Source of the DNA: Burkholderiales bacterium
GTDB lineage: Bacteria; Pseudomonadota; Gammaproteobacteria; Burkholderiales; SHXO01
Length of the DNA: 63,198 nt
NCBI GenBank assembly: GCA_036554965.1
Contig: DATBMG010000032.1
Span: 1 to 63,198 of the forward strand
Direction: 5' to 3'
Part shown: one piece after another, positions 1 through 63,198 of the stretch
How positions within the stretch are numbered: position 1 is the first letter of the stretch
How the letters are laid out: each line of letters opens with the position of its first letter
The notes under the pieces: model-generated
Told to the model about the DNA's origin: nothing
Seen by the model: the letters and a program-made list of their open reading frames with translations, nothing else
Database searches by the model: none
Made by a program: the position numbers and the translations under genes

Positions 1-68
1 AGCGCATCCGCCAGATCGAGGCGCAGGCGATGAAGAAAATGCGGGGGCTGATCCCGGCGCCCGCCTGA
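1..68 (+). CDS. 3' end of a sigma-70 family sigma factor (RpoH-like region 4.2); 5' part lies outside the window
   Basis: Frame 3 reads RIRQIEAQAMKKMRGLIPAPA* with TGA at 66-68. The RQxExxAMKKxR pattern is typical of the RpoH C-terminus. Only 21 codons are visible. Confidence 0.5.
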   Translation, partial: RIRQIEAQAMKKMRGLIPAPA

Positions 69-85
69 CAAGACGCAAGGCAGCA

Positions 86-118
86 ACGCCGCCCGACCGG
101 GCGGCGTTTTTTTTGTTT
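86..118 (+). terminator. Rho-independent terminator after the sigma factor gene
   Basis: Perfect 9-bp GC stem acgccgccc / gggcggcgt (86-94 and 99-107) with a 4-nt loop, followed by a T8 run. Confidence 0.8.
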
Positions 119-145
119 CCGCAGCGGCCGGTGATTGCGGCCTGC

Positions 146-727
146 CTACCCTGCGCGCAGGAGCTGGCCGATGTCGTGCGCGAACACGTCCGCCCCTTGG
201 CCGTAGCCGACCAGCAGGCGCAGCCGCCCGGCCGTATCGTAGACGAAGGTCCCGGAGGAATGGTCCACGGAATACGTCTGCGCCGTCGCGCCCGGGCTCT
301 TCTGGTAGAAGACCTTGAACTCACGGGCGGTCTCGGCGATGGCCTCGGCATCGCCCGTCAGCCCCAGGAAGCCGGGATCCAGCGCCGTCACGTACCGCTT
401 CAAGACCTCGGGCGTGTCGCGCTGCGGATCCACGGTGATCATCACCACCTGCACGCGCTGCGCGTCGGTGCCCAGCCGCTTCAGCGCGCGAGCCAGCTCC
501 GAAAGAGTGATGGGGCAGACGTCGGGGCAATGCGTGAAGCCGAAGAACACCACCACGACCTTGCCGCGGAAATCCGCCAGCGTGCGCGGCTCGCCGTTGT
601 GATCGATCAGCTTGAAGTCGCGGCCCAATTCCGCACCCGTGATGTCGGTGGAACGGAACGCGGGCCCGCCTCCGCTGCAGCTCGCGAACACGAGGCAGGC
701 GGCGGCGCAGGCAAGATTGCGCAGCAC
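146..727 (-). CDS. SCO1/SenC family copper chaperone (thioredoxin fold) for cytochrome oxidase CuA assembly
   Basis: 193-aa ORF with an N-terminal signal/lipobox-like sequence (LVFASC), the CPDVCP copper-binding motif and a downstream His (VDHSSGTF). Confidence 0.85.
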   Translation of the reverse strand: MLRNLACAAACLVFASCSGGGPAFRSTDITGAELGRDFKLIDHNGEPRTLADFRGKVVVVFFGFTHCPDVCPITLSELARALKRLGTDAQRVQVVMITVDPQRDTPEVLKRYVTALDPGFLGLTGDAEAIAETAREFKVFYQKSPGATAQTYSVDHSSGTFVYDTAGRLRLLVGYGQGADVFAHDIGQLLRAG

Positions 728-815
728 AGTGTTTGTCCCCGGACGCCGCTCCGGTCGCGGCTCGGCGCCTCAGCCCCAGCGGGAGCGGTGCGTCGCCGTG
801 CCGGGAACAGGTCGG

Positions 816-1715
816 CTAAATGACGATACGGAAGTAGTGGTCCAGCAGCAGCGCCGCGAACAGCGCCGACAGGTACACGATGGAGTAGCGGAAGGTCTTG
901 TGCGCGAGGCGATCGCTGTAGTCGGTGTAGATCCTGATCGCATACCACAGGAACACCCCGCCCAGCGCGAGCGCAGCCGCCAGATAGATCACGCCGCTCA
1001 TGCGCGTGCTGAACGGCAGCAGACTGACCGCGAACAGGATCAGCGTGTAGAACAGCACGTGCAGGCGCGTGAAGCGGTCGCCGTGGGTGACCGGCAGCAT
1101 CGGCACACCGGCCTTGGCATATTCCTTCTTGCGGTACAGGGCCAGCGCCCAGAAGTGCGGCGGCGTCCACGCGAAGATGATCAGGAACAGCAGCAGCGCG
1201 TCCGAGTGCAGCTCGCCGGTGACCGCGGTCCAGCCCAGCACCGGCGGCATGGCGCCGGAGGCGCCGCCGATCACGATGTTCTGCGGCGTGAGCGGCTTCA
1301 GGATCATGGTGTAGATGACCGCGTAGCCGAGAAAGGTGGCGAGCGTCAGCCACATCGTCAGGGGGTTGACCAGCGCGTGCAGCATGGTGAGCCCGGTCCC
1401 GCCGACCACGCAGGCGAACAGCAGCGTCTGCAGGGAGGTCACCTGCCCCATGGGCAGGGGCCGCGCGCGCGTGCGTGCCATCAGCGCATCGACCTTCTGC
1501 TCCACCAGGCAGTTGACCGCGGCCGCGGCGCCGGCGACCAGTGCGATGCCGAGAGTGCCGAACAGCAGTGCCTGCAGCGGCACCATGCCGGGCGTGGCCA
1601 GGAACATGCCGATCACCGCAGTGAAGACGATCAGGGAAACGACGCGCGGCTTGGTAAGCGCCAGAAACTCCCGCAGCCGGGAAAGAGAGATCTGTTGTTG
1701 TACGCCGGTCGTCAT
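816..1715 (-). CDS. ctaB: Protoheme IX farnesyltransferase (heme O synthase)
   Basis: Polytopic UbiA-family protein with motifs LTKPRV and [17 protein letters not shown]. Start placed at MTTGVQQQ (ATG 1713-1715); the annotated ORF extension to 1820 is unlikely to be translated. Confidence 0.9.
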
Positions 1716-1897
1716 GGCGGAACCAGTCGCGCAAGCAAGTGCCGGCGGAAGGCGCCGGCGGGACGGCAGTGTACCATCCCCGTCCCCATGGCGCTGCGGT
1801 CCGCCTTCAGAAACGAACAAGCCCCGCGAAGATCGCGGGGCTTGGATTACACCGATCGGACAAGCGTCCGACTCGACGGACCGGGCGAAAGCGCGGA

Positions 1898-2410
1898 TCA
1901 GGGAAACGCCGGGACCGTCGGCTCGACCCCGCCGTCCTTGTCTTCCGGGTGGCGTTTGCGCAGCAGCGACTGAATCTCCTCGACGCGCCGGAACGGCACA
2001 TCGACCATCATCAGGTATTTGCCTTCCTCGATGTCCTTGGCGAAGGCGAGCAGCCTGGTGTTGGGCAGGCTCGCCGCAACCATGCTCGAGGCCCAGGTGC
2101 CGAACAACGCGCCGCCCAGCGCCGTGATCAGCACCGTCACCAGCTGCAGTTGCACGCCGCCGAGGGGGACCAGCACGAGGACCACGCCCAGCAACAGCCC
2201 GAGCGCACCTCCGATCACCAGGCCAAGCTCAGCGCCGTGGACCAGGTCGGTCTTCTGCAGGACGTTGGCCTCGTGCAGCTGGTCCATGGGCGCGCCGGGT
2301 CTGGCGAGGACATGGATGTGGCGTTCGTCGATGCGGGCGAGCAACAGATCGTTCATCGTCCGTTGCGCCGCCTCCAGATCGGGACAGATCACGTACAGCC
2401 TGCGCCGCAT
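1898..2410 (-). CDS. Conserved hypothetical membrane protein with two Gly-rich TM helices
   Basis: ORF starting at [11 protein letters not shown], preceded by an AGGAGG SD. Central hydrophobic GxxxG-rich segment. No family assigned with certainty. Confidence 0.55.
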
Positions 2411-2651
2411 TGCAACCTCCTGTGGTCCAAGAACGCGGGATATCGACTGCCGACATAATCGAAGCAATTATCATTCTAGACTTTGTTGGCGATGGCAAGG
2501 CCCGCCGCTGCCTGCGCAATGAGGATGCCTGCCCGCCGAGCGCTCCGCAGACGCAACCTCGTCGACCCGGCGTGCCGCACCGCCGGTTGACGAGCCGCTG
2601 CCCCGAGTGCATTGTGGCGGCCGCAGAACGAACCTTCCACAGGAGGAACCG

Positions 2652-3425
2652 ATGGCGCAGGTAACCGCGGGCAGGGACGACGAATCGCGCATGCCGGTGG
2701 TGAGAGCGATTGAGGCCGGCGCGCCGTTGCGCTGGCTTGCGAAGGGCTGGCGTGACCTGTGGCGCGCGCCGGTCGCGAGCCTCCTGTACGGCGTGGTGTT
2801 CGCCGCGATCGGGGCGTTCCTGGTGTCCTTCGCCTGGGCCCACAATCACATCGCGCCGACGCTGCTGAGCGGATTTCTGCTGGTGGCGCCGGTCCTGGCC
2901 ATCAACCTCTACGCATTGTCGCGGCAGATCGAGCGGGACGGCCGCCCGGATCCGATGAAAGCGTTGACCGCGTGGCGCCCGAACGCAGGCTCGATCGCAC
3001 TGTTCGGGCTGCTGCTCGCGTTCGCGCTGATCGCCTGGGAACGCATCTCGGCGATCTTGTTCGCGCTGTTCTATGGCGGTACGGTGCCGGACCTGAAGAA
3101 CTTCCTGAGCGACGTGCTGTTCTCGGGGCGTTACCACCAGTTGCTGGTCGCCTACTTCGGCATCGGCGCGATCATCGCGGCGGTGGTGTTCGCGGTGTCG
3201 GTGGTGTCCCTGCCGATGCTGCTCGACCGCGAGGTCGACACCGCTACGGCGGTGATCACCAGCGTGCGTGCGGTGACGAGCAACCTCGGGCCGATGATCC
3301 TGTGGGCCGCGATGCTGGCTGTGCTCGCCGCGATCGGCATCGCCACCTGGATGATCGGGCTGGTGCTGATCTTCCCGTGGCTGGGGCATGCCTCGTGGCA
3401 TGCCTACCGCGAGCTGGTCGAGTAA
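2652..3425 (+). CDS. DUF2189-type integral membrane protein, a family often found next to cytochrome oxidase genes
   Basis: AGGAGG SD at 2641-2646, then ATG at 2652. N-terminus (PLRWLAKGWRDLWRAP) and five or six TM segments are typical of the DUF2189 family. Confidence 0.7.
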   Translation: MAQVTAGRDDESRMPVVRAIEAGAPLRWLAKGWRDLWRAPVASLLYGVVFAAIGAFLVSFAWAHNHIAPTLLSGFLLVAPVLAINLYALSRQIERDGRPDPMKALTAWRPNAGSIALFGLLLAFALIAWERISAILFALFYGGTVPDLKNFLSDVLFSGRYHQLLVAYFGIGAIIAAVVFAVSVVSLPMLLDREVDTATAVITSVRAVTSNLGPMILWAAMLAVLAAIGIATWMIGLVLIFPWLGHASWHAYRELVE

Positions 3426-3481
3426 CGCCCGGGTGAACGAGGCTGCGCCGGGTCGCCGCATCGGGTCGAGGTAGCGGCGGT

Positions 3482-4840
3482 TTGTCGGCCAACTGGCGCA
3501 GTCCGGCGCTGGTCCTCACCGGCGCCGCGGCCATCCTCGCGCTCGGCCTCGGCCTGCGCCAGAGCTTCGCTCTGTTCCTGCCTGCGAACGCCGATCTGGG
3601 GTGGGCGCGCGGCGACTTCTCTTTCGCCTTGGCGGTGTCGACCCTCGTCTGGGGGCTGGCACAGCCGTTCTTCGGCGCGTGGGCCGACCAGAAGGGCGCC
3701 GGGCGGGTCGTCGCCGTCGGCGGTCTGCTGTTCGCCGCCGGCCTCGGGTCGATGCCGCTGGCGACCACGCCTCTGGCGCTGACGCTGAGCGCTGGGCTGA
3801 TGGTCGGCTTGGGGCTGGGCGCGACCGGCTTCGGAGTCATACTCGGCGTGGTGGGCCGCGCGTTCGCTCCCGAGCGACGCAGCGCAGCGCTCGGCATCGC
3901 ATCCTCAGGCGCGTCGTTCGGGCAATTCCTGGCGCTGCCGCTGGGGCCGCTCCTGACCTCGGCGCTGGGCTGGCAGGCCACGCTGTTGGTTCTGGCCGGC
4001 ATCGCTCTGGCGACTGTTCCGCTGGCCCTGGCAATGGTGGAGCCGCGTCCTCCTGTGGCTGCACCGGCCAACCGGCTCTCGCTCGTCGAGACGCTGCGCG
4101 AAGCCCGTGCTCACGCTGGGTTTCGCTATCTGACAGCCGGGTTCTTCGTATCCGGGGCCCAGATCGCGTTCATCCTCGGCCATCTGCCCGCCTATCTGCT
4201 GGAGGTGCGGATGACTCCGGGCGTGGGTGCGACGGCATTGGCGCTGATCGGGGCGTCCAGCATCGCCGGGTGCGTCGTCACCGGCTATCTGGGCGCGCGC
4301 CAGAGCAGGAAGGTTCTTCTGGCGGGGATTCACGTCCTGCGTGCGTTGCTCGTCGCCTTGTTCCTGGGACTCCCGGTGTCGCCGGCGACGGTATATCTGT
4401 TCGCCGCCGGCATCGGTTTCCTGTGGCTGGGCACCGTGCCGCTCGCGAGCGGCCTGGTGCTACAGCTGTTGGGCGCACGCTTCGCCTGCACGCTGCTCGG
4501 AGTTCTGTTCCTGGCTTATCAGCTCGGCGGCTTCGTGGGCATGTGGCTGGGAGGCCATTCGCTCGGCGTCGGCGGCTCGTACGATCCCGTGTGGGCCGGC
4601 GGCATGGCCTTGGGTGTTGTCGCAGCCATTCTCCATCTGCCCATCGACGAGCCGCCGCTCGAGCAGGCGGGCGCAGGCGAAGTGAGCCGCCGCGGCCGGC
4701 ATGCCGTGCCCTTGTGGATCGGCCTCGCCATCCTCTGTCCGGTGCTGGTCTTGCTCGCCTTGCGCGGTTATTACGCCCCGTCCGTGCTGATCGACTTCGC
4801 CAACATCAAGCTTTGCGCGCTTGCTGCCGTACCCACCTGA
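3482..4840 (+). CDS. MFS transporter
   Basis: 452-aa, roughly 12-TM hydrophobic protein with MFS-like loop motifs. TTG start as given by the ORF track. Confidence 0.75.
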   Translation: MSANWRSPALVLTGAAAILALGLGLRQSFALFLPANADLGWARGDFSFALAVSTLVWGLAQPFFGAWADQKGAGRVVAVGGLLFAAGLGSMPLATTPLALTLSAGLMVGLGLGATGFGVILGVVGRAFAPERRSAALGIASSGASFGQFLALPLGPLLTSALGWQATLLVLAGIALATVPLALAMVEPRPPVAAPANRLSLVETLREARAHAGFRYLTAGFFVSGAQIAFILGHLPAYLLEVRMTPGVGATALALIGASSIAGCVVTGYLGARQSRKVLLAGIHVLRALLVALFLGLPVSPATVYLFAAGIGFLWLGTVPLASGLVLQLLGARFACTLLGVLFLAYQLGGFVGMWLGGHSLGVGGSYDPVWAGGMALGVVAAILHLPIDEPPLEQAGAGEVSRRGRHAVPLWIGLAILCPVLVLLALRGYYAPSVLIDFANIKLCALAAVPT

Positions 4841-5106
4841 GTAGAAAGTCTTGACTCCGTGGGGTACACTCCGCCCTGAAGGGGAGGCACTCGCGAGGAG
4901 GTTGGTGCTTATCGCAGTGCAGGAAAAACGGACATGAGGTGGCCCGCACGAGCCTGGAGCGGGTGGCCGGGGTGGCCCGGGGTCGTTCAAGCCGGTCTGC
5001 GCTGCGCGAAAAGGGCCGTTCCTGCATCGCATCACCCACGGCCCGCGAGGTCCTGTCCAAGCAGTCCGGCTCGAAGCTCCGACCAATCAAAACCGAGGCC
5101 ACCGCT

Positions 5107-6459
5107 ATGGTCTTAGCAATCGTATTGGTTCTGCTGATCGTTGGCTCCCTCCTGTTTCACTTCCTGAGCCCGTGGTACTTCACGCCGATCGCCTCCAACT
5201 GGGGCATGATCGACACCACGGTGAACATCACGTTCTGGGTCACTGGGTTCGTCTTCGTCGCCGTCAACCTGTTCATGGTCTATTGCGTGGTGCGCTACCG
5301 CAACCGCAGGGGAGCCCGGGCGGAGTACGCGCCGGAGAACAAGAAGCTGGAGGGATGGCTCGTCGCAGTGACCACGGTCGGCGTGGTCGCCATGCTCGCG
5401 CCCGGCCTGTTCGTCTGGGCGAAATTCGTCGATCCGCCGGAAGACGCGGCGGTGGTAGAGGCTATAGGCCGGCAGTGGCATTGGTCCTATCGCTTCCCCG
5501 GGCAGGACGGCAAGCTGGGCACCGTCGATGCCCGCCACGTCAGCGACCAGAACCCGTTCGGCATGAACCCGGACGATCCCAACGGACGCGACGACATCCT
5601 GGTATCGAGCCCCGAGTTGCATCTGCCCGTGGGCAGGCCGGTCAAGGCGCTGCTGCGCTCCATCGACGTGCTGCACGACTTCGCCGTACCGCAGTTCCGC
5701 GTCAAGATGGATCTGGTGCCTGGACTGGTCACCTTCGTTTGGTTCGCGCCCACGCGCACCGGCAAATTCGACCTGCTGTGCGAGGAGCTGTGCGGCCTGG
5801 CGCACTACACCATGCGCGGCAAAGTCGTGGTGGAAGAGGAAGGCGCCTTTCAGGCGTGGTTGAGCAGCCATCCGACCTACGCGCAATCCTCGGCTCGAGT
5901 GTCCGGCGACGCCGAAGCAGGCAAGGCCCTCTACGCGGTGTGCGCCGCCTGTCATGGCGCCGAGGCGGAGGGCAACCCCGCGCTGCATGCGCCGAAGTTG
6001 AGCGGGCAGGCAGACTGGTACCTGAAACGCCAGTTGACCCATTTCAAGCAGGGGGCCCGCGGCGCGCACGAGCAGGACACTTATGGTAAACAGATGGCGC
6101 CGATGGCCGCCACGCTGGCCGACGAGGCGGCTGTCGACAACGTCGTGGCGTATGTCGCGACGCTGCCGGACAACCCCGCACCGGCGACGTTGCAGCAGTC
6201 CACCGCGAGGGGAAAGAAGCTGTACGTGAATTGTGCCGCGTGTCACGGTGCCGACGGACGCGGGATACAGGCGATGAACGCCCCGCGACTGGCGGGTATC
6301 AGCGATTGGTATCTGGTCACGCAGCTGAACAACTTCAAGCAGGGGATTCGCGGCGCGCATCCGCAGGACCTGTACGGCCCGCAGATGATGTCGATGGCCG
6401 CCAGTCTCACCGGCGAACGAGCAATCAGCGATCTGGTCGCCTACATCGGCAGCCTGTGA
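5107..6459 (+). CDS. coxM: Cytochrome c oxidase subunit II fused to a C-terminal diheme cytochrome c (alternative oxidase, CoxM-like)
   Basis: Two N-terminal TM helices, CuA site H...CEELCGLAHYTM, and two CAACHG heme-c motifs. Start at MVLAIVLVLL (ATG 5107). Confidence 0.9.
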   Translation: MVLAIVLVLLIVGSLLFHFLSPWYFTPIASNWGMIDTTVNITFWVTGFVFVAVNLFMVYCVVRYRNRRGARAEYAPENKKLEGWLVAVTTVGVVAMLAPGLFVWAKFVDPPEDAAVVEAIGRQWHWSYRFPGQDGKLGTVDARHVSDQNPFGMNPDDPNGRDDILVSSPELHLPVGRPVKALLRSIDVLHDFAVPQFRVKMDLVPGLVTFVWFAPTRTGKFDLLCEELCGLAHYTMRGKVVVEEEGAFQAWLSSHPTYAQSSARVSGDAEAGKALYAVCAACHGAEAEGNPALHAPKLSGQADWYLKRQLTHFKQGARGAHEQDTYGKQMAPMAATLADEAAVDNVVAYVATLPDNPAPATLQQSTARGKKLYVNCAACHGADGRGIQAMNAPRLAGISDWYLVTQLNNFKQGIRGAHPQDLYGPQMMSMAASLTGERAISDLVAYIGSL

Positions 6460-6534
6460 GCGGAGGTCTCGGAGGCCAGACGCGAACGGAATCGAGCAAG
6501 ACGAGCAGTTAGCGAGCGACGAGGAGATATTTAG

Positions 6535-8295
6535 ATGAGCTACGTTGCGCATGACGAATCGGCGTTCGTCCCTCCCGCCGAAGTCGAAGAGGTCGAGCTC
6601 TACCACCCGAAAACCTGGATCGGGAAGTATGTCTGGAGCCAGGACGCCAAGGTGATCGCCATCCAGTACGGGATCACCGCAATGGGGATCGGGCTGGTGG
6701 CCCTGGTGTTGTCGGGATTGATGCGCCTGCAACTGGGCTTCCCGCACACCTTCTCGTTCATCGATCCGGGCGCCTATCTCCAGTTCGTCACCATGCACGG
6801 CATGATCATGGTGATCTACCTGCTCACCGCGCTGTTCCTGGGCGGTTTCGGGAACTACCTGATTCCGCTGATGGTGGGCGCGCGCGACATGGTGTTCCCC
6901 TATGTGAACATGGTGAGCTACTGGGTCTATCTGTTCGCCGTGCTGCTGCTAGTGGCGAGCTTCTTCGTGCCCGGCGGGCCGACCGGCGCCGGCTGGACCC
7001 TGTACCCGCCCCAGGCCATCCTGGAGGGTACGCCGGGGGCGGATTGGGGAATCATCCTGATGCTCGTGTCCCTGGCCTTCTTCATCATCGGCTTCACCAT
7101 GGGCGGCCTGAACTACGTCGTGACGGTGCTGCAGGCGCGCACCCGAGGCATGACGCTGATGCGTCTGCCGTTGACGGTGTGGGGCATCTTCATGGCCACG
7201 ATCCTGGCGCTGCTGGCCTTCCCCGCGTTATTCGTGAGCGCCGTGATGATGACGCTGGACCAAGCGCTGGGCACCAGCTTCTTCATGCCGGCCCTGGTTT
7301 CGCAGGGGCAGCAGCTCGGCTATTCCGGCGGCAGCCCGGTGCTGTTCCAGCACCTGTTCTGGTTCTTCGGCCATCCCGAGGTCTACATCGTGGTGCTGCC
7401 CGCCTTCGGCATCGTCTCCGACCTGATCAGCATCCACGCCAGGAAGAACATCTTCGGCTATCGGATGATGGTGTGGGCGATCCTAGCCATCGGCGGCCTG
7501 AGCTTCATCGTCTGGGCGCACCACATGTACGTGAGCGGGATGGACCCGTACTTCGGATTCTTCTTCGCCACCACGACGTTGATCATCGCGGTGCCGACCG
7601 CCATCAAGGTCTACAACTGGGTGCTGACCCTGTGGCGCGGAAACATCCACCTCACCGTCCCGATGCTGTTCGCCATCGCCTTCGTATTCACCTTCATCAA
7701 CGGCGGATTGACCGGGTTGTTCCTGGGTAACGTGACCGTGGATCTGCCGCTATCCGACACCATGTTCGTGGTCGCCCATTTCCACATGGTGATGGCGGTG
7801 TCGCCGGTGCTGGCCGTGTTCGGGGCGATCTACCACTGGTACCCGAAGATCACCGGGCGCATGCTGGACGATACCCTGGGCAAGATCCACTTCTGGGTCA
7901 CCTTCATCGGCACCTATGCGATCTACTATCCGATGCACTATCTGGGTATCCTGGGCGTGCCGCGGCGCTACTACGCCGTCCAGAACCTGGACTTCGTCCC
8001 GCAATCGGCGCACGAGCTGAACGTCGCCATCACCATCGCCGCGCTGATCGTGGCGGCGGCACAGGTGGTGTTCCTGTACAACCTGGTGCGCAGCTACTTC
8101 GCGGGCAAGCCTGCGGGCGGCAACCCGTGGCGCGCCACCACGCTCGAATGGCAGACCCCCGACACCCCGCCGAAGCACGGTAATTTCGGCGACAAGCTGC
8201 CGGTGGTCTATCGCTGGGCTTACGACTACAGCGTACCGGGCGCCCCCGAGGACTTTATTCCGCAGAACCAGCCGCCCGTGCGCAAGCCGGCGTAG
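6535..8295 (+). CDS. coxN: Cytochrome c oxidase subunit I (alternative oxidase, CoxN-like)
   Basis: 586 aa with motifs GHPEVY, WAHHMY and VAHFH. Uninterrupted ORF. Confidence 0.92.
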   Translation: MSYVAHDESAFVPPAEVEEVELYHPKTWIGKYVWSQDAKVIAIQYGITAMGIGLVALVLSGLMRLQLGFPHTFSFIDPGAYLQFVTMHGMIMVIYLLTALFLGGFGNYLIPLMVGARDMVFPYVNMVSYWVYLFAVLLLVASFFVPGGPTGAGWTLYPPQAILEGTPGADWGIILMLVSLAFFIIGFTMGGLNYVVTVLQARTRGMTLMRLPLTVWGIFMATILALLAFPALFVSAVMMTLDQALGTSFFMPALVSQGQQLGYSGGSPVLFQHLFWFFGHPEVYIVVLPAFGIVSDLISIHARKNIFGYRMMVWAILAIGGLSFIVWAHHMYVSGMDPYFGFFFATTTLIIAVPTAIKVYNWVLTLWRGNIHLTVPMLFAIAFVFTFINGGLTGLFLGNVTVDLPLSDTMFVVAHFHMVMAVSPVLAVFGAIYHWYPKITGRMLDDTLGKIHFWVTFIGTYAIYYPMHYLGILGVPRRYYAVQNLDFVPQSAHELNVAITIAALIVAAAQVVFLYNLVRSYFAGKPAGGNPWRATTLEWQTPDTPPKHGNFGDKLPVVYRWAYDYSVPGAPEDFIPQNQPPVRKPA

Positions 8296-8351
8296 CCGCC
8301 CATGAACCAGCGTGAAGAGCCCATGAACCGGTGTAATGAGAAGGCGCGGCC

Positions 8352-9038
8352 ATGACCATCACCCTGCTGGTGCTCGCCGTGATCATGGCCGTCGTCGTCT
8401 GGTGGCTGTTGCGCCAGACGGTGAACGTCAGCCCCTGGGTCGAGCAACAATCGATTCAGGACGGTCCGGAAGGAGGCGCCGTCTCCCTGCCCCCGGTGAA
8501 GCTCGGGTTGGGTGTGTTTCTCGGGGTCGCGACATCTCTGTTCGTGCTGCTCATCAGCGCCTACTTCATGCGCATGATGGCCACGGACTGGATCGACCTG
8601 AGCGTTCCGCGCGTGCTGTGGCTGAACACCGCCGCCTTGATCCTGGCCAGCGTCGCGATGCAGTCGAGCGTGGCTGCGGCGCGACGCGCACAGGGCGACG
8701 CGGTGAGAATCGGCCTGATGGCGGCGGGCGGGTTCAGCTTCTTCTTTCTGCTCGGACAGCTGTGGGCGTGGCAGGAGCTCAATGCCGCGGGCTATTTCGC
8801 CACGTCCAATCCCGCCAATGCTTTCTTCTACCTGCTCACCGCGATGCACGGATTGCACCTGCTGGGCGGCCTGTGGGTCTGGTGCCGGACCACGGCCAAG
8901 GTGTGGCGCGGCGTCGAGGTCGCGAAGGTGCGGTTGAGCGTTGAGCTGTGCACCGTGTACTGGCACTACCTGCTCCTGGTCTGGCTGGTTCTGTTCGCGC
9001 TGCTGAGCTATCCCACGCAGTTCGCGTTGCATCGCTAG
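8352..9038 (+). CDS. coxO: Heme-copper oxidase subunit III family protein (CoxO-like)
   Basis: 228-aa polytopic protein with the subunit III-like C-terminal motif (YWHYLLLVW), located directly after coxN. Confidence 0.75.
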   Translation: MTITLLVLAVIMAVVVWWLLRQTVNVSPWVEQQSIQDGPEGGAVSLPPVKLGLGVFLGVATSLFVLLISAYFMRMMATDWIDLSVPRVLWLNTAALILASVAMQSSVAAARRAQGDAVRIGLMAAGGFSFFFLLGQLWAWQELNAAGYFATSNPANAFFYLLTAMHGLHLLGGLWVWCRTTAKVWRGVEVAKVRLSVELCTVYWHYLLLVWLVLFALLSYPTQFALHR

Positions 9039-9072
9039 GTGCCGTCGTCCACATGAAGGGGGGTCGAACAAC

Positions 9073-9789
9073 ATGACGCAACCCGCGCTGACGAGTGCGC
9101 AACAATTGCCCGCAGGCTTGCCGGGCGTCGTCGCCGACTGGTCCTCGGACCAGCGGGCATTCAAGAAGGTGCCCTGGTACAAGGCGATGATGTGGATCTT
9201 CCTGCTCAGCGACACGTTCATCTTCAGCTGCTTCCTGATCTCGTACATGACCGTGCGGGCATCCACCACGGAGCCTTGGCCGAACCCCAGCGAGGTGTTC
9301 GCCCTGACGATGTTCGGTCAGAAGATCCCCATGATCCTGATCGCCATCATGACCTTCGTCCTGATCAGCAGCAGCGGGACGATGGTCCTGGCCGTGAACT
9401 ACGGCTACCGCAAGGATCGCGTCAGGACGTTCATCTTCCTGCTGCTCACCGCGGCACTGGGCGCCACGTTCGTCGGGATGCAGGCGTTCGAGTGGACCAA
9501 GCTGATCATGGACGAGGGGGTGCGACCGTGGAGCAACCCCATGGGCGCGCCCCAGTTCGGCTCGAGCTTTTTCATGATCACCGGCTTCCACGGCACGCAC
9601 GTCTCGTTCGGCGTGCTGTTCCTGATCATCATAGCCATCAAGGTCCTGCGCGGCGATCTGGATAAGGAACGGCCGGGCTTCATGACCGGCAGGAAAGGCA
9701 ACTACGAGATCGTCGAGACCATGGGGCTGTACTGGCACTTCGTCGATCTGGTGTGGGTATTCATCTTCGCCGTCTTCTATCTCTGGTAG
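9073..9789 (+). CDS. coxP: Cytochrome c oxidase subunit III (CoxP-like)
   Basis: 238 aa with motifs ITGFHGTHV and YWHFVDLVW. Confidence 0.85.
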   Translation: MTQPALTSAQQLPAGLPGVVADWSSDQRAFKKVPWYKAMMWIFLLSDTFIFSCFLISYMTVRASTTEPWPNPSEVFALTMFGQKIPMILIAIMTFVLISSSGTMVLAVNYGYRKDRVRTFIFLLLTAALGATFVGMQAFEWTKLIMDEGVRPWSNPMGAPQFGSSFFMITGFHGTHVSFGVLFLIIIAIKVLRGDLDKERPGFMTGRKGNYEIVETMGLYWHFVDLVWVFIFAVFYLW

Positions 9790-9796
9790 GCAAACC

Positions 9797-10186
9797 ATGG
9801 CACACGCGCAAGGGCAACACGCGGCACACGCCGTAGGACAGCAAGAAAAACATGTGGAGGGCCAGCAGCATCCGCTCGGAATCTATCTCAAGATCTGGGG
9901 CTGGCTGTTCGTCCTCAGCGCCGCATCCTACGCAGTCGACTACTTCCACGTTCAGGGCTACCTGCGCTGGTTCCTGATCCTCACCTTCATGATGCTGAAG
10001 GCCGGACTGATCGTCGCGGTGTTCATGCACATGCTGTGGGAGCGGCTGGCCTTGGTCTACGCCATTCTGGTCCCGCCGCTGTTGTTGCTGGTACTGCTGG
10101 CGATCGGCGCGCTCGAAGCGGACTACACTTTCCTCACACGGGGGACGTTCTTCGGAGGGGTGTCCGAGGCGGCGCCGAAGCATTAG
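9797..10186 (+). CDS. Small cytochrome oxidase subunit IV-like membrane protein
   Basis: 129 aa, three TM helices, last gene of the coxMNOP-like operon. Confidence 0.6.
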   Translation: MAHAQGQHAAHAVGQQEKHVEGQQHPLGIYLKIWGWLFVLSAASYAVDYFHVQGYLRWFLILTFMMLKAGLIVAVFMHMLWERLALVYAILVPPLLLLVLLAIGALEADYTFLTRGTFFGGVSEAAPKH

Positions 10187-10908
10187 CGCCGGATGCCGCG
10201 CGGCGCCTTCCACCCTCTGACCAGCAGCGCCGCGTACGCGACAGCGATCAGCGCGCTCATCGCGAACCACTGCAAGGCGTAGGCGCGGTGCATGTCCGCG
10301 CCGGCGTCCAATCGCGGCCACGCGCGCAGCAGGCCGTCGGCCGCGTCGTTGCGCTGCTGCAACACGACGGACTGCAGCACCATCTTGTGGGCGGCGGCGA
10401 AACGCTCCGGATCCAGGTTCTGCCATACCGCGCCGCTCACGGTCCGTGAGGACAGCTCCAGGTAGCGCTTGCTCGGTGGCAACGCGATCCCCTCGACGCG
10501 CAGCCAGCCGGCGGGGGTGACCACCGCCGGCAGCTCCTGCCGGGTGCGCGGGGCCTTCACCCAGCCGCGGTTCACCAGCACGTGCAGGTGGCCCGGCGCC
10601 AGCCGCAAGGGTGTGATGACCTCATAGCCAACCCGGCCCTCGCGCACCCGGTTGTCGAGCAGGATGGTGAACTCGGGCCGAAACTCGCCGTGCGCTTCCA
10701 CGCGCTGATACGCGAGCGTGTCGGCCGGCACCGGCTCCGACGGCAAGTGCACCGGCGGGCGCTGCTGCGCCAGATCCATGCGCTGCTGCAGCGCCAGCTT
10801 TTCGGCCGCGCGGTCTAGCTGCCAGCTGCCGAGCCAGGCGGTGACGGCCACGCCGACGGCCGCGGCGAGCGCCGGCAACAGGCGCGTGTTCGCAAAGGAG
10901 CGGCGCAT
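10183..10908 (-). CDS. SURF1 family cytochrome oxidase assembly protein
   Basis: 241 aa with a TM helix at each end and the WQLDR motif. Its stop overlaps the convergent coxQ-like stop by 4 nt. Confidence 0.85.
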   Translation of the reverse strand: MRRSFANTRLLPALAAAVGVAVTAWLGSWQLDRAAEKLALQQRMDLAQQRPPVHLPSEPVPADTLAYQRVEAHGEFRPEFTILLDNRVREGRVGYEVITPLRLAPGHLHVLVNRGWVKAPRTRQELPAVVTPAGWLRVEGIALPPSKRYLELSSRTVSGAVWQNLDPERFAAAHKMVLQSVVLQQRNDAADGLLRAWPRLDAGADMHRAYALQWFAMSALIAVAYAALLVRGWKAPRGIRR

Positions 10909-10936
10909 CCGCTAGACTCCGTTCGGGCGCAGCGCC

Positions 10937-11134
10937 ATGAGAGTCCTCGTCCTCCTGTTCCTCGCCGTGATCCTCGCCAGCCTCGGCTCGGCGCTGTACT
11001 ACATGATTCGCGACAAAGGGCATTCCCAGCGTACCGTGAGGGCCCTCACCGTGCGCATCGCGCTGTCGATCGCGCTGTTCGTCCTGCTGATAGTGGGCTA
11101 CGCCACCGGCATCATCCCGCGGGGCGGGCTTTGA
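10937..11134 (+). CDS. Twin-TM small protein (DUF2909 family)
   Basis: 65 aa, two TM helices, in the classic position between SURF1 and ctaE. Confidence 0.65.
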   Translation: MRVLVLLFLAVILASLGSALYYMIRDKGHSQRTVRALTVRIALSIALFVLLIVGYATGIIPRGGL

Positions 11135-11249
11135 TCGGCTGCAGGAAATAGCGGCGCTGCCCCTGCCGTCGTTGCCGTTCGCGATCGCTTGAGTGCGGTG
11201 CCTTGCCTGGTCCGCCTGCTGCGGGCCCTCCCGCACTCGAGCGGTCCCG

Positions 11250-12104
11250 TTACAACCAGTACACCAGGACGAACAACAGCAGCCAGACCACGTCCACGAA
11301 GTGCCAGTACCAGGAAACCGCCTCGAAGCCGAAGTGATGCTCGGGTTTGAAGTGGCCGCGCAGCGCGCGGAAGAAGATCACGATCAGCATGATCGTGCCG
11401 AGCGTGACGTGCAGGCCATGGAAGCCGGTGAGCAGGAAGAAGGTCGCGCCGTAGGCCCCGGTGCCGAGCGTCAGGCCGAGCTCGCTGTAGGCGTGCGCGT
11501 ACTCATAGGCTTGCAGCGCGAGGAACAGGCAGCCCAGCACGACGGTCAGGAACAAGCCGACCTTGAGCTGCCTGCGGTCGCCCAGCTTGAGCCCCCAGTG
11601 CGCCCAGGTCACGGTGGCGCCCGAGAACAGCAGGATCAGCGTGTTGATCGCCGGAATGCCCAAGGCCCCCATCGGGGTGAAGGGCTCGGTCAGGCCGGGA
11701 CCCGAGACCGGCCACCCGGCCTCGAAGTTCTGCCACAGCAGGGCTCCGGTGTCGCCTTCGCCGAGCCAGGGGACCGACAGCACGCGCATGTAGAACAGCG
11801 CGCCGAAGAAGGCGGCGAAGAACATCACTTCGGAGAAGATGAACCAGCCCATCGCCCAGCGGAAGGAGAGGTCCACCTGGCTGTTGAACTTGCCCGCCTC
11901 GCTCTCGCGGATGACCGTGCCGAACCAGCCGGACAGCATGTAGATCAGCAGGCCCGCGCCACCCGCCAGCGGCCACCAGCCGGAGACCGAGTCGTTCAAC
12001 AGCAGCACGGTGCCGAAGGCGATCAAGAACAGCGCGCTGGAACCGACCACCGGCCAATGCGACGGTGCCGGCACGTAGTAGCGGCTGGAATCGGTGCTCG
12101 CCAT
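11250..12104 (-). CDS. ctaE: Cytochrome c oxidase subunit III (aa3-type)
   Basis: 284 aa with motifs TGFHGLHV and SWYWHFVDVVW. Confidence 0.92.
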   Translation of the reverse strand: MASTDSSRYYVPAPSHWPVVGSSALFLIAFGTVLLLNDSVSGWWPLAGGAGLLIYMLSGWFGTVIRESEAGKFNSQVDLSFRWAMGWFIFSEVMFFAAFFGALFYMRVLSVPWLGEGDTGALLWQNFEAGWPVSGPGLTEPFTPMGALGIPAINTLILLFSGATVTWAHWGLKLGDRRQLKVGLFLTVVLGCLFLALQAYEYAHAYSELGLTLGTGAYGATFFLLTGFHGLHVTLGTIMLIVIFFRALRGHFKPEHHFGFEAVSWYWHFVDVVWLLLFVLVYWL

Positions 12105-12158
12105 GGTTGCCCCTCCTATCGCTGGGCTACTTCGGGGTGTTGGATCGGCCGCTGCCCG

Positions 12159-12434
12159 TCACACGATCAGGTTCACCAGCGTCACCAGGATGATCACAAA
12201 CAGGGCCGCGGCGATGACGCCCGCCACGATCACGTGGACCGGCTTCAGGCTCGCCAGGTCCCGATCACCCGCGCTTCTCCTGCGGATGCCGATGAACGCG
12301 CCGAGCACCGCCGATATCGCCCGCAGCGGCGAGGCCCTGCGGGTGCGCTGTTCCCGCGTCGACTGCGGGCTTTTCGGCATCGACCCGGCCGTGGTCACTT
12401 CTCCCACGCGCCTGTGCGAATCGAACGGCGCCAT
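12159..12434 (-). CDS. DUF2970 family small membrane protein
   Basis: C-terminal single TM helix (VIVAGVIAAALFVIILV), in the conserved position between ctaG and ctaE. Start uncertain; an internal MPKSPQS is possible. Confidence 0.6.
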   Translation of the reverse strand: MAPFDSHRRVGEVTTAGSMPKSPQSTREQRTRRASPLRAISAVLGAFIGIRRRSAGDRDLASLKPVHVIVAGVIAAALFVIILVTLVNLIV

Positions 12435-12438
12435 TGCG

Positions 12439-12993
12439 TCAGCTCGCTCCCGACCCTGCGCCCTGCGCCAGCTGAAAGAAGGTATAGGACAGCGTGATCA
12501 CGGTCACGTCGCGCGGCAGCTGCGGATCCACCACGAACTGCACCGGCATCTGCCGGGTCTCGTTGCCCTGCAACTCCTGCCGCGCGAAGCAGAAGCACTC
12601 GATCTTCTTGAGGTATTGCGCCGCCGCCTGCGGACCGTAGCTCGGGATGGCTTGCCCCAGCACCGGCGCGTCGCTGGTGTTGCGCACCTCGTAGAGCACC
12701 TGGATCACCTCCCCCGGGTGTGCACGCACGCTCTTCTGCAGCGGCCGGAACTCCCAGGGCAGTCCGCGCGTGTTGGCGTCGAACTCGATGGTGAGCAGAC
12801 GGCTCTCGTCGATCTGCGTGTTGCGCACCGCGTCGGGTCCGTCCAGGTTGTAGATGCCGGTGGTCTCGCAGATCTTCTCGTAGATCGGCACCAGTGCGAA
12901 ACCGAACGCGAACATTCCCGCCGCAACGACGACCAGCTTGCGCAGCAGTTGCCGGTTGGCGTGCGCCACAGTCATCGACCGGGTCGGGTTCAC
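12439..12993 (-). CDS. ctaG: Cytochrome c oxidase assembly protein CtaG/Cox11 (CuB insertion)
   Basis: 184 aa with an N-terminal TM helix and the CFCF copper motif (KKIECFCFARQ). GTG start overlaps the upstream stop (GTGA). Confidence 0.9.
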   Translation of the reverse strand: MNPTRSMTVAHANRQLLRKLVVVAAGMFAFGFALVPIYEKICETTGIYNLDGPDAVRNTQIDESRLLTIEFDANTRGLPWEFRPLQKSVRAHPGEVIQVLYEVRNTSDAPVLGQAIPSYGPQAAAQYLKKIECFCFARQELQGNETRQMPVQFVVDPQLPRDVTVITLSYTFFQLAQGAGSGAS

Positions 12994-13124
12994 TGGTACA
13001 GGCGCCGCAGCAGGAAGCCGAGGAGGAAAGCCGCCGCGATCGACGCCAGGATCAACGCGGTGCGTAGGTTTCGCGCGCGGACCCTGTCGCCGTCGCTCCG
13101 CATCGTGCCCGCCATCTGTCTCAT
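12990..13124 (-). CDS. Small single-TM protein between ctaD and ctaG (possible cytochrome oxidase small assembly protein)
   Basis: 44 codons (MRQMAGTMRSDGDRVRARNLRTALILASIAAAFLLGFLLRRLYQ*), translationally coupled to ctaG. Called from position and TM character only. Confidence 0.45.
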   Translation of the reverse strand: MRQMAGTMRSDGDRVRARNLRTALILASIAAAFLLGFLLRRLYQ

Positions 13125-13138
13125 CTCAGTCGCGCCTA

Positions 13139-14722
13139 TCAACGGATGAGCGGAGGCGTCTCGAAGCTGTGGTAGGGAGGCGGCGATGGCAGCGCGGTCC
13201 ACTCCAGGCTGTCGGCGCCTTCCCACGGCCTCTGCGCGGCCTTCTTGCCGCTGCGGATGGTCTTCAGCACGATGTACAGGAACAGCAGCTGCGACACTCC
13301 GAAGCCGAAGGCGCCGATGCTCGAGATCGCGTTGAACTCGACGAACTGCAGCGCGTAGTCGGGAATGCGCCGCGGCATGCCAGCGAGCCCGGAGAAGTGC
13401 TGCACGAAAAAGGTCACGTTGAAGAACACGAACGACAGCCAGAAGTGCAGCTTGCCGAGCGTCTCGTCGTACATCCTGCCGGTCCACTTGGGCAGCCAGA
13501 AGTAGATGCCGCCGAAGGCCGAGAACAGGGCGCCTGCCACCATCACGTAGTGGAAGTGCGCGACCACGTAATAGGTGTCGTGCAGCTGCACGTCCAGCGG
13601 GGCGATCGACAGCACCAGGCCGGTGAAGCCGCCCAGGGTGAACAGGAACAGGAAGCCGATGGCGAACAGCATCGGCGTCTCGAAGCTGAGCGAGCCCTTC
13701 CACATGGTCGCCACCCAGTTGAACACCTTCACTCCGGTCGGGACCGCGATCAGCATGGTGGCGAACATGAAATAGAGCTGCGCCTGCACCGGCATGCCCA
13801 CCGTGTACATGTGGTGCGCCCACACCAGGAACGACAGGATGGCGATAGAGGCGGTGGCGTACACCATCGAAGCGTAGCCGAACAACGGCTTGCGCGAGAA
13901 CGCCGGCACGATCTGCGAGATCACGCCGAAGGCCGGGATGGCGATGATGTAGACCTCCGGGTGGCCGAAGAACCAGAAGATGTGCTGGAACAGCACCGGG
14001 TCGCCGCCACCCGCGGGGTTGAAGAAGTGCGTGCCCAGATGACGGTCGGTGAGCAGCATGGTGACGGCGCCGGCGAGCACCGGCATCACCGCGATCAGCA
14101 GGTAGGCGGTGATCAGCCAGGTCCAGCAGAACATCGGCATCCGCATCAGCGTCATGCCGGGGGCGCGCATGTTCAGCAGCGTGGTGATGATGTTGATCTA
14201 GCCCATGATCGAGGACACGCCCAGAATGTGCACCGCGAAGATGGTCAGGTCCATGCTCAGGCCCTGCTGAACGGTGAGCGGGGGGTAGAGCGTCCAGCCC
14301 ACGCCGGCGCCGCCGCCCGGGGCGAACTGGGCCAGGATCAGCAGCAGGGCGGCCGGCGGCAGCAGCCAGAAGCTCCAGTTGTTGAGCCGCGGAAAGGCCA
14401 TGTCCGGCGCGCCGATCTGCATCGGGATCAGCCAGTTGGCGAACCCCACGAAGGCCGGCATGATGGCCCCGAAGACCATGACCAGCCCGTGATAGGTGGT
14501 CATGCTGTTGAAGAACTCGGGCTCGGTGACCTGCAAGCCGGGCTCGAACAGCTCGGCGCGGATCACCAGGGCCATGACCCCCCCGAGGATGAACATCGAG
14601 AACGAGAACCACAAGTACATCGTGCCGATGTCTTTGTGGTTGGTGGTGGTGAGCCAGCGCATCAGCCCGGAAGGGGCGTGATCGTGCCCGTGGTCGTGCG
14701 CGTAGCCGTGTGCCGCTTCCAT
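13139..14722 (-). pseudogene. ctaD: Cytochrome c oxidase subunit I (aa3-type CtaD) interrupted by an in-frame TAG at 14198-14200
   Basis: ORFs 14198-14722 and 13139-14170 are in the same frame. Together they read ...[28 protein letters not shown]..., so the stop sits at the conserved Ala of the GAINFITT motif. The rest is intact (GHPEVY, WAHHMY, VAHFHY). Confidence 0.85.
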
Positions 14723-14783
14723 CTGTCGCTTCTCCCGCTCGCCTTGCGTTTCTCGGACCTCGTCGGCCGGCGCCTCGCGCCGG

Positions 14784-15839
14784 CTACCTCGACTGCGCCA
14801 CCATGTACGCGACGGCCGCCCTCACCTGCTGGTCCGACAGTCCGGGATTGCCGCCCTTGGGCGGCATCATGCGGATCCCCTTGAGCGCGTTCTGCATCAG
14901 CGTCGCTTCGCCGCGCGCGATGCGCGGCGCCCAGGCTGCTTTGTCGCCGGTCCTTGGCGCGCCGGCCAGTCCGGCCGCGTGGCACGCCTGACAGATCTGC
15001 TCATATGTGCCCTTGCCGTCGGCCGGCTCCGCGGCGGCCGCTGCGTCCCCGACAACTGCAGCCTGCATGGACTTCTGCTCCGCCACCCACTGGTCGAACT
15101 CGCGCTGGGTCACGGCGCGCACCACGATGGGCATGAAGGCGTGCTCCTTGCCGCACAGCTCGGCGCACTGGCCGCGGTAGACGCCGGGCTCCTCGGCACG
15201 GAACCAAGCGTCGCGCACGAAGCCGGGAATCGCATCCTGCTTCACCGCCAGCGCGGGTACGTACCAGGCGTGCAGGACGTCGGCCGCGGTGGTCAGGATG
15301 CGCACCTTCTTGCGCACCGGCACCACCAGCTCGCGGTCCACCTCGAGCAGATAGTGCTCGCCCTTGGGCTCACGGTTGTCGATCTGGGCGCGCGGGGTGG
15401 CGAGGTTGCTGTAGAAGCTCACCCCTTCCTGCAGATAGTCGTAATGCCACTTCCACTGGTAGCCGGTGGCCTTGATGGTTAGGTCGGGGGCCGAGGCGTC
15501 GCGCTGATCGAGCAGCGTCTTGGTGGCGGGCCAGGCCATGCCGAGCAGGATCAAGAAGGGGATCACCGTCCAGATCATCTCGACGGTGGTGTTCTCGTGG
15601 AACAGCGCCGCCTGGTGCCCGACCGACTTGCGGTGCCTCCAGATGGCGTAGAACATCGCGCCGAACACCGCGACGAAGATCACCAGACAGATCAGCACGA
15701 CGGCGTTGTGCAGATCGTAGATGGCGTGACCGACCGCGGTCTTCTGGTCCTGCAGCCCGAGCCTCCACTCCCCCGAGGCGAGGCCCGCCCACAGCGACAG
15801 CAGCGCGCCCGCCAGAGCGTGGGCGGCTTTTCTAGTCAT
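14784..15839 (-). CDS. ctaC: Cytochrome c oxidase subunit II with a C-terminal monoheme cytochrome c
   Basis: 351 aa with a signal peptide, two TM helices, CuA site CAELCGKEHAFM and one CQACH motif. Start at MTRKAAHAL (ATG 15837-15839). Confidence 0.92.
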   Translation of the reverse strand: MTRKAAHALAGALLSLWAGLASGEWRLGLQDQKTAVGHAIYDLHNAVVLICLVIFVAVFGAMFYAIWRHRKSVGHQAALFHENTTVEMIWTVIPFLILLGMAWPATKTLLDQRDASAPDLTIKATGYQWKWHYDYLQEGVSFYSNLATPRAQIDNREPKGEHYLLEVDRELVVPVRKKVRILTTAADVLHAWYVPALAVKQDAIPGFVRDAWFRAEEPGVYRGQCAELCGKEHAFMPIVVRAVTQREFDQWVAEQKSMQAAVVGDAAAAAEPADGKGTYEQICQACHAAGLAGAPRTGDKAAWAPRIARGEATLMQNALKGIRMMPPKGGNPGLSDQQVRAAVAYMVAQSR

Positions 15840-15985
15840 GGTTTGGGGATTGTTCCTGCGCGCAACCGGCAGATGGCTCTGCGGCTCCGCGACATCGGCA
15901 AGTTGCATTGCTTCCCAGGCCCCGATCGCTCCCGGGATCGAGCGGGTCCTCCTCGTGGGCCGGCAATTTAGCATAGCGGCGAGGA

Positions 15986-16867
15986 TCAAGGCAAGGCGCG
16001 CGGCTGCACGCGGATCACCGCGCGCCCGTCTTCGGTCACGCGCGGTCCCTGCTGCGGCTTCCACGCGTGGCCGTACACGATCTCGAAGGTCACCGGGAGG
16101 CGTCCCTCGCGCCGCTGCGGCTCGTAGCCCTGTTCCAGCTGGCGCAGCCAGCCGCGGCCGCGCAGCCCCGCGTCGCCGGCGCTTGCGGCGTTGCTGCAGC
16201 CGCTGGCGCGCAGCTCGCGCGCCAGCGCGGCAAAGTCGGAGAACGTGAGCGTCATGCGCTCCATGTCCATGACCGGATCGGCATAGCCCGCCCGCACCAG
16301 CAGATCGCCGGTATCGTGCATGTCGGCGAAAGCATGCACCCTGGCGGCCCCGCGATGCGCGGTGCGCAGCTCGCGCAGCGTGTCCGGGCCGAGCGTGCTG
16401 AACATCAGCAGCCCACCGCGCGTGAGCACCCGCAACCACTCGCGCAACGCCCGCTCCGGCCGCGCGGCCCATTCCAGGGCGAAGTTGGAGCAGATCAGGT
16501 CCACGCAGGCGGCGCGCAGCGGCAGGCGCTCGAAATCGCCGCACACGGACCACAGCGGGCGCCCGCGCCCCGTCAGACGCGACCACCATGAGCGCGGCGC
16601 CCGGCCGCGGCGCAGCATCGCGAGCGAGAAGTCGAGCGCCACGACGCGCGCGCCGGGATAGCGGGCCGCGAGCGCGCGCGCCATGTGACCGGTGCCGCTG
16701 CCCGCGTCGAGGATGGTGCGCGGCTGCAACTTGACCAGTTCGAGCCGCTCGAGCAGGCGCGCGCAGATCTCGCGCTGGAGCACGGCGGCGCTGTCGTACG
16801 TGGCGGCGGCGCGCTCGAAATGCAGCCGTGCGCGGCGCTTGCTGATGCCGGGTGGTGGTGGATCCAT
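15986..16867 (-). CDS. bioC: Malonyl-ACP O-methyltransferase BioC-like class I SAM methyltransferase
   Basis: 293 aa with FERAAATYDSAAVLQREI and the LDAGSGTG motif, divergent from comF as in many proteobacteria. Confidence 0.75.
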   Translation of the reverse strand: MDPPPPGISKRRARLHFERAAATYDSAAVLQREICARLLERLELVKLQPRTILDAGSGTGHMARALAARYPGARVVALDFSLAMLRRGRAPRSWWSRLTGRGRPLWSVCGDFERLPLRAACVDLICSNFALEWAARPERALREWLRVLTRGGLLMFSTLGPDTLRELRTAHRGAARVHAFADMHDTGDLLVRAGYADPVMDMERMTLTFSDFAALARELRASGCSNAASAGDAGLRGRGWLRQLEQGYEPQRREGRLPVTFEIVYGHAWKPQQGPRVTEDGRAVIRVQPRALP

Positions 16868-16939
16868 GGCAGGTGCTGCGGCTTTCGGGTTTATGCTTGA
16901 GCCTGCGTCCAGCGTCAATAGAGCGCTCGCCCTGCCCAC

Positions 16940-17641
16940 ATGGCTTCCCATCCGCTGCTGTCGGCCGCACTGCGCGCGCTGTTGCCCGAGCGCTGCGTGT
17001 TCTGCGGCGCCCGCGCACAGGCCGGAGAAGTCTGCGGCGATTGCCTGCGGGATCTGCCGGGCCGCGGCCGCGAGCGCTGTCGCGTGTGCGCGATTCCCAT
17101 CGCCGGCGCGCAGGTATGCGGCCACTGCCTGCGCGATCCGCCGTCCTATTCGCACAGCGTCGCCGCGGCGGACTACCGTTTTCCGCTGGACGCGGCCATC
17201 GCCAGGCTCAAGTACGGACCGGACCTGAGTCTGCTCGCGCCGCTTGCCCATCTGCTGGCGCGCGCCGTGCGCGACCAGCCGGCGCCCGATATGCTCATCC
17301 CGATGCCGCTGTCGGCCGCCGGCCTGCGCGCGCGCGGCTTCAATCAGGCCGCCGAGCTGGCGCGCTTGGTCGCGCGCGAAGTCCGAGCACCGCTGTCGCT
17401 CACCGCGGCGACGCGCTGCAAGGACACGGCGCCGCAGGCCTCGCTGCCGTTCGATCGGCGTGCGGGCAACGTGCATGGCGTCTTCGCCTGCGGGGCACCG
17501 GTAGCCGGGTTGCGGGTAGCGCTGCTCGACGACGTGATGACCACCGGCGCGACCGTGGAGGAGCTGGCGCGCACACTGCGGCGGGCGGGCGCGGCGGACG
17601 TCGGCGTGTGGGTGCTCGCCCGCACGCCGCGGCCGGATTGA
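16940..17641 (+). CDS. comF: ComF family protein (phosphoribosyltransferase domain)
   Basis: N-terminal double CxxC zinc finger (CVFCG...CGDC; CRVC...CGHC) and a C-terminal PRTase motif (LLDDVMTTGAT). Confidence 0.85.
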   Translation: MASHPLLSAALRALLPERCVFCGARAQAGEVCGDCLRDLPGRGRERCRVCAIPIAGAQVCGHCLRDPPSYSHSVAAADYRFPLDAAIARLKYGPDLSLLAPLAHLLARAVRDQPAPDMLIPMPLSAAGLRARGFNQAAELARLVAREVRAPLSLTAATRCKDTAPQASLPFDRRAGNVHGVFACGAPVAGLRVALLDDVMTTGATVEELARTLRRAGAADVGVWVLARTPRPD

Positions 17642-17667
17642 GAGAGAGAGGACCGACACCCAGCCCT

Positions 17668-18135
17668 ATGTTCGAGGTGGTGCTGTACCAGCCGGAGATC
17701 CCACCCAACACCGGCAACGCGATCCGCCTGTGCGCCAACACCGGCTGCCGCCTGCACCTGGTGGCGCCGCTCGGCTTTCGCATGGACGACCGTGAGCTGC
17801 GGCGCGCGGGGCTGGACTACCACGAGTACGCCCAGGTACAGGTTCACGCCGACTGGCCGGGGCTGCTGGCGGCGCTGGCGGGCAGGCGCTTGTTCGCCTT
17901 CAGCACGAGGGCGCAGGCGCGCTTCGACCAGGTGGCGTTCCGGCTCGGCGACGCGTTCGTGTTCGGTCCCGAGACGCGCGGGCTGCCGGCATCGGTCCTG
18001 GAAGGATTCGCGCCCGAACGGCGCATGCGCCTGCCGATGGTGCCCGGCAGCCGCAGCCTCAACCTGTCGAACGCGGTGGCGGTGGTGGTGTACGAGGCGT
18101 GGCGGCAGAACGGGTTCGGAGGATTTGGCGGGTAG
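17668..18135 (+). CDS. trmL: tRNA (cytidine/uridine-2'-O)-methyltransferase TrmL (SpoU family)
   Basis: 155 aa with LYQPEIPPNTGNAIR, GPETRG and SLNLSNAVAV. Confidence 0.9.
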   Translation: MFEVVLYQPEIPPNTGNAIRLCANTGCRLHLVAPLGFRMDDRELRRAGLDYHEYAQVQVHADWPGLLAALAGRRLFAFSTRAQARFDQVAFRLGDAFVFGPETRGLPASVLEGFAPERRMRLPMVPGSRSLNLSNAVAVVVYEAWRQNGFGGFGG

Positions 18136-18188
18136 GAGGCTACACTCTTTGCACGCGCCCAGTGCCGACCGTCGCCCGTTCAAGGCCG

Positions 18189-19178
18189 TCAGCCCCTTTC
18201 CTGCCTGGGCTCCCGGGCGAGCAGCATCTCCACGGCAGCGGCGGGCGCGAGGTCCTCGTGCAGCACCCGGCACACCGCGTCGGAAATCGGCATGTCCACA
18301 CCCATGTGCCCGGCCAGGTTGCGCACCTCACGCGCCGTGTAGACCCCCTCCGCCACGTGCCCCAAGTCGGTCAGGATCGCCGACAGCGGTCTGCCGCTCG
18401 CCAGTTGCAAGCCCACCTGCCGATTGCGCGACAGACTGCCGGTACAGGTCAGGATCAGGTCTCCCACCCCGGCCAGGCCCATGAAGGTCTCCAGCCGTCC
18501 GCCCAGGCGCAGCCCCAGGCGCGTGACCTCGGCCAGACCGCGGGTGATCAGCGCCGCGCGCGCGCTCTCGCCGAACCCCAGGCCGTCGCAGATGCCGGCA
18601 CCGATGGCGATCACGTTCTTCACCGCGCCGCCGACCTCGACGCCCGCGATATCGTCGCTGGAGTAGATGCGCAGCCGAGCGCCGTGCAGCTCGCGCGCCA
18701 TGGCGGTCGCGAACCCGAGGTCGGAGGCCGCCAGTGTGACGGCGGCGGGAATGCCGCGCGCGACCTCCTGCGCGAAGCTGGGGCCGGACAGCACGCCGCG
18801 TGCGACGTCCGGCGACAGCTCCTCCGCAGCGACCTGATGCGGGAGCTGCGCGGTTTCGGCCTCGAAGCCCTTGCACAGCCAGATCGCGGGGATCGGGCGG
18901 TGCGCGGCCGCGATCAGCTTGAGCGTGGGTCGCAGGCCCGCCACCGTCGTGCCGACGATGGCCAGGTCGCACTGCGTCAGCGCGCGCATCGCATCGGGCT
19001 CGGGACGCAGCCCGGCCGGGAAGGCGAAGCCCGGCAAGTAGCGCCGGTTGCTGCGCTCACGGTCGAGGTCTTCGCAGTGCCCGCGATCGCGCGCCCACAA
19101 CGCCACTTCGTGGCGTGCGCACAGAGTGATCGCCAGCGCGGTGCCCCAGGCGCCCGCGCCGAGCACGGCGATCTTCAT
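18189..19178 (-). CDS. gpsA: NAD(P)H-dependent glycerol-3-phosphate dehydrogenase
   Basis: 329 aa with MKIAVLGAGAWGTALA and GVKNVIAIGAG. ATGA overlap with the upstream gene. Confidence 0.92.
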   Translation of the reverse strand: MKIAVLGAGAWGTALAITLCARHEVALWARDRGHCEDLDRERSNRRYLPGFAFPAGLRPEPDAMRALTQCDLAIVGTTVAGLRPTLKLIAAAHRPIPAIWLCKGFEAETAQLPHQVAAEELSPDVARGVLSGPSFAQEVARGIPAAVTLAASDLGFATAMARELHGARLRIYSSDDIAGVEVGGAVKNVIAIGAGICDGLGFGESARAALITRGLAEVTRLGLRLGGRLETFMGLAGVGDLILTCTGSLSRNRQVGLQLASGRPLSAILTDLGHVAEGVYTAREVRNLAGHMGVDMPISDAVCRVLHEDLAPAAAVEMLLAREPRQERG

Positions 19179-19639
19179 AGCCCCCAGACTTGCGTCACGC
19201 GCACGTAGCCGGTGGCGCCGTCGGTGTGACGCACCCTGGCGTAGTTGCCGTCCATCTCGATCAGCTCGAACACCACATCCTGCTCGGCGTAGAACAGGAT
19301 CTCGGCGGTCTCGTCCGCGCTCTGCCGTACCTCGGCGCGCGGCACCCGTACCATCACCGTGCGCTTGTCGGCCAGATTGCGGGCCTCGATCCACGCCAGC
19401 TCGCCGCTGGCGTCGCGCACCTTGATCCAGCCCTCGATGCTGACCAGCACCTCGACCGGATAGTCACGCCCGAGGAGAAACAGCTTGCGCGCCTTGGCCG
19501 ACGGCGCGTCGTACAGGATGGCCGCCTCCACGGCGACCGAGCGGAAGTCGATCGCCGCCGCGCCGCCTGATGCAGCGACGCAGACCAGGGCGAGCAGCGC
19601 CTGGACCGGACGAAATGTGGCGCGATGCGACACGCGCAT
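19175..19639 (-). CDS. Secreted SH3 domain-containing protein
   Basis: 154 aa with a signal peptide and two SH3b-like segments, in the conserved secB-gpsA neighbourhood. Confidence 0.7.
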   Translation of the reverse strand: MRVSHRATFRPVQALLALVCVAASGGAAAIDFRSVAVEAAILYDAPSAKARKLFLLGRDYPVEVLVSIEGWIKVRDASGELAWIEARNLADKRTVMVRVPRAEVRQSADETAEILFYAEQDVVFELIEMDGNYARVRHTDGATGYVRVTQVWGL

Positions 19640-20106
19640 CAATGCGTGGTGGGCGCCGCCTCGCTCTGCGCAGGCTGCTGGCGCCGCTGCTGATACAACG
19701 CTTCGAAGTTCACCGGCGCGAGCAGGAACGGCGGAAAACCGCAGCGGCTGATCGCGTCGGACACCGTCTCGCGCGCATAGGGGAACAGGATGTTGGGGCA
19801 GGTGATGCCGAGCACCAGGTCCAGGCCCTCCTTGGGCAGGTTGCGGATCTGGAAGACGCCCGCCTGATGGGCTTCCACCAGGAACACTGTCTTGTCCTTC
19901 AGCGTGGCCGTGGTGGTGATGCTCAACGCCACCTCGTAGTGGGTGTCGTCCACCGGCTTGGCCTCGGTGCTGAGCTGCACGTCCACCCGCGGCGTGTCGC
20001 GCTCGAGGAACACCTGCGGAGCGTTGGGCACTTCCACCGACAGGTCCTTCACGTAGATCTTCTCGATGGTGAAGACCGGTTGCGGCTGCTGCTGCTCTTC
20101 GGCCAT
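19639..20106 (-). CDS. secB: Protein-export chaperone SecB
   Basis: 155 aa with FTIEKIYVKDLSVEVPNAP and CPNILFPYARE. Confidence 0.92.
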   Translation of the reverse strand: MAEEQQQPQPVFTIEKIYVKDLSVEVPNAPQVFLERDTPRVDVQLSTEAKPVDDTHYEVALSITTTATLKDKTVFLVEAHQAGVFQIRNLPKEGLDLVLGITCPNILFPYARETVSDAISRCGFPPFLLAPVNFEALYQQRRQQPAQSEAAPTTH

Positions 20107-20174
20107 GGTCGCCTCGCGGGGAAAATGCCGATTCTAGCAGGCTGTCGACCCAGCCGACCCGTGACGCCTGCGGA

Positions 20175-20612
20175 TCACCCGGTGTGCCGCTGCAGCCAGG
20201 CGCGCAGCCGCGCGGCATCGAGCGCGCCGGAAACACGGTCGACCTCGCGCCCGCCCTCGAACAACAGCAGCGTGGGGATGCTGCGGATCGCGTAGCGGTG
20301 TGCGATCTCGGCCTGCGCATCGGTGTCGAGCTTGGCCATGCGCAAACGCGTGCGCTGCTCGCGAGCGGCTTGGGCGAACACCGGCGCCATCGTCTTGCAC
20401 GGCGCGCACCACCCGGCCCAGAAATCCACCACCACCGGCAGGTCGTTGCGCGCGATGAAGCGCTCGAAGCTCTCGCCGGTCAGCTCGACGGGCGTGCCGT
20501 CCAGCAGAGCGTTCTTGCAGCGCCCGCAACTGGGCGCCTGTTGCATTCGTTCGCGGGGCACGCGGTTCACCGCGCCGCAGCTGCCGCAGACTACGTGGAT
20601 CACCGTGCTCAT
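20175..20612 (-). CDS. trxC: Thioredoxin 2 (TrxC) with an N-terminal zinc finger
   Basis: 145 aa with CGSCG...CGRC followed by WAGWCAPCK. Confidence 0.9.
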   Translation of the reverse strand: MSTVIHVVCGSCGAVNRVPRERMQQAPSCGRCKNALLDGTPVELTGESFERFIARNDLPVVVDFWAGWCAPCKTMAPVFAQAAREQRTRLRMAKLDTDAQAEIAHRYAIRSIPTLLLFEGGREVDRVSGALDAARLRAWLQRHTG

Positions 20613-20875
20613 GGTGCGTCCGAGGCGAGCAGTGCATCGAGCTTGCCCTCGCGCTCGAGGGCATACAGCTCGTCGCAGCCGCCGATGTGGTGCTCGCCGA
20701 TGTAGATCTGCGGCACGGTGCGCCGGCGCGTGCGCGCCACCATCTCGATACGCAGCTGCGGCTCGAGATCGACCCGGATCTTGTCGATCTGCGCACCCTT
20801 CCCCCGCAGCAGCCGCTCGGCCATCATGCAGTATGGGCACGAAGCCGTCATGTACATCGTCACCCGTGCCGTCAT
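20609..20875 (-). CDS. grxC: Glutaredoxin 3
   Basis: 88 aa with CPYC and TVPQIYIGEHHIGGCDE. Confidence 0.9.
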   Translation of the reverse strand: MTARVTMYMTASCPYCMMAERLLRGKGAQIDKIRVDLEPQLRIEMVARTRRRTVPQIYIGEHHIGGCDELYALEREGKLDALLASDAP

Positions 20876-20914
20876 TGCGCCTGATCCAAGTGCACCGGTT
20901 CTACCGACGGCGCT

Positions 20915-21337
20915 TCAGTCCTTCTTCACCGGCATGCCGGCCTGCTGCCAGGCGCCCATGCCTCCGCTCAGCGCATACACCTGCTCGAATCCCGCCTTTT
21001 GCAGGGCGCTGCAGGCAGGGGTGGAGCGGCTGCCGCTGGCGCAGGCGACCAGGATCGGCTTGCCCTTGAACTTTTCGAGGTCCTTGATGCGCACGTCCAG
21101 CTCGCCGGCCGGGACGTTGCGCGCGTTGGGAATGTGTCCGGCCTTGAACTCGCCGGGCTCGCGCACGTCCAGGATGACGGCGTCCTGCCGGTTGATCAGC
21201 TGTACCGCCTCGGCCACGCCGACTTCACGAGTGCGCGTCAGACGCTTGGCCACCGACGGCCAGAGGAACATGACGCCGCTCACTACCGCGGCCAGCACCA
21301 GCCAGATGTTGTCCTGCAGGAACTGCACTTTCTCCAT
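20915..21337 (-). CDS. Rhodanese-like sulfurtransferase with an N-terminal TM anchor
   Basis: Active-site loop CASGSRS. Start placed at MEKVQFLQDN. Confidence 0.8.
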   Translation of the reverse strand: MEKVQFLQDNIWLVLAAVVSGVMFLWPSVAKRLTRTREVGVAEAVQLINRQDAVILDVREPGEFKAGHIPNARNVPAGELDVRIKDLEKFKGKPILVACASGSRSTPACSALQKAGFEQVYALSGGMGAWQQAGMPVKKD

Positions 21338-21356
21338 ACCCGTGTTGAGCGAACCC

Positions 21357-23144
21357 CTATTGTGTCGCCGCCTGCGCATGCTCCAGCAGCGGCCTCAGCG
21401 CATCCACTCCGTCCTCCACCCGCCGGCGCAGCACGAGCGCCGCCGCCTCGCGCTCCCGGGGAAAGGATGCCACCGCGCGGTCCCACTGCCGGCGCGCACC
21501 AGGCTCGTCGCCGGCCAGGGCCAGCAGCATCGCCTGGCGGTAGACCACGTCGTCGATCGGGAACCCCCGCATGGCGGCCCTATTCACCGCCAGCTTGTCG
21601 CGCAAACCCTCCGCGCTCACAGGGATGCCGCGCGCCAAACCCAGGTCGACCCACGGCGCCAACAGCGAGCTGCGGGGAATCTGCAGCAGCACCTCCCTCG
21701 CCTGCCGGTTCATCTCCGCGGTCGCGTGCAGATACTTGTAGCGCAGTGTTGCGAAGTTCTCCATGTACACGTAATCCCGAAACACCTGGCCGAGGCTCAC
21801 CCATCCCAGCACCAGCATGGCGGCCAGCGCCAGCCGGGTGCGCCGCGAACGGCGCTCGGCGGCCGGCAATTCTAGCGCGCGCGCCTCGCCCAGACCAAGG
21901 ACCAGCGCGGCGGGCCCGAGGAAGAAGGCATACCAGAGCGGGTACTCGAGCAGGCTGTGAATCGCCAGCACGGAAGCGATGCCGCACAGCCACCACAACT
22001 GCGCCGTGCGCGCCTGGCGCAGCAGGCCCGCGCCCCACAGCAGCGTACCGGCCAACAGCAGGGCCAGGCCGACCAGGCCGAACTCGGCCATGACGTTTAG
22101 CACCAGATTGTGCGCGTGGTCCGTGAACCCGATGACCCGCGGCGGCGGCAAGTCGGCGTTCAGGAGGAAGTTCTCCAAGCCGTACTGCCTGTACCCCTGC
22201 CCGAGCACGGGTGCGTCCAGGAACAGCAGCCAGGCGGTCTGCCACAGCCGCAGCCGTATCCCGAGGGGTCGCATCTCGGCGCGCTGCAGGGACATGAACT
22301 CCCCGAACAGATCCATCAGCGCCGGCAACACCAGGAATGTCGCCATGCCGGCGAGCGCGGCAACCAGCAGCCGGCGGTGCTCCCGGCTGCGCTCGGCGGC
22401 GAAGAACGCGGCAGCGAGCGCCACCAGGGTGCCCAGGTACAACCAAGGCGTGCGCGAGTCGGTGAGCGCCAGCACGTAGAGCGCCAACGACCCGGCGATG
22501 AGCGCGTACGCCAGTCGCAGCCGGTCGGTGGCGTAGAGGTAGGCAGCCGAGACCAGACCGAGGCTGAGGTAGTCGGCCAAGTGGTTGGGCTGCGCCAGGT
22601 TGCCCCACGCCCTTTCCTTGGACGCGACCACCATGAAGCGGCCGAGGAAGGCGTAGCTTCCCAGGTGCTGCGCCAGGCCGATGATCGAGCTGGCGACGGC
22701 GCCTGCGAACAGGGACCAGGCGAGGACGGCGACGGTGCGCTCCAGCCCCAGTTCCCTTCTGAGCAGCGCCGCCAGCACGCTCAGGCCCGCTGCCCACAGC
22801 AGGTAGAGCGCCGCCAGCAGCGCCTGCTGACGGTAGGCGGGCATGCCGAGCAGGATCTGCAGCAGCAGCAATGCGACGAAGCCGAGGATCAGCCCCAGTA
22901 CCCGCGGCAGGGGCAACCGCCCGGCAAACGGTAGAAGCGCCGTGAGCGCCAGCAGTCCCAGGGCGACGGCGGCAGCCTCGCTGTGGAAGCTGGGAATCGG
23001 CGGGGTCTTGCGCGCAACGTGGAACGGCACGAACAGCATCGCCGCCAGCGCCAGCGCCCCGGCAAACAGCAGTGCGCGCGGCGTGGTCACCCGCCGCCAG
23101 AGCGCGGCCGCGCCCGGCGGAGAAGGCGCGCGATCGGACGCTGT
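21357..23144 (-). CDS. Wzy_C / PglL-type O-antigen ligase-like membrane protein (candidate O-oligosaccharyltransferase)
   Basis: Polytopic protein with the Wzy_C motif HAHNLVLNVMAEFGLVG, then LEYPLWYAFFLGP and a soluble TPR-like C-terminal domain. Start uncertain: GTG 23144, or ATG further upstream at 23276. Confidence 0.7.
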   Translation of the reverse strand, partial: TASDRAPSPPGAAALWRRVTTPRALLFAGALALAAMLFVPFHVARKTPPIPSFHSEAAAVALGLLALTALLPFAGRLPLPRVLGLILGFVALLLLQILLGMPAYRQQALLAALYLLWAAGLSVLAALLRRELGLERTVAVLAWSLFAGAVASSIIGLAQHLGSYAFLGRFMVVASKERAWGNLAQPNHLADYLSLGLVSAAYLYATDRLRLAYALIAGSLALYVLALTDSRTPWLYLGTLVALAAAFFAAERSREHRRLLVAALAGMATFLVLPALMDLFGEFMSLQRAEMRPLGIRLRLWQTAWLLFLDAPVLGQGYRQYGLENFLLNADLPPPRVIGFTDHAHNLVLNVMAEFGLVGLALLLAGTLLWGAGLLRQARTAQLWWLCGIASVLAIHSLLEYPLWYAFFLGPAALVLGLGEARALELPAAERRSRRTRLALAAMLVLGWVSLGQVFRDYVYMENFATLRYKYLHATAEMNRQAREVLLQIPRSSLLAPWVDLGLARGIPVSAEGLRDKLAVNRAAMRGFPIDDVVYRQAMLLALAGDEPGARRQWDRAVASFPREREAAALVLRRRVEDGVDALRPLLEHAQAATQ

Positions 23145-23314
23145 CACGGGTGAGCCAAGTGCACGAGCGCAGGCGTGGCGAGAACACGCGCGCGAGCAAG
23201 GTTGGTGCCACGCGCGCGATGCGCCGGCCGGTATGGCGGCCCAATGCGCTGCGGGGCTGCCTTTGTTGGTCCGCAAGAGGCGGCTAGAATAGGGTATTGG
23301 TGCCGGAAAAACCC

Positions 23315-24064
23315 ATGCACAAGCTCGTATTGCTCCGCCACGGCGAGAGCATCTGGAACCGCGAAAACCGCTTCACCGGTTGGACCGACGTCGATCTGTC
23401 CGAGCGCGGGCGGGACGAGGCGCGCGAGGCCGGACAAGTGCTGAAGGATGCGGGCTTCGCCTTCGACCTGGCCTTCACCTCGGTGCTCAAGCGCGCCATC
23501 CGTACCCTGTGGATCGCACTCGACGAAATGGACTTGATGTGGGTTCCGGTGCGCAACTCCTGGCGGCTCAACGAGCGCCATTACGGTGCGCTGCAGGGCC
23601 TGAACAAGGCGGAGACGGCGGCCCAATTCGGCGAGCAGCAGGTCAAGATCTGGCGGCGCAGCTACGACATCCCGCCGCCCGCGCTGGAGGCATCGGACCC
23701 GCGCCATGCCGGCAACGACCCGCGCTACCGCGGGCTTTCCGCGGGTGAGCTGCCGCTGACCGAGTGCCTGAAGGACACGGTCGCACGCTTCCTGCCGCTG
23801 TGGAACAGCGCCATCGCGCCGGAGGTCGCGGGCGGCAAGCGCGTGCTCATCGCCGCTCACGGCAACTCGCTGCGCGCGCTGGTGAAGTACCTGGACGGCG
23901 TCTCCGATCAGGACATCGTCGAGCTCAACATCCCGACCGGCATCCCGCTGGTGTACGAGCTCGACGTCGACTTGCGGCCGCTGCGCCATTACTACCTCGG
24001 CGACCCGAGCCGCGTCGCGGCCGCGGTCAGCGCCGTGGCCGCGCAAGGCAAGGCGGCCGCCTAG
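23315..24064 (+). CDS. gpmA: 2,3-bisphosphoglycerate-dependent phosphoglycerate mutase
   Basis: [23 protein letters not shown] and [10 protein letters not shown]. Confidence 0.93.
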
Positions 24065-24076
24065 CGCCGTTCCGAC

Positions 24077-25330
24077 TTGTCGCTCCGAACACGCGATCGC
24101 CCGCGCTTGTCGTCGATGCAAGTTGGCATGGCACCAGGCGCCTGCCTCCGCGGACCGCGGACGGCTCGCCCGCACCTGGCCGCCGCGCTGGCCGCCGCCC
24201 TGCTCGCCGCGCCCCTGGCTGCGCCGGCCGCCGGTCCGGCCGACGAGTTGAAGGAGCTGCGCGGGCGCATCGATCGCCTGCAGAAGGAGCTGGGCGAAAC
24301 CCAGGCCTCGCGCATCCGCGCGGTGGACGCGCTGCGCGAATCGGAGCAAGCGATCAGCGAAGCCAACCGCCGTCTGTTCGAGCTGGCGCGCGAGCAAGCG
24401 CGTGCGCGCGAATCGCTGGAGCAACTCAACGCGGAGAAGGACCGGCTCACTACGGGCGTCGAGGAGCAGCAGCGCGACCTGAGCGAAGCCCTGTACCGGC
24501 AGTACCTGCAGGGGCGGCCGGCGCCGCTCGCCGTGCTGCTGGAGCGTCAGGACCCGAATCAGCTGTCGCGGCGCATGCACTATCTGACTTACATCTACCG
24601 CAGCCGTGCCGAGCAGATCGAGCGGCTGCGCGAGGACATCGCGCGGCTCGAGGCGCTGTCTCAGGAGACCGAGAGCAGGAATCAGGCGCTGGAGGAGCTC
24701 AAGGCCGAGCAGCAGGCGCAGCGCCGGCGTCTGCAGCAGGAGAAGGCCGAGCGGCGGGAGGTGCTGGCGAAGATGTCGCAGTCGATTCAGCTGCAGCGCC
24801 GGGAGATCGGCAACCTGCGCCGCGACCAGGAGCAACTGCGCAAGCTGGTGGAGCGCCTGGAGCGGGAGGCGGCAGAGCGTCGCGCCGCGCAGAAGAAAAA
24901 GGATACGCGCGAGGATGCGGTGGGCGACAACACGGCCTTCGGCCGGCTCAAGGGGCGCTTGCGCATGCCGGTGCGCGGCGAGCTCGCCCATCGTTTCGGC
25001 TCCCCGCGCCAGGAGACGGGCCTGACCTGGAACGGCCTGTTCATCGCCGCTCGGACCGGCAGCGAGGTCAGCGCGATCGCACCCGGGCGCGTGGTCTTCG
25101 CCGACTGGCTGCGCGGGTTCGGCAACCTGTTGATTCTGGACCACGGCGAAGGTTACATGAGCCTCTATGGCAATAATGAAACATTGTTGCGGCGCGTCGG
25201 AGACGAGGTGGATGGCGGCGCGACGGTGGCGGCGGTGGGCGCGAGCGGCGGCAACCCGGAAACGGGTTTATACTTTGAAATCAGGTTTCGTGGCCGTCCG
25301 GTCGACCCCTTGAGCTGGGTCAAACGATAA
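24077..25330 (+). CDS. envC: Murein hydrolase activator EnvC-like protein (coiled coil plus degenerate LytM/M23 domain)
   Basis: Signal peptide, a long coiled-coil region and a C-terminal M23 fold (GNLLILDHGEGYMSLYG). Start may be the internal MQVGM. Confidence 0.8.
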   Translation: MSLRTRDRPRLSSMQVGMAPGACLRGPRTARPHLAAALAAALLAAPLAAPAAGPADELKELRGRIDRLQKELGETQASRIRAVDALRESEQAISEANRRLFELAREQARARESLEQLNAEKDRLTTGVEEQQRDLSEALYRQYLQGRPAPLAVLLERQDPNQLSRRMHYLTYIYRSRAEQIERLREDIARLEALSQETESRNQALEELKAEQQAQRRRLQQEKAERREVLAKMSQSIQLQRREIGNLRRDQEQLRKLVERLEREAAERRAAQKKKDTREDAVGDNTAFGRLKGRLRMPVRGELAHRFGSPRQETGLTWNGLFIAARTGSEVSAIAPGRVVFADWLRGFGNLLILDHGEGYMSLYGNNETLLRRVGDEVDGGATVAAVGASGGNPETGLYFEIRFRGRPVDPLSWVKR

Positions 25331-25429
25331 CAAATCCGCAGTTCGGGCCGTAAATAGCATGAAGATTGCCTGGCGTGCACCAACCCGCAGCAGCAGGACG
25401 GCAGAACACACCACTCAAAAGGTAACGCT

Positions 25430-26845
25430 ATGCGCACAAGAGTAAAGCAGGCCGCGCTCATCGCCCTCGGGGCGGTGCTCGGCGTGCTCATCAGCCTGAA
25501 CTTCTCGGCCGTCGCCCAGAAGAACCCCGGTCCGCTGCCGGTCGAGGACCTGCGTGCCTTCACCGAGGTGTTCGGACGCATCAAGAACGACTACGTCGAG
25601 CCGGTGGACGACAAGAAGCTGATCACCGAAGCCATCAACGGCATGCTTACCGGCCTCGATCCGCACTCCGCGTACCTGGATGCGGAAGCGTTTCGCGAGC
25701 TGCAGGTCGGCACCCAGGGCGAGTTCGGTGGCCTGGGCATCGAAGTCGGCATGGAAGACGGCTTCGTCAAGGTGATCTCGCCGATCGAGGACACGCCGGC
25801 CTACCGCGCCGGCCTTAAGCCCGGCGACCTGATCATCAAGCTCGACGAGACCAACGTGAAGGGCATGACGCTCAACGATGCGGTCAAGCGCATGCGCGGC
25901 AAACCCAACACGGATATCACGCTGACCGTGATCCGCAAGGGCGACACCAAGCCGCGCGTGATCACGCTCACCCGGGCGATCATCCAGATCCAGAGCGTGA
26001 AGTCGAAGGTGCTCGAGCCCGGCTACGCTTACGTGCGCGTCACTCAGTTCCAGGAGCACACGCCCGAGAAGATGGCCGCGGCGGTGGACAAGATGTTCAA
26101 GGACAACCAGGGTCCGATGAAGGGCCTGGTGCTCGACCTACGCAACGACCCCGGCGGGCTGCTCAACGCGGCGGTAGCGATCTCGGCGGCTTTCCTGCCG
26201 CAGAACGCGCTGGTGGTGTACACCGACGGCCGCACCGAAGATTCGAAGATGCGCCTGTACGCGAGCGGCGAGTACTACCTGCGCGGTAGCCGCGACGACT
26301 TCATGAAGAAGCTGCCCCCGGCGGTGAAGAGCGTGCCGATGGTGGTGCTGGTCAACGGCGGCTCGGCCTCGGCGTCCGAGATCGTGGCCGGCGCGCTGCA
26401 GGACCACAAGCGCGCCATCATCATGGGCACGCAGACCTTCGGCAAGGGCTCGGTGCAGACCATCCTGCCGCTGGGCAACAACACCGCGATCAAGCTCACC
26501 ACGGCGCGCTACTACACCCCCAACGGCCGGTCGATTCAGGCGAAGGGCATCACTCCCGACATCGTGGTCGAGGAAGCCACCATCGCCGAATCGGATGCGG
26601 CGCTGCGCATGCGCGAAGCCGACCTCGAGCGCCACCTGTCCAATCCGACCGAGCCGGACGAGGACAAGCCGGCCGCGCCCGCTGCGAAGCCGGAGCCGGG
26701 TGCTCAGCAACAACAACAGCAGCAGCAGCAGCAACAACAGGCGGCGCCCAAGGGCGAGCCGGCCGAGATCGGCTCCAAGGGCGACTACCAACTCAACCAG
26801 GCGCTGAATCTGCTGAAGGGCCTGCAGATCATCAGCCGCAAGTAG
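25430..26845 (+). CDS. ctpA: Carboxy-terminal processing protease (S41 family) with a C-terminal low-complexity tail
   Basis: 471 aa with a PDZ domain, S41 motifs (LDLRNDPGG, GGSASASEIVAGALQD, GKGSVQT) and a Q12 tract near the C-terminus. Confidence 0.9.
   Translation: MRTRVKQAALIALGAVLGVLISLNFSAVAQKNPGPLPVEDLRAFTEVFGRIKNDYVEPVDDKKLITEAINGMLTGLDPHSAYLDAEAFRELQVGTQGEFGGLGIEVGMEDGFVKVISPIEDTPAYRAGLKPGDLIIKLDETNVKGMTLNDAVKRMRGKPNTDITLTVIRKGDTKPRVITLTRAIIQIQSVKSKVLEPGYAYVRVTQFQEHTPEKMAAAVDKMFKDNQGPMKGLVLDLRNDPGGLLNAAVAISAAFLPQNALVVYTDGRTEDSKMRLYASGEYYLRGSRDDFMKKLPPAVKSVPMVVLVNGGSASASEIVAGALQDHKRAIIMGTQTFGKGSVQTILPLGNNTAIKLTTARYYTPNGRSIQAKGITPDIVVEEATIAESDAALRMREADLERHLSNPTEPDEDKPAAPAAKPEPGAQQQQQQQQQQQQAAPKGEPAEIGSKGDYQLNQALNLLKGLQIISRK
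26705..26740 (+). repeat. CAG/CAA trinucleotide tract encoding Q12 inside ctpA
   Basis: cagcaacaacaacagcagcagcagcagcaacaacag, in frame with ctpA. Confidence 0.95.
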
Positions 26846-26868
26846 CCCCGGGCAACCGCTCCGTGACA

Positions 26869-26899
26869 CCGGCAGGCCTCGTGCCTGCCGGTTTCTTTT
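26869..26899 (+). terminator. Rho-independent terminator after ctpA
   Basis: Stem ccggcagg / cctgccgg with a 7-nt loop, then tttctttt. Two more copies of ggcgcctgccgg flanking a T8 run follow, to 26933. Confidence 0.75.
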
Positions 26900-26986
26900 G
26901 GGGCGCCTGCCGGTTTTTTTTCGGCGCCTGCCGGGCTTTCCTTTCAGCACCGGCCGCGGGGGTAGAATGCCCGCGGGAGCACCCAC

Positions 26987-27766
26987 ATGAACGCACCCCG
27001 CCCCGAGATCGACCTCGACGACGAGCAGCTGCTGCGCTACAGCCGCCATATTCTTCTGCCCGAGATCGGCATCGACGGGCAGCAGCGGCTGGCGGCCGCG
27101 CACGCGCTTGTTGTCGGCGCCGGCGGGCTGGGCTCGCCGGTGTCGCTGTACCTCGCCGCCAGCGGCGTGGGGCGCCTCACCGTGTGCGACCACGACAAGG
27201 TCGATTTGACCAATCTGCAGCGCCAGATCGCACACGACACCGGAACCATCGGCCTCCCCAAAGTCGAGTCCGCGCGCCGCCGGCTGCAGCTCGTCAACCC
27301 GCAGACCCGCGTCGACGCGATCGAGGAACGGGTGGCCGGTGAGCGCCTGAAGCAGCTGGTGAGCGACGCCGACGTGGTGATCGACGCCACCGACAACTTC
27401 GCCACGCGCCATGCCATCAACCGCGCCTGCGTCGAGTTGCGCAAGCCGCTGGTGTCGGGCGCGGGCATCCGCTTCGACGGGCAGATCGCGGTGTTCGACC
27501 TGCGCCGCGCGGACAGCCCCTGCTACCACTGCCTGTTTCCCGAGCAGGGCGAGGTCGAGGAAATGCGCTGCGCGGTGATGGGCGTGTTCGCACCGCTGGT
27601 GGGTATCGTCGGATCGGTGCAGGCCGCCGAAGCACTCAAGCTGATCATGGGCATCGGCGAGACCCTGAGCGGCCGGCTGCTCCTGCTCGACGCGCTGGCG
27701 ATGCAGTGGCGTAGCATCCGGCTCACCCGCGATGCGTCCTGCGCGGTGTGCTCCGCGCGGCCCTGA
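26987..27766 (+). CDS. moeB: ThiF/MoeB family adenylyltransferase (molybdopterin-synthase adenylyltransferase-like)
   Basis: 259 aa with RYSRHILLPEIG, VVGAGGLGS, and CxxC pairs (CYHC, CAVC). Confidence 0.85.
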   Translation: MNAPRPEIDLDDEQLLRYSRHILLPEIGIDGQQRLAAAHALVVGAGGLGSPVSLYLAASGVGRLTVCDHDKVDLTNLQRQIAHDTGTIGLPKVESARRRLQLVNPQTRVDAIEERVAGERLKQLVSDADVVIDATDNFATRHAINRACVELRKPLVSGAGIRFDGQIAVFDLRRADSPCYHCLFPEQGEVEEMRCAVMGVFAPLVGIVGSVQAAEALKLIMGIGETLSGRLLLLDALAMQWRSIRLTRDASCAVCSARP

Positions 27767-27820
27767 CGGCCTCCCGACGCCGGGCGCGCCGACGCTGTTG
27801 CGATCGCGGGCGCTGCGCGC

Positions 27821-28402
27821 TCAGGCCGGGACCAGCTGCTTCCACTGCGCCGGCCAGGCCTCGAGCGGGTCGCGCTTGAAGCCGCTCTTGGCGAACTGGT
27901 GCCAGCGGCCGATCACGAAGCACAGCATGAGATTGGCATGCGCCGCCGCGTCCACCGCTTCCGGGACCTCGCCCTGGGTGGCGGCAAAGCGCAAGCATTG
28001 CTTGAGAGTGGCCTCGAGCCGGTCGTGCAGCTGGTTGATGCGCGCCTGCAGGCGCTCGTTCTCGTTCACCAGCGCGTCGCCGATCAGCACCCGCGTCATA
28101 CCGCGGTTCTTGCGCGCGAATCCCAGCAGCATAGACAGCACCGCTTCGAGCTGCGCCAGGCCGCCCTGCTGCTCGGCGGTGATCTTGTTCACCAGCCCGA
28201 AGATGGTTTCCTCGATGAAGCCGATCAGGCCCTCGAACATCTGCGCCTTGCTGGCGAAGTGGCGGTACAGCGCCGCCTCGGAGACGTCGAGCTTGGCGGC
28301 GAGCGCCGCCGTAGTGATGCGCTCGGCGCTGGGCGTCTCGAGCATCTCCGCCAGCGTCTGCAGGATCTGCAGCTTGCGCTCGCCGGGCTTGGTCGCGGGC
28401 AT
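27821..28402 (-). CDS. slmA: TetR-family nucleoid occlusion factor SlmA
   Basis: 193 aa with KPGERKLQILQTLAEMLE and TTAALAAKLDVSEAALYRHFASKAQMFEGLIGFIEE. Start at MPATKPG. Confidence 0.85.
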   Translation of the reverse strand: MPATKPGERKLQILQTLAEMLETPSAERITTAALAAKLDVSEAALYRHFASKAQMFEGLIGFIEETIFGLVNKITAEQQGGLAQLEAVLSMLLGFARKNRGMTRVLIGDALVNENERLQARINQLHDRLEATLKQCLRFAATQGEVPEAVDAAAHANLMLCFVIGRWHQFAKSGFKRDPLEAWPAQWKQLVPA

Positions 28403-28407
28403 GGCCT

Positions 28408-29075
28408 CTAGCGCAGGTGGCGCAGCATGCGGGGCAGCTGCGCAAGATTGGAGACGGTCACGTCCACGTGTGCGCGCAAGCGGCCGCTCGGCTGCACCCA
28501 TACCGTTCTCATACCCAGCCGCTTGGCCGCCATCAGGTTCGCCAGGTCGTCCTCCACCATGACGCAGCGCTGCGGATGCAGGCGGTGCTTGCGCAGCAGG
28601 CGCAGGAAGCCCGCCGGGTCCGGCTTGGGCCGGAAGCCGGTGTGCTCGATGGTGAACACGTCGTCGAACAGATCCGCCACCCTGAGAAGCTCCAACACCG
28701 CCCGGGAATAATGCACCGGAGCGTTCGAAAACACCAGCTTGCGCCCGGGCAGCCGCGTCAGCACCGAGCGCAGCAGCGGATTGCGCAGCACCGCGCGCTC
28801 CAGCTCGGCGAACCGATGCGTCTCCCGCAGGAAGTGCCGCGGGTCGACCCCGTGGTGGCGCATCAGTCCCAGCAGGGTGGCCCCATAGCGCCGCCAGTAG
28901 TCTACCCGCAATGCATTCGCGGCTTGCGCGTCGAGCCCCAGGTAGCGCTCCAGGTAGGCGGTCATGGAGCGGTTCAGGTGCGGGAAGATGTGCGGGTTGG
29001 CGTCGTGCAGCGTGTTATCCAGATCGAATATCCACACCGTGCCCACACCGTGGTGCGGCCGGGGGCGCCGGCTCA

Positions 29076-29076
<1 letters not shown>
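28408..29076 (-). CDS. HAD-family pyrimidine 5'-nucleotidase
   Basis: 222 aa with the FDLDNTLH (DxDxT) motif. Sits in the conserved argB to nucleotidase to slmA order. Confidence 0.8.
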
Positions 29077-30101
<1,025 letters not shown>

Positions 30102-30114
30102 TCATCACAAAGCA

Positions 30115-30140
30115 ACAGGCGGCCGCAAAGGGCCGCCTGT
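30115..30140 (-). terminator. GC-rich hairpin downstream of hsp20
   Basis: Stem acaggcggcc / ggccgcctgt with a 6-nt loop, 23 nt after the hsp20 stop. The following U-tract is weak. Confidence 0.5.
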
Positions 30141-30162
30141 CGCACGCGGGAAATGCTGAGCT

Positions 30163-30594
30163 TTACTGGACCGTGAGCCGCTTCTGTGCGGAGGCCGCCC
30201 GTTTGGGCAGGGTCAGCTCCAGCACGCCATTCTCGTACTTGGCCCGCGCGCCATCCTGGTCCACATCCTGGGCCAGGCTGAAGGCGCGGTATACCTTGCC
30301 GTAGAAGCGTTCGGTGCGCAGGACCTTCTCGCCCTGCTTTTCTTCCTTCTCGCGCTTGACCTCCGCGCTGATCGACACCTGGTTGCCGTCGATCGAAATC
30401 TGGATGTCCTCCTTTTTCACGCCCGGGACCTCGGCGTGGACCACGTATGCCTTGTCGTCTTCCTTCACGTCCATCTTGATGCGCATCTGGGAGTCGACGC
30501 CGCTCTCCACGCGCATCGGACGCAGGAAGAAGCCCTTGAACAGATCGTCTATGTCCTCGAAGGGATCCCAGCGGGTGATGTTTGCCATAGCCAT
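30163..30594 (-). CDS. Hsp20/alpha-crystallin family small heat-shock protein
   Basis: 143 aa with an alpha-crystallin domain (AEVPGVKKEDIQISI, GVLELTLPK). AGGAGG SD before ATG 30594. Confidence 0.9.
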   Translation of the reverse strand: MAMANITRWDPFEDIDDLFKGFFLRPMRVESGVDSQMRIKMDVKEDDKAYVVHAEVPGVKKEDIQISIDGNQVSISAEVKREKEEKQGEKVLRTERFYGKVYRAFSLAQDVDQDGARAKYENGVLELTLPKRAASAQKRLTVQ

Positions 30595-30658
30595 TGCCTC
30601 CTGTCGTATCTGGTCAGCCTCGCAGTGCAATAAATCGGGGGCCGGTGGCCCTACCGCG

Positions 30659-30688
30659 ATATATGGGCACCTGAGGGAGCCTTTCAAG
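30659..30688 (-). promoter_or_regulatory. Sigma-32 (RpoH) type heat-shock promoter for hsp20
   Basis: Minus strand reads CTTGAAA, then 14 nt, then CCCATATAT. This closely matches the CTTGAAA-N13/14-CCCCATnT consensus and lies about 65 nt upstream of the hsp20 ATG. Confidence 0.75.
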
Positions 30689-30746
30689 AGGCGGCCCGGC
30701 CCTCTCCAGCGCATTGTCGGCCGTCAAACCGCGCCCGATTCCCCGC

Positions 30747-33700
30747 TCAGCGCGCACCCTGGGGGGCCTGGCCGGCGGTACCGAGGGCGTCCAACAGATC
30801 GACCGGCAGTTTCAGGGTGTTGCCGAGAATGCCGAGCAGGCGCGCCGCTACCGCCTGCGGGGCGAGCGGCACAACCGCCGGATCGGTCACCGTACCGCGT
30901 ATGCGTACCGGAATCGCCACCAGCGTCCCGCCCAGCACACGGCCCAGGATCGGCACCCGCCGTACCACCGCATCGACCGTCTTCAACGGCGCGACCAACA
31001 GATCCAGATCCAGGGTGCCCGCGGCGAGGTCCGTCTGCCCCTGCGCCGCCAGCGTGACGGTCTCGGCGTCCAGCACGCCGTGCTCGAACAGCAGGCGGCT
31101 GCCTTCGATCCGCCCTTTCGTCTGCGCCGACTTGAAGGCCATCCCCTCGCGACTCAAATCGGGCAGGCGCCCACGCACCGCCTCGGTCACGTTGAGCACG
31201 GCGAACACACGGTTGAGCGTGGTGAAGGCGAGAATGCGCCCGTCGCGGGCGTCGAGCTGGAAGTCGCCCTGCATGCGGTCGAGCAGCAGAGCGGGCGGGC
31301 CTTCCGAGGCAAAGCGCACATCCATGTCGAAGCCGCCGGTGGCGGCGATGCGGCGCTCGGTCAGGCAGGGAACGGACGCCTCCAATCGCGCGCCGCGGCT
31401 AGACAGCTCCCCTTCCAGCCGCGCCTGGCTGGGCCCTGCCGTGAGCCGTGCCTTCAGGGCGATGCCGCACAGCGCCGCGCGTTGTACGACGAGGTCCAGG
31501 CGGCCGCTCTCGAGCGTGCCGGCGGCCAGCAATGGCATCACCTCGAATTGACCGATCCCGACACGATCCAGATGCACGCGCACGCTCCCCCAAACGGGAA
31601 GGTCTGCTGCGAGCAGCCGCGGCAGAACCCCGCGCGCGTCTGCGTCCGACGCAGGGGCTTGCCCCGCGTCGGCTTTCTGCCCGCCCCAGGCGGGTGCCAC
31701 GATCGATTTTCCCTGCAGCAGGAGATCCACGAGATAGCGGTCTTCTGCGGAGGCCACGGTTCCACTCAGCACCGCGTCAGTGCCCGGCCCCTCGATGCGG
31801 GCCGAGTCGATCCGCAGCAGCGCGCCGTCGGCCTCGAGCGAGAAGCGCTCGATGCGCCAGGGTACGGTTGCGGGCAACGGCGCATCGATGCCCTCCCCCT
31901 GCAGCCGCCCCAGCGCCCGGCTCGCGCGAGGAGAGTCGCGATCCAAGTCGAACGCGATGTCCCCGCTGAGCGTGCGAAACGGCACCGGCGCAGCGGGCAG
32001 CAGACGGCGGACGGACGCGGCGGTGAGGGCGCCTGTGAACGCTGCCCGCACCCGCCGTTCGCCGAGCGTGACGCGGACCGTCGCATCGGACTCGGCGTCG
32101 CGCAAGGCGACCCGGTTCAGCTCGACGCGGCCATCCGCCTCGCTCCGCAGATCGAACTCCAGCCGCACGCCATCCGGTGACTGCACCGCGCCTTGCGCGG
32201 CGAATGCTTTGTCGGGCGTCATTTGTACGCGCACGCGATCGAGCTGGAGCGGCACGGCCGGTCGTGCCTGCGCCGGCACGTCATAGCGCGCCTGCAGCCA
32301 GTCCAGCAGCGGCTGGTCCAGCCTGCCGCTGATCTCGGCCCGGCGCAGTCGATAGCCGTCCTCGACCCGCTCCAGCCGCCCGCCGATTCGCAAGGCCGAG
32401 CCGAGTGCCATGGCACTCACGTCGCTGCCGGTCAGCGCCTCGGGCTCGATGCGCAACGCGCCGCCGTCCAGCCGCACAGTGTCCTCCAGTTCGCGCGCGC
32501 GGATCACGACGTCCCTGGGAACCGCCTCCCCGCGGTAGCGCAGCCGCCCCGGCTCGGCGAGCGCGCCTTCGATCGACGCGAGCGACACCGCCGCCCGGCC
32601 GCGTCGCACGCTGTAGCCTTCGAGCCGAGGTGCGATCGCTGGTTGTCGCGCGAGCCATCGATACAGCTCGGTTAGCGCGACATCGGCGCGGCCGCCAGTG
32701 AGCCGCAGCCGGTACGGCGCCCGCAACTCGAGCGTGCCGGTGAGCGCGCTGAAGATCGAACCGCCGAGCCGTCCGGCCAGGCCTTGCGCCGACAACACGC
32801 GGCCGTCGTAACGCGCCGCACCTCCGGAAACCGCGAGCGCATACGGGAGCGCGTCGTGCACGACGGTGAAGTCGGGCTGCGACAGCGCCACGGCCGCCAG
32901 CGGCGCTTGCAGCGTCCCGTTCAGTTCGACCTGGGCGAGCACGCGCCCTTCCAACCGTCGCACTCGAGCGAGCTGCCGCCGTGCAGACTCCGCGCGCACC
33001 GCACCCCGCGCCAGTCGCAGCGCTTCCTCGAGCTGGACCGTCAGGTCCACGCGGCCCTGCAGCGGATGCGTCGACCCAGTAAGCTGGGCCGAGAGCTCGG
33101 CGCTGCGAATACGTGATGCGCCGACCGCACCCTGCAAGCGCTCGATGCGCAGCACGCCATCGGCATAGGCGGCCTTGCCTGCGAGTTCCCGCGCCGCGGC
33201 GTCGAAGCGCGGCAGATCAAGGGCCACCTGCTCGAACGCCGCAGCTGCCGTCAGGCGCTCGGGGCGCCACAGCTCGCCCGGGGAATCCGCCCTTGCGCTC
33301 ACTTCGATGTCGATCGCGCCCTGGCGCGGAACGGCGTGGGTCCTGACCGCCTGCGCCAGCCGCGGTGCGAGCCCTTCGAACAGCGGCCACCACTCGCCCA
33401 GCGCCAGGCGCGCGGCCTGCAGGCGCAGCGCGTAACCGTCGTCGCCGGCGCTGAATGCCCCCTTCGAAACGAGGGATGGCGTCTTGCTCGCCAGCGAATC
33501 CAGCGTCACGTTCAGGTTGCCGCGTGCGTATGCCGCCACCGCCTTCAGCGCGGCACCCTCGATGGTCAGCGCCTCTCCCGCCGCAGTGAGCTGGAGGCGC
33601 GCGGCGCTGGCGTCGAAGTTGACAGTCAACTGCGACGCGCCGCGCATCGTGCCGAGCAGGCGCAGGTCCAGTTTGCCATCGATGCCATAGGCATCCGGTT

Positions 33701-34466
33701 GTCTGGGCAAGAAGCCTTGCAGCACGGCGAGGCGCACGCCGCCGAGATCGAGCTCGATGCGGCCTTCCAGCGCCTCGTGCGCCAGCCGCAGCTTGCCTCC
33801 GAGGTGCTCGACCGGCTCGGAGGTCGCTCGTGCGCTCAGCTCGATCCCGTCCGATCGGGAGGCGAGCACCGCGTCTAGATTGCGCAGCACCAAGGCCGGG
33901 CCCTGCGCCGGGCGCAGATCCAGCTCGCCGTCGGCAATCTCCAGGTCCATGCCCGGCGCCAGCACCGCGAGCCGGTTCAGTGCGCCCCGCAGTCGTGCGT
34001 CGATGGTCTCCGGCGTGAGGCGCTCGCCCTCGCGCCGAGCCTCTGGCAGGAACAGCACCACGCGCGGGGAGCGCAGTTGCACCGCTCCAACGCGCACCTC
34101 GCCGGCGAGCAGCGGCAGCCAGGCGAGCCGCACTTCGACCTGTGCCGCCTGCGCTTCGACGCGACTCGGCAGCACCCAGTGCACATCCCGCAATGTCAAG
34201 CCGGGCCGCGGGAAGAACTCGAGCTGCAGGTGCTGGTACCCCAGCCCGCCCGGCACGCTGCGGTGGAGCTGCGCAAGCAGGGGCTCCTTGACCGCGTCGG
34301 CGTTGAGCCAGAGGGGCGCGGACAGCAACGCTGCGACTGCGACGAGGATGAGCGCGCCCAGCGTGCCAGACAGCCACAACAAGAGGCGGCGCGTTGCGGA
34401 CGCCCGGCGCGGAAGGCCTTGGATCGCGGCGCTATGTTGCGGCTGCTGACGCTGCACTCCCCACAT
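30747..34466 (-). CDS. Large AsmA-like (YhdP/TamB superfamily) envelope protein
   Basis: 1239 aa with an N-terminal TM anchor, a long beta-rich repetitive body and an AsmA-like C-terminal region ([25 protein letters not shown]...IRGTVTDP). Confidence 0.7.
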
Positions 34467-34781
34467 CGGACGGGTCTTGCGTGCGAATCCCCTCCGACAG
34501 CGCCCGTGCAGCCGCCCGTGATTGAGATCCGATGCGCCAGGTTAGCAGACCTGCGCAACTACGGCGCGAGGTCCGCTCGAAGCGGAGCCGCACGCCCATC
34601 ACTCGCAGATCAACAACGATTCACGGCAGCGCGCCGCCGCATCCAAGCAACGCCGGCACCCGTATCACGCGGAGCAGGCGGCCTGGAGAACGCGGATCCG
34701 GCCCTGGCCACCTTGCCGCGCCCGCACGCTCCCCGCGGCCGCGCACCGCACGCCGGCCGCATCCTTTCACGGAGAAGTGCA

Positions 34782-35042
34782 ATGGATACTCCCAAGCTTG
34801 CCCTTGCGGCCGCGGCTGCGGCGCTGTTCATCGCCGGGTGTACCACCCAGGGCGGCGGCAGCACGATGCAGACGGCGGACGCCGGAACGGTGAAGGTGAA
34901 GTGCTATGGCGCCAACGCCTGCAAGGGCCAGGCCGAGTGCAAGACGGCGATGAACGAGTGCAAGGGCCACAACGCCTGCAAGGGCAAGGGCTTCTTGAGC
35001 ATGACCGAGAAGGACTGCGTGGATCGCCTCGGACGCGCTTGA
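34782..35042 (+). CDS. Cys-rich secreted RiPP precursor of the bufferin type (BufA-like), with a lipobox
   Basis: GGAGAAG SD, then ATG. The 86-aa product starts [20 protein letters not shown] (IAGC lipobox). The core [40 protein letters not shown] has six Cys. It lies immediately upstream of the MNIO/DUF2063 pair. Confidence 0.8.
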
Positions 35043-35050
35043 GGCGTGGC

Positions 35051-35090
35051 GGGAAGCCGGTCGTGCCCGCCGGCTTCCCGCTCTTTTCTC
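35051..35090 (+). terminator. Intra-operon hairpin plus T-tract between the precursor and the MNIO gene (candidate attenuator/partial terminator)
   Basis: Perfect 10-bp stem gggaagccgg / ccggcttccc (35051-35060 and 35070-35079), 9-nt loop, then gctcttttctc. Confidence 0.6.
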
Positions 35091-35092
35091 GT

Positions 35093-35977
35093 ATGCGCCG
35101 AGACGCACTCTTGCCGGACCGCACGGCCCCGCCGCCGGACCGAGGATTGACCTTGCCGAGCGCGGGCTTCGGCCTGGGGCTGCGCACCGCACACTACGAA
35201 GCGATCGCGGCTGAACGGCCCGCGGTCGACTGGTTCGAGATCCTGACCGAGAACTACCTGGTGCCCGGCGGGCGGCCCCTGCAATGGCTGGACCGGATCG
35301 GCGCCGACTATCCGCTCGCCATGCACGGCGTGTCGCTGTCGGTCGGCAGCACCGATCCCCTCGACCTCGACTATCTGCGCGCGGTGAAGGCGTTGGCGCA
35401 GCGCGTCGCCCCGCTGTGGATCTCCGATCATCTGTGCTGGACCGGCGTGGCCGGCAAGAATCTGCACGACCTGCTGCCGTTGCCCTACACCGAACCGGCG
35501 CTGCGCCACGTGGTGGCGCGCGTTCAGGCGGCGCAGGAGTTGCTGGGGCAGCGCATCCTGCTGGAGAACGTCTCCAGTTACGTGGAGTTCAAGGATGCCG
35601 AGATGACCGAGTGGGAGTTCCTGGCGCAGGTGGCGCGGCAGGCCGACTGCCTGATCCTGCTGGACGTCAACAACATATATGTCAGCGCCTGCAACCATGG
35701 CTTCGCGGCCGACAACTACCTAACCGGCATCCCGGCCGAGCGCGTGCAGCAGATTCATCTGGCGGGACACAGTCATTGCGGCGAGTACATCATCGACACC
35801 CATGACGCGCCCGTGGCCGACCCGGTGTGGGCGCTGTACGAGCGCGCGGTCGGGCGCCTGGGCCCGGTGGCCACCATGATCGAGCGCGACGATCGCATTC
35901 CTCCGCTGGCGGAGTTGCTGGCCGAGCTCGAGCGGGCGCGCGCGCTCGGCGCCCGTGTGCAGGCCAGGCAGGCATGA
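35093..35977 (+). CDS. MNIO family (DUF692) multinuclear non-heme iron oxidative enzyme, BufB-like
   Basis: Motifs [52 protein letters not shown] and IHLAGHS. Start is ATG 35093, or in-frame TTG 35153, which has a better SD (GAGGA). Confidence 0.88.
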
Positions 35978-36753
35978 GCCTCCGCGCTTTGCAGGATGCC
36001 TTCCAAGCGTACGTGTTGCACGGGGCGGCACCGATCCGCGAGCGCGTCGCGCCGGGACCGCTGCACAACGCCGAGCGGCGCCTGCGGATCTACTACGACG
36101 CCTATCGGCTGCGGCTGATCGAGGCGCTCGCCAGCGATTACGAGACGCTGCGCGCCGCGCTGGGCGAGGAGGCGTTCCGGACTGCGGCCTTGGCGTACGT
36201 GCAAGCGAATATGTCGCAGTGGCGCAACGTGCGCTGGTACGGTGCGCGGCTACCGGACTTCCTGCGCGACACCGCGCCGTGGAGCGACCGCGTCTGGCTC
36301 AGCGACATCGCGCACTTCGAGTGGACGCTGACGCTGGCTTTCGATGCCGCGGACGCGTCCCGCCTGACCTTCGCCGAGCTCGCCACGCTGCCGCCCGAGG
36401 CGTGGGCGGCGCTCGCCTTCCGGCTGCACCCGTCCGTGCATCTGCTGCGGCTGTCGAGCAACGCCCCGGCGATGCGCAAGGCGGTGGACGCGGGCGCCGC
36501 ACTTCCCGCCATCGAGACCTACGATTCGCCCGTCGAGTGGCTCGTCTGGCGCAACAGCCTTACCGTGTCTTTTCGCTCGCTGCCGGTCGCGGAGCGCTAC
36601 GCCCTCGTCGCGGCGCAGCGCGCCAAGAGCTTCCCGGCGATCTGCGAAGGCATCTGCGCGTTCGTCCCTGCCGACGAAGCGCCTGCGCTCGCCGCCGGCT
36701 GGCTGCGCACCTGGGTGGACGACGGGTTGATCAGCGCAGCGCTGCTGCCCTAG
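35974..36753 (+). CDS. DUF2063 family protein (MNIO partner/precursor-recognition subunit, BufC-like)
   Basis: 259 aa with [10 protein letters not shown] and [21 protein letters not shown] overlap with the MNIO gene. Confidence 0.85.
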
Positions 36754-37193
36754 TCTTCCTGCAGCAGCGGTCGCACCTCGGCGCTGACCGGCACCTCCAC
36801 GCGCTTGCCGGCCTGCTCGACGATCAGAGTCAGCGCCACGCGCTCGCCCGGCTTGAGCGGCTTGGCAATATCGAACAGCATCACGTGGAAGCCGCCCGGC
36901 TCGAGCTTCACCGTCCGGTTCGCAGGCAGGTCGAGCGCTTCGACCTTGCGCATCTTCATCACGCCCCCGGCGTGGCTCATCTCGTGCACTTCCGCCGCTG
37001 CTGCGGCGCGGCTGCGCACACCCACCAGGCGCGATGCGCGATCGGCCTTGAGCAGCATGTAGACGCCGGCCACCTTCTGGCCCGGCATGGTGGCGCGCGC
37101 CCAGGCCTCGCTCACCTCCACCGCGGCGCGCACGCCGCCGGCGACCAGCCACAGGGCCACCGCCGAAGCGGCAAGTGCATGTCGTGCTTTCAT
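36750..37193 (-). CDS. Periplasmic copper chaperone PCu(A)C (DUF461)
   Basis: 147 aa with a signal peptide and the H(M)x10Mx21HxM-type motif (EVHEMSHAGGVMKM...GGFHVML). Its stop overlaps the bufC-like stop through a shared CTAG. Confidence 0.88.
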   Translation of the reverse strand: MKARHALAASAVALWLVAGGVRAAVEVSEAWARATMPGQKVAGVYMLLKADRASRLVGVRSRAAAAAEVHEMSHAGGVMKMRKVEALDLPANRTVKLEPGGFHVMLFDIAKPLKPGERVALTLIVEQAGKRVEVPVSAEVRPLLQED

Positions 37194-37288
37194 CGCGGAT
37201 CGAGGCGCCTGCGGCGAATCGGGAGTGCGAGCTTACCAGAGCGCGGGCGGCAGGGGCCCCGGCTTGCTGCGCTATAATCGCACCTGCG

Positions 37289-38410
37289 ATGCAGCGTCTT
37301 TTCCTTCTGGTCGCGCTGCTCGCCACCGGCGCGACCGCGCAGATTCCGGTAGCGCCGCCGAGCGTCGCCGCCAAGAGCTGGCTGCTATTCGACCTGCAGA
37401 GCCAGCAGGTTATCGTGGAACGCGCCGCCGGTGAGCGTATCGAGCCGGGTCCGCTCACCAAGCTGATGAGCGCGTACCTGGTGTTCGACGCGCTCGAGCA
37501 GAAACGGCTCACGCCGGACGGAACCCTGCACGTTTCGGCCAACGCGGTGCGCACGCCCGGCGCGCGCATGTACCTTAAGGCCGACACGCGGGTGGCCACC
37601 GACGAGCTGCTGCGCGGCATGATCGTGGTGCCGGCGAACGACGCCACGGTCGCGCTGGCGGAGGCGGTGGCCGGCAGCGAGCAGGCCTTCGTCGAGCGCA
37701 TGAACTTGCAGGGGCGGCGGTTGGGTTTGCGCGACACCGTGTTCGCCAACGCCACCGGTCTGCCGCACCCGCAGCACACCTCTACCGCCGCCGACCTGGC
37801 GCGGCTCGCCGCCGCACTGGTGCGCGACTACCCGCAGCACCTGCCGCTGTACCAGTTGCGCAGCTTCACCTACAACGGCGTGACCCAACCCAACCTCAAC
37901 TGGCTGCTCGGGCGCGATCCGCGCGTGGACGGGCTCGCTGTGGGCTTCACCGAGGACGGCGGTTTCAGCCTGGTGGCCACTGCGCGCCGTGACGATCGCC
38001 GGCTGCTCGCGATCGTCACCGGGGCCTCCTCGGAGAACCTGCGCGCCATGGAGGCGCAGAAGCTGCTCAACTACGGCTTCCAGCACTATCAGACCGCATT
38101 GCTGTACGCACGCGGCGCTGCAGTCGCCGAACTGCCCGTGTGGAAGGGCAGCGCGAAGAAGCTGAGCGCGGGCGTGGAGCACGACCTATTCGTGTCGGTT
38201 CCGCGCGGGCAGGCCAACCTGCTTAAGGCCACGCTGGTGAGCGAGCAACCTCTGCTGGCGCCGGTGAGCCCGGGGCAGCGGGTGGGCGTGCTGGCCGTGA
38301 CTTTCGACGGCCGGCCGCTCGGCGAGTATCCTGTGGTGGCGCTGCAGAGCGTGAGCGTGGCCAACCTGTTCGTGCGCATGTGGGACAGCTTGCGCCTGCT
38401 GTTCGATTGA
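37289..38410 (+). CDS. PBP5/6-like D-alanyl-D-alanine carboxypeptidase homolog (S11 fold) with all three catalytic motifs substituted; predicted to be non-catalytic
   Basis: 373 aa that aligns along its whole length with my recollection of E. coli DacA, including the C-terminal domain. SxxK is PLTK (P55), SxN is PAN (P115) and KTG is AVG (A217-V218). Confidence 0.85.
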   Translation: MQRLFLLVALLATGATAQIPVAPPSVAAKSWLLFDLQSQQVIVERAAGERIEPGPLTKLMSAYLVFDALEQKRLTPDGTLHVSANAVRTPGARMYLKADTRVATDELLRGMIVVPANDATVALAEAVAGSEQAFVERMNLQGRRLGLRDTVFANATGLPHPQHTSTAADLARLAAALVRDYPQHLPLYQLRSFTYNGVTQPNLNWLLGRDPRVDGLAVGFTEDGGFSLVATARRDDRRLLAIVTGASSENLRAMEAQKLLNYGFQHYQTALLYARGAAVAELPVWKGSAKKLSAGVEHDLFVSVPRGQANLLKATLVSEQPLLAPVSPGQRVGVLAVTFDGRPLGEYPVVALQSVSVANLFVRMWDSLRLLFD

Positions 38411-38431
38411 AACCGCAACGAGGACAGCCGC

Positions 38432-39337
38432 ATGCACTTCGAGCTTCCCCCCGGCGTGGCCGACGGCATCGTCTACCTGAACGGCGAGTTCCTGCCGCTG
38501 TCGCAGGCCCGCATCCCGGTGCTGGACCGGGGCTTCATTTTCGGCGACGGCGTCTACGAGGTGATCCCGGTGTACGCGCGCCGGCCGTTCCGCGTCGGCG
38601 AGCACCTGCGCCGCCTGCAGCGCAGCCTGGACGGCATCCGGCTCGCCAATCCCTATCCGGAAGGCGAATGGCGGCGCCTGATCGAAGAGCTGATCGCCCG
38701 CTGCCCGCACCGTGACCAGAGTCTCTATCTGCAGGTCACGCGCGGCGTGGCCAAGCGCGATCACGCGTTTCCGAAAGACACGCCGCCTACCGTGTTCATG
38801 ATGACCAACGTCCTGTCCACGCCCTCCACCGAGCAGGTGGAGAAAGGCGTGGCCGCGGTCACCGCCGAGGACAACCGCTGGCTGCGCTGCGACATCAAGT
38901 CGATCGCGCTCCTGGGCAACGTGCTGTTGCGCCAGCAGGCGGTGGACGCGGGCGCGGTCGAAACCATCCTGTTCCGCGACGGCGCCCTCACCGAGGGTGC
39001 GGCCAGCAACATCTTCGTGGTGCGGCGGGGCGTGCTCCTCACGCCGCCCAAGAGCCATCTCATGCTGCCCGGCACGACCTACGACGTGATCCTCGAGCTG
39101 GCGCGCAACGCCGGCATGCCGTGCGAGGTGCGCGCGGTTGCCAAGGAGGAAGTGCTGAGCGCCGACGAGCTGTGGCTCACCTCCGCCACGCGCGAAGTGC
39201 TCGCCGTCACCGCCTTGGACGGCAAGCCGGTGGGCACGGGCTCGCCGGGGCCGGTGTTCCGGCGCATGTACCGGCTGTTCGCCGATTTCAAGGCGGAACT
39301 CGAGCGCGGGCTCGACGCCGTACCTGGACACCGTTGA
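38432..39337 (+). CDS. dat: Class IV (fold type IV) aminotransferase, D-amino-acid transaminase-like
   Basis: 301 aa with DRGFIFGDGVYEVIP and LTEGAASNIFVV, in the conserved dacA-dat-ybeD-lipB context. Confidence 0.75.
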   Translation: MHFELPPGVADGIVYLNGEFLPLSQARIPVLDRGFIFGDGVYEVIPVYARRPFRVGEHLRRLQRSLDGIRLANPYPEGEWRRLIEELIARCPHRDQSLYLQVTRGVAKRDHAFPKDTPPTVFMMTNVLSTPSTEQVEKGVAAVTAEDNRWLRCDIKSIALLGNVLLRQQAVDAGAVETILFRDGALTEGAASNIFVVRRGVLLTPPKSHLMLPGTTYDVILELARNAGMPCEVRAVAKEEVLSADELWLTSATREVLAVTALDGKPVGTGSPGPVFRRMYRLFADFKAELERGLDAVPGHR

Positions 39338-39344
39338 GCGCCTC

Positions 39345-39614
39345 ATGGCCGATCCGCAGGTCTCCCCGATCGAGTACCCGGTCGACTTCCCGATCAAGGT
39401 GATGGGGAAGAACACCTCCGGCTTCGCCCAGATCGTCACGGCGATCGTGCTGCGTCACGCCCCCGACTTCGATCCCGCCAGCGTCGAGATGCGGCCCAGC
39501 CGCAAGAACAATTATCTCAGCGTAACCTGCGTGGTGCGCGCGCGCTCGCGCGAGCAGCTCGATGCGCTGTACACCGAGTTGAGCGGCCATCCGGCCGTGG
39601 TGATGGTGCTCTGA
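39345..39614 (+). CDS. ybeD: YbeD family (DUF493) protein
   Basis: 89 aa with [11 protein letters not shown]. Precedes lipB. Confidence 0.85.
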
Positions 39615-39637
39615 AGGCCCTTTTTGCGGGAGAGGAT

Positions 39638-40345
39638 GTGAGGGTCGGGCGAGGGATGATGAATACGCAGCTGAATCACGAAGCGATGGCCGACGCCTCA
39701 AATCATTTCGCGCGTTGCACGTCGCGCACTTGGCCAGGCTCGCTCCGCCGTCTCGGCTTGGCCGACTACGCGTCCACCTGGCGCGCCATGCGCGAGTTCA
39801 CGGACTCGCGCAGCGCCGACACGCCGGACGAGCTGTGGTTGCTCGAGCATCCCCCGGTGTACACCTACGGAGTCGCAGGCCGCGCCGAGCATCTGCCGCG
39901 AGGCGATACCGGCATTCCGGTGATCAAGAGCGACCGTGGCGGGCAGGTCACCTACCACGGTCCTGGCCAATCGATCGCCTACACCCTGATCGACCTGCGC
40001 CGCGCCGGCCTGACGGTGCGCGGCCTGGTCGAGCGGCTGGAACAGGCCGTGCTAGACTTGCTGCAGGACTACGGCGTGCACGGAACGCGCCGCGAGGGAG
40101 CGCCGGGCATCTATGTAGGGGGCGCGAAGGTGGCCGCCCTGGGTCTGCGCATCCGCGGCGGGTACAGTTACCACGGCCTGAGCCTGAACGTGGATCTGGA
40201 CCTGGGCCCGTTTGCGGCCATCGACCCGTGCGGTTACCCGGGCCTGGCGGTCACGCGGCTGCGCGACCTGGGTGTGGTCGAGTCCGCCGCAGGCGTGGGC
40301 GAGTGCCTGCTGCATCACCTGATCGAGCAGCTTTCCAGACCATGA
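39638..40345 (+). CDS. lipB: Lipoyl(octanoyl) transferase
   Basis: Motifs [32 protein letters not shown] and PCGY. The exact start is uncertain because several in-frame Met codons are available. Confidence 0.88.
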
Positions 40346-41280
40346 GCGACCCCAGCAACGGCCAGACCGGCGCGGCGAAGACCGCACGCAATCCGGTCAA
40401 GATCATTCCTATCGCCCCGCTCAAGAAGCCCGAGTGGATCCGCGTGAAGGCCGGCAACAGCCAGACCTTCTACGAGGTCAAGCGCAAGCTGCGCGCGCAC
40501 AATCTGCACACGGTGTGCGAGGAGGCCTCCTGCCCCAACATCGGCGAATGCTTCGGCAAGGGCACCGCCACCTTCATGATCCTGGGCGACCTGTGCACCC
40601 GGCGCTGCCCGTTCTGCGACGTGGCGCACGGCCGCCCCAAGCCACCGGATCCGCAGGAGCCGCTGAACCTCGCCCGCACGGTGGCCGATCTCGGCTTGAA
40701 GTACGTGGTCATCACCAGCGTGGATCGGGACGACCTGCGCGACGGCGGCGCCGCGCACTTCGCGCAGTGCATCCGCGCCGTGCGCGAGCATTCCCCGGCG
40801 ACTCGGATTGAAATCCTCACGCCGGATTTCCGCCGCCGGCTGGAAAAAGCGCTCGACGCGCTGGCCGAGGGCCTGCCGGACGTGATGAACCACAACCTGG
40901 AGACCGTTCCTCGGCTATACCGGATGGCCCGTCCCGGCGCCGACTACGCGCACTCGCTCAAGCTGCTGCAGGACTTCAAGGTGCGTTTCGCCGGCATCCC
41001 TACCAAGTCAGGGATCATGGTCGGTCTGGGCGAGACCGACGAAGAAATCCTGCAGGCGATGCGCGATCTGCGCAGCCACGGCGTGGACATGCTCACCGTG
41101 GGCCAGTACCTGCAGCCGACCACCGGGCATCTGCCGGTGATGCGCTACGTGGAACCGGCGCGTTTCAAGGAGTACGAGCGCGAGGCGCTTGCGATGGGCT
41201 TCGCCCACGCGGCCTGCGGGCCGCTGGTGCGCTCGAGCTATCACGCGGACCAGCAGGCGCACGGCGTGGTCGCGGCATGA
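40342..41280 (+). CDS. lipA: Lipoyl synthase (radical SAM)
   Basis: 312 aa with [12 protein letters not shown] and [14 protein letters not shown] overlap with lipB. Confidence 0.95.
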
Positions 41281-41302
41281 GCGCCAGCGGCCCCGGCACC
41301 GA

Positions 41303-43180
41303 TCAGCCGTAACGGGCTTTCGCTGTTTCCTGCGCAGGCCGCTCGTCGCGCACCGCCGAATACTCGGGAACGAACCGGCTCAACCCGGCGCGCACCTGAT
41401 CGTCCGGACACGCCCCGGCGCTACCGAGCCATTCCATCAACCGCGGTAGCCAGTCGGGCGCAACGCCGCGCGCGCGCGCGATGCGCAGCTTGGCGTGCGG
41501 CGTGGCGAGCGTGCGTTCGTCGTCGGCCAGCACCTCCTCGTACAGCTTCTCGCCCGGGCGCAGGCCGGTGAACACGATTTCGATGTCGTCCTCGCGCAGA
41601 CCCGACAGCCGGATCAACTCGCGCGCCAGGTCCACGATGCGCACCGGCTCGCCCATGTCGAGCACGAAGATCTCTCCGCCGTGGCCCATGGCGCCGGCCT
41701 GCAGCACCAGTTGGGCCGCTTCGGGGATGGACATGAAGAAGCGCGTGATGTCGGGATGCGTGACCGTGATCGGGCCGCCGTCGGCGATCTGCTGGCGGAA
41801 CTTCGGGATGACGCTGCCCGCGCTGCCCAGCACGTTGCCGAAGCGCACCATCACATAGCGCGTGCCGATCTCGCGCTGCAGCGCCTGGCACACCATCTCG
41901 GCCAGGCGCTTGGTGGCGCCCATGACGTTGACCGGATTCACTGCCTTGTCGGTGGAGACCATGACGAACGCCTCGACGCCCGCCTGGGCCGCGGCCGCCG
42001 CGAGCACGTAGGTGCCGAGCACGTTATTCTGTACCGCTTCCCAGGCGTTCACCTCTTCCATCAGCGGCACGTGCTTGTACGCCGCGGCATGGAACACCAC
42101 CCGCGGCCGGTATTCGCGCATGATCTGCTCCACCCGCGGCCGGTTGCGGGCATCGCCCACGGCACAGACGATGTCCAGCCCGGGATGACCGGCGCGGAAC
42201 TCCTGCTCGACCTGATACAACGCGAACTCGGACAGCTCGAACAGGATCAAGCGCGCCGGCTTGAAACGGGCGATCTGGCGGCATAGTTCCGATCCGATGG
42301 AACCCCCGGCCCCCGTTACCAGGATCGTCTTGCCGGAGAGAAAACCGGACAAGATCTTCTCGTCCAACGCCACCGGATCGCGGCCGAGCAGGTCGTCGAG
42401 TTCCACGCTCCGCAGCTGGGACACGGTGACCTTGCCGCTCACGATGTCATCGAAAGACGGCACAGTGAGCACCTTGAGCCCGGCCTGCGTCGCCAGGCGT
42501 ACCGCGCGGCGCCGCAGAGTGTGCGACACCGAGGGCATGGCTATGATGGCGTGCTCCACATCGAGGTCGGCCGCCACCTTCGCCACGTCGGCGAGCCGGC
42601 CGCGCACCCGCACGCCGTGGATTTGCCGACCCTGCTTGCCGTCGCTGTCGTCGAGCAGCCCCACGGTACGCCAGTCGCGCTTGGCCGACAGCTCGCGGAT
42701 CAGCGCGTCGGCGGCGTCGCCCGCCCCGAGGATCAGCACCGGCGCGGCCTGCACTCTGGCCAGCCCCCCCAGCCGGCCCTCCTTCCAGGCGCGATAGGCC
42801 ATGCGGCTGCCGCCCATCACGAACAAGAGCAGCAAGGGATCGAGCAGGAACACCGAACGCGGCACGAGCACTGTCAGGCGCAGCAGCACCAGCAGCGCGG
42901 GCACCGCGAGCGCGGCGACAGTCAGCGTGAGGGCGATGAGGCGCAGATCGTGCAGGCTGGCGTAGCGCCAGATGCCGCGGTACAAGCCGAAGCGCCAGAA
43001 AAACAAAGCTTGCACGCCGACCACCAGCGGCAGCGTCTGCAGCATGGCCGCGGCAAACTCGGAAGGTAGCTCGAGGTTGAAACGCAGCCAGAAGGCCGCC
43101 GCCCAGGCCACGCCGCTCGCCGCCACGTCGTGTGCCATGGCGAGCGCGACGCGCGGATTGAAGCGGCGGCTCCGGCGCAC
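41303..43180 (-). CDS. wbpM: Membrane-anchored UDP-GlcNAc 4,6-dehydratase (WbpM/PglF/CapD family)
   Basis: 625 aa with four N-terminal TM helices and two Rossmann domains (VTGAGGSIGSEL). GTG start. Confidence 0.88.
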   Translation of the reverse strand: MRRSRRFNPRVALAMAHDVAASGVAWAAAFWLRFNLELPSEFAAAMLQTLPLVVGVQALFFWRFGLYRGIWRYASLHDLRLIALTLTVAALAVPALLVLLRLTVLVPRSVFLLDPLLLLFVMGGSRMAYRAWKEGRLGGLARVQAAPVLILGAGDAADALIRELSAKRDWRTVGLLDDSDGKQGRQIHGVRVRGRLADVAKVAADLDVEHAIIAMPSVSHTLRRRAVRLATQAGLKVLTVPSFDDIVSGKVTVSQLRSVELDDLLGRDPVALDEKILSGFLSGKTILVTGAGGSIGSELCRQIARFKPARLILFELSEFALYQVEQEFRAGHPGLDIVCAVGDARNRPRVEQIMREYRPRVVFHAAAYKHVPLMEEVNAWEAVQNNVLGTYVLAAAAAQAGVEAFVMVSTDKAVNPVNVMGATKRLAEMVCQALQREIGTRYVMVRFGNVLGSAGSVIPKFRQQIADGGPITVTHPDITRFFMSIPEAAQLVLQAGAMGHGGEIFVLDMGEPVRIVDLARELIRLSGLREDDIEIVFTGLRPGEKLYEEVLADDERTLATPHAKLRIARARGVAPDWLPRLMEWLGSAGACPDDQVRAGLSRFVPEYSAVRDERPAQETAKARYG

Positions 43181-43181
43181 C

Positions 43182-43491
43182 TCAGGCCTCCCGGGGCGCT
43201 CGCCGACAAAGGTCGACGTCCAGCGCGCCGGCGAGACACAGTGCAGCTAGCAACAGGCAGCCGAACGCCAAGGTGGGTTGTCCGCCCATCCACGCCGCAC
43301 CCGCGTACGCGCCGAATCCGATCACGGTTATTCCCGCTGCAAGACCGTCCGCACCATCCGTGAAATTGTACAGGTTGGTGATCCCGGCGAGTATCCGGGT
43401 TTCAGGGGATCTTTGGCGACGCAGTCCTAATACCAGCGCGCCGCAGTCCCCAAGGGCACGGACACGATGCGCGCCCGCCGGTTCGGGCGGC
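43182..43491 (-). pseudogene. Remnant of a WbpL/WecA-family (MraY-like) polyprenyl-phosphate HexNAc-1-P transferase
   Basis: Only about 60 residues of family similarity remain around NLYNFTDGADGLAAG. After CLAG the family sequence seems to continue in another frame (TFVGERPG, where IFMGDSGS would be expected). The N-terminal two thirds are absent. An intact paralog lies at 48250-49272. Confidence 0.7.
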
Positions 43492-44640
43492 TCAGCCGGA
43501 CCTGCGCCAGATGACACGGTTCACATAGTCGACGTAGCTGAGGATGATGCGCACCACCTTGCGTGCCACGTCCGTGGGAGCGTAGTCTCCGACCATGCGA
43601 AAACTTCGACCTTTGCTCCGCTGCTGCTGGGTGACCGTCTCGACCGCCTCCAGCACTCGCTCACGCCCCACCCCGCACATCACCAGGGTGCCTTCGTCCA
43701 TGCCCTCCGGGCGCTCGTGCGCCTCCCGGATGGTGACCGCGGGGAAATCCAGGATCGACGACTCCTCAGTGATGGTACCGCTGTCCGATAGCACGCAGAA
43801 GGCGTTCATCTCGAGCTTCGCGTACTCGAAGAAGCCCATTGCGGGCAAGAAGCGCAAGTCCGGCCCCTCGTCTTGCACGCCGAGCTGCGCCAGGCGCTTT
43901 CGCGTGCGCGGATGGGTCGAGAAGACCATCGGGTGACCCCAACGCGCCTGCAGGGTGCGCAGCGTGTCCAGCAAGGTCGCCAGCCTCGTCTCATCGTCGA
44001 CGTTTTCCTCCCGATGCGCGCTCACCAGGAAATAGGCTCCCTGCGAGAGCTCCAGATCGGCGAGTACGGTGCTCGCCTCGATCGGCTCACGATAGTGCTC
44101 CAGCACCTCGCGCATCGGAGAGCCGGTCTTGATCACCAGCTCGGGGCGCAAGCCCTCCGCCAGCAGGTAGCGCCGCGCGTGCTCGGTGTAGACCAGGTTG
44201 ACGTCGCTGACGTGGTCGACCAGGCGGCGGTTGATCTCCTCCGGCACGCGCTCGTCGAAGCAGCGGTTTCCCGCCTCCATGTGAAATACCGGGATCTTCA
44301 GCCGCTTGGCGCAGATCGCCGCGAGGCAGCTGTTGGTGTCCCCGAGCAGCAGCAGCGCGTCGGGGCGTTCGCGTTGCAGGATCTCGTAGGAGCGCGCCAG
44401 CACGTTCCCCAGGACCTCGCCCAGGCTCGCGTCGGCAACGCCTAGGAAATGATCCGGTTTGCGGATGCCCAGCTGGTCGAAGAACACCTGATTCAGCTCA
44501 TAGTCGTAGTTCTGGCCGGTGTGCACCAGCACTTGCCGCAGCGTCGCGTCGAGCTCGTGGATCACCCGGCTGAGCTTGATCACCTCGGGACGGGTGCCAA
44601 CGATCGTCATCACCTTGGTCGGCATCGGAGTCCCCCGCAT
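43492..44640 (-). CDS. Non-hydrolysing UDP-N-acetylhexosamine 2-epimerase (WecB/FnlC/WbvD type)
   Basis: 382 aa with KVMTIVGTRPEVIKL, HTGQNYD, GDTNS and HMEAGNR. Confidence 0.88.
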   Translation of the reverse strand: MRGTPMPTKVMTIVGTRPEVIKLSRVIHELDATLRQVLVHTGQNYDYELNQVFFDQLGIRKPDHFLGVADASLGEVLGNVLARSYEILQRERPDALLLLGDTNSCLAAICAKRLKIPVFHMEAGNRCFDERVPEEINRRLVDHVSDVNLVYTEHARRYLLAEGLRPELVIKTGSPMREVLEHYREPIEASTVLADLELSQGAYFLVSAHREENVDDETRLATLLDTLRTLQARWGHPMVFSTHPRTRKRLAQLGVQDEGPDLRFLPAMGFFEYAKLEMNAFCVLSDSGTITEESSILDFPAVTIREAHERPEGMDEGTLVMCGVGRERVLEAVETVTQQQRSKGRSFRMVGDYAPTDVARKVVRIILSYVDYVNRVIWRRSG

Positions 44641-45705
44641 CTAGCGCAGCAGCTCTTCGCCGGTGCTGAGGTCCACGTCCTCGATCGTGAGAGTGTGCTT
44701 GCGCAGCAGGGCGACGGTCGCGGAGAGGTCCAGCACCTTATCCGCGGAGCTGAATTCCCGGGTGAGGGCGTTGACCTCGGTGCGCGCCTCGCGCAGCTCG
44801 GGCAGCATTGGCTGAATCGCGTAGTACGGGCCGCGTCGTACGGTGTGATGGATCTCCTCCTCGGAAATCATGATCTCGTGCATCTTCTCCCCGGGCCGGA
44901 TGCCCACAGTCTTGATGGCGATGCCGCGGTCGGCGATCAGCGCCTTGGCGAGATTCAACACAGTCGCGGCGGGCGCATCGGGTACATAGGTTTCCCCCCG
45001 GTGCGCTTCCCGGACCGCAGCGAACACCGTATCGACGGCCTCGTTCAAGCTGAGCAGAAACCGCGTCATGCCAGGGTCGGTCAGCGTGACCGGCCCGCCG
45101 CTGCGGATCTGGTCGTGGAACAGCGGAATCACCGAGCCGCGCGAGGCCAGCACATTACCGTAGCGCACGCAGACGAAGCGCGTGCGCGGGTTGAGGATGT
45201 TCGCCGCGATGAAGATGCGCTCCTGCAGCGACTTGCTCATGCCCATCACGTTCACCGGCTTGCAGGCCTTGTCGGTGCTGATGCCAACCACCGTCTCCAC
45301 CGGATAGCTCTGCTCCTCGATGGCGCGCACGATGTTGTAGGCGCCAATGCAGTTCGTCATCAGGGCCTGTACCGGGAAGTATTCACAGGTGGGAACCTGT
45401 TTCAGGGCGGCCGCGTTGATCACGATGTCGGCACCTTTCGTGGCCGAGCACACGTCGTCGTAGCTGCGCACGTCGCCGATGCGAAACTCCAGCACGTTCA
45501 AGAAGTTGTTGAAGATGACTTCGTCCGTCGTCACGCGCCGGTGCAGGTAGGAAAGCCGCATCTCGTGCTGCTTCGCCTCATCGCGCGACAGCACGATCAC
45601 CTTGCGCGGCGTGCCCAGCTCTCCGCTCAAGACGCGATGCACGAACTTCTTTCCCATGGACCCGGTTCCTCCGGTGACCAGCACTGTCTTCTCCTGGAAG
45701 ATCAT
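44641..45705 (-). CDS. UDP-GlcNAc 4,6-dehydratase/5(3)-epimerase (FnlA/CapE/WbvB type)
   Basis: 354 aa with KTVLVTGGTGSMGKKFV, ISTDKACKPVNVMGMSK and VRYGNVLASRGSVIP. Confidence 0.88.
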   Translation of the reverse strand: MIFQEKTVLVTGGTGSMGKKFVHRVLSGELGTPRKVIVLSRDEAKQHEMRLSYLHRRVTTDEVIFNNFLNVLEFRIGDVRSYDDVCSATKGADIVINAAALKQVPTCEYFPVQALMTNCIGAYNIVRAIEEQSYPVETVVGISTDKACKPVNVMGMSKSLQERIFIAANILNPRTRFVCVRYGNVLASRGSVIPLFHDQIRSGGPVTLTDPGMTRFLLSLNEAVDTVFAAVREAHRGETYVPDAPAATVLNLAKALIADRGIAIKTVGIRPGEKMHEIMISEEEIHHTVRRGPYYAIQPMLPELREARTEVNALTREFSSADKVLDLSATVALLRKHTLTIEDVDLSTGEELLR

Positions 45706-45714
45706 CGTCCCCTC

Positions 45715-46572
45715 TCAGGTGATCTCGCGCGCAAGCTCCGCAACCATCTGGTCCCAGCTTGGCGGCGAGTAGCCGAATGCGGCGCGGAAACGCTCGGAAT
45801 TCAAGCTGCGGTCGCAGTGGAAGCCGTCGTCGGGCGCAATGCGCACCTGCAGCCCGAGCGCCGCATCGATCCGGCGCAACAGGTCGTGTTTGGATATCGG
45901 CTCGCTCGAGACGTGGTAGAGGCCCGATGCAGCCGGGTGGTCGGTGAGGAGCCGCTCGATCACCCGCGACAGCTCGGCGGTGGTGAAGCCGGAGAAGATG
46001 GCCCGAGTGAAGCCCTTGACAGCGCCGCCACGCTGGGCCAGGAACCACTCGAGCAGCCCGCGCTTGCGGATGAGCTCGGGGCCGATCATCGACGTGCGCA
46101 AGGTCAGACAGGGGGGCTCGGACACCTCGCCCAGCAGCTTGCTGCGCCCGTACAGATCCTGCGGGTCGGCTGGGTCGTCTTCGCGGTAGTCGCCCCGGGT
46201 TCCGGCAAACACACAGTCGGTGCTAAGGTGAACCAGCCGGGCGCCGACAACGCGGGCCAGCTGCGCCAGCCGGTGGGGAAGAAGACTGTTGATCTGCAGG
46301 CTCGGTATCGCCTCGCCGGCTTCGGCGCGCTGCTTCACGATGCCGACGCAGTTGACGATGGCATGCGGCGGGAAGGCGGCCAGCACCTGGGCCAGCTGGT
46401 CGCTGTCGCGCACGTCGACGCCGGCGAACACGTTGGCGGCGGTGAACAGCTCGAAGCGGGCGTAGGCCGGGAGCTCTTGGTGCAACGTGACCTTGACCTC
46501 GTGCCTGACCCGCAGCTGGCGCAGCAGGCGATGGCCAAGCATGCCGTCGCCGCCCAGGATCAGGACGCGCAC
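45715..46572 (-). CDS. RmlD-like SDR C-4 reductase (WbvR-like)
   Basis: 285 aa with MRVLILGGDGMLG and LVHLSTDCVFAG...Y...DP...YGRSK. It is shorter than, and of a different type from, the roughly 370-aa FnlB/CapF reductase. Confidence 0.8.
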   Translation of the reverse strand: MRVLILGGDGMLGHRLLRQLRVRHEVKVTLHQELPAYARFELFTAANVFAGVDVRDSDQLAQVLAAFPPHAIVNCVGIVKQRAEAGEAIPSLQINSLLPHRLAQLARVVGARLVHLSTDCVFAGTRGDYREDDPADPQDLYGRSKLLGEVSEPPCLTLRTSMIGPELIRKRGLLEWFLAQRGGAVKGFTRAIFSGFTTAELSRVIERLLTDHPAASGLYHVSSEPISKHDLLRRIDAALGLQVRIAPDDGFHCDRSLNSERFRAAFGYSPPSWDQMVAELAREIT

Positions 46573-46700
46573 CCGGTCTTTCCTCCGACCCGCTCCCTCA
46601 TCCAGCGGTCCAGGCGTGCGAGCAGCACGTCGCGTTCAACTCGCGCAAGAGGTACGCCGTGCTCCGCTGACCCATGATCTGTCGTCCACCACACGGCATT

Positions 46701-46731
46701 TTATACACTTTTCAGCACGCCGCTGGTCAAG
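46701..46731 (-). promoter_or_regulatory. Candidate sigma-70 promoter for the minus-strand sugar-nucleotide operon
   Basis: Minus strand reads TTGACC, then 19 nt, then TATAAA, inside the AT-richer 430-nt divergent intergenic region. The spacer is longer than ideal. Confidence 0.3.
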
Positions 46732-47004
46732 GAATACTCGGGGTTCTTGTGAGGCAGTCCGCGTTTGACTTGGCGTGGCCGGGGACTGCATAATTTGCCG
46801 CCACGTTCATTGTGAAGCCTCCCGGCAGCGTGGATCGGGGGTGAAAGGACGCCGCAGGCAGCCTCGATGGCGCGCCATCGGGCACACCGGATGCGGCAGC
46901 ACTCTAGCGTTGTCACAACGCCGCTGCCGGCATGGATTCTCCTAATTCTTGGATAAGTGCATCAGGTTGGACGGCCGGGTGCTGGGCGCGAGGAATGTCT
47001 CACG

Positions 47005-48234
47005 GTGACGCTTCTGCTGGTGACTCAGTATTTCTGGCCCGAGCAGTTCATCATCAACGACCTTGTGCGCCACATCGCGAGAAGAGGGCATAACGTCACG
47101 GTGATGACCGGCAAGCCGAACTACCCCGGCGGAGCGGTCTTCGAGGGCTACACCGAATCGGGTTTGCAGGTCGAAACCTTCGCCGATGGCGTGGAGGTAT
47201 TTCGAGTACCTCTGCGCGCGAGACGAAGCGGTGGCGCAAGAAACCTGTTCCTGAATTTCGTTTCCTTCGTCTGGTCCGGGTTGCGGTACTTCAGAAGGTT
47301 GCTGAAGAACCGCCATTACGACGCCATACTCGTGTTTGCCTCGCCGATTACGGCAGTCATTCCGGCCATTCCCCTCAAGTGGACAAAGAAGGCCCACCTC
47401 GCCCTGTGGATCCAGGATCTTTGGCCTGAGAGCCTCTCGGCAACGGGATTCGTTCGGAACGAATTTCTGCTAAGAGCCGTGGGCTATCTGGTGCGCGCTA
47501 TCTATGCTTGCGCAGACACGATTCTCATCCAGTCGCACGCTTTCCGGCAGCCCGTGGCTCGCTATGCCGGCGGGGCGAATATCGTCTACTACCCGAACTC
47601 GGTCGACGCCTCCAGCCCGATGGACGACGGGTCCGACTCCCTGCCAGAGGACCTCGTCAGCCTGCTGGATTCGAGTTTCTGCGTGCTCTTTGCCGGCAAC
47701 CTCGGGACAGCTCAAGCGGTCGAAACACTGGTCGAGGCGGCAGCGAAGCTGCGCGACCTGAAGGATTGCCGGATGGTTCTGGTCGGATCCGGAAGCATGC
47801 TCGATTGGGTGCGGGAAAGAAAATCAGCGCTCGGCCTGGACAACCTTGTTCTCGCGGGGCGTTTTCCCATGAGCGCCATGCCACACATCTATCGACGCGC
47901 GCGCGGGCTGATCGTGTCGTTGAAGGACGAGGAGATTTTCGCCTACACCGTCCCCAGCAAGATGCAGGCCTATCTCGCCGCCGGGAGGCCGATCATCGCC
48001 GCGCTCAACGGAGAGGGAGCCCGGGTCGTGACGGAGGCGAACGCGGGACTCGTGTGTCCTGCCGAGGACGCCGCCGGCCTCGCGCAGTGCATCCGTACGC
48101 TGCACGCCATGCCGGAGGCTGAACGCGTCAGGATGGGAGAATCCGGGTATGCCTATTTTCTAGAGCACTTCGAGATGAGCCGCCAGGCCGAGCGATTGAT
48201 AGAAATCTTGAGCTCCGGTGCGCGCGAGCGATAA
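47005..48234 (+). CDS. GT4 family glycosyltransferase (WbuB-like, the type associated with L-6-deoxy-HexNAc transfer)
   Basis: About 409 aa with N-terminus LLLVTQYFWPE and an EX7E-type C-terminal domain. GTG start at 47005. Confidence 0.8.
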   Translation: MTLLLVTQYFWPEQFIINDLVRHIARRGHNVTVMTGKPNYPGGAVFEGYTESGLQVETFADGVEVFRVPLRARRSGGARNLFLNFVSFVWSGLRYFRRLLKNRHYDAILVFASPITAVIPAIPLKWTKKAHLALWIQDLWPESLSATGFVRNEFLLRAVGYLVRAIYACADTILIQSHAFRQPVARYAGGANIVYYPNSVDASSPMDDGSDSLPEDLVSLLDSSFCVLFAGNLGTAQAVETLVEAAAKLRDLKDCRMVLVGSGSMLDWVRERKSALGLDNLVLAGRFPMSAMPHIYRRARGLIVSLKDEEIFAYTVPSKMQAYLAAGRPIIAALNGEGARVVTEANAGLVCPAEDAAGLAQCIRTLHAMPEAERVRMGESGYAYFLEHFEMSRQAERLIEILSSGARER

Positions 48235-48249
48235 CGCCGCTTTTCTCAA

Positions 48250-49272
48250 ATGTCCGCCGAGATGACGTGGGGGCTCGCCTTGGGGGTGACGGTGTTCGTG
48301 TCCACCATCGCCGGCACGTTAGCATTCCGGTCGTTGGCCTTTCGTAGGGGCATCCTCGCCAACCCGAACTACCGCAGCCTGCATCAACGCCCGATGCCAC
48401 AAGGCGGAGGAGTCGTGTTCTCGATTGCATTCCTCGCTGCGGTCACGGTCCTGTGGTGGACCGGCTCCATCGATGCGAAGTCGATGCAGGCGATCGGATT
48501 CGGCGGCCTGATGGCGGCCCTGTTTGGTTTTATGGATGATGTCATTCACGTGAATCCAGCCGCAAAATTACTGGCGCAAGGCGCCTTGGCGGGCTGGGTG
48601 TTGTTCTGTTTTGGCGGCAAGCCCCTGCTCGATCTTCCGTGGACGCCGACGATCGTGGAGCTTGGCCTCAGCTGGCTCGCCCTCGTCTGGCTGATGAACG
48701 TTTACAATTTCATGGACGGCGTGGATGGCATGGCTGCCTCGGGCGCTGTTTTCATCTGCTCGGCCAGCATCATTGTGCTGCTGCTATCGGACGGCGATCG
48801 TAGCCTTGTGCTCCTGTGCGGGCTGCTCGCGCTCGGCTGCCTGGGCTTCTTGCTGTTCAACTGGCCGCCGGCGTCGATCTTCATGGGAGATTCCGGAAGC
48901 CTGTTTCTCGGGTATTGCTTCGGCACCTTGATCACCAGAACCGTTGCCGAGGGCCAACTCAGCCCCTGGACATGGCTCGTGATTTTCGGGTACTTCGCGG
49001 GCGATACGACCACCACGACCGCGACGCGTCTCTGCCTTACCAAGACCTGGTACGGAGCGCACCGCAGCCATGCCTACCAGAATCTCGCTCGAATCTGGGG
49101 CGATCACAGGAAGGTCACGATTGGGGTGTTTCTCTATCACCTGCTCTGGCTGCTACCACTGGCCGTCTTGTCCGAACTGGCTCCGGCGGCTGCGCCGCTC
49201 GCCGCGGCACTTGCGCTGGGGCCAGCCGTTCTTTGGACGCTGCGGTACGGGCCCAGGCTGTCGAGCACCTGA
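48250..49272 (+). CDS. wbpL: WbpL/WecA-family initiating polyprenyl-phosphate HexNAc-1-P transferase
   Basis: 340 aa, about 10 TM helices, with GFMDD, NVYNFMDGVDGMA and IFMGDSGS. Confidence 0.88.
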   Translation: MSAEMTWGLALGVTVFVSTIAGTLAFRSLAFRRGILANPNYRSLHQRPMPQGGGVVFSIAFLAAVTVLWWTGSIDAKSMQAIGFGGLMAALFGFMDDVIHVNPAAKLLAQGALAGWVLFCFGGKPLLDLPWTPTIVELGLSWLALVWLMNVYNFMDGVDGMAASGAVFICSASIIVLLLSDGDRSLVLLCGLLALGCLGFLLFNWPPASIFMGDSGSLFLGYCFGTLITRTVAEGQLSPWTWLVIFGYFAGDTTTTTATRLCLTKTWYGAHRSHAYQNLARIWGDHRKVTIGVFLYHLLWLLPLAVLSELAPAAAPLAAALALGPAVLWTLRYGPRLSST

Positions 49273-49274
49273 CC

Positions 49275-50513
49275 GTGAGCACAGCGCGCTCGATCGTCGT
49301 TCTCGTGCCTGCGGAAGCCGCGATCCTCGAGTGCGACATCCTGGGCAGGCGTGCAATCGATCATTTGCTTCAGAACGTGCGAGGGCTAGAAGACGCGGAA
49401 GTAAGGATCGTTGCTTCCGGCAGCTCGCAGTCTCTTGTCAAGGGACTGCCGAATGTCCCCGTGCGAAGCATGTCCGAACTGCAGGAACCGCCTCTGGCGG
49501 ACGGAATTGCTCTGCTACTCGACGCGCGCCTCTGGTGTTCCTCCGTGGCATTGGAGAGCCTGTTCGTGCGCGCCCGGAACAGCGCGAATGGCCTTCGCGC
49601 GGTACTGCAACGTGGCCACGTTTCGGGCGTGCGCCGGGTCGAGACCCTTGCAGTTTGCATGCCCATCAACAGGGATCGACCCAACTTGATCCGGCGGCAG
49701 CGGCCCAATTCCGCGGCAGGGCTCGAGCAATTGCTCGACGCTGCGACTCTCGACGGGACCGCGGTTTGCGAAGCGTTCGACCTGGACCCCGCATGTCCTC
49801 CCATTTATGTAGGCGGCCATGAAGGCATTGCGGAGCTGGAACGGCGCTTGCTGCTCGAGCGCGCGGTTCTTGCCATGAAGCAGGGCGTGCGGATTCGCGA
49901 TCCGCACGCCGTCTACATTCGCGGAGAGCTGGCGTGCGGCGCAAATGTGGAAATCGAGGTGAATGTCATCCTCGAGGGTCGCGTTGTGCTGAGCGACGGC
50001 GTGAAAGTCGGAGCCAATTCACTGGTACAGAGCTCGACAATCGGCGAGCGGACACGTGTCAATCCGTTTTCCATCATCGAGGACTCGACAGTTGGATGCG
50101 ACGGCTTCGTCGGCCCTTACGCCAGGCTCCGTCCGGGAAGCCGCATCGGAGACGAGGTGCAGATCGGCAACTACGTGGAGATCAAGAACTCGCAAATCGG
50201 CGCACGCAGCCGGATCAATCACCACTCCTTCATCGGCGACGCGGTGCTGGGCGAGCGAGTGACAATCGGTGCGGGAACCATCACCTGCAATCACGATGGC
50301 GTGGGCACCCATCAGACCATAGTCGAGCGGGGCGCATTGATAGGCTCCGGCTGCAATCTGATCGCACCGGTCCGGATCGGGGAAGGTGCGACCGTAGGCG
50401 CCGGCTCGACGATCAGCCGGGACGTTCCGGCAGGAAAGCTCACCCTGGCACGCTCGCCGCAGACCACGGTCGAAGAGTGGCACGGACCGCGGACAAGACG
50501 GATGAAGAAATGA
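49275..50513 (+). CDS. GlmU-like protein with a conserved left-handed beta-helix acetyltransferase domain and a degenerate N-terminal nucleotidyltransferase domain
   Basis: The C-terminal half aligns closely with my recollection of GlmU (GPYARLRPG, NYVEIKNS, GAGTITCNHDG, IGSGCNLIAPV). The N-terminus has VVLVPAEAAIL where GlmU has LAAGKGTRM. GTG start. Confidence 0.8.
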   Translation: MSTARSIVVLVPAEAAILECDILGRRAIDHLLQNVRGLEDAEVRIVASGSSQSLVKGLPNVPVRSMSELQEPPLADGIALLLDARLWCSSVALESLFVRARNSANGLRAVLQRGHVSGVRRVETLAVCMPINRDRPNLIRRQRPNSAAGLEQLLDAATLDGTAVCEAFDLDPACPPIYVGGHEGIAELERRLLLERAVLAMKQGVRIRDPHAVYIRGELACGANVEIEVNVILEGRVVLSDGVKVGANSLVQSSTIGERTRVNPFSIIEDSTVGCDGFVGPYARLRPGSRIGDEVQIGNYVEIKNSQIGARSRINHHSFIGDAVLGERVTIGAGTITCNHDGVGTHQTIVERGALIGSGCNLIAPVRIGEGATVGAGSTISRDVPAGKLTLARSPQTTVEEWHGPRTRRMKK

Positions 50514-51976
50514 GATCCATTCGGGTCGCGGTGTGGGGTCTCGGCCATCAGGCAAGCACCAATATCCTCCCTGCAATTGCCGAGGTAGACGGGCTGGAGC
50601 TGTACGGAGTCTGCTCTCGCAATGCGCGCGCCGTCTCCGGCTGCATGGACGCGTGGACCTGCCACGGGTGGACGGAGCCTGAGCTAATGCTCCAGGACTC
50701 GGCTGTCGACGTGGTCTATGTCGCAACGCCCACCGGCCTGCACGCCGCGCATGGCAAGCAGGTTCTGAGCGCCGGCAAGCACCTATGGTGCGAGAAGCCG
50801 CTTACCTGCTTCTTGCATGAGACGTTGGACCTCCTCGAAATGGCGAAAAATCGCCGGGTTAGCCTGTGCGAAGCGTTCATGTATCTGTACCACCCTCAGT
50901 TCGAGCGCCTATCGAGATACCTGTCCGAGGGTAGGCTGGGAGCGATCAGGTCGATCGCCTGCCGGTTCGGCATACCGAACCTGGAACGGGCAAGCTTCAG
51001 GACCGATGCTTCTCTGGGCGGCGGGGCGCTGTTCGATGTGGGCTGCTACCCGGTATCCGCGATCCATGCCCTGTTTCCCAAGGATGACGTTGAAGTTGTT
51101 CATGCAAGCGTGGGAAAGCAGAACGGCTACGCGACGGATACGGACGGTCATGCGGTAATTGCGCTGTCCGGCGGAGCGGAAGCCTATCTGGAATGGAGAA
51201 GCGGATGCTCGTACCGGAACGAGATCGATCTGTGGGGCGACAACGGCTCGGTATCCACGCAGAAGATCTTCTCGAAACGTGCCGACTACGTTCCGGAGTT
51301 CCACATCCGGGACCTGCGAGGCGCTCAGACGACCGAATCAGGCGCATCCGGCAATCATTTCTCCTTTATGCTCCGGTCTTTCAGGGACACGATCGAAGAC
51401 CCCGGGGCCGCCGAAGGCGAGCGTTCCCGGATCGCAAGGCGCGCGGGAACATTGCACATGATCCGGACCAAGGCTTACGTCCCGGTAGCGGCATCGACTG
51501 ACGTTCCGGTGTTTTCAGCAAGGAGTGCAGCAATGCAAAACTGGAAAAATGTGGTGCTCGACGAGCAATCCATGTGGCCGAAGGAGACGCGGGTCGAGCT
51601 GGAGGCGCCGCACGTCGACCAACGCGGATCCATCCAGCCTCTCGTCAACTTCCCCATGAAGAATCTTTCGCTGATTTCTTCGAAGAAAGGGACAGTGCGG
51701 TCGAACCACTATCACGCTACCGACTGGCACTATATGTACGTGCTCTCCGGATCGTTCGATTATTACTATCGCCCGACCGGGAGTGGCGAAAAACCAAAGG
51801 TCATTACGGTGAAAGCGGGCGAGATGGTCTTCACCCCGCCGATGGAGGATCACGCCACGGTGTTCCTGGAGGACACGCAATTGCTCGCCATGAGCCGTAA
51901 CCCCCGCGACCAGGAAACTTACGAGTCCGACGTCAGACGGGTCGTTCTCATCGATCCGGCGAGCGTGGCCGGATAG
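50510..51976 (+). CDS. Fusion protein: Gfo/Idh/MocA family oxidoreductase (about 340 aa) plus a C-terminal cupin domain (about 147 aa)
   Basis: N-terminus IRVAVWGLGHQAS...EKP with a Rossmann fold. The cupin part carries SNHYHATDWHYMYVLSG...DH. There is no stop between the domains. An internal AAGGAG SD (51520-51525) precedes the in-frame ATG 51533 at the domain boundary. Confidence 0.8.
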   Translation: MRSIRVAVWGLGHQASTNILPAIAEVDGLELYGVCSRNARAVSGCMDAWTCHGWTEPELMLQDSAVDVVYVATPTGLHAAHGKQVLSAGKHLWCEKPLTCFLHETLDLLEMAKNRRVSLCEAFMYLYHPQFERLSRYLSEGRLGAIRSIACRFGIPNLERASFRTDASLGGGALFDVGCYPVSAIHALFPKDDVEVVHASVGKQNGYATDTDGHAVIALSGGAEAYLEWRSGCSYRNEIDLWGDNGSVSTQKIFSKRADYVPEFHIRDLRGAQTTESGASGNHFSFMLRSFRDTIEDPGAAEGERSRIARRAGTLHMIRTKAYVPVAASTDVPVFSARSAAMQNWKNVVLDEQSMWPKETRVELEAPHVDQRGSIQPLVNFPMKNLSLISSKKGTVRSNHYHATDWHYMYVLSGSFDYYYRPTGSGEKPKVITVKAGEMVFTPPMEDHATVFLEDTQLLAMSRNPRDQETYESDVRRVVLIDPASVAG

Positions 51977-51979
51977 CAG

Positions 51980-53230
51980 ATGGCGGACGCGTATCTGCGC
52001 ACCGAGTGCCGCATGTGCGGCGGCGGCACTCTCCAGAAGGTCATGGCGCTCACGCCGACACCCCCGGGAAACAACTTCCTCACCGAGGCCGAGCTGGCCC
52101 TACCCGAGCCGAGGTACCCGCTCGAGCTGTACTTCTGCGCCGAGTGCCATCACGTCCAGCTAGGGCATGTCGTGGACCCCAGGATTCTCTACCAGAAGGA
52201 CTATTTCTACGTCTCCGGCACGTCATCCCAGTTCGTCGCGCACCTGCGTGATTATGCGGCGGAGATGCTACGCCGGTTCGAGCTGCACCCAGGCGCCCTG
52301 GTTGCGGACATCGGATCCAACGACGGCACCTGCCTGCGCGCCTTCCGCGATCTAGGAAACGTGAGAGTTCTGGGCGTAGATCCAGCGAAGAAGATCGCCC
52401 GACGCGCCACCGAAAGCGGCATCGAAACGATTGGTGATTTCTTCTCCAGCGAGCTTGCTGTTCGCCTGCGTCGGGAACACGGACCCGCGGCGTTCATCAC
52501 TTCCCACAATGCGTGCGCGCACATCGACGCCCTGGACGACGTCATCCGCGGTGTTCGGCATTGGCTCGCCGACGACGGCGTTTTCGTCCTGGAGGTGGGC
52601 TACTTGCTGGACGTGTATGAGAACGTCTGGTTTGATACCATCTACCACGAGCACCTGGACTATCACACGGTCGCCCCCTTCAGGAGGTTGTTTGCGCGGA
52701 CAGGCATGGAAGCCATCGGGGTCCGGCGTGTCAGCCCTCAGGGAGGGTCGATTCGAGTCATGGCCCAGAAGGCGCATGGACCGCTGAGGGCAGACGATAC
52801 CGTGGACAAGCTGGCGGCGCTCGAAGAGCGGAATGGCCTGGACAAGCCGGATACGTTCGTCGAATTCGGCCGCCGCATCGACAAGGTCGCCAACGACTTG
52901 AGGTCTCTGGTCAGATCGCTCAAGGCAAGCGGCAAATCCCTGGCCGGATTCGGCGCTGCCACCAAGTCGACCACGCTCCTGTCGCATTTCGGCTTGGGCA
53001 GGGAAGACCTGGATTTCATCGCCGACGACAATCCGCTGAAGCAGGGTTTGTTCTCCCCCGCCGCCCATATCCCGGTGGTGGGGCCCGAGGAGATCTATCG
53101 GCGTCGCCCCGACTATCTTTTGATACTGGCATGGAATTTCGCGCAGCCGATAATGGCGACGCACGGGAAATACTCCAGCGATGGCGGCAAGTTCATCCTG
53201 CCCATGCCGATTCCCCAGATCGTTCAATAG
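51980..53230 (+). CDS. SAM-dependent sugar C-methyltransferase family protein (Zn-ribbon, class I MT and C-methyltransferase C-terminal domain)
   Basis: 416 aa with CRMCGG...CAECHHVQL, DIGSNDG, and the long C-terminal domain typical of NDP-hexose C-methyltransferases. Confidence 0.75.
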   Translation: MADAYLRTECRMCGGGTLQKVMALTPTPPGNNFLTEAELALPEPRYPLELYFCAECHHVQLGHVVDPRILYQKDYFYVSGTSSQFVAHLRDYAAEMLRRFELHPGALVADIGSNDGTCLRAFRDLGNVRVLGVDPAKKIARRATESGIETIGDFFSSELAVRLRREHGPAAFITSHNACAHIDALDDVIRGVRHWLADDGVFVLEVGYLLDVYENVWFDTIYHEHLDYHTVAPFRRLFARTGMEAIGVRRVSPQGGSIRVMAQKAHGPLRADDTVDKLAALEERNGLDKPDTFVEFGRRIDKVANDLRSLVRSLKASGKSLAGFGAATKSTTLLSHFGLGREDLDFIADDNPLKQGLFSPAAHIPVVGPEEIYRRRPDYLLILAWNFAQPIMATHGKYSSDGGKFILPMPIPQIVQ

Positions 53231-53899
53231 GTGAAGAAACGCATACTCGTCGTCTCCCCTCACCCGGACGATGAAACGCTCGGGGCCGGAGGCACGATAG
53301 CCAAGCTCTCCGAGCAGGACCATGAGATTGCGGTCCTCGTCGTTTCCGGTCATCTGCCGCCGCTCTACAGCAGGGAAGTTTATGAAACGACCGTGCAGGA
53401 AGCGAGAAGGGCATTCGCTGTCCTGGGCGTGAAGAGCGACCGGTTCCTCGAGATTCCAGCCACCATGGTGGCGCAACAACCCGTGAGCGTGGTGAACGGA
53501 AAGGTCAGCGAGTTTGTCAGGGACGTCCAGCCTCACATCGTCTTATGCCCATTCCCGGACCGCCACGTGGATCATCGGGCGGTTTTCGAGAGCGTGATGG
53601 TGGCAACGCGCCCGGTCGGGGCGGGCCGCGGGATAGAGATAGTTGCCGCCTACGAGACGCTCTCCGAGACTCACTGGAACGCGCCGCACATCGAGGCAAA
53701 CTTCGTCCCGAATTGGGTGGTCGACATCACCGAGTACATGGATCGTAAGCTTGAAGCCGTTGGATGCTACGCGTCGCAGATTCCGGCGTCGCCGGGAGCG
53801 AGGTCGATAGATGCCGTCAATGCGCTGGCGAGGCTCCGAGGCACGCAAGCGGGCTTCGGGTTTGGCGAGGGGTTCCAGATCATCCGGATGATCAGCTAG
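53231..53899 (+). CDS. PIG-L/LmbE family N-deacetylase
   Basis: 222 aa with ILVVSPHPDDETLGAGGT and HVDH. GTG start abuts the preceding stop. Confidence 0.85.
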   Translation: MKKRILVVSPHPDDETLGAGGTIAKLSEQDHEIAVLVVSGHLPPLYSREVYETTVQEARRAFAVLGVKSDRFLEIPATMVAQQPVSVVNGKVSEFVRDVQPHIVLCPFPDRHVDHRAVFESVMVATRPVGAGRGIEIVAAYETLSETHWNAPHIEANFVPNWVVDITEYMDRKLEAVGCYASQIPASPGARSIDAVNALARLRGTQAGFGFGEGFQIIRMIS

Positions 53900-53936
53900 C
53901 ACGACGCTCGCCGACCCGGGCCCTCTCCCGCGCGGG

Positions 53937-56348
53937 TCAAGCTTTCGCAGTCCTCGGTTGGATGGATGCAAAAGATCTCAAGCGCGAGAGCAAGACTCCC
54001 CAGAGGAAAAAAGTGAAGATGCCGGGATAAGGTTGCCGAAGCCCGACCTTGAGTGAGTTATCCAGCAGTACAAGGAACAAGACCACCGCGGCGAGTCCGA
54101 GCAAGCCTTCCGAAGCGATGACAGCCTGCCGGCGCATGAGAATCATGGCTAGCGTATAGGCGATGAGCGCCAAAAACGGAAACATAGCAAGGGCGCCGAA
54201 ATTGTAGACGAAGTCGAGATAATAGTTGTGCGCGCTCGGGTATCTGGTTCGCTCCGGGCGCTCCGCATGTCCGAGCAGAAAGGCTCGCGGCCCACTGGCA
54301 ATCCCTGCTCCATAAAATTTCCAGTAGCCGATACGCTCGTTCATGTTTGGGGCTATCTCGTTCAAGTTGCGCGTACCTGTGGTGCTCGTTCCCTCCAATA
54401 AAGGATATTTCCAAGACATGTGTTCCCTCGCATAGCCTACATAGGCAACTGCGGACACTGCCACAACCAGCGTCATAACCGCCGGAATTCTGTCCCGTTT
54501 GACACGCCACCGCATGATGGCGAATCCGATAACGCCCGTGATGAGCGCGAGCATCGCAGACATGGACAAAGAGGCTGCTGCATAGAGGGCCAAGACGGGG
54601 GCCAGAACCAGCAGTATCTTTCTGCAATGAGAAAGATCCCAAAGGCCACAGAGCGCTACTAAGTACGCGCAGCACATGATGACCGGAACGTATTGCATGT
54701 GCTGATATACGCTGAACAGATACAGATACGGATATAGAAGCAGATAACCCTGCGCCCAGCTGAGGACAAGTTGCACCGGGATCAGCACAGCCAACACATG
54801 AAGAAACGGCTTCTCGAAGCCCGACAGGACGCCTTCCGGATCAGCGTAGAGCTGCCCGAGAACCAACGCGAACATCGGCAGAACAAACTGCACGAGCAGA
54901 ATCAGCTTCGCCTGAGCCTGCCCGGTGTCCCCCGAGGTCGTGAGAATGGCGGCCGCCAGCATCAGGAGGCAAGTGAAGAAGATGAAGGCCAGAGACAGCC
55001 TGGCCTTCCTGTATTCGCCCAGGAGGACGATTCCGCCGTAGCAGGCAAGAACGGACAGCGGAATCGGCAGCCGCGCCAGCATCCCGCCGGAATCGAAGAT
55101 GAACTCGGGCGAGCGAAATATGCCGCCCCTCATCTGCAAGAAAAGCGGGAAGAGCAAGGCCGCGGCGATCAGTGCCTTGAGCCTCCCCGCCGAGAGGAAC
55201 GAGAGGAGGTGCGTGGGAGACGGGGCCCTCTCCGAACTTGAGTAGAACACCAAGGCAAGCACGGCGCTCCAGAGATAGAGCGCCGTCAGAGCGGGCTCGC
55301 CAAGCAGATAGTACGAGAACGGGACGGAAGCAACGACCAGGATGTTCTGCAACACGTCGGGGCCAAATACATCCTTATGCTCGTGGTGCTGGAGCAGCCT
55401 GAGCCGGACGCGCTGCGCCTGGACCATGATCACTCCGCCGATAAGGGACAACCCCATCGCGCCCCAGAAAAAAGCGCTCTTGCCGGTCCAGCCTAGGAGG
55501 TTCGGTGCAAACAACGATCCGAGCGAAAAGGCCGCTCCGAGACCCAATGAGAGAAGAGAAACGCTCTTGAGATACCAAGGGAAATAAACGCGACCGCTGC
55601 GCTGTTCGTGAAGAACGATGCTCGGTCCCAGCGCCACGGCGAACACGGACCCCGGGAAGCCGCCGATCGCGAACGCGGTATATAGATCGCCCGCCGTTTC
55701 TTTTCCGGTCAGCGAAAGGATCAGTAGACGGAAGACGTATACCGTAACGCCGATGATGGCGGTCGAGCCGAAGTGGGGAGCCAGGATGCGCCATGACGCT
55801 GCAGCTTTTTCGGAGATCCTGATGGCGCCCTGAACAAATCTAATGTTGACCAGCGCAGGCAGCAGAGCCCATGCGTACCACGCAAGCAGTGGCATCGGCG
55901 CGTTGGAGAGCACCCACGCCAGGACCAGGATGAATGAAGCGCACTCCCGAAGCAGAAACCACTTCGCACTGCCTTGAGCGCGTGTCCGCTCCATCTCACC
56001 GAGATACACTTCGCTCAGCCACTCCATGCAGCGCCGCATGATGAGCGCAACGGCCAAGCCCTGTTCGGCACCTCCCAGCGGTGCGGCCAAACCCAGGGAG
56101 ATTGCCGCGAGCGGAACCATCAGCAGCAAGCGCCCGCGAAGGATAAAGCGCGTCGAGACCGGCGAAGCCGGGTTCAGAATCAAGTTGCGGGCGTTGGCGG
56201 ACAGCGCATAGAACAGAGCCAAAGTCGCGCCCTGAACGATGCCGACTTCCGCTGCAAGCTCGGAGCGCCCCGCCAGCCCAAGCGATATGAGCATCAGCGT
56301 CATGGCGAAGCTATTCACCGCGTACGCCACAGGAAACCAGTAGTTCAT
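53937..56348 (-). CDS. 803-aa polytopic membrane protein with a C-terminal Wzy_C (O-antigen polymerase/ligase) signature and a large extra N-terminal membrane domain
   Basis: More than 20 predicted TM segments. The C-terminal part has SAHNYYLDFVYNFGALA. Hand counts of two 60-nt lines give about 47-48% GC, the lowest seen in the window. Confidence 0.7.
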   Translation of the reverse strand: MNYWFPVAYAVNSFAMTLMLISLGLAGRSELAAEVGIVQGATLALFYALSANARNLILNPASPVSTRFILRGRLLLMVPLAAISLGLAAPLGGAEQGLAVALIMRRCMEWLSEVYLGEMERTRAQGSAKWFLLRECASFILVLAWVLSNAPMPLLAWYAWALLPALVNIRFVQGAIRISEKAAASWRILAPHFGSTAIIGVTVYVFRLLILSLTGKETAGDLYTAFAIGGFPGSVFAVALGPSIVLHEQRSGRVYFPWYLKSVSLLSLGLGAAFSLGSLFAPNLLGWTGKSAFFWGAMGLSLIGGVIMVQAQRVRLRLLQHHEHKDVFGPDVLQNILVVASVPFSYYLLGEPALTALYLWSAVLALVFYSSSERAPSPTHLLSFLSAGRLKALIAAALLFPLFLQMRGGIFRSPEFIFDSGGMLARLPIPLSVLACYGGIVLLGEYRKARLSLAFIFFTCLLMLAAAILTTSGDTGQAQAKLILLVQFVLPMFALVLGQLYADPEGVLSGFEKPFLHVLAVLIPVQLVLSWAQGYLLLYPYLYLFSVYQHMQYVPVIMCCAYLVALCGLWDLSHCRKILLVLAPVLALYAAASLSMSAMLALITGVIGFAIMRWRVKRDRIPAVMTLVVAVSAVAYVGYAREHMSWKYPLLEGTSTTGTRNLNEIAPNMNERIGYWKFYGAGIASGPRAFLLGHAERPERTRYPSAHNYYLDFVYNFGALAMFPFLALIAYTLAMILMRRQAVIASEGLLGLAAVVLFLVLLDNSLKVGLRQPYPGIFTFFLWGVLLSRLRSFASIQPRTAKA

Positions 56349-56384
56349 GGCGTAACGATCAGAATTCGCATGGCTCCGCTGCGC

Positions 56385-57566
56385 TCAAGAGTCGCCAGCG
56401 CTGTGAGCGCACGATGTTCCCGCACGAGATGCGGCAGGCGTGACGAGCCGTGCCAGTGCGTCGCGGGTAGCCCGGGCGCTCACCTGCCAGTCGTAGCCGG
56501 CCGCGCGCGCACGGCCGCGTTCCCCGATCGCTCGCTGCAGACCCGGATCGTCCAAAAGCTCGGCCGCGCGCGCGGCCAGATGGTCCGGGCGCTGCGAGTC
56601 GAAGTATTCCACCGCCTCACCGCCGAAATCCGGCATGGGAGGGAAGTCGGAACACAACACCGGCCGACCCGAGGCCATCGACTCGAGCAGGATGTTCGGA
56701 CAGTTCTCGCACTGCGAGGCAAAGATATGCGCGGTCGCATGCCGGTACAGGGCAGGCAGTTGCGCGTACGGGACGGGGCCGGCGAGCAGGATCCTATCCT
56801 GCAAACCCAGGCGCGCGATCTCCTCGCGCACGATTGCCGCGTAGCGTCGATCGTTCTCCGGTCCGGCAATCACCAGGTGCTCCGTCGTCCCCGGGCGCAT
56901 GGCGAGCAGACGCGCGTAACCTTTCACCACCTCGTGCTGCGCCTTGTAGTAATCGATGCTCGACACGTACAGCAGGTATCCGCCCTCGGGGATCCACGCG
57001 GGCCGGGCGAGCACGCTCTCGCCGGGAAAGAAGCCTGCGGCCACGCCGTGCGGTATGACCACCGCGTCATGGATCCGTCCACTCGCCCGCGCCTCGATTA
57101 TCCGTCGGGCATGATCGGCGATGAAGATCACCAGATCCGCGCGCACCATGCTGGATAGGAACACGCGCTCCAGGAGCCAATTGCGGACTCGGCTGTAGCC
57201 CAGCGGGTAATGGCCGCGCGCCACGGCATCGAACGGAATCATGTTGCGGAACATCGTCGCCGTTCTGCATCCCGGTGGTGGTCGGGTCGCCAGCGTGCCG
57301 CCCGGACAGAAGAGCACGTCCGCGCGCAGCCGCCGTAGCAGCCGTGGCAGCTCGGCCCGCTGCCACGCCACACGCAGGAGAGGGTTCTCGGCCCAAGCCC
57401 CCATGCGGGCCACCTGCACTGCCGGGACATCGATCTCGAGCTGAAAGGACGGTGAGACGAGCAGGATGATCTCGTCGCCTTCATACGGAAAGCTCGTGAG
57501 CAGATTCAGCAGGTAGGTTTGCCCGCCTCCCCGGCGCGCGGAGAGGCCGTCGATCACCAGCCTCAC
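56385..57566 (-). CDS. GT4 family glycosyltransferase
   Basis: About 393 aa with a GT-B C-terminal domain (FASQCENCPNILLESMASGRPVLCSD). GTG start overlaps the asnB-like stop (GTGA). Confidence 0.8.
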   Translation of the reverse strand: MRLVIDGLSARRGGGQTYLLNLLTSFPYEGDEIILLVSPSFQLEIDVPAVQVARMGAWAENPLLRVAWQRAELPRLLRRLRADVLFCPGGTLATRPPPGCRTATMFRNMIPFDAVARGHYPLGYSRVRNWLLERVFLSSMVRADLVIFIADHARRIIEARASGRIHDAVVIPHGVAAGFFPGESVLARPAWIPEGGYLLYVSSIDYYKAQHEVVKGYARLLAMRPGTTEHLVIAGPENDRRYAAIVREEIARLGLQDRILLAGPVPYAQLPALYRHATAHIFASQCENCPNILLESMASGRPVLCSDFPPMPDFGGEAVEYFDSQRPDHLAARAAELLDDPGLQRAIGERGRARAAGYDWQVSARATRDALARLVTPAASRAGTSCAHSAGDS

Positions 57567-59464
57567 GCGAGCGCCGCGCCGCGTCCCGCCTCGCGCGAGG
57601 GCTGCGGCCGATTCTCCGTGGAGTCCAGCAGCATGAGGATCGCCCAAAGCAAGGGATGCACGTCACGTCGCCCCGACAGATGCAGCGCGAGCAGCCGCTG
57701 CACTTCGACGCGCGAGATCGGCAACGCCGCGAATGCGCCGGCATCCCGGATGCGTTCCTGAGCCCACGCACGCAGCGGCCCACGCAGCCACCGGTCGATC
57801 GGCACTCCGAAACCGCGCTTCGGTCGATCGACTAGCGACGCCGGCACGTAGCGATGCAGCAATCGACGCAGCAGGTACTTGTTCTCCCCGAACCGCAGCT
57901 TCCACCGCAGCGGCAAACGCATCGCCCATTCGACCAGCTCCTGGTCCAGGAGCGGGTCTCGCGCCTCGAGCGAGAAAGCCATGCTCGCGACGTCGACCTT
58001 TTGCAGGTAATCGTCTGGCAAAGTGTACAGAGCATCCAGCCGCATCGCCGTCTGCGCGCCGGTTGCTCCTCTTGCGAACGTCGCGCACGCTTCGGCGAAC
58101 AGCTCCTTCACGCTCTTGGTGCGACCGGCGCTATCCGGCAGCAGAACCGCCGGAAAGTCCTTGGCGATGCTGCGTGCGAAAGCGAACGCTGCGCCGGCGT
58201 CCGGCTCCCGCAGCGCGCGCGCCAGGAGTTTCGCCTTGTGCTGCGGCAAAAAACCCGTCAGCACAGCGAGTGCGCTTCGCAGCCAAACGGGCGCCCGAAA
58301 CACCGGCCCCAGGCCGTGCATGATCGAGTAGTAGTGGTACCCGCCGAACAACTCGTCGCCGCCATCGCCGCTGAGCGAGACCTTCACGTGTCGCCGCGCG
58401 AGGCGCGATACCGCCATCGTCGGAAACGCGGAGCTGTCGAAGAACGGCTCGTCGTACTCCTCGCGAAATAGCGGAAGCAGTGACAGCAGGTCGTCCACGC
58501 CCAGGTATTCGGCCTCGTGCTCCGTGCCCAGCGCCCGCGCAACGGCGGCCGCCTCACGGCTCTCGTCGTACTCGGGTTCGCGGAAGCCGATGGTGAACGA
58601 GCGCACCGGCCCGTTGGCATGCTTGCGCATCAGCGCTGCTACCAGCGAGCTGTCGATGCCCCCGGACAGGAAGACGCCTACCGGTACATCGCTCACCATG
58701 CGCAGGCGCACCGAGCGCGAGACAATCCCTTCCAGCTCGTCGAGGAGGTCCTCTTCGGAGCGCCGGTTCCACGCCGGCTCGGGTTCGATCGCACGGAAGT
58801 CCCAGTAACGTGCCACGCTGAGGCCGCGTTCGTCGAATGTGAGCCAATGCGCAGGAGGGAGCTTGCGCACACTGCGATGAATCGAATGCGGCGCCGGGAA
58901 GTAGCCGATCTCCAGGTAATAGCGCAGCCCCTGTTCGTCGATCTCCCGGGACAGCTCGGGCACGAGCGCGAACAGCGCGCGCGGCCGCGAGGCGAACGCG
59001 AAACGACGGCCGTCGCGATGATAATAGAACGGCTTCACGCCCATGCGGTCGCGGGCAGCGAACAGTCGGCGTTCGGCGCTGTCCCAGATCGCGAAGGCGA
59101 ACATGCCGTGGAAACGCTTCACGCACTCGACACCCCAGCGCGCGTACGCCGCGAGCACGACCTCGGTGTCGGACCGGCTGCGCCAGCCGGGTACGTGCGG
59201 CTCGAGCTCGGCGCGCAGTTCCATGAAGTTGTAGATCTCGCCGTTGAACACGATCGCGTACCGGGCGTCCGCCGAGTGCATCGGCTGATGACCGGCCGCA
59301 CTGAGATCGAGTATCGACAACCGGCGATGACCGAACGCGGCTGCGCCCTCCGCCCATTCACCACGATCGTCCGGGCCACGGCGTGCCAGCAGCTCGGCGG
59401 CGCGGCGAACCAGCGCGGCATCCGGGGGGCACTGGGGATCGACGATGCCGACGATGCCGCACAT
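57563..59464 (-). CDS. Asparagine synthase (glutamine-hydrolysing) family amidotransferase (WbpS-like)
   Basis: 633 aa with MCGIVG (N-terminal nucleophile Cys2) and SGGIDSS (PP-loop). Confidence 0.88.
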   Translation of the reverse strand: MCGIVGIVDPQCPPDAALVRRAAELLARRGPDDRGEWAEGAAAFGHRRLSILDLSAAGHQPMHSADARYAIVFNGEIYNFMELRAELEPHVPGWRSRSDTEVVLAAYARWGVECVKRFHGMFAFAIWDSAERRLFAARDRMGVKPFYYHRDGRRFAFASRPRALFALVPELSREIDEQGLRYYLEIGYFPAPHSIHRSVRKLPPAHWLTFDERGLSVARYWDFRAIEPEPAWNRRSEEDLLDELEGIVSRSVRLRMVSDVPVGVFLSGGIDSSLVAALMRKHANGPVRSFTIGFREPEYDESREAAAVARALGTEHEAEYLGVDDLLSLLPLFREEYDEPFFDSSAFPTMAVSRLARRHVKVSLSGDGGDELFGGYHYYSIMHGLGPVFRAPVWLRSALAVLTGFLPQHKAKLLARALREPDAGAAFAFARSIAKDFPAVLLPDSAGRTKSVKELFAEACATFARGATGAQTAMRLDALYTLPDDYLQKVDVASMAFSLEARDPLLDQELVEWAMRLPLRWKLRFGENKYLLRRLLHRYVPASLVDRPKRGFGVPIDRWLRGPLRAWAQERIRDAGAFAALPISRVEVQRLLALHLSGRRDVHPLLWAILMLLDSTENRPQPSREAGRGAALA

Positions 59465-59470
59465 CGCCGA

Positions 59471-60475
59471 TCACGCCGACACGGGACGCCGGCCGCGGCC
59501 GACGATGCCGTTGGCGCCCGGCTCGACCTCAACGTCGACCAATCCGGCGTCCTCGCACCAGCGACGCAGGGTGCGCGCTGTTTGCGGATGGTCATGCGCC
59601 GGTGAGTACATGTCGAAGGTGTCGAGGATCGCCCATTGACGATTGAGCTCGGGGGACAGACCGAGATTCGAGTACTCGGCGATCGGCAGCAGCCGCACAG
59701 CGGCGCGGCCGGCCAAGCGCCGCAGCCGTGCCGCGAGCGGCAGCAGCAGGTCGACGCCCCGTTCCACCAGCGCGTGCAGCATCTGCTTGTCCATGCGGCG
59801 CGTGATCGGCCGCAACAAGTACTTCCACGACACCAGTGCCGTCAGTCGCTTGGCATAGAGATCGACCACCAGCTCGCCTCCCGGCGCAACGTGGCTGGCG
59901 AGACTCCCGAACGCGGCCTCCGGATCGGGTGTGTGCTGCAGAACTCCCAGGCAGAGCACTTTGTCGAAGGCCTGCTTGCACAGGGGGATATTGAAGATAT
60001 CGGCCTGGAACAGGTGCAGGTTCGGTGCGTGGCAGTTGTTCTGCAGATTGGCGTCCACAGCGCTGGAATAGTCGAAGGAATAGATCTCCGCGCCCGTCGC
60101 GACTAGCACTTCGGTGAAGCGGCCCGCGCCTGAACCTGCCTCGAGCACGCGCTGGCCGCGAAGATCGTCGGGCCAGCGCGTTGTAGCGCGCAAGCGGTCA
60201 CGGGTGATAGGCAATCCGGTATGGCTGTCGAGCTGCGTGCGACGATGGCGATTCCACTGCATTCCGAAGGAAGCGGCGTAGTTGTCGGCCGGGACGAAGC
60301 GGGGAACGCCAGTGCGTATGGGGAAATGGCCGCCACACCGGGCGCAGCACAGAGCATCGTCCGTGAGCTCGTCGGAACGACTGCCTGATGCCGGTTGGTT
60401 GACGGCAAGCGGCCCACTTCGGCATTTCGGGCACTCGAAGAGCGCCAGTACTTCCGGTTTCATTCGGATTGCCAC
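59471..60475 (-). CDS. Class I SAM-dependent methyltransferase with an N-terminal Trm112-like zinc ribbon
   Basis: 334 aa with CPKC...CARCG...FPIRTGVPRF, then VLEAGSGAGRF. Confidence 0.8.
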   Translation of the reverse strand: MAIRMKPEVLALFECPKCRSGPLAVNQPASGSRSDELTDDALCCARCGGHFPIRTGVPRFVPADNYAASFGMQWNRHRRTQLDSHTGLPITRDRLRATTRWPDDLRGQRVLEAGSGAGRFTEVLVATGAEIYSFDYSSAVDANLQNNCHAPNLHLFQADIFNIPLCKQAFDKVLCLGVLQHTPDPEAAFGSLASHVAPGGELVVDLYAKRLTALVSWKYLLRPITRRMDKQMLHALVERGVDLLLPLAARLRRLAGRAAVRLLPIAEYSNLGLSPELNRQWAILDTFDMYSPAHDHPQTARTLRRWCEDAGLVDVEVEPGANGIVGRGRRPVSA

Positions 60476-60569
60476 GTTCTACCGCCCATTATAGGTACAA
60501 CGAACGAGATAGTGTCATGCGTTCTGCTGCGGCCACGTGGTTAGCGAAGCCAACTCAATTATGCCCGCA

Positions 60570-61712
60570 CTAGCTCGTTCCTCCTCCAACAATCAGTCTC
60601 CGGTAGATCGAATCGTAGGCGTCGGCCGCCGCCGCAATGGTGAGGCCCCGAAGACCATCCGCCGCACGCGCGGCACGCTCGCGGGCCCGCGACGGCTCCG
60701 CCAGCAACGTTACGATCGCTTGGGCCAGAGCTCCGGCATCGTCACGCGGAACCATAAGCGCTGATCTCTCATCGAGAAACTCCCGGTGCTCCGGAATGTC
60801 GCTCACAATGAGAGGGCAAGCTGCAGCCATGGTCTCGAGCACGACGTTTGGATGCCCCTCGAATCGGCTCATGCTGATAAGCCCGGAAGCCTGCCTCAGC
60901 AGACCCCACCACTCCTGCAGGTAAGGCAGCAGGTGAACACGGCCATCAAGCCCAGACCGCTTGATCTCAGCGTCGAGGCGCGCGCGCAATGGGCCTTCCC
61001 CGAAAACCAGCACGCGAAAATCCCGGCGGCTCGCCAGCGAAGTCGCCTCGATCACGACCTCCACGGCCTTCTGGTGATCCAGCCGACCCACCACGAGCAG
61101 TGTCTTCTCCCCGACCGAACAAAGCGACCGATCCGCGGCTGGCGCGTTGCGGATCGATTCGGCATCGACCGCATTCCGGATGGTGGCAACGCTCGCGTAC
61201 CCCCCAGCCAGCCGGTGCCAGTAGTCCGCCCCAGCGGCAGAATTCGCGACGAACGCGTTTGCACGACGCCCGATGAATTCTCGTATCCAGGTGGTGGGCT
61301 TTCGCCTGTCGAACGCGAGCTTGGATGCCCGCTCGGAGAGTATCCAAGGCACGCGACGCCAGAGCGCCACCAGCCCTCCCGCAATATCCATCTGCGGTAG
61401 CCAGGTCTGGATCACGTCTGGTTTCGTGCTCCGCACGATTGAGTCTATGCGTCGCACGAGCGCCGGGCTTAGGCCTCTCAGATCGCCGAGCTCGTGCACT
61501 TCGACGCTGGTCGTACGGAGGCGCGTTTCGTGAACGCCGCCGCGCCGCCGTGCGACGTGCACACGGTGCCCGCGCGCCGCCTGTTCCGCGGCCAGCATCG
61601 CAAGCTGCCGTTCGGCGCCGCCACCCCCGAGCGATGGGATCAGATGGAGAACCGTGATCAACAAAGTGATTCCGCGGGAGTGGGCAGTATGGGTCTCCTG
61701 CCCAGCAGCCAT
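60570..61712 (-). CDS. GT4 family glycosyltransferase
   Basis: About 380 aa with HLIPSLGGGGAERQL and MSRFEGHPNVVLETMAAACPLIVSD. Start chosen at the ATGA overlap with the upstream gene. Confidence 0.8.
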   Translation of the reverse strand: MAAGQETHTAHSRGITLLITVLHLIPSLGGGGAERQLAMLAAEQAARGHRVHVARRRGGVHETRLRTTSVEVHELGDLRGLSPALVRRIDSIVRSTKPDVIQTWLPQMDIAGGLVALWRRVPWILSERASKLAFDRRKPTTWIREFIGRRANAFVANSAAGADYWHRLAGGYASVATIRNAVDAESIRNAPAADRSLCSVGEKTLLVVGRLDHQKAVEVVIEATSLASRRDFRVLVFGEGPLRARLDAEIKRSGLDGRVHLLPYLQEWWGLLRQASGLISMSRFEGHPNVVLETMAAACPLIVSDIPEHREFLDERSALMVPRDDAGALAQAIVTLLAEPSRARERAARAADGLRGLTIAAAADAYDSIYRRLIVGGGTS

Positions 61713-62854
61713 CAGCTGCCGTAGAGCAATTTCTTGGCGAGGCTGCGCATGCGCCGCCGCAGCCGCTCGATCCCTAGCCAAACTTCAAGACCGATTCGCT
61801 GGCGCACGCGCTCGAAGGGTGATGGCAGACGGCGCAGCTCAGCAACCGCGGCTGCCTTCCGGCTTGCCGTTGCCAACCCGGGCTGCAGCTCGTGCACGGT
61901 ATCGATGAGACGCTGGAAACAGGCCACTTCGTTGTAGTCTCGTAGCGCCCGCTTCCACCCCGCCGCGGCAATCCGCCTGCGCTCTTCCTCGTGATGCAGG
62001 TAATAGCGCGTGAGTTCGACTGCTTCGTCAATGGTGTCGTAGCCAACGACCTCCCTGCCGAGATCGAAGATCCGGCCCAGATGGCGCTTGTTGTCGCAGA
62101 TCTGCATGACACCGTTGGCCGGCAGATAGAAGGTGCGGAAATTGACGGGGCCGGTGCTGTTGTGGATGTTGATGCCAACTCGGGTGTTCTGCAGCAGGGC
62201 CACCCTGCTTGCCTCGGGCAAGAAACCGGCCGGCCATCCCTGGCCGTAGTACGCGCCGTCGGGGAACGCGCGCGCGAACTCGTCCACACGCCCCTTGCGA
62301 AATCTCGTCACCCGCTCGCAGAGCAGTGCCACGCCCACGTCCCGCCGACCTTCCAGAATCTCCTGCTCTGTCAGTGCGGGTCGGTAGTCGTCGGCGCGAA
62401 ATCCGAGCGGCCACCACCGCACCTGGCGCACACCCCAACTCCGGTACGCATCGAGTTCGGCGATGTTGCCCACCATCGCCACGTCGAAGGCACTCGCCAC
62501 CGGGCGCGACAGATTGTGCGACGACTCCGGGTCGTCGAAGCATGCGTACACGCAAAAGCGCTTCAGGAAGGGCAACACCTGTGGATGCACATTGGAGCCG
62601 TTGAAGCAGACGAACACGTCATAGTCGGCCAGCGTGTCCGCCAGCCTCTCGTACATGCCGCGCAATCTCGGATCACGATAGCGCCAAAGGGCGTCCAGAT
62701 CTCTGAAGTGCGTGACCGGCCGCTGTGGATCGAACACGAGGGAGAACGGATGCACGTCGAATCCGGCGGCCCGCAGCCGCGCCAGCCAGTCGCCAATCCA
62801 CGCGGCACCGAACGCCGGACGCTCGGGAAACGAATGGCCAAGGAGGATCCTCAT
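61712..62854 (-). CDS. CgeB-like / DUF3880-type putative glycosyltransferase
   Basis: 380 aa. The C-terminal region (NIHNSTGPVNFRTFYLPANGVMQICD...Y...EE...IAAAGWKRALRDY) resembles the CgeB/Glyco_trans_1_2 family. Confidence 0.55.
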   Translation of the reverse strand: MRILLGHSFPERPAFGAAWIGDWLARLRAAGFDVHPFSLVFDPQRPVTHFRDLDALWRYRDPRLRGMYERLADTLADYDVFVCFNGSNVHPQVLPFLKRFCVYACFDDPESSHNLSRPVASAFDVAMVGNIAELDAYRSWGVRQVRWWPLGFRADDYRPALTEQEILEGRRDVGVALLCERVTRFRKGRVDEFARAFPDGAYYGQGWPAGFLPEASRVALLQNTRVGINIHNSTGPVNFRTFYLPANGVMQICDNKRHLGRIFDLGREVVGYDTIDEAVELTRYYLHHEEERRRIAAAGWKRALRDYNEVACFQRLIDTVHELQPGLATASRKAAAVAELRRLPSPFERVRQRIGLEVWLGIERLRRRMRSLAKKLLYGS

Positions 62855-62857
62855 GAG

Positions 62858-63198
62858 CTAGCGCTGCTTCGTGAACACCGCTTCCACGAATAGCCCTTGC
62901 CCCAGCAAGGAGGCACCGAACCATAGCAGCCGCTTCAACTGTCCGCGCATTCCCGTAGCCGGGTAGCGCGACCACGCAAACACGCGCAGATGCCGGCTCA
63001 CGAACCCGTGATCGCCGAACACCCTGCGTAATGTCGCAGGGTCATAGAAGACGGGATGATGAATGGAAAACACGTCGAACGCCTTGCGCGCGCCCGTGAG
63101 CCGGAATTTCACCCGTTCCGGCATGTTGAACTGGAACGGCACTTCGACGTACACGGCCCCGTCTGGTGCCAGCAGCGCATCGATGCGCTCCAATGCCT
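62858..63198 (-). CDS. C-terminal part of a class I SAM-dependent methyltransferase; 5' part lies outside the window
   Basis: LAPDGAVYVEVP...F...HHPVFYDPATLRRVFGDHGF, typical of Methyltransf_11/23 C-termini. The ORF runs off the window edge. Confidence 0.6.
   Translation of the reverse strand, partial: ALERIDALLAPDGAVYVEVPFQFNMPERVKFRLTGARKAFDVFSIHHPVFYDPATLRRVFGDHGFVSRHLRVFAWSRYPATGMRGQLKRLLWFGASLLGQGLFVEAVFTKQR

Follow-up and report, generated by a model that had tools for sequence, protein, structure and literature searches.

A private in-frame amber codon in the aa3 oxidase gene ctaD of an uncultured Burkholderiales bacterium: a knockout of very recent origin or a base-calling error

Introduction

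In Bordetella, redundant terminal oxidases have been lost through premature stops, which affect cco and cyo2 in B. pertussis and ccoP, cydB3, cyoB1 and cyoC1 in strain 18323 (PMC11257404). The cta operon of Bordetella also holds a gene for a small membrane protein and a DUF2970 gene (PMC11257404).

The present analysis concerns a stretch of 63,198 nucleotides (contig DATBMG010000032.1 of assembly GCA_036554965.1, hereafter the window) from an uncultured member of the Burkholderiales, in which ctaD, the gene for subunit I of the canonical aa3-type cytochrome c oxidase, is interrupted by an in-frame amber codon. The likeness to Bordetella lies in membership of the Burkholderiales broadly, in the presence of several oxidase loci and in a similar cta operon layout that includes the DUF2970 gene; moreover, the lesion itself is of the same kind, a premature stop caused by a point mutation in an essential subunit while other oxidases are intact (PMC11257404). 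However, the Bordetella stops are fixed, common to many isolates and verified in finished genomes, whereas the window stop is a singleton from one assembly of an uncultured organism. Bordetella also retains its aa3 locus (cta1), whereas the window stop strikes subunit I of the canonical aa3 enzyme.

Two further classes of in-frame stop invite comparison. Pseudogenes that arise from consensus errors in metagenome-assembled genomes resemble the window case in that one base departs from every sibling assembly while the gene is otherwise perfectly conserved; however, the usual accompanying signs, namely indels and other broken genes, are absent from the window, and private differences there are very few. 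The likeness to amber recoding systems (pyrrolysine, suppressor tRNAs, and TAG-reassigned phage and bacterial codes) is superficial and consists in an in-frame TAG within a conserved gene, whereas TAG is a frequent and genuine terminator in the window and interrupts a reading frame in just one gene, of just one assembly.

At the level of the protein, the repaired CtaD of the window aligns end to end with the solved structures of Paracoccus denitrificans (1AR1/1QLE), Rhodobacter sphaeroides (1M56) and plant mitochondrial COX1 (7JRO), with E values from 1e-182 to 5e-186; it is the window copy that is interrupted. The comparisons given below indicate that the ctaD stop reflects either inactivation of the gene in the very recent past or an error in base calling, and not a new reading of the genetic code.

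Results

The ctaD gene and its amber codon

The interrupted gene and its parts are as follows.

13139-14722, minus strand: ctaD, encoding subunit I of a cytochrome c oxidase of the A family (aa3 type); 527 codons, broken by a stop at codon 175; identified by translation and by Pfam COX1
14198-14200, minus strand: in-frame amber codon TAG, codon 175; the plus strand reads 'cta'
14198-14722, minus strand: predicted 174-aa N-terminal product if the TAG terminates, keeping only the first haem a His (TTYHG) and lacking the CuB and haem a3 ligands
13139-14197, minus strand: untranslated remainder of ctaD, codons 176-527, with the HPEVY, WAHHMY and VAHFHYV motifs

Translation of the minus strand gave a ctaD frame of 527 codons with a TGA terminator and a single internal stop at codon 175. 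The TAG recorded at 14198-14200 in the preliminary description was thus reproduced, and the local translation given there agrees. The Pfam COX1 profile was matched collinearly in one frame, with profile positions 1-134 before the stop and 137-435 after it, and GC3 was 0.97 on either side; both sides of the stop are therefore true coding sequence of one gene. The frame carries the ligand motifs TTYHG, FGHPEVY, WAHHMY and VAHFHYV, with TTYHG alone lying upstream of the stop, and the protein is 82-100% identical to other CtaD. The gene thus has the collinear profile and the metal-ligand motifs of an A-family subunit I (CtaD/COX1, PF00115) and lacks only an uninterrupted reading frame. The interruption aside, it is an ordinary member of this family.

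An active subunit I might in principle be formed from two pieces, the 174-aa N-terminal part and a separately initiated C-terminal part of 343 aa. The first possible restart is an ATG at 14170, 27 nt past the stop. However, the 25 nt that precede this ATG, CAACATCATCACCACGCTGCTGAAC, hold no Shine-Dalgarno-like sequence, unlike the sequence preceding the true start, GGGAGAAG, and a restart at 14170 would remove nine residues of a transmembrane helix. Moreover, the relatives all carry a single 527-aa gene and none has a split one, and neither product is on record: the exact 174-aa truncated CtaD was absent from about 15 billion proteins, and an exact protein look-up returned no record of the 343-aa restart product. 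A split gene with restart was accordingly rejected, on the missing Shine-Dalgarno sequence and the lack of any split in relatives, and is the most improbable of the readings weighed here.

The ancestral codon at position 175

When the CtaD protein was searched with the stop masked, a 527-aa protein (P0001) was matched at 100% identity, together with many further proteins at 82-91%. Serine occupied the stop column in 127 of the 127 close CtaD homologues retrieved (GSINIITT; context SSIMG-S-INII). The preliminary description had placed the stop at the Ala of a GAINFITT motif. The motif column is correct, in the form G-[AS]-IN-[FI]-ITT, but the residue is Ser in this lineage; the same column holds Ala in Paracoccus and Ser in plant COX1 and in all of these close betaproteobacterial homologues.

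The DNA of codon 175 gave the same picture. Across 86 related loci the codon specified Ser in 78 (TCG 64, TCA 8, TCC 6), Ala in five and Gly in three, and was never a stop. Relatives closer to the window were found by exact-protein look-ups of the neighbouring genes, which returned many JGI metagenome contigs and one Logan contig at 99.2-99.99% identity; two of the related contigs are collinear with the window over 44 kb and 54 kb. The site is covered by seven distinct contigs (L082/L091 and L084/L092, each pair one and the same contig, were counted once), each from a different sample and 99.2-99.98% identical to the window, and in every one of them the codon was TCG. TCG was also the codon of an outgroup at about 90% nucleotide identity, represented by the NCBI metagenome-assembled genome GCA_973518975.1 and two other contigs. 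Since TCG is found both in the population contigs and in the outgroup, TAG is a derived allele that the window alone carries. The base that differs lies at window position 14199; it is T on the plus strand and A on the coding strand, and G/C in all relatives, where it gives TCG Ser.

A single transversion, C>A as read on the coding strand and G>T on the plus, takes TCG to TAG, so that one change or one miscalled base suffices. The earlier argument that two or more base changes are required to turn a GCN Ala codon into TAG, and that a miscall is for that reason not the simplest explanation, falls with the ancestral TCG. With Ser at position 175 the window CtaD is exactly protein P0121, which is present on 10 metagenome contigs, and differs from it at no other amino acid.

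No TAG-bearing relative was found among the seven near-identical contigs, the three outgroup contigs and the 86 related loci. Exact-pattern scans of the metagenome_contigs collection, one for either allele and one specific for TAG, returned no match and are uninformative, as the known TCG contigs were also not returned; a scan of genome_contigs yielded relatives at most 86% identical.

Past selection on ctaD

Against the outgroup, ctaD gave a dN/dS of 0.063 upstream of the stop (codons 1-174) and of 0.088 downstream of it (codons 176-527), a pattern that indicates strong constraint on both halves of the gene until very recently. No secondary decay was seen: ctaD has no further stops, frameshifts or raised dN, and its operon partners are all intact. 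The locus therefore shows two features of a recent nonsense pseudogene, an in-frame stop where orthologues are intact and an origin by one substitution, and lacks secondary decay. Its absence would be expected both of a very recent lesion and of an artefact.

Differences between the window and its population

No indel separated the window from the near-identical contigs in the 56.4 kb compared, the G7 run in ctaD included. Private single-nucleotide variants (SNVs) were scored over the 48.3 kb covered by at least two near-identical contigs, and five were found, three synonymous, one missense and one nonsense.

10456: GAG, population GAA; synonymous, in SURF1; transition
14199: TAG, population TCG; nonsense, ctaD codon 175; transversion
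14225: ATT, population ATC; synonymous, ctaD codon 166 (minus strand), 26 nt from the stop; transition
35714: AAC, population GAC; D208N in an MbnB-like gene; transition
40503: AAT, population AAC; synonymous; transition

The absence of indels and the small number of private SNVs imply a low general error rate in the window. Low assembly quality or genome decay in general was considered as a source of the stop and ruled out, with one broken gene in 49 and zero indels in 56 kb. That one gene is ctaD, which alone of the 49 window genes checked has an internal stop. A GC3 scan for further stops of a read-through-like kind was dominated by antisense shadow frames and by adjacent genes in the same frame, and ctaD alone held.

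These data bear directly on the possibility that the T at 14199 is an artefact of sequencing, assembly or consensus calling, in which case the TCG codon would be intact and the aa3 oxidase functional. The wrong letter could stem from a miscall, from low coverage at that position, or from the assembler or polisher following a minor or damaged-read path. A single base suffices, TCG is carried by all independent contigs from that population, the protein equals the population allele P0121 except for the stop, and neither ctaD nor its operon shows other decay in a gene with a dN/dS of 0.06-0.09. Moreover, the nonsense change is the sole transversion among the five private SNVs, and G>T changes are a classic class of oxidative-damage artefact. 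However, the window is very clean, with zero indels in 56 kb and five SNVs in 48 kb, which are mostly natural-looking synonymous transitions, and at so low an error rate there is a small chance that an error would both occur and create a stop. Taken together, an artefact is a serious possibility that falls somewhat short of an even chance.

The outgroup at about 90% identity has GTT at codon 166, with the same third-position T as the window allele, and the 14225 variant therefore looks like natural polymorphism and not error; this implies a real variant haplotype across the site and speaks against an artefact. Two of five SNVs within 26 nt would be expected with P~0.01 under independence, which suggests a distinct and genuine local haplotype at 14199/14225. 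The other four private SNVs look like natural polymorphism, all being transitions and three of them synonymous third-position changes.

The sequence context was also inspected at window positions 10456, 14199, 14225, 40503 and 4835. A CCWGG motif contains, or comes within 2 nt of, positions 10456 and 14225 (P~0.013 for two of five, the motifs having been chosen post hoc), 14199 abuts GATC (likewise a post hoc observation), and 14225 and 40503 show, again post hoc, an identical C>T change in the common heptamer CAWCCTG. This context could hint, with the same post hoc proviso, at motif-linked miscalls or at a mutational hotspot. A GATC adjoining 14199 and CCWGG near two other SNVs would fit long-read motif miscalls and so count for an artefact; the link to these methylation motifs is suggestive, post hoc, and does not clearly include the nonsense site.

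A further singleton was seen in one of the related contigs. Contig L081 (Ga0376039_0051988) has, at its position 1860 (window 13665), a private ctaD transversion TTC>TGC that puts Cys in place of a Phe (F353C) which the other homologues examined all conserve. Singletons of doubtful standing in ctaD are thus not unique to the window, and their occurrence in the dataset is a further point in favour of an artefact at 14199.

TAG as a stop codon in the window

A different account holds that the TAG is decoded, whether by a suppressor tRNA for amber, by insertion of pyrrolysine, under a reassigned code or by read-through that depends on context, and that full-length CtaD is made. The gene shows no other defect, and a gene for a suppressor tRNA might be present elsewhere in the genome. 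However, TAG terminates 14 of the 49 window genes (TGA 31, TAA 4), among them ctaC, directly upstream of ctaD, and four from the neighbouring oxidase set, and occurs in frame in no other gene of the 49 checked; the 63-kb window itself holds no tRNA gene. The TAG is absent from the seven near-identical contigs, the three outgroup contigs and the 86 loci, so that there is nothing conserved, and the sequence downstream of the stop is the same as in the TCG relatives, which indicates that no dedicated read-through signal has evolved. Neither the rare use of TAG as a terminator nor the conservation of TAG in relatives, both of which mark amber recoding, was found, and recoding was rejected on stop-codon usage and the absence of conservation. 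Full decoding of the codon is accordingly considered very improbable.

Of the explanations listed in the preliminary description, two thus survive, inactivation of the gene in the very recent past and an error of assembly or consensus, and a suppressed or recoded site is left without support. It had also been proposed there that a TAG common to relatives, combined with signs of full-length protein, would point to recoding; the comparison with the ctaD of relatives was made, none carries TAG, and the near-identical contigs have TCG.

A related reading, in which the amber codon is genuine but some full-length CtaD is nevertheless made by partial read-through or suppression, is likewise given only a slim chance. 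A milder variant would have a ctaD-null strain persist in nature on the neighbouring coxMNOP-type oxidase alone.

The cta operon and a second oxidase

The genes around ctaD are listed below.

14784-15908, minus strand: ctaC, subunit II, with a cytochrome c domain at its C terminus; intact, TAG terminator (Pfam)
12990-13115, minus strand: 41-aa ORF between ctaD and ctaG; conserved, called in all related contigs, no Pfam match
12439-12975, minus strand: ctaG/Cox11 copper chaperone; intact (Pfam)
12159-12434, minus strand: intact gene of the cta operon for a DUF2970 membrane protein
11250-12104, minus strand: ctaE, subunit III; intact, exact protein on 16 contigs (Pfam)
10183-10908, minus strand: SURF1 assembly factor; intact (Pfam), with the window-private synonymous SNV at 10456
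4939-10186, plus strand: second A-family oxidase gene set (coxMNOP-like), five genes, all intact
4939-6459, plus strand: COX2 fused to a di-haem cytochrome c, second oxidase
6535-8295, plus strand: 586-aa COX1, second oxidase; profile positions 2-436 of 436, E 5.8e-137, ligand motifs present
8352-9038, plus strand: weak COX3-like gene, second oxidase
9073-9789, plus strand: COX3 gene, second oxidase
9797-10186, plus strand: COX4_pro gene, second oxidase

Full-length Pfam matches bear out the earlier statement that the flanking ctaC, ctaG, ctaE and SURF1 genes are intact. The 41-aa ORF probably corresponds to the small membrane protein encoded in the cta operons of betaproteobacteria, named 'ctaF1' in Bordetella (PMC11257404).

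The second complete oxidase set noted before is confirmed at 4939-10186 and has no internal stops. It lies 3-8 kb from ctaD and has what a backup oxidase requires, a complete and intact gene set with a catalytic subunit I. Its adjacent full-length COX1 paralogue is a plausible backup for the aa3 enzyme.

Other features of the window

Three further regions drew attention. A cluster on the plus strand at 34782-36753 comprises an 86-aa Cys-rich secreted peptide (34782-35042), an enzyme of the MbnB/TglH/ChrH family (DUF692; 35093-35977) and an HvfC_N protein (35974-36753). We take this cluster to be a bufferin-like RiPP locus, Pfam giving the families only. The window-private missense SNV at 35714 (D208N) falls in the MbnB-like gene.

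An ORF resembling S41 (C-terminal processing) peptidases at 25430-26845 on the plus strand has, near its 3' end, 12 consecutive Gln within a linker rich in Pro, Ala and Glu. The related contigs leave window positions 24723-28431, the region of this Gln run, uncovered.

From about 44000 to 56500 lies a biosynthesis cluster of the polysaccharide or O-antigen type, with a GC content of 0.58-0.64 as against about 0.67-0.70 in the rest of the window. It contains epimerases, glycosyltransferases, an asparagine synthase-like gene and a gene for an 803-aa multi-pass membrane protein without a Pfam match. Related contig L104 diverges here, at 99.6% identity and with indels, which suggests a strain-variable island.

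Discussion

The reading that we slightly favour over a consensus error, with a little better than even confidence, is that the TAG is a plain nonsense substitution in the DNA of the cell and marks a very recent loss-of-function allele of ctaD. What counts for a real allele is the clean window, the natural-looking SNVs, the linked variant at 14225, the ordinary use of TAG as a terminator, the redundancy of oxidases and the precedent in Bordetella. Against it stand the absence of the allele elsewhere in the population (none of seven contigs) and the presence of the Ser175 protein on 10 contigs. A null ctaD should, moreover, be selected against, given the strong constraint on the gene. The comparisons establish the single-step origin of the TAG, its restriction to the window, the ordinary role of TAG as a terminator, the integrity of the neighbouring genes and purifying selection in the past, whereas it is inferred that the base is real rather than miscalled and that the second oxidase compensates for its effect.

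If the substitution is real, a C>A transversion on the coding strand would have turned TCG Ser175 into an amber codon. Translation would then end at codon 175 and leave a 174-aa fragment without helices V-XII and without the CuB and haem a3 ligands. Since the fragment lacks the motifs that hold these ligands (HPEVY, HH and HFH), the canonical aa3 oxidase could not be assembled and the genome copy would be null. Aerobic respiration would then run through the intact second A-family oxidase, and possibly through oxidases elsewhere in the genome; the proximity of that complete set may explain how a ctaD-null allele could be tolerated. As no amino-acid change, frameshift or operon decay has accumulated, the lesion would have to be extremely recent.

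The TAG amounts to an unremarkable nonsense mutation or a miscalled base, and no support was found for a new mechanism. Either way, ctaD should be annotated as carrying an internal stop and not cited as evidence of recoding, and the finding has little import beyond annotation. If the base is an error, the case is a reminder that single-base consensus errors in metagenomes mimic pseudogenes. If the base is real, the window would record a natural aa3 knockout in a population in which every other sampled genome keeps aa3, and would thus offer a small natural experiment on the redundancy of terminal oxidases.

Follow-up and report, generated by a model that had tools for sequence, protein, structure and literature searches.

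The window analyzed here, a 63,198-nucleotide stretch of DNA from an uncultured Burkholderiales genome (GCA_036554965.1, DATBMG010000032.1:1-63198), contains at positions 34782 to 36753 a complete, intact three-gene buf2ABC cassette for a Buf2-type bufferin. Bufferins form a very large class of ribosomal copper-binding peptides that was recognized only recently, with thousands of members described and few studied; those of the Buf2 type also go by BUF_6/12Cys or, in newer usage, captophorins of the Cys-Lys class. The initial annotation had placed three co-directional genes here and read them as a bufferin-type RiPP cassette of the six-Cys class. Profile searches bear this out: all three open reading frames are present on the plus strand, the precursor and the enzyme pass the BufA2 and BufB equivalog cut-offs, and the third protein matches DUF2063 in Pfam and by fold, which establishes the family membership of all three. 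The cassette is a good fresh example of a known and widespread family, and the kind of system is itself not new.

Layout and conservation of the cassette

The first gene, bufA2 (34782..35042, plus strand), encodes an 86-aa precursor and is preceded by a Shine-Dalgarno sequence, GGAGAA, at 34771-34776. Upstream of it, reading directly from the sequence, a 5' intergenic region (34467..34781, plus strand) reaches to a divergent yhdP/asmA-like gene. An intercistronic stem-loop (35048..35092, plus strand) separates bufA2 from bufB, which encodes an MNIO (DUF692) bufferin maturase and extends from 35093, or from 35147 or 35153, to 35977 on the plus strand. The third gene, bufC (35974..36753, plus strand), encodes the DUF2063 partner, of PME1 type. 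The ATGA overlap between bufB and bufC that the initial annotation described is present at 35974-35977, an arrangement by which bufC is taken to be translationally coupled to bufB.

The three genes recur together. Among 80 Buf2 loci in species-representative genomes, 48 have an MNIO gene directly downstream of the precursor, and 46 of these 48 also have DUF2063, so that conserved co-occurrence in relatives is established (46-48/80). The exact precursor recurs in A-B-C order on independent metagenome contigs, and at least 20 contigs encode the identical protein. Purifying selection is likewise established, as comparison with an 80%-identical relative gives dN/dS values of 0.14 for bufA, 0.14 for bufB and 0.31 for bufC. 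An adjacent MNIO is absent from ~40% of Buf2 genes in genomes, and the closest relative (precursor 89% identical) retains an intact bufA2 beside a bufB reduced to an 84-aa fragment, with bufC lost. Because of these MNIO-less genes and this loss, the Buf2 peptide may act unmodified or be modified in trans.

Neither DoxX nor Sigma70 nor NrsF was found among the scanned genes, which cover most of the contig, including ~15 kb before and 9 kb beyond the cassette. The initial annotation had remarked on the missing DoxX-type fourth gene and sigma/anti-sigma pair and had called this a departure; the absence stands, whereas the departure does not, since this is the normal Buf2 form. The Caulobacter buf2 prototype (CCNA_02999-03001) has no bufD/DoxX (PMC11626156), and sigma/anti-sigma genes are present in Buf1 and absent from Buf2 clusters (PMC12452194). 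In 46 Buf2 clusters, the 107 open reading frames in the 1.5 kb that follow bufC matched 46 Pfam families, and the 25 of these that were listed do not include DoxX; its absence here is thus typical, and we rejected DoxX as a missing fourth gene.

In the deposited record, bufB is named 'DUF692 domain-containing protein' and bufC 'DNA-binding domain-containing protein'. The earlier statement that pipelines label such genes as hypothetical or DUF proteins is thus accurate for the deposited record and outdated for current NCBIfam, which has named BufA2 and BufB models; the two names can be replaced in annotation by BufB and BufC.

Features of the precursor, enzyme and partner

The precursor scores 83 bits against NF050166 (Cu_RiPP_BufA2, an NCBIfam equivalog with a cut-off of 60; E 1.2e-23, residues 6-84), and a database search returned 855 homologues. 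As proposed at the outset, it belongs to the six-Cys rather than the four-Cys DUF2282 class, for it passes the BufA2 model and has no Pfam match to DUF2282 (PF10048). Its Cys-rich core (C41 to C79; 34902..35018, plus strand) contains the six cysteines first listed, at 41, 47, 53, 60, 66 and 79, together with the quasi-repeat, GANACKGQ / GHNACKGK. The spacing, C41-x5-C47-x5-C53-x6-C60-x5-C66-x12-C79, is common to relatives, and the family form C-x5-C-x5-C-x6-C-x5-C-x8-16-C fits 86/86 of them. A Lys directly follows each of the four central cysteines (47, 53, 60 and 66) and is invariant or near-invariant at these positions in alignment A1, where C41, C47, K48, C53, C60, K61, C66, K67 and C79 are all invariant. 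Roles for the individual cysteines are inferred from Caulobacter Buf2 (PMC11626156), and by this analogy C41 and C79 are predicted to form a disulfide pair. An AlphaFold model of the precursor, built on a 29-sequence alignment, was too poor (pLDDT 47.5, pTM 0.21) for use as a disulfide test or as a fold-search query and was dropped, which leaves homology as the basis for the C41-C79 prediction. A Pfam score of 17.1 bits for DUF7640 falls under the 28.1 cut-off and was dismissed.

A seventh cysteine, C20 (codon 34839-34841), went unremarked in the initial annotation. It lies within a lipobox, directly after F16-I17-A18-G19, and closes the signal-peptide region (34782..34841, plus strand). By a pattern-based test the signal peptide comprises residues 1-19, with K5, a hydrophobic Ala/Leu stretch and then the lipobox. 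The lipobox rule (PROSITE PS51257) describes [LVI][ASTVI][GAS]C with a charged n-region, a hydrophobic h-region and the Cys at position 15-35; the precursor has I17-A18-G19-C20 and carries K5 in its n-region. The earlier call of a signal sequence therefore holds insofar as a Sec-type signal is present, and is to be amended as to type: C20 in a canonical lipobox points to a signal peptide of the lipoprotein (SPII) kind. The BufA2 product is accordingly a predicted lipoprotein, tethered to a membrane by lipid. In E. coli, Asp at the +2 position decides membrane sorting, a rule that is not valid in all bacteria; by this rule the lack of Asp at +2 places BufA2 in the outer membrane, which is probably where it is anchored.

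Conservation of the lipobox is established at two scales. Of the 120 nearest homologues, 113 retain it, a lipobox-bearing Buf2 subgroup abundant in soil Burkholderiales metagenomes, and it occurs in 11/86 Buf2 precursors of species-representative genomes. A lipobox has already been reported for ~16% of Buf2 precursors (PMC12452194), and one RiPP made by an MNIO, DybA, was shown to be lipidated by the SPII pathway, a fate also predicted for some bufferins (PMC13056109). As far as the literature was found to show, lipobox-bearing Buf2 is a predicted and uncharacterized form. The locus offers a clean, intact representative of it and a usable template for asking whether a thiooxazole metallophore is truly lipid-anchored, and in which membrane.

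The stem-loop between bufA2 and bufB, which the initial annotation did not include, has 14 bp with 10 G-C pairs and a 7-nt loop, followed by CTTTTCTCGT. It was flagged by a terminator scan and has a folding energy of -33.1 kcal/mol (z = -5.3). Structure at this position recurs across the family, which establishes the recurrence of the hairpin: bufA-bufB spacers have a median z of -2.5, with z < -2 in 29/43, and relatives carry hairpins of other sequence at the same place. The stem-loop probably acts as a partial terminator or as a transcript-stabilizing hairpin that sets the ratio of precursor to enzyme, as analogy would suggest, and the locus can serve as a template for testing whether a post-precursor hairpin does so.

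The bufA2 promoter presumably lies within 34467..34781. A scan of this region returned no sigma-70-like promoter, and sequence alignment of the region succeeds only against near relatives such as L083. Among 7 lipobox-type clusters, upstream regions can be aligned just for close relatives and yield no common motif, and no Rfam match occurs anywhere in the window. Since neither a regulator nor a copper-responsive promoter was found, induction by copper is an assumption.

BufB scores 386.7 bits against NF050167 (MNIO_BufB, NCBIfam; cut-off 310, E 4.5e-116) and falls under the cut-offs of the sister families HvfB (267, <360), ApyH (86, <400), MbnB (73, <325) and ChrH (40, <600). The bufB product also matches PF05114 (MbnB_TglH_ChrH) in Pfam at E 3.9e-111, and a sequence search of the PDB returns 3BWW, TglH and MbnB. 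Numbered from the ATG at 35093, its iron ligands are H78, H113, E158, D191, N194, H222, D235, H237 and E264, which align with H54, H90, E133, D163, N166, H192, D208, H210 and E239 of MbnB, and with TglH and 3BWW. Nine of the nine iron ligands listed for MbnB (PMC9060507) are thus present, in keeping with the full set of MNIO family motifs claimed initially. Residues 264-267 form an ERDD motif, the first Asp of which has been put forward as catalytic base, while the second marks MNIOs of the Cys-Lys type, being Phe in the Lys-Cys type (PMC13097082). Of the 49 MNIOs encoded next to Buf2 precursors, 42 have ERDD (the one in the window and 41/48 relatives), and ERDF replaces it in the HvfB-type structure 3BWW and in the hvf-type enzyme of relative L090. 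The catalytic and specificity residues of BufB are thereby established.

Three start codons come into question for bufB. The ATG at 35093 gives 294 aa, lacks a Shine-Dalgarno sequence and directly follows the hairpin T-run; the family profile alignment begins only at residue 26 counted from it. On these three grounds the ATG is doubtful, and the start is more probably either the TTG at 35147 (276 aa, as in NCBI record HEY7758309.1) or the TTG at 35153 (274 aa, with GAGGA 6 nt upstream).

The bufC product matches PF09836 (DUF2063) over residues 6-97 with 71.6 bits (cut-off 27.2, E 6.5e-20). A sequence-only search of the PDB with BufC gave no match. Its AlphaFold model has a pLDDT of 91.3 and retrieves, by Foldseek, 3DEE (DUF2063; E 1.6e-6, TM 0.77) and TglI (8HI7_A, E 2.5e-5), with weak RRE matches to TbiB1 (E about 0.7-0.9). 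Judged by this modeled fold, BufC is a DUF2063 domain with an RRE-like C-terminal half. Assignment to HvfC (NF050145) was rejected at 28 bits, well short of the cut-off, 142; by comparison, the partner in L090 scores 295.7 bits.

Proposed maturation and relation to known systems

To place these features in a maturation pathway, the prototype chemistry is the natural guide. The outer cysteines of Caulobacter Buf2, Cys I and VI, stay unmodified, and each of the four between them is lighter by 4.03 Da; the product is shifted by -18 Da, has an absorbance near 305 nm and protects against copper stress (PMC11626156). The modification has been assigned as thiooxazole (PMC13097082). By analogy with these reports, we infer that the central cysteines of BufA2 become 5-thiooxazoles and that the product binds copper (PMC11626156, PMC13097082). 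The chemistry, the choice of modified cysteines, lipidation, localization, copper binding and the hairpin role are all drawn from the Caulobacter system and related work.

The 86-aa BufA2 would be synthesized in the cytoplasm and bound there by a complex of BufB, a multinuclear non-heme iron oxidase, and BufC, with its DUF2063 and RRE-like domains. O2-dependent conversion of C47, C53, C60 and C66, the cysteines of the C-K dyads, to 5-thiooxazoles would follow, each heterocycle representing a four-electron oxidation of about -4 Da. After Sec export of the modified BufA2, Lgt would attach diacylglyceryl to C20, as expected from the lipobox (FIAG before C20) that BufA2 carries; signal peptidase II would then cleave, the new N-terminus would be acylated, and a C41-C79 disulfide would form. 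The outcome would be a domain of ~6.9 kDa hung from a membrane, probably the outer membrane, on a Gly/Ser/Thr-rich linker of ~20 residues, whose thiooxazoles would hold copper and so buffer periplasmic copper. For the C20-A86 core before modification, the calculated monoisotopic mass is 6918.14 Da. At the transcript level, the stem-loop after bufA2 would probably leave more precursor transcript than enzyme transcript. Taken as a whole, a complete buf2ABC cassette with this proposed modification, lipid anchoring and copper buffering is very likely the right account of the locus.

The closest known system is bufferin 2 of Caulobacter vibrioides (buf2ABC, CCNA_03001-02999), which shares the set of precursor, MNIO and DUF2063 protein without DoxX, a six-Cys core that passes the BufA2 model, a BufB-class enzyme with the Cys-Lys-type Asp, and the lack of an adjacent sigma/anti-sigma pair. 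It differs in having an SPI site and a soluble periplasmic product, where the lipobox (SPII) in the window predicts a membrane anchor, and in that the Caulobacter operon is under SigF. Relative to Caulobacter, the window adds a strong bufA-bufB hairpin and an adjoining PCu(A)C gene. Bufferin 1 systems, such as gig of Cupriavidus metallidurans and buf1ABCD of Caulobacter, comprise a DUF2282 precursor (BufA1), BufB1, BufC1 and the DoxX protein BufD1, often with an ECF sigma factor and NrsF. They resemble the present cassette in their MNIO and DUF2063 proteins and in a Sec-exported Cys-rich precursor with a disulfide, thiooxazoles and a copper role. In contrast, the precursor in the window is not a DUF2282 protein, has six rather than four cysteines and four rather than two predicted heterocycles, and is accompanied by no DoxX, sigma or anti-sigma gene.

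Oxazolin, fontiphorin and gonophorin (HvfABC, FonABC; 'Lys-Cys' captophorins with EGKCG repeats) likewise pair an MNIO with a DUF2063/RRE partner and a signal-peptide-bearing Cys-rich precursor, and carry copper-binding thiooxazoles, which the system in the window makes only by prediction. In relatives L089, L090 and L094, the very chromosomal slot next to PCu(A)C that the Buf2 cassette fills here holds an hvf-type cassette. The two types are nonetheless distinct: the enzyme in the window lies under the HvfB cut-off (267 versus 360) and its partner far under that of HvfC (28 versus 142), the enzyme motif is ERDD rather than ERDF, and the precursor has a folded six-Cys domain with C-K dyads in place of GKCG repeats. 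Methanobactin (MbnABC) shares the MNIO fold, the nine Fe ligands and a partner-aided oxidation of Cys to a copper-binding heterocycle. It differs in its partner, as MbnC is not a DUF2063 protein, in its oxazolone-thioamide chemistry, and in yielding a small secreted chalkophore that serves copper acquisition, has its leader cleaved off and leaves by dedicated export. DybA and related lipidated MNIO-made RiPPs (PMC13056109) have a lipobox precursor and share the expected order of cytoplasmic MNIO modification followed by the general lipoprotein pathway, whereas their MNIO belongs to a ChrH-like subfamily, their chemistry involves a macrocycle and hydantoin, and their host is of another phylum. 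Lipidation is experimentally shown for DybA and predicted for BufA2 of the window.

The PCu(A)C neighbor and rival explanations

Downstream of the cassette, and outside the established system, lies a gene for a PCu(A)C periplasmic Cu(I) chaperone (36750..37193, minus strand; PF04314, E 3.3e-35), a neighbor that the initial annotation did not mention. It is convergent with bufC, and the two stop codons overlap in CTAG at 36750-36753. The adjacency is kept within the lineage of the window and confined to that one lineage.

This neighbor raises the question whether the cassette serves copper supply rather than mainly a stress buffer, with lipid-anchored Buf2 exchanging membrane-side copper with PCu(A)C and Sco1 for the heme-copper oxidases encoded on the contig. 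The convergent gene with its overlapping stops lends itself to this idea, and an MNIO and DUF2063 cassette sits in that position in 9/11 PCu(A)C orthologues of at least 53% identity with enough flanking DNA; three of these loci carry the other class, HvfB/HvfC with a GKCG-repeat precursor. Genes for Sco1, CtaG/Cox11, SURF1 and heme O synthase, together with two oxidase operons, lie within window positions 146-16000. Convergence, however, means that bufC and PCu(A)C are not co-transcribed. The PCu(A)C-dacA adjacency moreover reaches relatives devoid of the cassette, which is present in 1/14 loci at 45-53% identity and in 0/18 below 45%, so that this backbone is older than the cassette. A fairly close relative (precursor 78% identical) has the cassette without PCu(A)C; PCu(A)C turns up within 10 kb of just 1 of the 80 Buf2 loci, and cox genes at 1; and no link between PCuAC and MNIO was found in the papers searched. 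A role in copper supply is therefore unlikely, and PCu(A)C as a family-wide Buf2 partner was rejected outright on the single locus among 80 and the cassette-free backbone of distant relatives. It is improbable, too, that Buf2 and PCu(A)C form a functional pair in which the tethered thiooxazole protein is a copper reservoir that supplies, or is emptied by, the PCu(A)C/Sco1 path toward the oxidases. That proposal takes the hvf-type cassette in the same slot as a mark of selection for pairing and not of an insertion hotspot. The locus can nevertheless serve as a template for asking whether the recurring PCu(A)C neighbor has meaning.

A second alternative retains the thiooxazole chemistry and directs it at another metal (e.g. 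gold, mercury or zinc) or another periplasmic stress. Precedents are the gig operons, first described as gold-induced (PMC11626156), and MerC-Buf2 fusions in mercury clusters (PMC12452194), and neither a copper regulator nor a copper-efflux gene adjoins the cassette. Against this, the characterized Buf1, Buf2, oxazolin and fontiphorin all indicate copper (PMC11626156; PMC13097082), and the sole metal-related neighbor is a copper chaperone; we consider a non-copper role quite unlikely.

Least of all do we credit the idea that BufA2 is an unmodified disulfide-rich small lipoprotein, with BufB and BufC inactive or acting on another substrate. Many 'orphan' Buf2 precursor genes do lack an adjacent MNIO, and the nearest relative has kept bufA2 while losing bufB and bufC. 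In the window, however, both of these genes are intact and show purifying selection; the iron ligands are retained in full, as are the catalytic Asp and the Lys-recognizing Asp, the latter matching the precursor's own C-K dyads; no other Cys-rich candidate substrate lies within the cassette; and the relative that lost both genes encodes another MNIO/DUF2063 pair at a distance of 4-6 kb.

Identity and layout of the cassette

The initial annotation described three co-directional genes as a bufferin-type RiPP cassette of the six-Cys class, comprising a precursor, an MNIO enzyme and a DUF2063 partner. All three genes are present on the + strand of the 63,198-nt window (G+C ~67%), and the family assignment is right, with the precursor and enzyme models both scoring above cut-off. 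bufA2 (34782-35042) encodes the 86-aa peptide and carries GGAGAA 5 nt ahead of its ATG, while the start of bufC (35974-36753) overlaps the bufB stop codon, which ends at 35977, via ATGA. Against NF050166 ("BufA2 family periplasmic bufferin-type metallophore"), whose cut-off is 60 bits, the precursor reaches 83 bits; a Pfam profile search gave it no match to DUF2282, the BufA1 family. BufB reaches 386.7 bits with NF050167 ("MNIO family bufferin maturase"; cut-off, 310 bits), falls under the cut-offs of the sister models HvfB, ApyH, MbnB and ChrH, and is matched end to end by PF05114. Generic gene names, as the initial annotation expected of standard pipelines, are indeed found in the deposited annotation; current NCBIfam includes specific BufA2 and BufB models.

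Judged from its sequence, the locus is an intact and unexceptional representative of the Buf2 bufferins (captophorins of the Cys-Lys group) in a predicted lipoprotein variant, and the mechanism of the cassette may be assigned by homology with fair confidence. Its interest is modest and lies in an uncharacterised lipid anchoring, a family-wide intercistronic hairpin and a lineage-specific pairing with PCu(A)C, a periplasmic copper chaperone.

Three candidate starts are available for bufB: ATG 35093 (294 aa), TTG 35147 (276 aa, the start used by NCBI) and TTG 35153 (274 aa, with GAGGA 6 nt upstream). One of the two TTG codons is favoured over the ATG, because in the 294-aa version the match to the family profile starts no earlier than residue 26.

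No DoxX gene and no ECF sigma/anti-sigma pair occur among the genes scanned across most of the contig. This absence had been noted before and stands as an observation; its interpretation as a departure from the usual form does not, since it is normal for Buf2. The prototype Caulobacter buf2 operon is ABC without bufD (PMC11626156), and sigma and anti-sigma genes occur in Buf1 rather than Buf2 clusters (PMC12452194). In a survey of 46 Buf2 clusters, 107 ORFs lying downstream matched 46 Pfam families, and DoxX is not one of the 25 listed.

Precursor, enzyme and partner protein

Inspection of the precursor confirms core Cys residues at 41, 47, 53, 60, 66 and 79 and the quasi-repeat GANACKGQ / GHNACKGK. 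Lys follows exactly the four central Cys (C47-K, C53-K, C60-K, C66-K), while Tyr comes after C41 and Val after C79; an alignment of homologues shows the Lys of the four dyads to be invariant or nearly so. This arrangement fits the modification pattern of Caulobacter Buf2, where the four central Cys lose 4.03 Da each, while Cys I and VI remain unmodified and are probably paired in a disulfide (PMC11626156). The spacing C-x5-C-x5-C-x6-C-x5-C-x8-16-C is common to all 86 precursors in the best 80 loci.

A seventh Cys, C20, was overlooked initially and closes the signal sequence in F-I-A-G-C, a canonical lipobox. The motif L-[FL]-x-[AT]-G-C is present in 113 of the 120 closest precursor homologues, and a lipobox is found in 11 of 86 Buf2 precursors from species-representative genomes, close to the published share of ~16% (PMC12452194). 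The feature is thus known in principle: the MNIO-modified peptide DybA has been experimentally shown to be lipidated through the general lipoprotein pathway, and lipidation is predicted for a subset of bufferins (PMC13056109). Lipid anchoring is uncharacterised for Buf2 and is predicted here for the window precursor.

A PDB sequence search with BufB returned 3BWW, TglH and three MbnB proteins. The nine iron ligands of MbnB (H54, H90, E133, D163, N166, H192, D208, H210, E239; PMC9060507) are all kept in BufB as H78, H113, E158, D191, N194, H222, D235, H237 and E264, numbered from ATG 35093. A 2026 study of thiooxazole-forming MNIOs recognises three precursor groups: DUF2282, "Lys-Cys" with EGKCG repeats, and "Cys-Lys". 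According to that study, the position after the catalytic Asp is occupied by Phe in Lys-Cys enzymes but by Asp in those of the Cys-Lys group, and Asp251 of BufB2 touches the substrate Lys in the published AlphaFold model (PMC13097082). BufB reads E-R-D-D at residues 264-267, and ERDD is present in 42 of 49 MNIOs downstream of a Buf2 precursor, BufB itself included. In 3BWW, which is HvfB-like, and in the related locus L090, whose enzyme is hvf-type, the residues are E-R-D-F.

BufC carries its DUF2063 domain at the N-terminus, and its AlphaFold model is confident (pLDDT 91.3). Fold searches with this model find the gonococcal DUF2063 protein 3DEE (E 1.6e-6, TM 0.77), TglI, the partner of the MNIO TglH (E 2.5e-5), and, weakly, RiPP recognition elements such as TbiB1. 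Membership of the HvfC subfamily was ruled out (28 bits versus a cut-off of 142).

Conservation, orphan precursors and the intercistronic hairpin

A database search with the precursor yields 855 homologues at E <= 0.001. Relatives are encoded at 553 or more loci when one genome is taken per species. In the best 80 of these, an MNIO gene lies directly downstream in 48, with DUF2063 also present in 46 of the 48. The remaining loci hold "orphan" precursors without an adjacent MNIO, which are likewise described in the literature (PMC12452194). At least 20 metagenome contigs carry the exact window precursor, and gene order is identical on those listed. Relative to the 80%-identical locus L146, dN/dS is 0.14 for bufA2, 0.14 for bufB and 0.31 for bufC, values that indicate purifying selection on all three.

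The closest relative (L083 6001-6800 and L084, precursor 89% identical) retains bufA2, its hairpin and PCu(A)C, with bufB cut to an internal 84-aa remnant and bufC deleted. At 4-6 kb upstream it has another MNIO/DUF2063 pair, accompanied by DUF2282-type genes. In two Burkholderiales MAGs (L001 6311-7092, L005 9284-10162), a lipobox-type bufA2-bufB-bufC operon faces a divergent, non-lipobox orphan bufA2 paralogue. These cases fit the many unlinked precursors of the literature, and the loss of bufB and bufC together with the orphan paralogues suggests that the peptide is modified in trans or has a function in its unmodified form. Second precursor paralogues lacking a lipobox, solitary or divergent from the operon, recur across the Burkholderiales relatives L001-L006, and L150/L151 place two tandem precursor genes ahead of bufB.

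Directly after the precursor stop, between bufA2 and bufB, lies a stem-loop, missed by the initial annotation (35048-35092, +), with a 14-bp stem of which 10 pairs are G-C, followed by the T-run CTTTTCT. Its folding energy of -33.1 kcal/mol (z = -5.3) was equalled by none of 200 shuffles. Across 43 Buf2 clusters the bufA-bufB spacers are unusually structured (median z = -2.5; z < -2 in 29), and a strict rule classes 10 of 46 as terminator-like, versus 5 of 920 shuffles. Hairpins of differing sequence occupy the same position in L083, L087, L146, L148, L150, L017, L005 and most Buf2 clusters, and L150 carries one after each of its tandem precursor genes. The hairpin may raise precursor over enzyme transcript, either by attenuation or by stabilisation.

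The PCu(A)C neighbour and copper-enzyme genes elsewhere in the window

A PCu(A)C gene (36750-37193, -; PF04314, E 3.3e-35) converges on bufC, the stop codons overlapping in CTAG; the initial annotation had passed over this neighbour as well. That PCu(A)C is functionally linked to the cassette, as a working part of the Buf2 system, is improbable. The adjacency is kept in the lineage of the window and in L009, L081-L084, L087, L097/L100, L146 and L150, and an MNIO/DUF2063 cassette accompanies PCu(A)C in 9 of 11 orthologues of at least 53% identity with enough flank; in L089, L090 and L094 this cassette is of another class (GKCG-repeat precursor, HvfB 407.7 bits, HvfC 295.7 bits). However, the two genes are convergent, and the backbone of PCu(A)C and its neighbour dacA reaches more distant relatives without any cassette, one being present in 1 of 14 loci at 45-53% identity and in 0 of 18 below 45%. 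L148 has the cassette but lacks PCu(A)C. Among the 80 Buf2 loci, a PCu(A)C gene within 10 kb is seen just once, and cox genes just once. The adjacency is conserved in the lineage of the window and is no trait of the Buf2 family.

In the related genomes of L089, L090 (6597-8526, -) and L094 (3825-6460, -), the place of buf2 between HSP20 and PCu(A)C-dacA is taken by an hvf/oxazolin-type cassette whose HvfB reads ERDF, so that two captophorin classes share one chromosomal position.

Window positions 146-16000, about 20 kb away from buf2 and PCu(A)C, are dense in copper-enzyme biogenesis genes and include two haem-copper oxidase operons. The genes are Sco1/SenC (146-769), haem O synthase (816-2228), COX1 and COX3 together with a COX2-cytochrome c fusion (4855-9789) and, from 10183 to about 16000, SURF1, COX3, CtaG/Cox11, another COX1 and COX2. 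An in-frame TAG (14198-14200, -) splits the COX1 gene at 13139-14821 within the conserved segment SSIMG-stop-INIITT and may reflect a nonsense mutation, pseudogene status or a MAG assembly error. Four window ORFs with coding-like GC3 have no Pfam match at E <= 1e-4 (53937-56384, -; 27767-28711, +; 8340-9038, +; 60765-61400, +), and one of them, 815 aa long, lies inside a polysaccharide/O-antigen gene region.

Follow-up and report, generated by a model that had tools for sequence, protein, structure and literature searches.

Bufferins, modified peptides that buffer copper, make up a very large family described only recently, and what they protect depends on their location within the envelope; with a lipid anchor, a chelator that could otherwise diffuse through the periplasm would be fixed in place, probably at the outer membrane. 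In Buf2 of Caulobacter vibrioides, the four central cysteines carry a -4 Da modification (5-thiooxazoles) and a CysI-CysVI disulfide is probable (Leprevost et al., PNAS 2024, PMC11626156). Both Buf1 and Buf2 of that organism are cut at an ordinary site and are soluble (PMC11626156), which agrees with the statement of a first-pass annotation of the DNA described below that characterised bufferins use SPase I-type signals. Passages on bufferin precursors in Antoine et al. (Microb Genom 2025, PMC12452194) report that a lipoprotein signal peptide is predicted for ~16% of Buf2 bufferins, already suggest membrane anchoring after Sec export for Buf2 precursors with a lipobox, and mention tandem and orphan precursors; a pairing of anchored with soluble forms does not appear in those passages. 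Two lipobox-bearing peptides of other types, lipo-DybAH and lipo-NedABC, have been isolated from E. coli in triacylated form, carrying their MNIO modifications and a lipobox cysteine that the MNIO had left unmodified, and the same study lists bufferins among the RiPP-lipoprotein families with SPII examples (PNAS 2026, PMC13056109). The idea of a lipobox bufferin is thus not new: the class has been predicted (PMC12452194), and NedA shows that a triacylated, MNIO-modified copper peptide exists (PMC13056109), while no bench evidence for any lipo-bufferin of the BufA2 type was found in the literature searched. Since lipoprotein-type Buf2 precursors are already in print, the locus presented here is mainly another, well-conserved example.

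The locus lies in a stretch of 63,198 nucleotides from a Burkholderiales bacterium (contig DATBMG010000032.1 of assembly GCA_036554965.1; hereafter the window). The precursor gene, bufA2 (34782-35042, + strand, stop included), runs from an ATG at 34782 to a TGA at 35040-35042 and encodes 86 amino acids; a ribosome-binding site, GGAGAA (34769-34774, +), is read 7 nt 5' of the start codon, and homologues begin at an equivalent methionine (M-[DE]-T-S-K...). Residues 6-84 match the NCBIfam profile NF050166 ("BufA2 family periplasmic bufferin-type metallophore") at 83 bits, where the cut-off is 60, confirming the product as a BufA2/Buf2 (BUF_6/12Cys) bufferin precursor. When the whole 3.7-Mb genome (96.6% complete) was searched with this profile, bufA2 was the sole match (82.2 bits), and its nearest public relatives come from MAGs of uncultured Burkholderiales/Betaproteobacteria. 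The core peptide (residues 37-86; 34890-35039, +) carries six cysteines, C41, C47, C53, C60, C66 and C79, which are invariant in both of our alignments (A1 and A2) and are arranged as C41-YGANA-C47-KGQAE-C53-KTAMNE-C60-KGHNA-C66, followed by C79-VDRLGRA at the C-terminal end. By alignment with characterised Buf2, C47, C53, C60 and C66 would become 5-thiooxazoles and C41 would be disulfide-bridged to C79. An AF2 model built from a 35-sequence alignment reached a mean pLDDT of 47; a second, built from 50 sequences (mean pLDDT 55, lowest confidence at residues 23-31), adopts the strand-strand-helix layout described for bufferins and places C41 on a strand (38-42) and C79 in a helix (76-83), both at low confidence, a predicted placement compatible with the C41-C79 disulfide.

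Downstream of bufA2 lies a strong terminator-like hairpin (35048-35082; 14 pairs, 10 of them G-C) with a T-rich tail, the whole element spanning 35048-35092 (+) between bufA2 and bufB; judged from its sequence, it is probably a partial terminator that limits read-through and raises the precursor transcript over those of the enzymes. The MNIO maturase gene bufB (35153-35977, +) starts at a TTG with GAGGA 6 nt upstream and is identified by NF050167 (387 bits, cut-off 310) and PF05114 (371 bits), while bufC (35974-36753, +), encoding the DUF2063 partner (PF09836, 71.6 bits), begins at an ATG that overlaps the bufB stop (ATGA). The NF050167 profile begins at residue 6 of BufB, which has neither a signal peptide nor an N-terminal extension; this absence of a signal peptide indicates that cysteine modification would take place in the cytoplasm, before export. 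The three genes are co-directional and the gene past bufC encodes a PCu(A)C protein rather than DoxX, the linkage expected of a buf2-type cluster. An oxazolin (Buf_EGKCG, HvfA-type) identity was considered and ruled out, as a search of the bufA2 sequence found no EGKCG motif and the oxazolin enzyme models fall below their cut-offs on the neighbouring genes (HvfB on bufB, 268 bits versus 360; HvfC on bufC, 28 bits versus 142).

Inspection of the BufA2 N-terminus bears out the proposal of the first-pass annotation that the signal peptide ends in a canonical SPase II lipobox. The predicted signal peptide (residues 1-19; 34782-34838, +) comprises an n-region, MDTPK, and an Ala/Leu-rich h-region, and leads into I17-A18-G19-C20 (34830-34841, +), in which Cys20, encoded by TGT at 34839-34841, is the predicted site of diacylglyceryl and N-acyl attachment after an LspA cut at G19/C20. 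Three pattern rules are matched, namely the strict lipobox [LVI][ASTVI][GAS]C, the PROSITE PS51257-type rule and the G+LPPv2 pattern; as lipoprotein criteria we took a lipobox following an uncharged h-region, a cysteine located between positions 15 and 35, and an n-region with a basic residue, and BufA2 has IAGC, the cysteine at position 20 and K5, in an n-region that is weakly basic (one Lys, one Asp). Cys20, in the context I-A-G-C-T-T, is a seventh cysteine that lies outside the repeated N-x-C-K-G sites of the core. An [ILV]-A-G-C box is kept in 117 of the 121 closest homologues (65-89% identity; IAGC in 56, VAGC in 30 and LAGC in 21), and the four exceptions consist of one truncated call and three real variants in which the cysteine is replaced by Thr or Pro. 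The lipobox reading stood to fall if Cys20 varied among orthologues; it proved 98% conserved among the aligned sequences, on par with the six core cysteines. The h-region is likewise strongly conserved, and mean column entropy is 0.46 bits in the lipobox (residues 16-20) and 0.65 bits in the core, as compared with 1.70 bits in the linker (residues 21-36). Across 13 loci for which DNA was compared, moreover, the codons of L-F-x-A-G-C vary synonymously (TGT in 10 and TGC in 3; GGC, GGT, GGA or GGG; GCA, GCC or GCG) while the residues stay constant, which indicates purifying selection on the motif. The lipobox is, by these sequence measures, more than a chance cysteine, and assignment of the signal peptide to the SPase II (lipoprotein) type is well supported.

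Related genomes provide a counterpart that lacks the lipobox. A lipobox precursor lies directly upstream of bufB-bufC in the sister MAG loci L002, L003, L005-L011, L014 and L022, and both lipobox and soluble BufA2 forms are present in about half of the sister MAGs (~9/18). The second, non-lipobox gene (for example, MNRNRRLMGAALATAAAALFVTGVPTMA/ADDGG…) is found divergently upstream in L007 and L022, past bufC in L003 and L010, and on another contig of the same MAG in four cases (L009/L012, L014/L016, L006/L020 and L027/L019, the lipobox gene of L027 being frameshifted); in L002, a second non-lipobox gene stands in tandem and has a signal peptide of a different type from those of the other soluble paralogues. 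Soluble paralogues were located in L012, L013, L015, L016, L018, L020, L022 (~3917-4204), L010 (4402-4650), L003 (~6200-6440) and L007 (3608-3438). Their cores are up to 84% identical to those of the lipobox forms, so that the two sets offer a clean natural comparison for the contribution of an anchor. The soluble paralogues have an A-x-A-type cleavage region and, in their n-region, two adjacent arginines (N-R-R-[LI]-x-G); this pair is never seen in the lipobox forms and might direct Tat export. No soluble paralogue was found by the NF050166 search of the window's own genome, which holds the anchored form only. The orphan soluble paralogue of L012 is flanked by genes for Usp, a GlpD-like FAD oxidoreductase and a GFO/IDH/MocA oxidoreductase, none of them copper-related. 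In one MAG, MFD02242.bin.2.195 (L027, 4001-4212 and downstream), lipobox bufA2, bufB, bufC and dacC are all split into several frames, most likely through assembly indel errors rather than decay of the cluster.

These comparisons bear on whether Cys20 is lipidated at all. I-A-G/C is also compatible with the -3/-1 rule of SPase I, so that a product which is soluble and begins with a cysteine is formally conceivable: a cut by SPase I (at G19/C20, for example), or escape from Lgt, would leave an unlipidated BufA2 whose seventh cysteine served as a thiol, metal ligand or disulfide partner. Characterised bufferins are soluble, and the cysteine has been lost in natural variants of the same clade (P0083, P0088, P0099 and the second gene of L002), losses which imply that anchoring is dispensable in some lineages; these variants look like a third BufA2 type, a lipobox form minus the cysteine and part of the tether that follows it. 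It is the entire L-F-[ILV]-A-G-C box, however, and not the cysteine alone, that is conserved, and this box matches the Lgt/LspA consensus, whereas in the soluble paralogues the c-region is of another kind, with A-x-A-type sites (…PTMA/ADD…), and the tether is missing. The complete lipoprotein machinery in the host and the triacylation of lipobox-bearing MNIO peptides in E. coli (PMC13056109) likewise speak against an unlipidated product, which we regard as very unlikely; lipidation is the best reading of the BufA2 N-terminus.

The lipobox is not confined to the closest relatives. A lipobox precedes the core in 47 (31%) of 150 sequences representing 50%-identity clusters of relatives, a sample biased towards the query; 13-Cys two-domain forms are among the 47. 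On a tree of 107 core domains, the distribution of the lipobox needs 18 changes, as compared with 27.9 in shuffles, on the basis of 55 usable columns and with 2 of 104 branches well supported. A count of independent lipobox gains on this tree was dropped in view of that branch support, and a single origin is possible.

The host genome encodes each enzyme needed for lipidation and the carrier for subsequent transport, with every profile match above its curated cut-off: Lgt (TIGR00544, 285 bits), LspA (TIGR00077, 132 bits), Lnt (TIGR00546, 308 bits) and LolA (TIGR00547, 245 bits). A crude scan of the genome for lipoprotein N-termini gave 169 candidates, among which LAGC and LAAC are the most frequent boxes and IAGC occurs four times, a contaminated list that serves for qualitative use only; of the inspected candidates with Asp or Glu at +2, most turned out to be spurious frames or cytoplasmic enzymes. 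Owing to this contamination, the list was replaced by profile-defined lipoproteins of the RND adaptor and outer-membrane-factor families. Inner-membrane RND adaptors of the host (n=5) read C/GKKE, C/SDSK, C/DRSA, C/GKSE and C/GPKQ after the lipid cysteine, in which the G-K-S type is presumably a retention signal like that of MexA in Pseudomonas, and NodT-type outer-membrane factors (n=2) read C/TVGP and C/ALKS. BufA2 reads C/TTQG, with no Asp at +2 and no Lys+3/Ser+4, and in this sample of five adaptors and two outer-membrane factors its C/TTQ is unlike the former and resembles the latter. Within the clade, the +2 residue is A in 80 members, S in 18, T in 7, K in 5, Q in 4, G in 2 and N in 1, and Asp at +2 was found in none of the 117 clade members and none of the 47 diverse lipobox relatives. 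To our knowledge, rules for Lol avoidance are poorly defined beyond Enterobacteria and Pseudomonas and are not established for Burkholderiales. The lack of a retention-type signal after Cys20 favours Lol-dependent transfer, and the outer membrane appears, from this small set of sequences, a more likely destination for BufA2 than the inner membrane.

This tendency runs counter to a further proposal of the first-pass annotation, that anchoring keeps the copper-binding module next to membrane cuproenzymes, which are inner-membrane oxidases. A lipidated BufA2 retained in the inner membrane would hold its copper domain beside these enzymes and their assembly factors, and some of the gene content of the window invites the idea. 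Two haem-copper oxidase clusters, at 4939-12104 and 10183-17018, lie 20-28 kb upstream of the buf cluster together with SURF1, and a gene for a periplasmic PCu(A)C copper chaperone (36750-37193, - strand; PF04314, 120.7 bits) converges on bufC with overlapping stop codons; the absence of established Lol-avoidance rules in Burkholderiales also leaves room for retention. The oxidase genes are distant, with unrelated genes between, however, and the PCu(A)C adjacency, although retained at six loci of closely related MAGs (L002, L005, L008, L009, L011 and L027), is lineage synteny that dacC shares and is absent at the distant buf2 loci compared. Neither the oxidase clusters nor this adjacency supports a specific role in copper hand-over, and a functional link between PCu(A)C and the bufferin was dropped from consideration, the adjacency being limited to close relatives and shared with the unrelated dacC. 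Given also the uniform lack of Asp+2 and a C/TTQ sequence that departs from the host adaptors (C/GK[KS]E, C/SDSK, C/DRSA) in the direction of the outer-membrane factors, we consider inner-membrane retention unlikely, and the placement beside cuproenzymes was not upheld.

As to the oxidase clusters themselves, each encodes COX1, COX3 and a COX2 fused to a cytochrome c domain. The COX1 gene of the minus-strand cluster (13139-14722, -) is broken by a single in-frame TAG (14198-14200, -; …GVSSIMG*INIITT…) at a position that we take to be normally Ala, which may reflect an error in the MAG assembly, pseudogene formation or another cause.

Between Cys20 and the core, residues 21-36 (34842-34889, +) form a stretch rich in Gly, Thr, Ser and Ala that varies in both sequence and length, with 17-23 residues separating Cys20 from the first core cysteine across the clade. 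The same annotation had taken this stretch for a Gly/Thr-rich flexible tether, and the sequence is in keeping with the suggestion: the composition is as described, the stretch is variable (1.70 bits), and some 10 of its residues (C-x-x-G-G...) are missing from soluble paralogues whose cores are near-identical (alignment A2). Among 136 diverse relatives, the median number of residues past the lipid cysteine is 18 in lipobox forms, as compared with ~16 past the h-region in soluble forms, a figure that still counts the signal peptide c-region (p = 0.006); the difference in length is thus real but modest. As the AF2 model is too weak to prove a disordered segment, the flexible-tether reading, which is a reasonable one, draws on the variability of the sequence.

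The otherwise variable tether closes with a conserved A-D-[AS]-G (A32-D33-A34-G35; 34875-34886), in which A32, D33 and G35 are conserved at 91%, 96% and 84%, respectively. In the alignment, this motif falls in the region where the soluble paralogues have their SPase I site (…MA/ADD…), and it may be a vestige of an SPase I site, a recognition element for BufC or a secondary processing site. The last of these options would allow a different fate for the peptide, in which lipidated, outer-membrane BufA2 were released by a cut at A-D-[AS]-G, or else became surface-exposed or were shed in OMVs, so that the anchor acted as a device for transit or export and not as a lasting tether. Conservation of A32-D33 and G35 within a variable linker, together with their alignment to a cleavage region, is in keeping with release, and a location at the surface or in OMVs has been proposed for lipo-DybAH and lipo-NedABC (PMC13056109). 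A BufC recognition site or the fold would account for A-D-x-G equally well, however; no protease gene is linked to the buf cluster, and surface-export signals are not known for this lineage. We accordingly see only a very slim chance that the anchor is a device of transit.

Taken together, the evidence makes it likely that BufA2 is the precursor of a Sec-exported, lipoprotein-type bufferin that is lipidated, anchored in the outer membrane and employed to sequester copper. In the cytoplasm, BufB (MNIO) and BufC (DUF2063) would convert C47, C53, C60 and C66 to 5-thiooxazoles and leave Cys20 untouched, after which the precursor would be exported by Sec. Lgt would then place diacylglycerol on Cys20, LspA would cut at G19/C20, and Lnt would N-acylate the new N-terminus, whereupon LolCDE and LolA would hand the triacylated peptide to the outer membrane. 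The end product would be a 50-residue, putatively copper-binding domain held in the periplasm on a flexible tether of ~16 residues, with a probable C41-C79 disulfide, and we infer that it would serve to sequester excess envelope copper locally, as soluble bufferins do. Viewed across the lineage, the sister MAGs raise the prospect of a bufferin divided between two compartments, with an outer-membrane-anchored, maturase-linked form and a soluble Arg-Arg paralogue, of which the organism of the window keeps the anchored form alone; we put this forward as a doubtful, speculative extension. Were it true, the anchored form would be sufficient by itself, and the site of copper capture in the envelope would be set by the anchor, perhaps along with the neighbouring PCu(A)C chaperone.

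Three sets of described systems come closest to BufA2 of the window. Buf2 of Caulobacter vibrioides (BufA2 CCNA_03001, with BufB2/BufC2; PMC11626156) shares with it the NF050166 match, six core cysteines, the MNIO and DUF2063 enzymes, Sec export and, as we infer, a role in copper stress; the Caulobacter peptide, however, undergoes an ordinary signal-peptidase cut and is soluble in the periplasm, whereas BufA2 of the window has a seventh cysteine in a lipobox and a tether of ~16 residues. Lipo-NedABC of Neisseria dentiae (oxazolin/EGKCG type) and lipo-DybAH (chryseobasin type) resemble BufA2 in combining an SPII signal with cytoplasmic MNIO modification of core cysteines, and in these peptides the lipobox cysteine stays free and is then triacylated by Lgt, LspA and Lnt (PMC13056109), a lipidation that for BufA2 is predicted. 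Their cores differ from that of BufA2, consisting either of EGKCG repeats served by HvfBC-type enzymes or of a CPACGMG macrocycle (PMC13056109). The lipobox Buf2 precursors already in print, as far as they are described in the passages concerned of PMC12452194, belong to the same class as that of the window, with a six-Cys core, bufB and bufC without doxX, and a lipobox signal peptide, and show no essential difference from it; anchoring is stated in those passages as a one-line prediction without an analysis of sorting. Relative to those passages, the possible additions made here are a clade of uncultured Burkholderiales in which the lipobox form is the one linked to the maturase and, in sister MAGs, the frequent presence of a soluble paralogue beside it.

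Follow-up and report, generated by a model that had tools for sequence, protein, structure and literature searches.

PBP5-type DD-carboxypeptidases are textbook enzymes whose cellular role is explained wholly by pentapeptide trimming. The window analyzed here, by which we mean the whole 63,198-nucleotide stretch of Burkholderiales DNA, encodes a protein of this type in which an initial annotation, made from the sequence alone, had read all three active-site motifs as substituted and had proposed a pseudoenzyme. The question raised by this locus is whether the catalytic chemistry has indeed been lost and, if so, what the protein is kept for. The gene and the parts of its product are as follows.

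37289..38410, plus strand: coding sequence of a 373-residue degenerate PBP5/6-type protein (open reading frame list, sequence, Pfam, and AF2 model)
37289..37342, plus strand: N-terminal signal peptide (MQRLFLLVALLATGATAQ), a hydrophobic start ending in A-T-A-Q, with an inferred cleavage site
38087..38353, plus strand: C-terminal beta-rich domain II (PBP5_C, PF07943, residues 267-355)
38354..38407, plus strand: amphipathic C-terminal helix (SVANLFVRMWDSLRLLFD), the presumed membrane anchor (alignment and model)

The open reading frame was found to start with an ATG at 37289 and to end with a TGA at 38408-38410; on rereading of the sequence, the coordinates and codons of the initial annotation proved exact, the frame intact, and the signal peptide present. 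Two Pfam families were matched, Peptidase_S11 (PF00768; E 3.4e-60, residues 21-247) and PBP5_C (PF07943; E 1e-19, residues 267-355), and P. aeruginosa PBP5 (4k91, E 1.4e-88) was matched in the PDB by HMMER, with the solved PBP5 and PBP6 structures being 33-43% identical to the protein. The AF2 model (pLDDT 86.7) gave TM scores of 0.84/0.92 against P. aeruginosa PBP5 and of 0.83-0.92 against the PBP5/PBP6 structures overall, superposed over ~340 residues. In this model the signal peptide, which is alignable with its counterparts in homologs and has no lipobox cysteine, is of low pLDDT with a helix at residues 2-11, domain II is formed of beta strands over residues 267-351, and the C-terminal helix spans residues 360-372. 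This helix aligns with the anchor region of E. coli PBP5, has a hydrophobic moment in the 99.7th percentile among all 18-mers in the protein, and carries a motif, R[LM]WD[SG]LRL, that is kept in both dead and intact orthologs. Both the signal peptide and the C-terminal amphipathic anchor expected of a PBP5-6 type low-molecular-weight (LMW) PBP are present, and membrane binding is predicted. Scores against the NCBIfam equivalogs DacA, DacC, and DacD (264, 238, and 238 bits) were below all of the respective cut-offs (610, 694, and 765), which is unsurprising in a distant ortholog from Betaproteobacteria and says little about function.

The former catalytic sites were placed by HMMER alignments to 4k91 and to E. 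coli PBP6, PBP6b, and PBP5 (6ntz), all four of which agreed on the motif positions; a further active-site residue was located by the alignment to 6ntz.

37451..37462, plus strand: degenerate SxxK reading PLTK (CCG CTC ACC AAG), with Pro55 (CCG, 37451-37453) in place of the nucleophilic Ser
37631..37639, plus strand: degenerate SxN reading PAN (CCG GCG AAC), with Pro115 in place of Ser and Asn117 retained
37937..37945, plus strand: degenerate KTG reading AVG (GCT GTG GGC), with Ala217 and Val218 in place of Lys and Thr and Gly219 retained
37895..37897, plus strand: Leu203 in place of the Arg equivalent to Arg198 of E. coli PBP5

In the numbering of mature E. coli PBP5, P55 corresponds to S44, K58 to K47, P115 to S110, N117 to N112, A217 to K213, V218 to T214, and G219 to G215. 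The segment around Leu203 reads qpnLnwll in the window protein and qlnRngll in 6ntz; 98% of intact homologs have Arg in this column, and the clade of close relatives described below has L or P. Arg198 is given as a PBP5 active-site residue in a docking paper (PMC5512857).

One reading of these data is that the protein is still a DD-carboxypeptidase or penicillin-binding protein, with its motifs obscured by misalignment or its serine replaced by an alternative nucleophile, and the retention of Asn117, Gly219, Arg252, and the overall fold could be called upon in its favor. However, besides the agreement of the four alignments, regular expression scans of the 373 residues detected no K[TS]G anywhere, only one other SxxK (SAKK at residue 288, in the beta-rich C-terminal domain), and only two other SxN, at residues 83 and 248, neither of which is homologous in place. 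The substitutions described in the initial annotation were thus recovered at the same codons, opposite the catalytic motifs of the structures, and no intact motif that could replace them was found in a homologous position. Within the clade, moreover, the Ser position of SxxK is Pro (11) or Ala (2), the Ser position of SxN is P, L, Q, or S, and the Lys and Thr positions of KTG are A, T, or I and V, A, or T, respectively; even the general-base Lys of SxxK is not conserved, its column being K, T, R, L, or Q. In E. coli PBP5 a single S44G substitution is sufficient to kill the enzyme: the mutant protein is stable and membrane-bound, has neither penicillin binding nor DD-CPase activity, does not complement or rescue the shape defects, and loses its septal localization (PMC2909392). 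We therefore regard continued activity as very improbable. As PBP5 S44G lacks both activities, the window protein is likewise expected to be negative for beta-lactam binding and D-Ala release; judged from the chemistry of the family, acyl-enzyme formation should be impossible, and with it covalent beta-lactam binding and removal of the terminal D-Ala. With the equivalents of K213, T214, and R198 gone in the clade, the D-Ala-D-Ala carboxylate is also unlikely to be bound in the ordinary way.

The surroundings of the gene were examined for its ancestry and for possible partners, and the following features were identified.

36750..37193, minus strand: divergent upstream gene for a PCu(A)C copper chaperone (Pfam PCuAC, 3.3e-35), the left border of the locus
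37273..37278, plus strand: TATAAT hexamer, 10 nt upstream of the start codon (alignment of orthologous loci)
38432..39337, plus strand: dat, class IV aminotransferase (Pfam Aminotran_4, 1.1e-49), 21 nt downstream of the S11 gene
39345..39614, plus strand: ybeD-like DUF493 gene (Pfam DUF493, 4.7e-31)
39638..40345, plus strand: lipB, octanoyltransferase (Pfam LplA-B_cat, 2.6e-33)
40342..41280, plus strand: lipA, lipoyl synthase (Pfam Radical_SAM and LIAS_N on 40300-41280)

The Aminotran_4, DUF493, LipB, and LipA matches downstream bear out the dacA-dat-ybeD-lipB-lipA position that had been assigned to the gene, and dat is probably cotranscribed with it. The start of lipA was set from 312-residue orthologs and overlaps lipB by 4 nt; the true start of lipB may fall a few codons downstream. 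The TATAAT hexamer was invariant in seven of eight aligned orthologous loci (six degenerate and one active), with the remaining locus (L098, of the second dead clade below) reading TACAAT, and the intergenic region outside of it averaged 59% identity. The hexamer is probably a -10 box for a leaderless or very short-leader mRNA, a promoter function suggested by its conservation and position; a consensus promoter scan revealed neither a full sigma-70 site nor a notable terminator around the gene. No second S11 gene was detected within the 63-kb window by tblastn with two intact orthologs as queries. The operon is identical to that of intact orthologs, and the gene context points to no new partner.

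The order of a minus-strand PCuAC gene followed by S11, Aminotran_4, DUF493, LipB, and LipA genes was common to the window and nine related loci (seven dead and two intact), either in full or up to the end of the contig, and was also seen for a tenth contig (P0001) from its gene list only. Across the orthologous loci read, dat held a constant place and PCuAC lay upstream wherever the contig was long enough, with the exception in both cases of the Uliginosibacterium locus (L100), where dat is missing and the order is dac-DUF493-lipB-lipA. In every related locus with readable flanks, degenerate and catalytically intact genes occupy this one position. The degenerate gene is therefore orthologous to the PBP5/6-type DD-carboxypeptidase that Betaproteobacteria encode in the order dac-(dat)-ybeD-lipB-lipA, rather than an additional paralog.

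Whether the substitutions are lineage-wide, as the initial annotation had asked, was answered by close relatives of the protein. The motif substitutions were common to 13 protein clusters of uncultured Burkholderiales, 66-96% identical and derived from about ten independent assemblies, and these formed a monophyletic clade in 100% of 200 neighbor-joining bootstraps. That the same changes are present in about ten independent JGI, ENA, and NCBI assemblies on differing synonymous backgrounds leaves a negligible chance for a sequencing or assembly artefact or a recent strain-specific mutation, in favor of which nothing was found. When the clade alignment was used to scan contigs of species-representative genomes, only intact relatives of at most 64% identity were recovered, which indicates that the clade is not among the readable species-representative genomes; the same scan of metagenome contigs gave one close partial relative (L007, 93%).

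Loss of catalytic residues at this locus was not confined to the clade of the window. A second dead Burkholderiales clade (P0087, P0089, P0115, and P0118) was identified, in which the motifs read AALTK, AAN, and [AS]xG and the Lys47 and Arg198 equivalents are kept. A single origin of the two Burkholderiales clades was considered and rejected, as 0 of 200 bootstraps joined them. The protein of the cultured Uliginosibacterium sp. sgz301328 (P0183), whose gene lies at about 45318-46451 of JBGVSA010000026.1 in assembly GCA_041807905.1, has also lost its catalytic residues, reading AMAQ, GAN, and ADA with the Arg248 equivalent lost as well, and was placed separately. Compared with the window protein, these proteins share the locus, the architecture, and the three catalytic losses, whereas their replacements differ and their origins are independent. 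Overall, the nucleophile was missing in 15 of the 144 family representatives closest to the window protein, and partial states of decay were observed, with an intact nucleophile but ATG, TTG, NTG, or GTG in place of KTG. Our literature search for natural catalytically dead PBP5/6 (DacA-type) orthologs found nothing on point.

The selection acting on the gene was estimated from clade DNA taken from exact-protein matches to contigs. Within the clade dN/dS was 0.14-0.33 by NG86 (bootstrap upper limits ≤0.44) and 0.07-0.13 by ML or YN00, compared with 0.13-0.24 for dat and 0.18-0.48 for lipB in the same genome pairs. The S11 gene of the clade is clearly under purifying selection of a strength comparable to that on dat and lipB; the dN/dS estimate proposed in the initial annotation thus came out far below 1 and on par with the adjacent housekeeping enzymes. 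Of 116 family columns that are ≥95% conserved in 98 intact homologs, 107 were kept in the clade and nine lost, most of the latter falling in known active-site elements. The former catalytic columns are now highly variable, with K58 ranking 3rd of 373 in variability, position 218 ranking 29th, and position 115 ranking 33rd. An assembly artefact or a recent pseudogene was rejected in view of the multiple independent assemblies, the intact frames, and the low dN/dS.

These estimates also bear on whether the gene is a slowly decaying relic whose activity has become dispensable, the open reading frame persisting mainly as the head of the dat-ybeD-lipB-lipA operon, where it would matter by way of its promoter and translational coupling while the protein itself is idle. 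Consistent with this reading are (i) the conserved TATAAT that the gene carries and the distance of only 21 nt to dat; (ii) the recurrence of catalytic decay in the family, partial states included, which suggests that the activity is often dispensable; and (iii) a rate of evolution somewhat above that of the intact sister lineage. With respect to the last point, ML omega was ~0.1 in the clade versus ~0.05 in intact orthologs, for which pairs dS is saturated, and nonsynonymous divergence from outgroups was ~10-25% higher in the clade than in the sister intact lineage, such that selection on the dead clade appears somewhat relaxed. However, constraints at the level of the operon could keep the frame open but would not maintain the amino acid sequence, and the dN/dS of 0.07-0.33 is in the low range seen for dat and lipB. 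In addition, the 107 of 116 family-conserved columns were kept across 66-96% identity, no frameshifts or stops were detected in the loci read, and the protein still has its signal peptide and anchor. We thus view an idle relic as improbable. The essential catalytic residues are missing and, as far as can be judged from the sequences, purifying selection continued after their loss, the combination by which a pseudoenzyme is recognized; the lineage-wide loss, the dN/dS far below 1, and the lack of rescue by realignment all support the pseudoenzyme reading with which the analysis began.

The former cleft itself was also compared between the clade and intact homologs. Seven residues that are rare in intact homologs are fixed in the clade: (i) G54, which adjoins the old nucleophile; (ii) T89, A92, and Y95, in the loop that corresponds to residues 84-90 of the E. 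coli protein and includes Ser86/Ser87 (PMC5512857); (iii) F220 and G224, on or after the KTG strand; and (iv) L251, which adjoins the retained Arg252 (Arg248 in E. coli). The loss of positive charge together with the gain of clade-specific fixed residues suggests that the cleft was remodelled and not just abandoned. Such a pattern could mean that the pocket has been repurposed, binding another ligand (for example a tetrapeptide stem, an amidated stem, a lipid-linked precursor, or a signal molecule) or running a different reaction with new residues. In support of this reading, all seven of the fixed substitutions adjoin former active-site elements, as judged by sequence position and the literature, N117, D118, G219, and R252 of the old cleft are invariant in the clade, and domain I is conserved about as well as domain II or better. 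On the other hand, ~40% of all columns are invariant in the clade, such that fixation alone is weak evidence, cleft positions 58, 115, 217, and 218 drift freely, and a plausible new nucleophile/base pair is not evident. A repurposed pocket therefore seems unlikely, though less so than an idle relic.

The explanation that we favor, to which we assign a probability of roughly 0.6, is that of a catalytically dead PBP5/6 ortholog kept for a non-catalytic envelope role, most likely as a scaffold or regulator. According to this model, the protein would be exported and anchored by its amphipathic helix at the periplasmic surface of the inner membrane, where it would act non-catalytically, most likely as a binder of peptidoglycan synthases, hydrolases, or newly made peptidoglycan that does not depend on a functional active site for these contacts. 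Another LMW PBP would supply DD-carboxypeptidase activity where the cell still requires it. To our knowledge, no catalysis-independent role of the PBP5 family has been demonstrated, and the known in vivo roles of PBP5 depend on catalysis, as PBP5 S44G neither complements nor localizes septally. As precedents, the LMW PBP E. coli PBP4 makes activity-independent contacts with PBP1A/LpoA, NlpI, and EnvC (PMC9166362), and Myxococcus DacB influences aPBP dynamics (PMC10475089).

Comparison with known systems places the window protein as follows. It shares the two-domain fold, the signal peptide, the amphipathic anchor, and the ybeD-lipB(-lipA) neighborhood with E. coli PBP5 (DacA) and PBP6 (DacC) and P. 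aeruginosa PBP5, which are class C LMW PBPs of family S11 (MEROPS/Pfam). Unlike in these enzymes, the equivalents of Ser44, Ser110, Lys213, Thr214, and Arg198 are replaced, and that of Lys47 is not fixed in the clade. Engineered E. coli PBP5(S44G) is likewise a PBP5 scaffold without a nucleophile; however, it differs by one change, has no known function, and is mislocalized, whereas the window protein has a multiply remodelled cleft and has been maintained by selection throughout its clade. A further point of comparison lies within the window itself.

24077..25330: EnvC-like M23 protein with degenerate LytM metal-ligand motifs

Degenerate LytM metal ligands are normal for EnvC, and the initial annotation was right to describe this protein as a degenerate EnvC. 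The analogy that it drew to the S11 protein was found to hold in concept, as EnvC and NlpD are dead cell-wall hydrolase homologs retained as periplasmic regulators, and to fail as homology, their M23 metallopeptidase fold being unrelated; for EnvC and NlpD, the partners (amidases and FtsEX) and the mechanism are known. Another comparison is with the envelope protein MipB of P. aeruginosa, which has a serine beta-lactamase/PBP-type fold without SXXK and with degenerate second and third motifs, and which, as one half of a polymyxin-sensing pair, works without catalysis (PMC10936184). MipB differs in that it resembles AmpC (class C beta-lactamase fold), is a lipoprotein of the outer membrane, carries an additional C-terminal domain, and is encoded beside mipA; it is not an S11/PBP5 ortholog. 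Identity of the window protein with a MipB-like protein was rejected, as its best Pfam matches are PF00768 and PF07943 and not PF00144, it has no lipobox cysteine, and its neighbors differ.

On at least three separate occasions Betaproteobacteria have dropped the chemistry while the protein stayed, once in a cultured genus, Uliginosibacterium. On this basis we tentatively propose for the PBP5-type proteins of the dac-ybeD-lipB locus a possible role that needs no catalysis and would by itself account for their long-term retention; this generalization is the less secure part of our proposal, and we put it at somewhat below even odds. Such a role could consist in organizing or restraining synthase/hydrolase complexes at the inner membrane or, through the remodelled cleft, in reading the state of the stem peptide. 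For the family as a whole, the findings mean that automated "D-alanyl-D-alanine carboxypeptidase" labels, like inventories of PBPs, are in error for an appreciable share of its members. Should the tolerated relic be the true reading, the dispensability of the activity would have been shown in several betaproteobacterial lineages. Overall, lineages with dead orthologs represent a natural experiment that splits a structural or regulatory role from enzymology, and they offer a concrete route to asking whether LMW PBPs act as scaffolds or regulators.

The candidate pseudoenzyme gene, referred to here as the dead gene, was compared with protein family models and solved structures, and its residues were mapped to mature E. 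coli PBP5 numbering, with the mapping checked on the 6ntz alignment. The features concerned are as follows:

37273-37278, forward strand: TATAAT hexamer, ending exactly 10 nt before the ATG
37289-38410, forward strand: PBP5/6-type open reading frame, from ATG at 37289 to TGA at 38408-38410, 373 aa
37451-37462, forward strand: PLTK in place of SxxK (P55 = S44, K58 = K47)
37631-37639, forward strand: PAN in place of SxN (P115 = S110, N117 = N112)
37937-37945, forward strand: AVG in place of KTG (A217 = K213, V218 = T214, G219 = G215)

Peptidase_S11 (3.4e-60, residues 21-247) and PBP5_C (1e-19, residues 267-355) were both detected by Pfam, and the nearest NCBIfam models (DacD, DacA, and DacC) scored far under their equivalog cut-offs. 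The top solved-structure relative was P. aeruginosa PBP5 (4k91, E 1.4e-88), followed by E. coli PBP6, PBP6b, and PBP5, and in all of these structure alignments the three substituted sites were found opposite the catalytic motifs, which confirms the placement and coordinates of PLTK, PAN, and AVG in the initial annotation. Other equivalents were F220 for H216, L203 for R198, and R252 for R248. A scan for intact motifs elsewhere in the 373-aa protein found no K[TS]G and, as a second SxxK, just SAKK at residue 288 within domain II. By homology, the predicted protein is a member of the S11/PBP5-6 family; by function, as judged from sequence, it fails on all three of the tested motifs that define the enzyme, and neither DD-carboxypeptidase nor penicillin-binding protein is a suitable label for it.

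The AlphaFold2 model, for which 55 sequences were aligned, had a mean pLDDT of 86.7 and a pTM of 0.81, with confidence falling to about 73 at residues 211-230, the old KTG strand. By Foldseek, this model matched P. aeruginosa PBP5 (TM 0.84/0.92, rmsd 2.2 Å) as well as E. coli PBP5 and PBP6 (TM 0.83-0.89). The open frame was found to be intact and to begin with a typical signal peptide, as initially annotated. At the other end of the protein, the model has a helix at residues 360-372, and the final 18 residues (SVANLFVRMWDSLRLLFD), which line up with the membrane anchor of E. coli PBP5, have a hydrophobic moment at the 99.7th percentile among all 18-mers of the protein. The signal peptide and anchor-like amphipathic C-terminus predict export of the protein and, as in PBP5, its attachment to the inner membrane.

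Genomic context was read at nine related loci (seven dead, two intact), with a tenth contig (carrying the clade member P0001) examined as a gene list only. In these contigs, which came from about ten independent assemblies (JGI, ENA, and NCBI), gene order was the same as far as the contigs reach: PCu(A)C on the reverse strand, then the S11 gene, dat (a class IV aminotransferase), DUF493 (ybeD), lipB, and lipA. No frameshift or stop was seen in the S11 gene at any locus read, and no second S11 gene was present within the 63-kb window. The locus is conserved and the dead gene is its resident ortholog, corresponding by position to dacA/dacC and not an extra copy, and the dacA-dat-ybeD-lipB-lipA position first assigned to it stands. 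When the upstream regions of the window, L087, L092, L095, L093, L090, L096, and L098 were aligned, seven of the eight (six dead, one intact) had an identical TATAAT, the exception being L098, a locus of a second degenerate group (clade 2), with TACAAT; the spacer outside the hexamer had diverged to a mean identity of 59%. Such conservation of TATAAT in a diverged spacer suggests that transcription of the dead gene still starts from the signal inherited from its ancestor. No Shine-Dalgarno sequence was evident ahead of the dead gene, and the arrangement suggests that the mRNA of the dac-dat-ybeD-lipB-lipA operon is leaderless or has a very short leader.

The flanks of the locus were also surveyed. 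Directly upstream of the dac gene (about 34500-37193) are genes for a MbnB/TglH/ChrH-family RiPP enzyme, a DUF2063 (HvfC-like) protein, and the divergent PCu(A)C copper chaperone, which form a bufferin-like copper-related cluster; BufA1-type precursor genes were found nearby in L087 and L090. A 1239-aa YhdP/AsmA-family protein is encoded between an HSP20 gene and this cluster (30747-34466, reverse strand) and also in L092. Downstream of lipA, a polysaccharide/O-antigen-type region (about 44000-56000) has a GC content of 58-64% versus 67-70% elsewhere, varies in gene content among related contigs, and was possibly acquired horizontally.

Relatives of the protein were examined as the 120 best matches from a search of 5.8 billion proteins. 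Among these, P0001-P0011, P0015, and P0032 clustered with the query at 66-96% identity, and all of them were found to lack both the nucleophile (Pro in 11, Ala in 2) and the KTG lysine. This degenerate group, including the query, was monophyletic in 100% of 200 bootstraps of an NJ tree, so the substitutions are common to a lineage; source names of its members point to uncultured Burkholderiales (e.g., P0008, HEU5282256.1, from MAG GCA_035763945.1). An intact pair, P0013/P0019, was its sister in the point-estimate tree with a support of just 30%. The other matches were 60-69% identical and nearly all carried SLTK / S[AG]N / KTG, except for clade 2 and five partial states (P0066, P0062/P0078, P0027, and P0050).

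Selection on the dead gene was estimated from pairwise dN/dS within the window's clade, which was 0.14-0.33 by NG86 (bootstrap 95% upper limits ≤0.44) and 0.07-0.13 by ML and YN00, methods that take the strong GC codon bias into account; the clade 2 pair gave 0.13 (NG86) and 0.046 (ML). For the same genome pairs, NG86 values were 0.13-0.24 for dat, 0.18-0.48 for lipB, and 0.05-0.16 for ybeD. By NG86, the dead gene is thus under purifying selection to the same extent as the real enzymes adjoining it. A relic that is tolerated and maintained by operon structure is disfavored, since constraint at the amino-acid level counts against it. Across 98 intact homologs, 116 alignment columns reach a conservation of 95% or more, and the window's clade has lost only nine of them (A54G, S55P/A, F95Y, S115P, Y164T, R203L/P, K217A/T/I, A224G, and C227S), with K58 and T218 lost in part. 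Positions 58, 115, 217, and 218, whose entropy is zero or near zero in intact homologs, ranked 3rd, 33rd, 71st, and 29th in variability, respectively, among the 373 clade columns. Conservation of domain I equalled or exceeded that of domain II. The high variability now seen at catalytic positions marks a relaxation of selection that is confined to the chemistry.

Every residue required for acylation is missing from the protein, and in E. coli PBP5 the S44G change alone abolishes penicillin binding, DD-carboxypeptidase activity, and complementation and disturbs localization (PMC2909392); loss of both activities is therefore a safe inference by analogy. In the cleft, the window's clade has lost the equivalents of K213, T214, and R198, and often K47, so canonical binding of the D-Ala-D-Ala carboxylate seems unlikely. 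N117, D118, G219, and R252 are kept, and seven clade-specific fixed substitutions (G54, T89, A92, Y95, F220, G224, and L251) all adjoin old active-site elements in the alignment; Ser86, Ser87, and Arg198 are among the listed PBP5 active-site residues (PMC5512857). The main alternative is that this cleft has been repurposed as a ligand pocket. We favor a role as scaffold or regulator, without catalysis, at the periplasmic face of the inner membrane; the retained function would have to depend on the protein being exported and membrane-bound and on its intact two-domain body. Precedents for low-molecular-weight PBPs working via protein contacts are E. coli PBP4, which binds PBP1A/LpoA, NlpI, and EnvC and localizes without activity (PMC9166362), and Myxococcus DacB, which influences aPBP dynamics (PMC10475089).

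Degenerate LytM factors resemble the protein conceptually, without homology. The EnvC-like coiled-coil M23 protein at 24077-25330, to which the initial annotation drew an analogy, has WNGLF replacing HxxxD and LYFEI replacing HxH, the usual LytM degeneration of the metal ligands, and the analogy stands as a conceptual one. Its gene is in an ordinary arrangement, with gpmA before it and a CtpA-type S41 protease (25430-26845) after it; the intact ortholog in L097 has the same arrangement on its upstream side. MipB of P. aeruginosa, a lipoprotein with the AmpC fold that lacks SXXK, YXN, and KTG and has a role in sensing (PMC10936184), is likewise a conceptual parallel, with the query on a different branch of the fold.

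Loss of the active site was found to recur. Clade 2 (P0087, P0089, P0115, and P0118; Burkholderiales) carries AALTK / AAN / [AS]xG at the same locus, joined the window's clade in none of 200 NJ bootstraps, and grouped with P0066, P0091, and P0097 in 73%. P0066 is intermediate, retaining the nucleophile but reading AGN and GTG at the other two motifs; P0062/P0078, P0027, and P0050 have lost the KTG lysine alone. In P0013 (L096:8001-9128) and P0019, the relatives with intact catalytic motifs that are nearest to the window's clade, the Arg198 equivalent is already Ser, and P0013 has KSG. Erosion of the active site appears stepwise in these lineages. For a family-wide count, 1.84 billion 50%-identity cluster representatives were searched and 144 full-length best matches (within P0163-P0311) examined; 25 departed from one or more motifs, 15 lacked the nucleophilic Ser, and the deviating proteins occurred in about ten distinct parts of the tree; the counts are rough because divergent dead copies often form their own clusters and the window's clade is hidden inside an "intact" one. 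Many deviating representatives retain the signal peptide and a GRxWDxLRLW-type anchor. P0183, from the isolate Uliginosibacterium sp. sgz301328 (Rhodocyclaceae; GCA_041807905.1, L100:10001-11134), has AMAQ / GAN / ADA, is again at dac-DUF493-lipB-lipA, and has equally degenerate relatives at 69-91% identity. The same catalytic loss has arisen independently on several occasions, one of them in a bacterium that can be cultured.

With orthology at a conserved locus, purifying selection, and repeated independent loss, the initial reading of the dead gene as a pseudoenzyme holds up, and its sequence places such a protein inside an enzyme family that has been studied very well. A literature search covering few subscription journals turned up no account of PBP5/6-type orthologs that are dead in nature, an absence that is not proof. 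New here are the ortholog status at a conserved locus, the neighbor-like purifying selection, and several independent losses, and Uliginosibacterium sp. sgz301328 offers a tractable organism for asking what dead PBP5 orthologs do.
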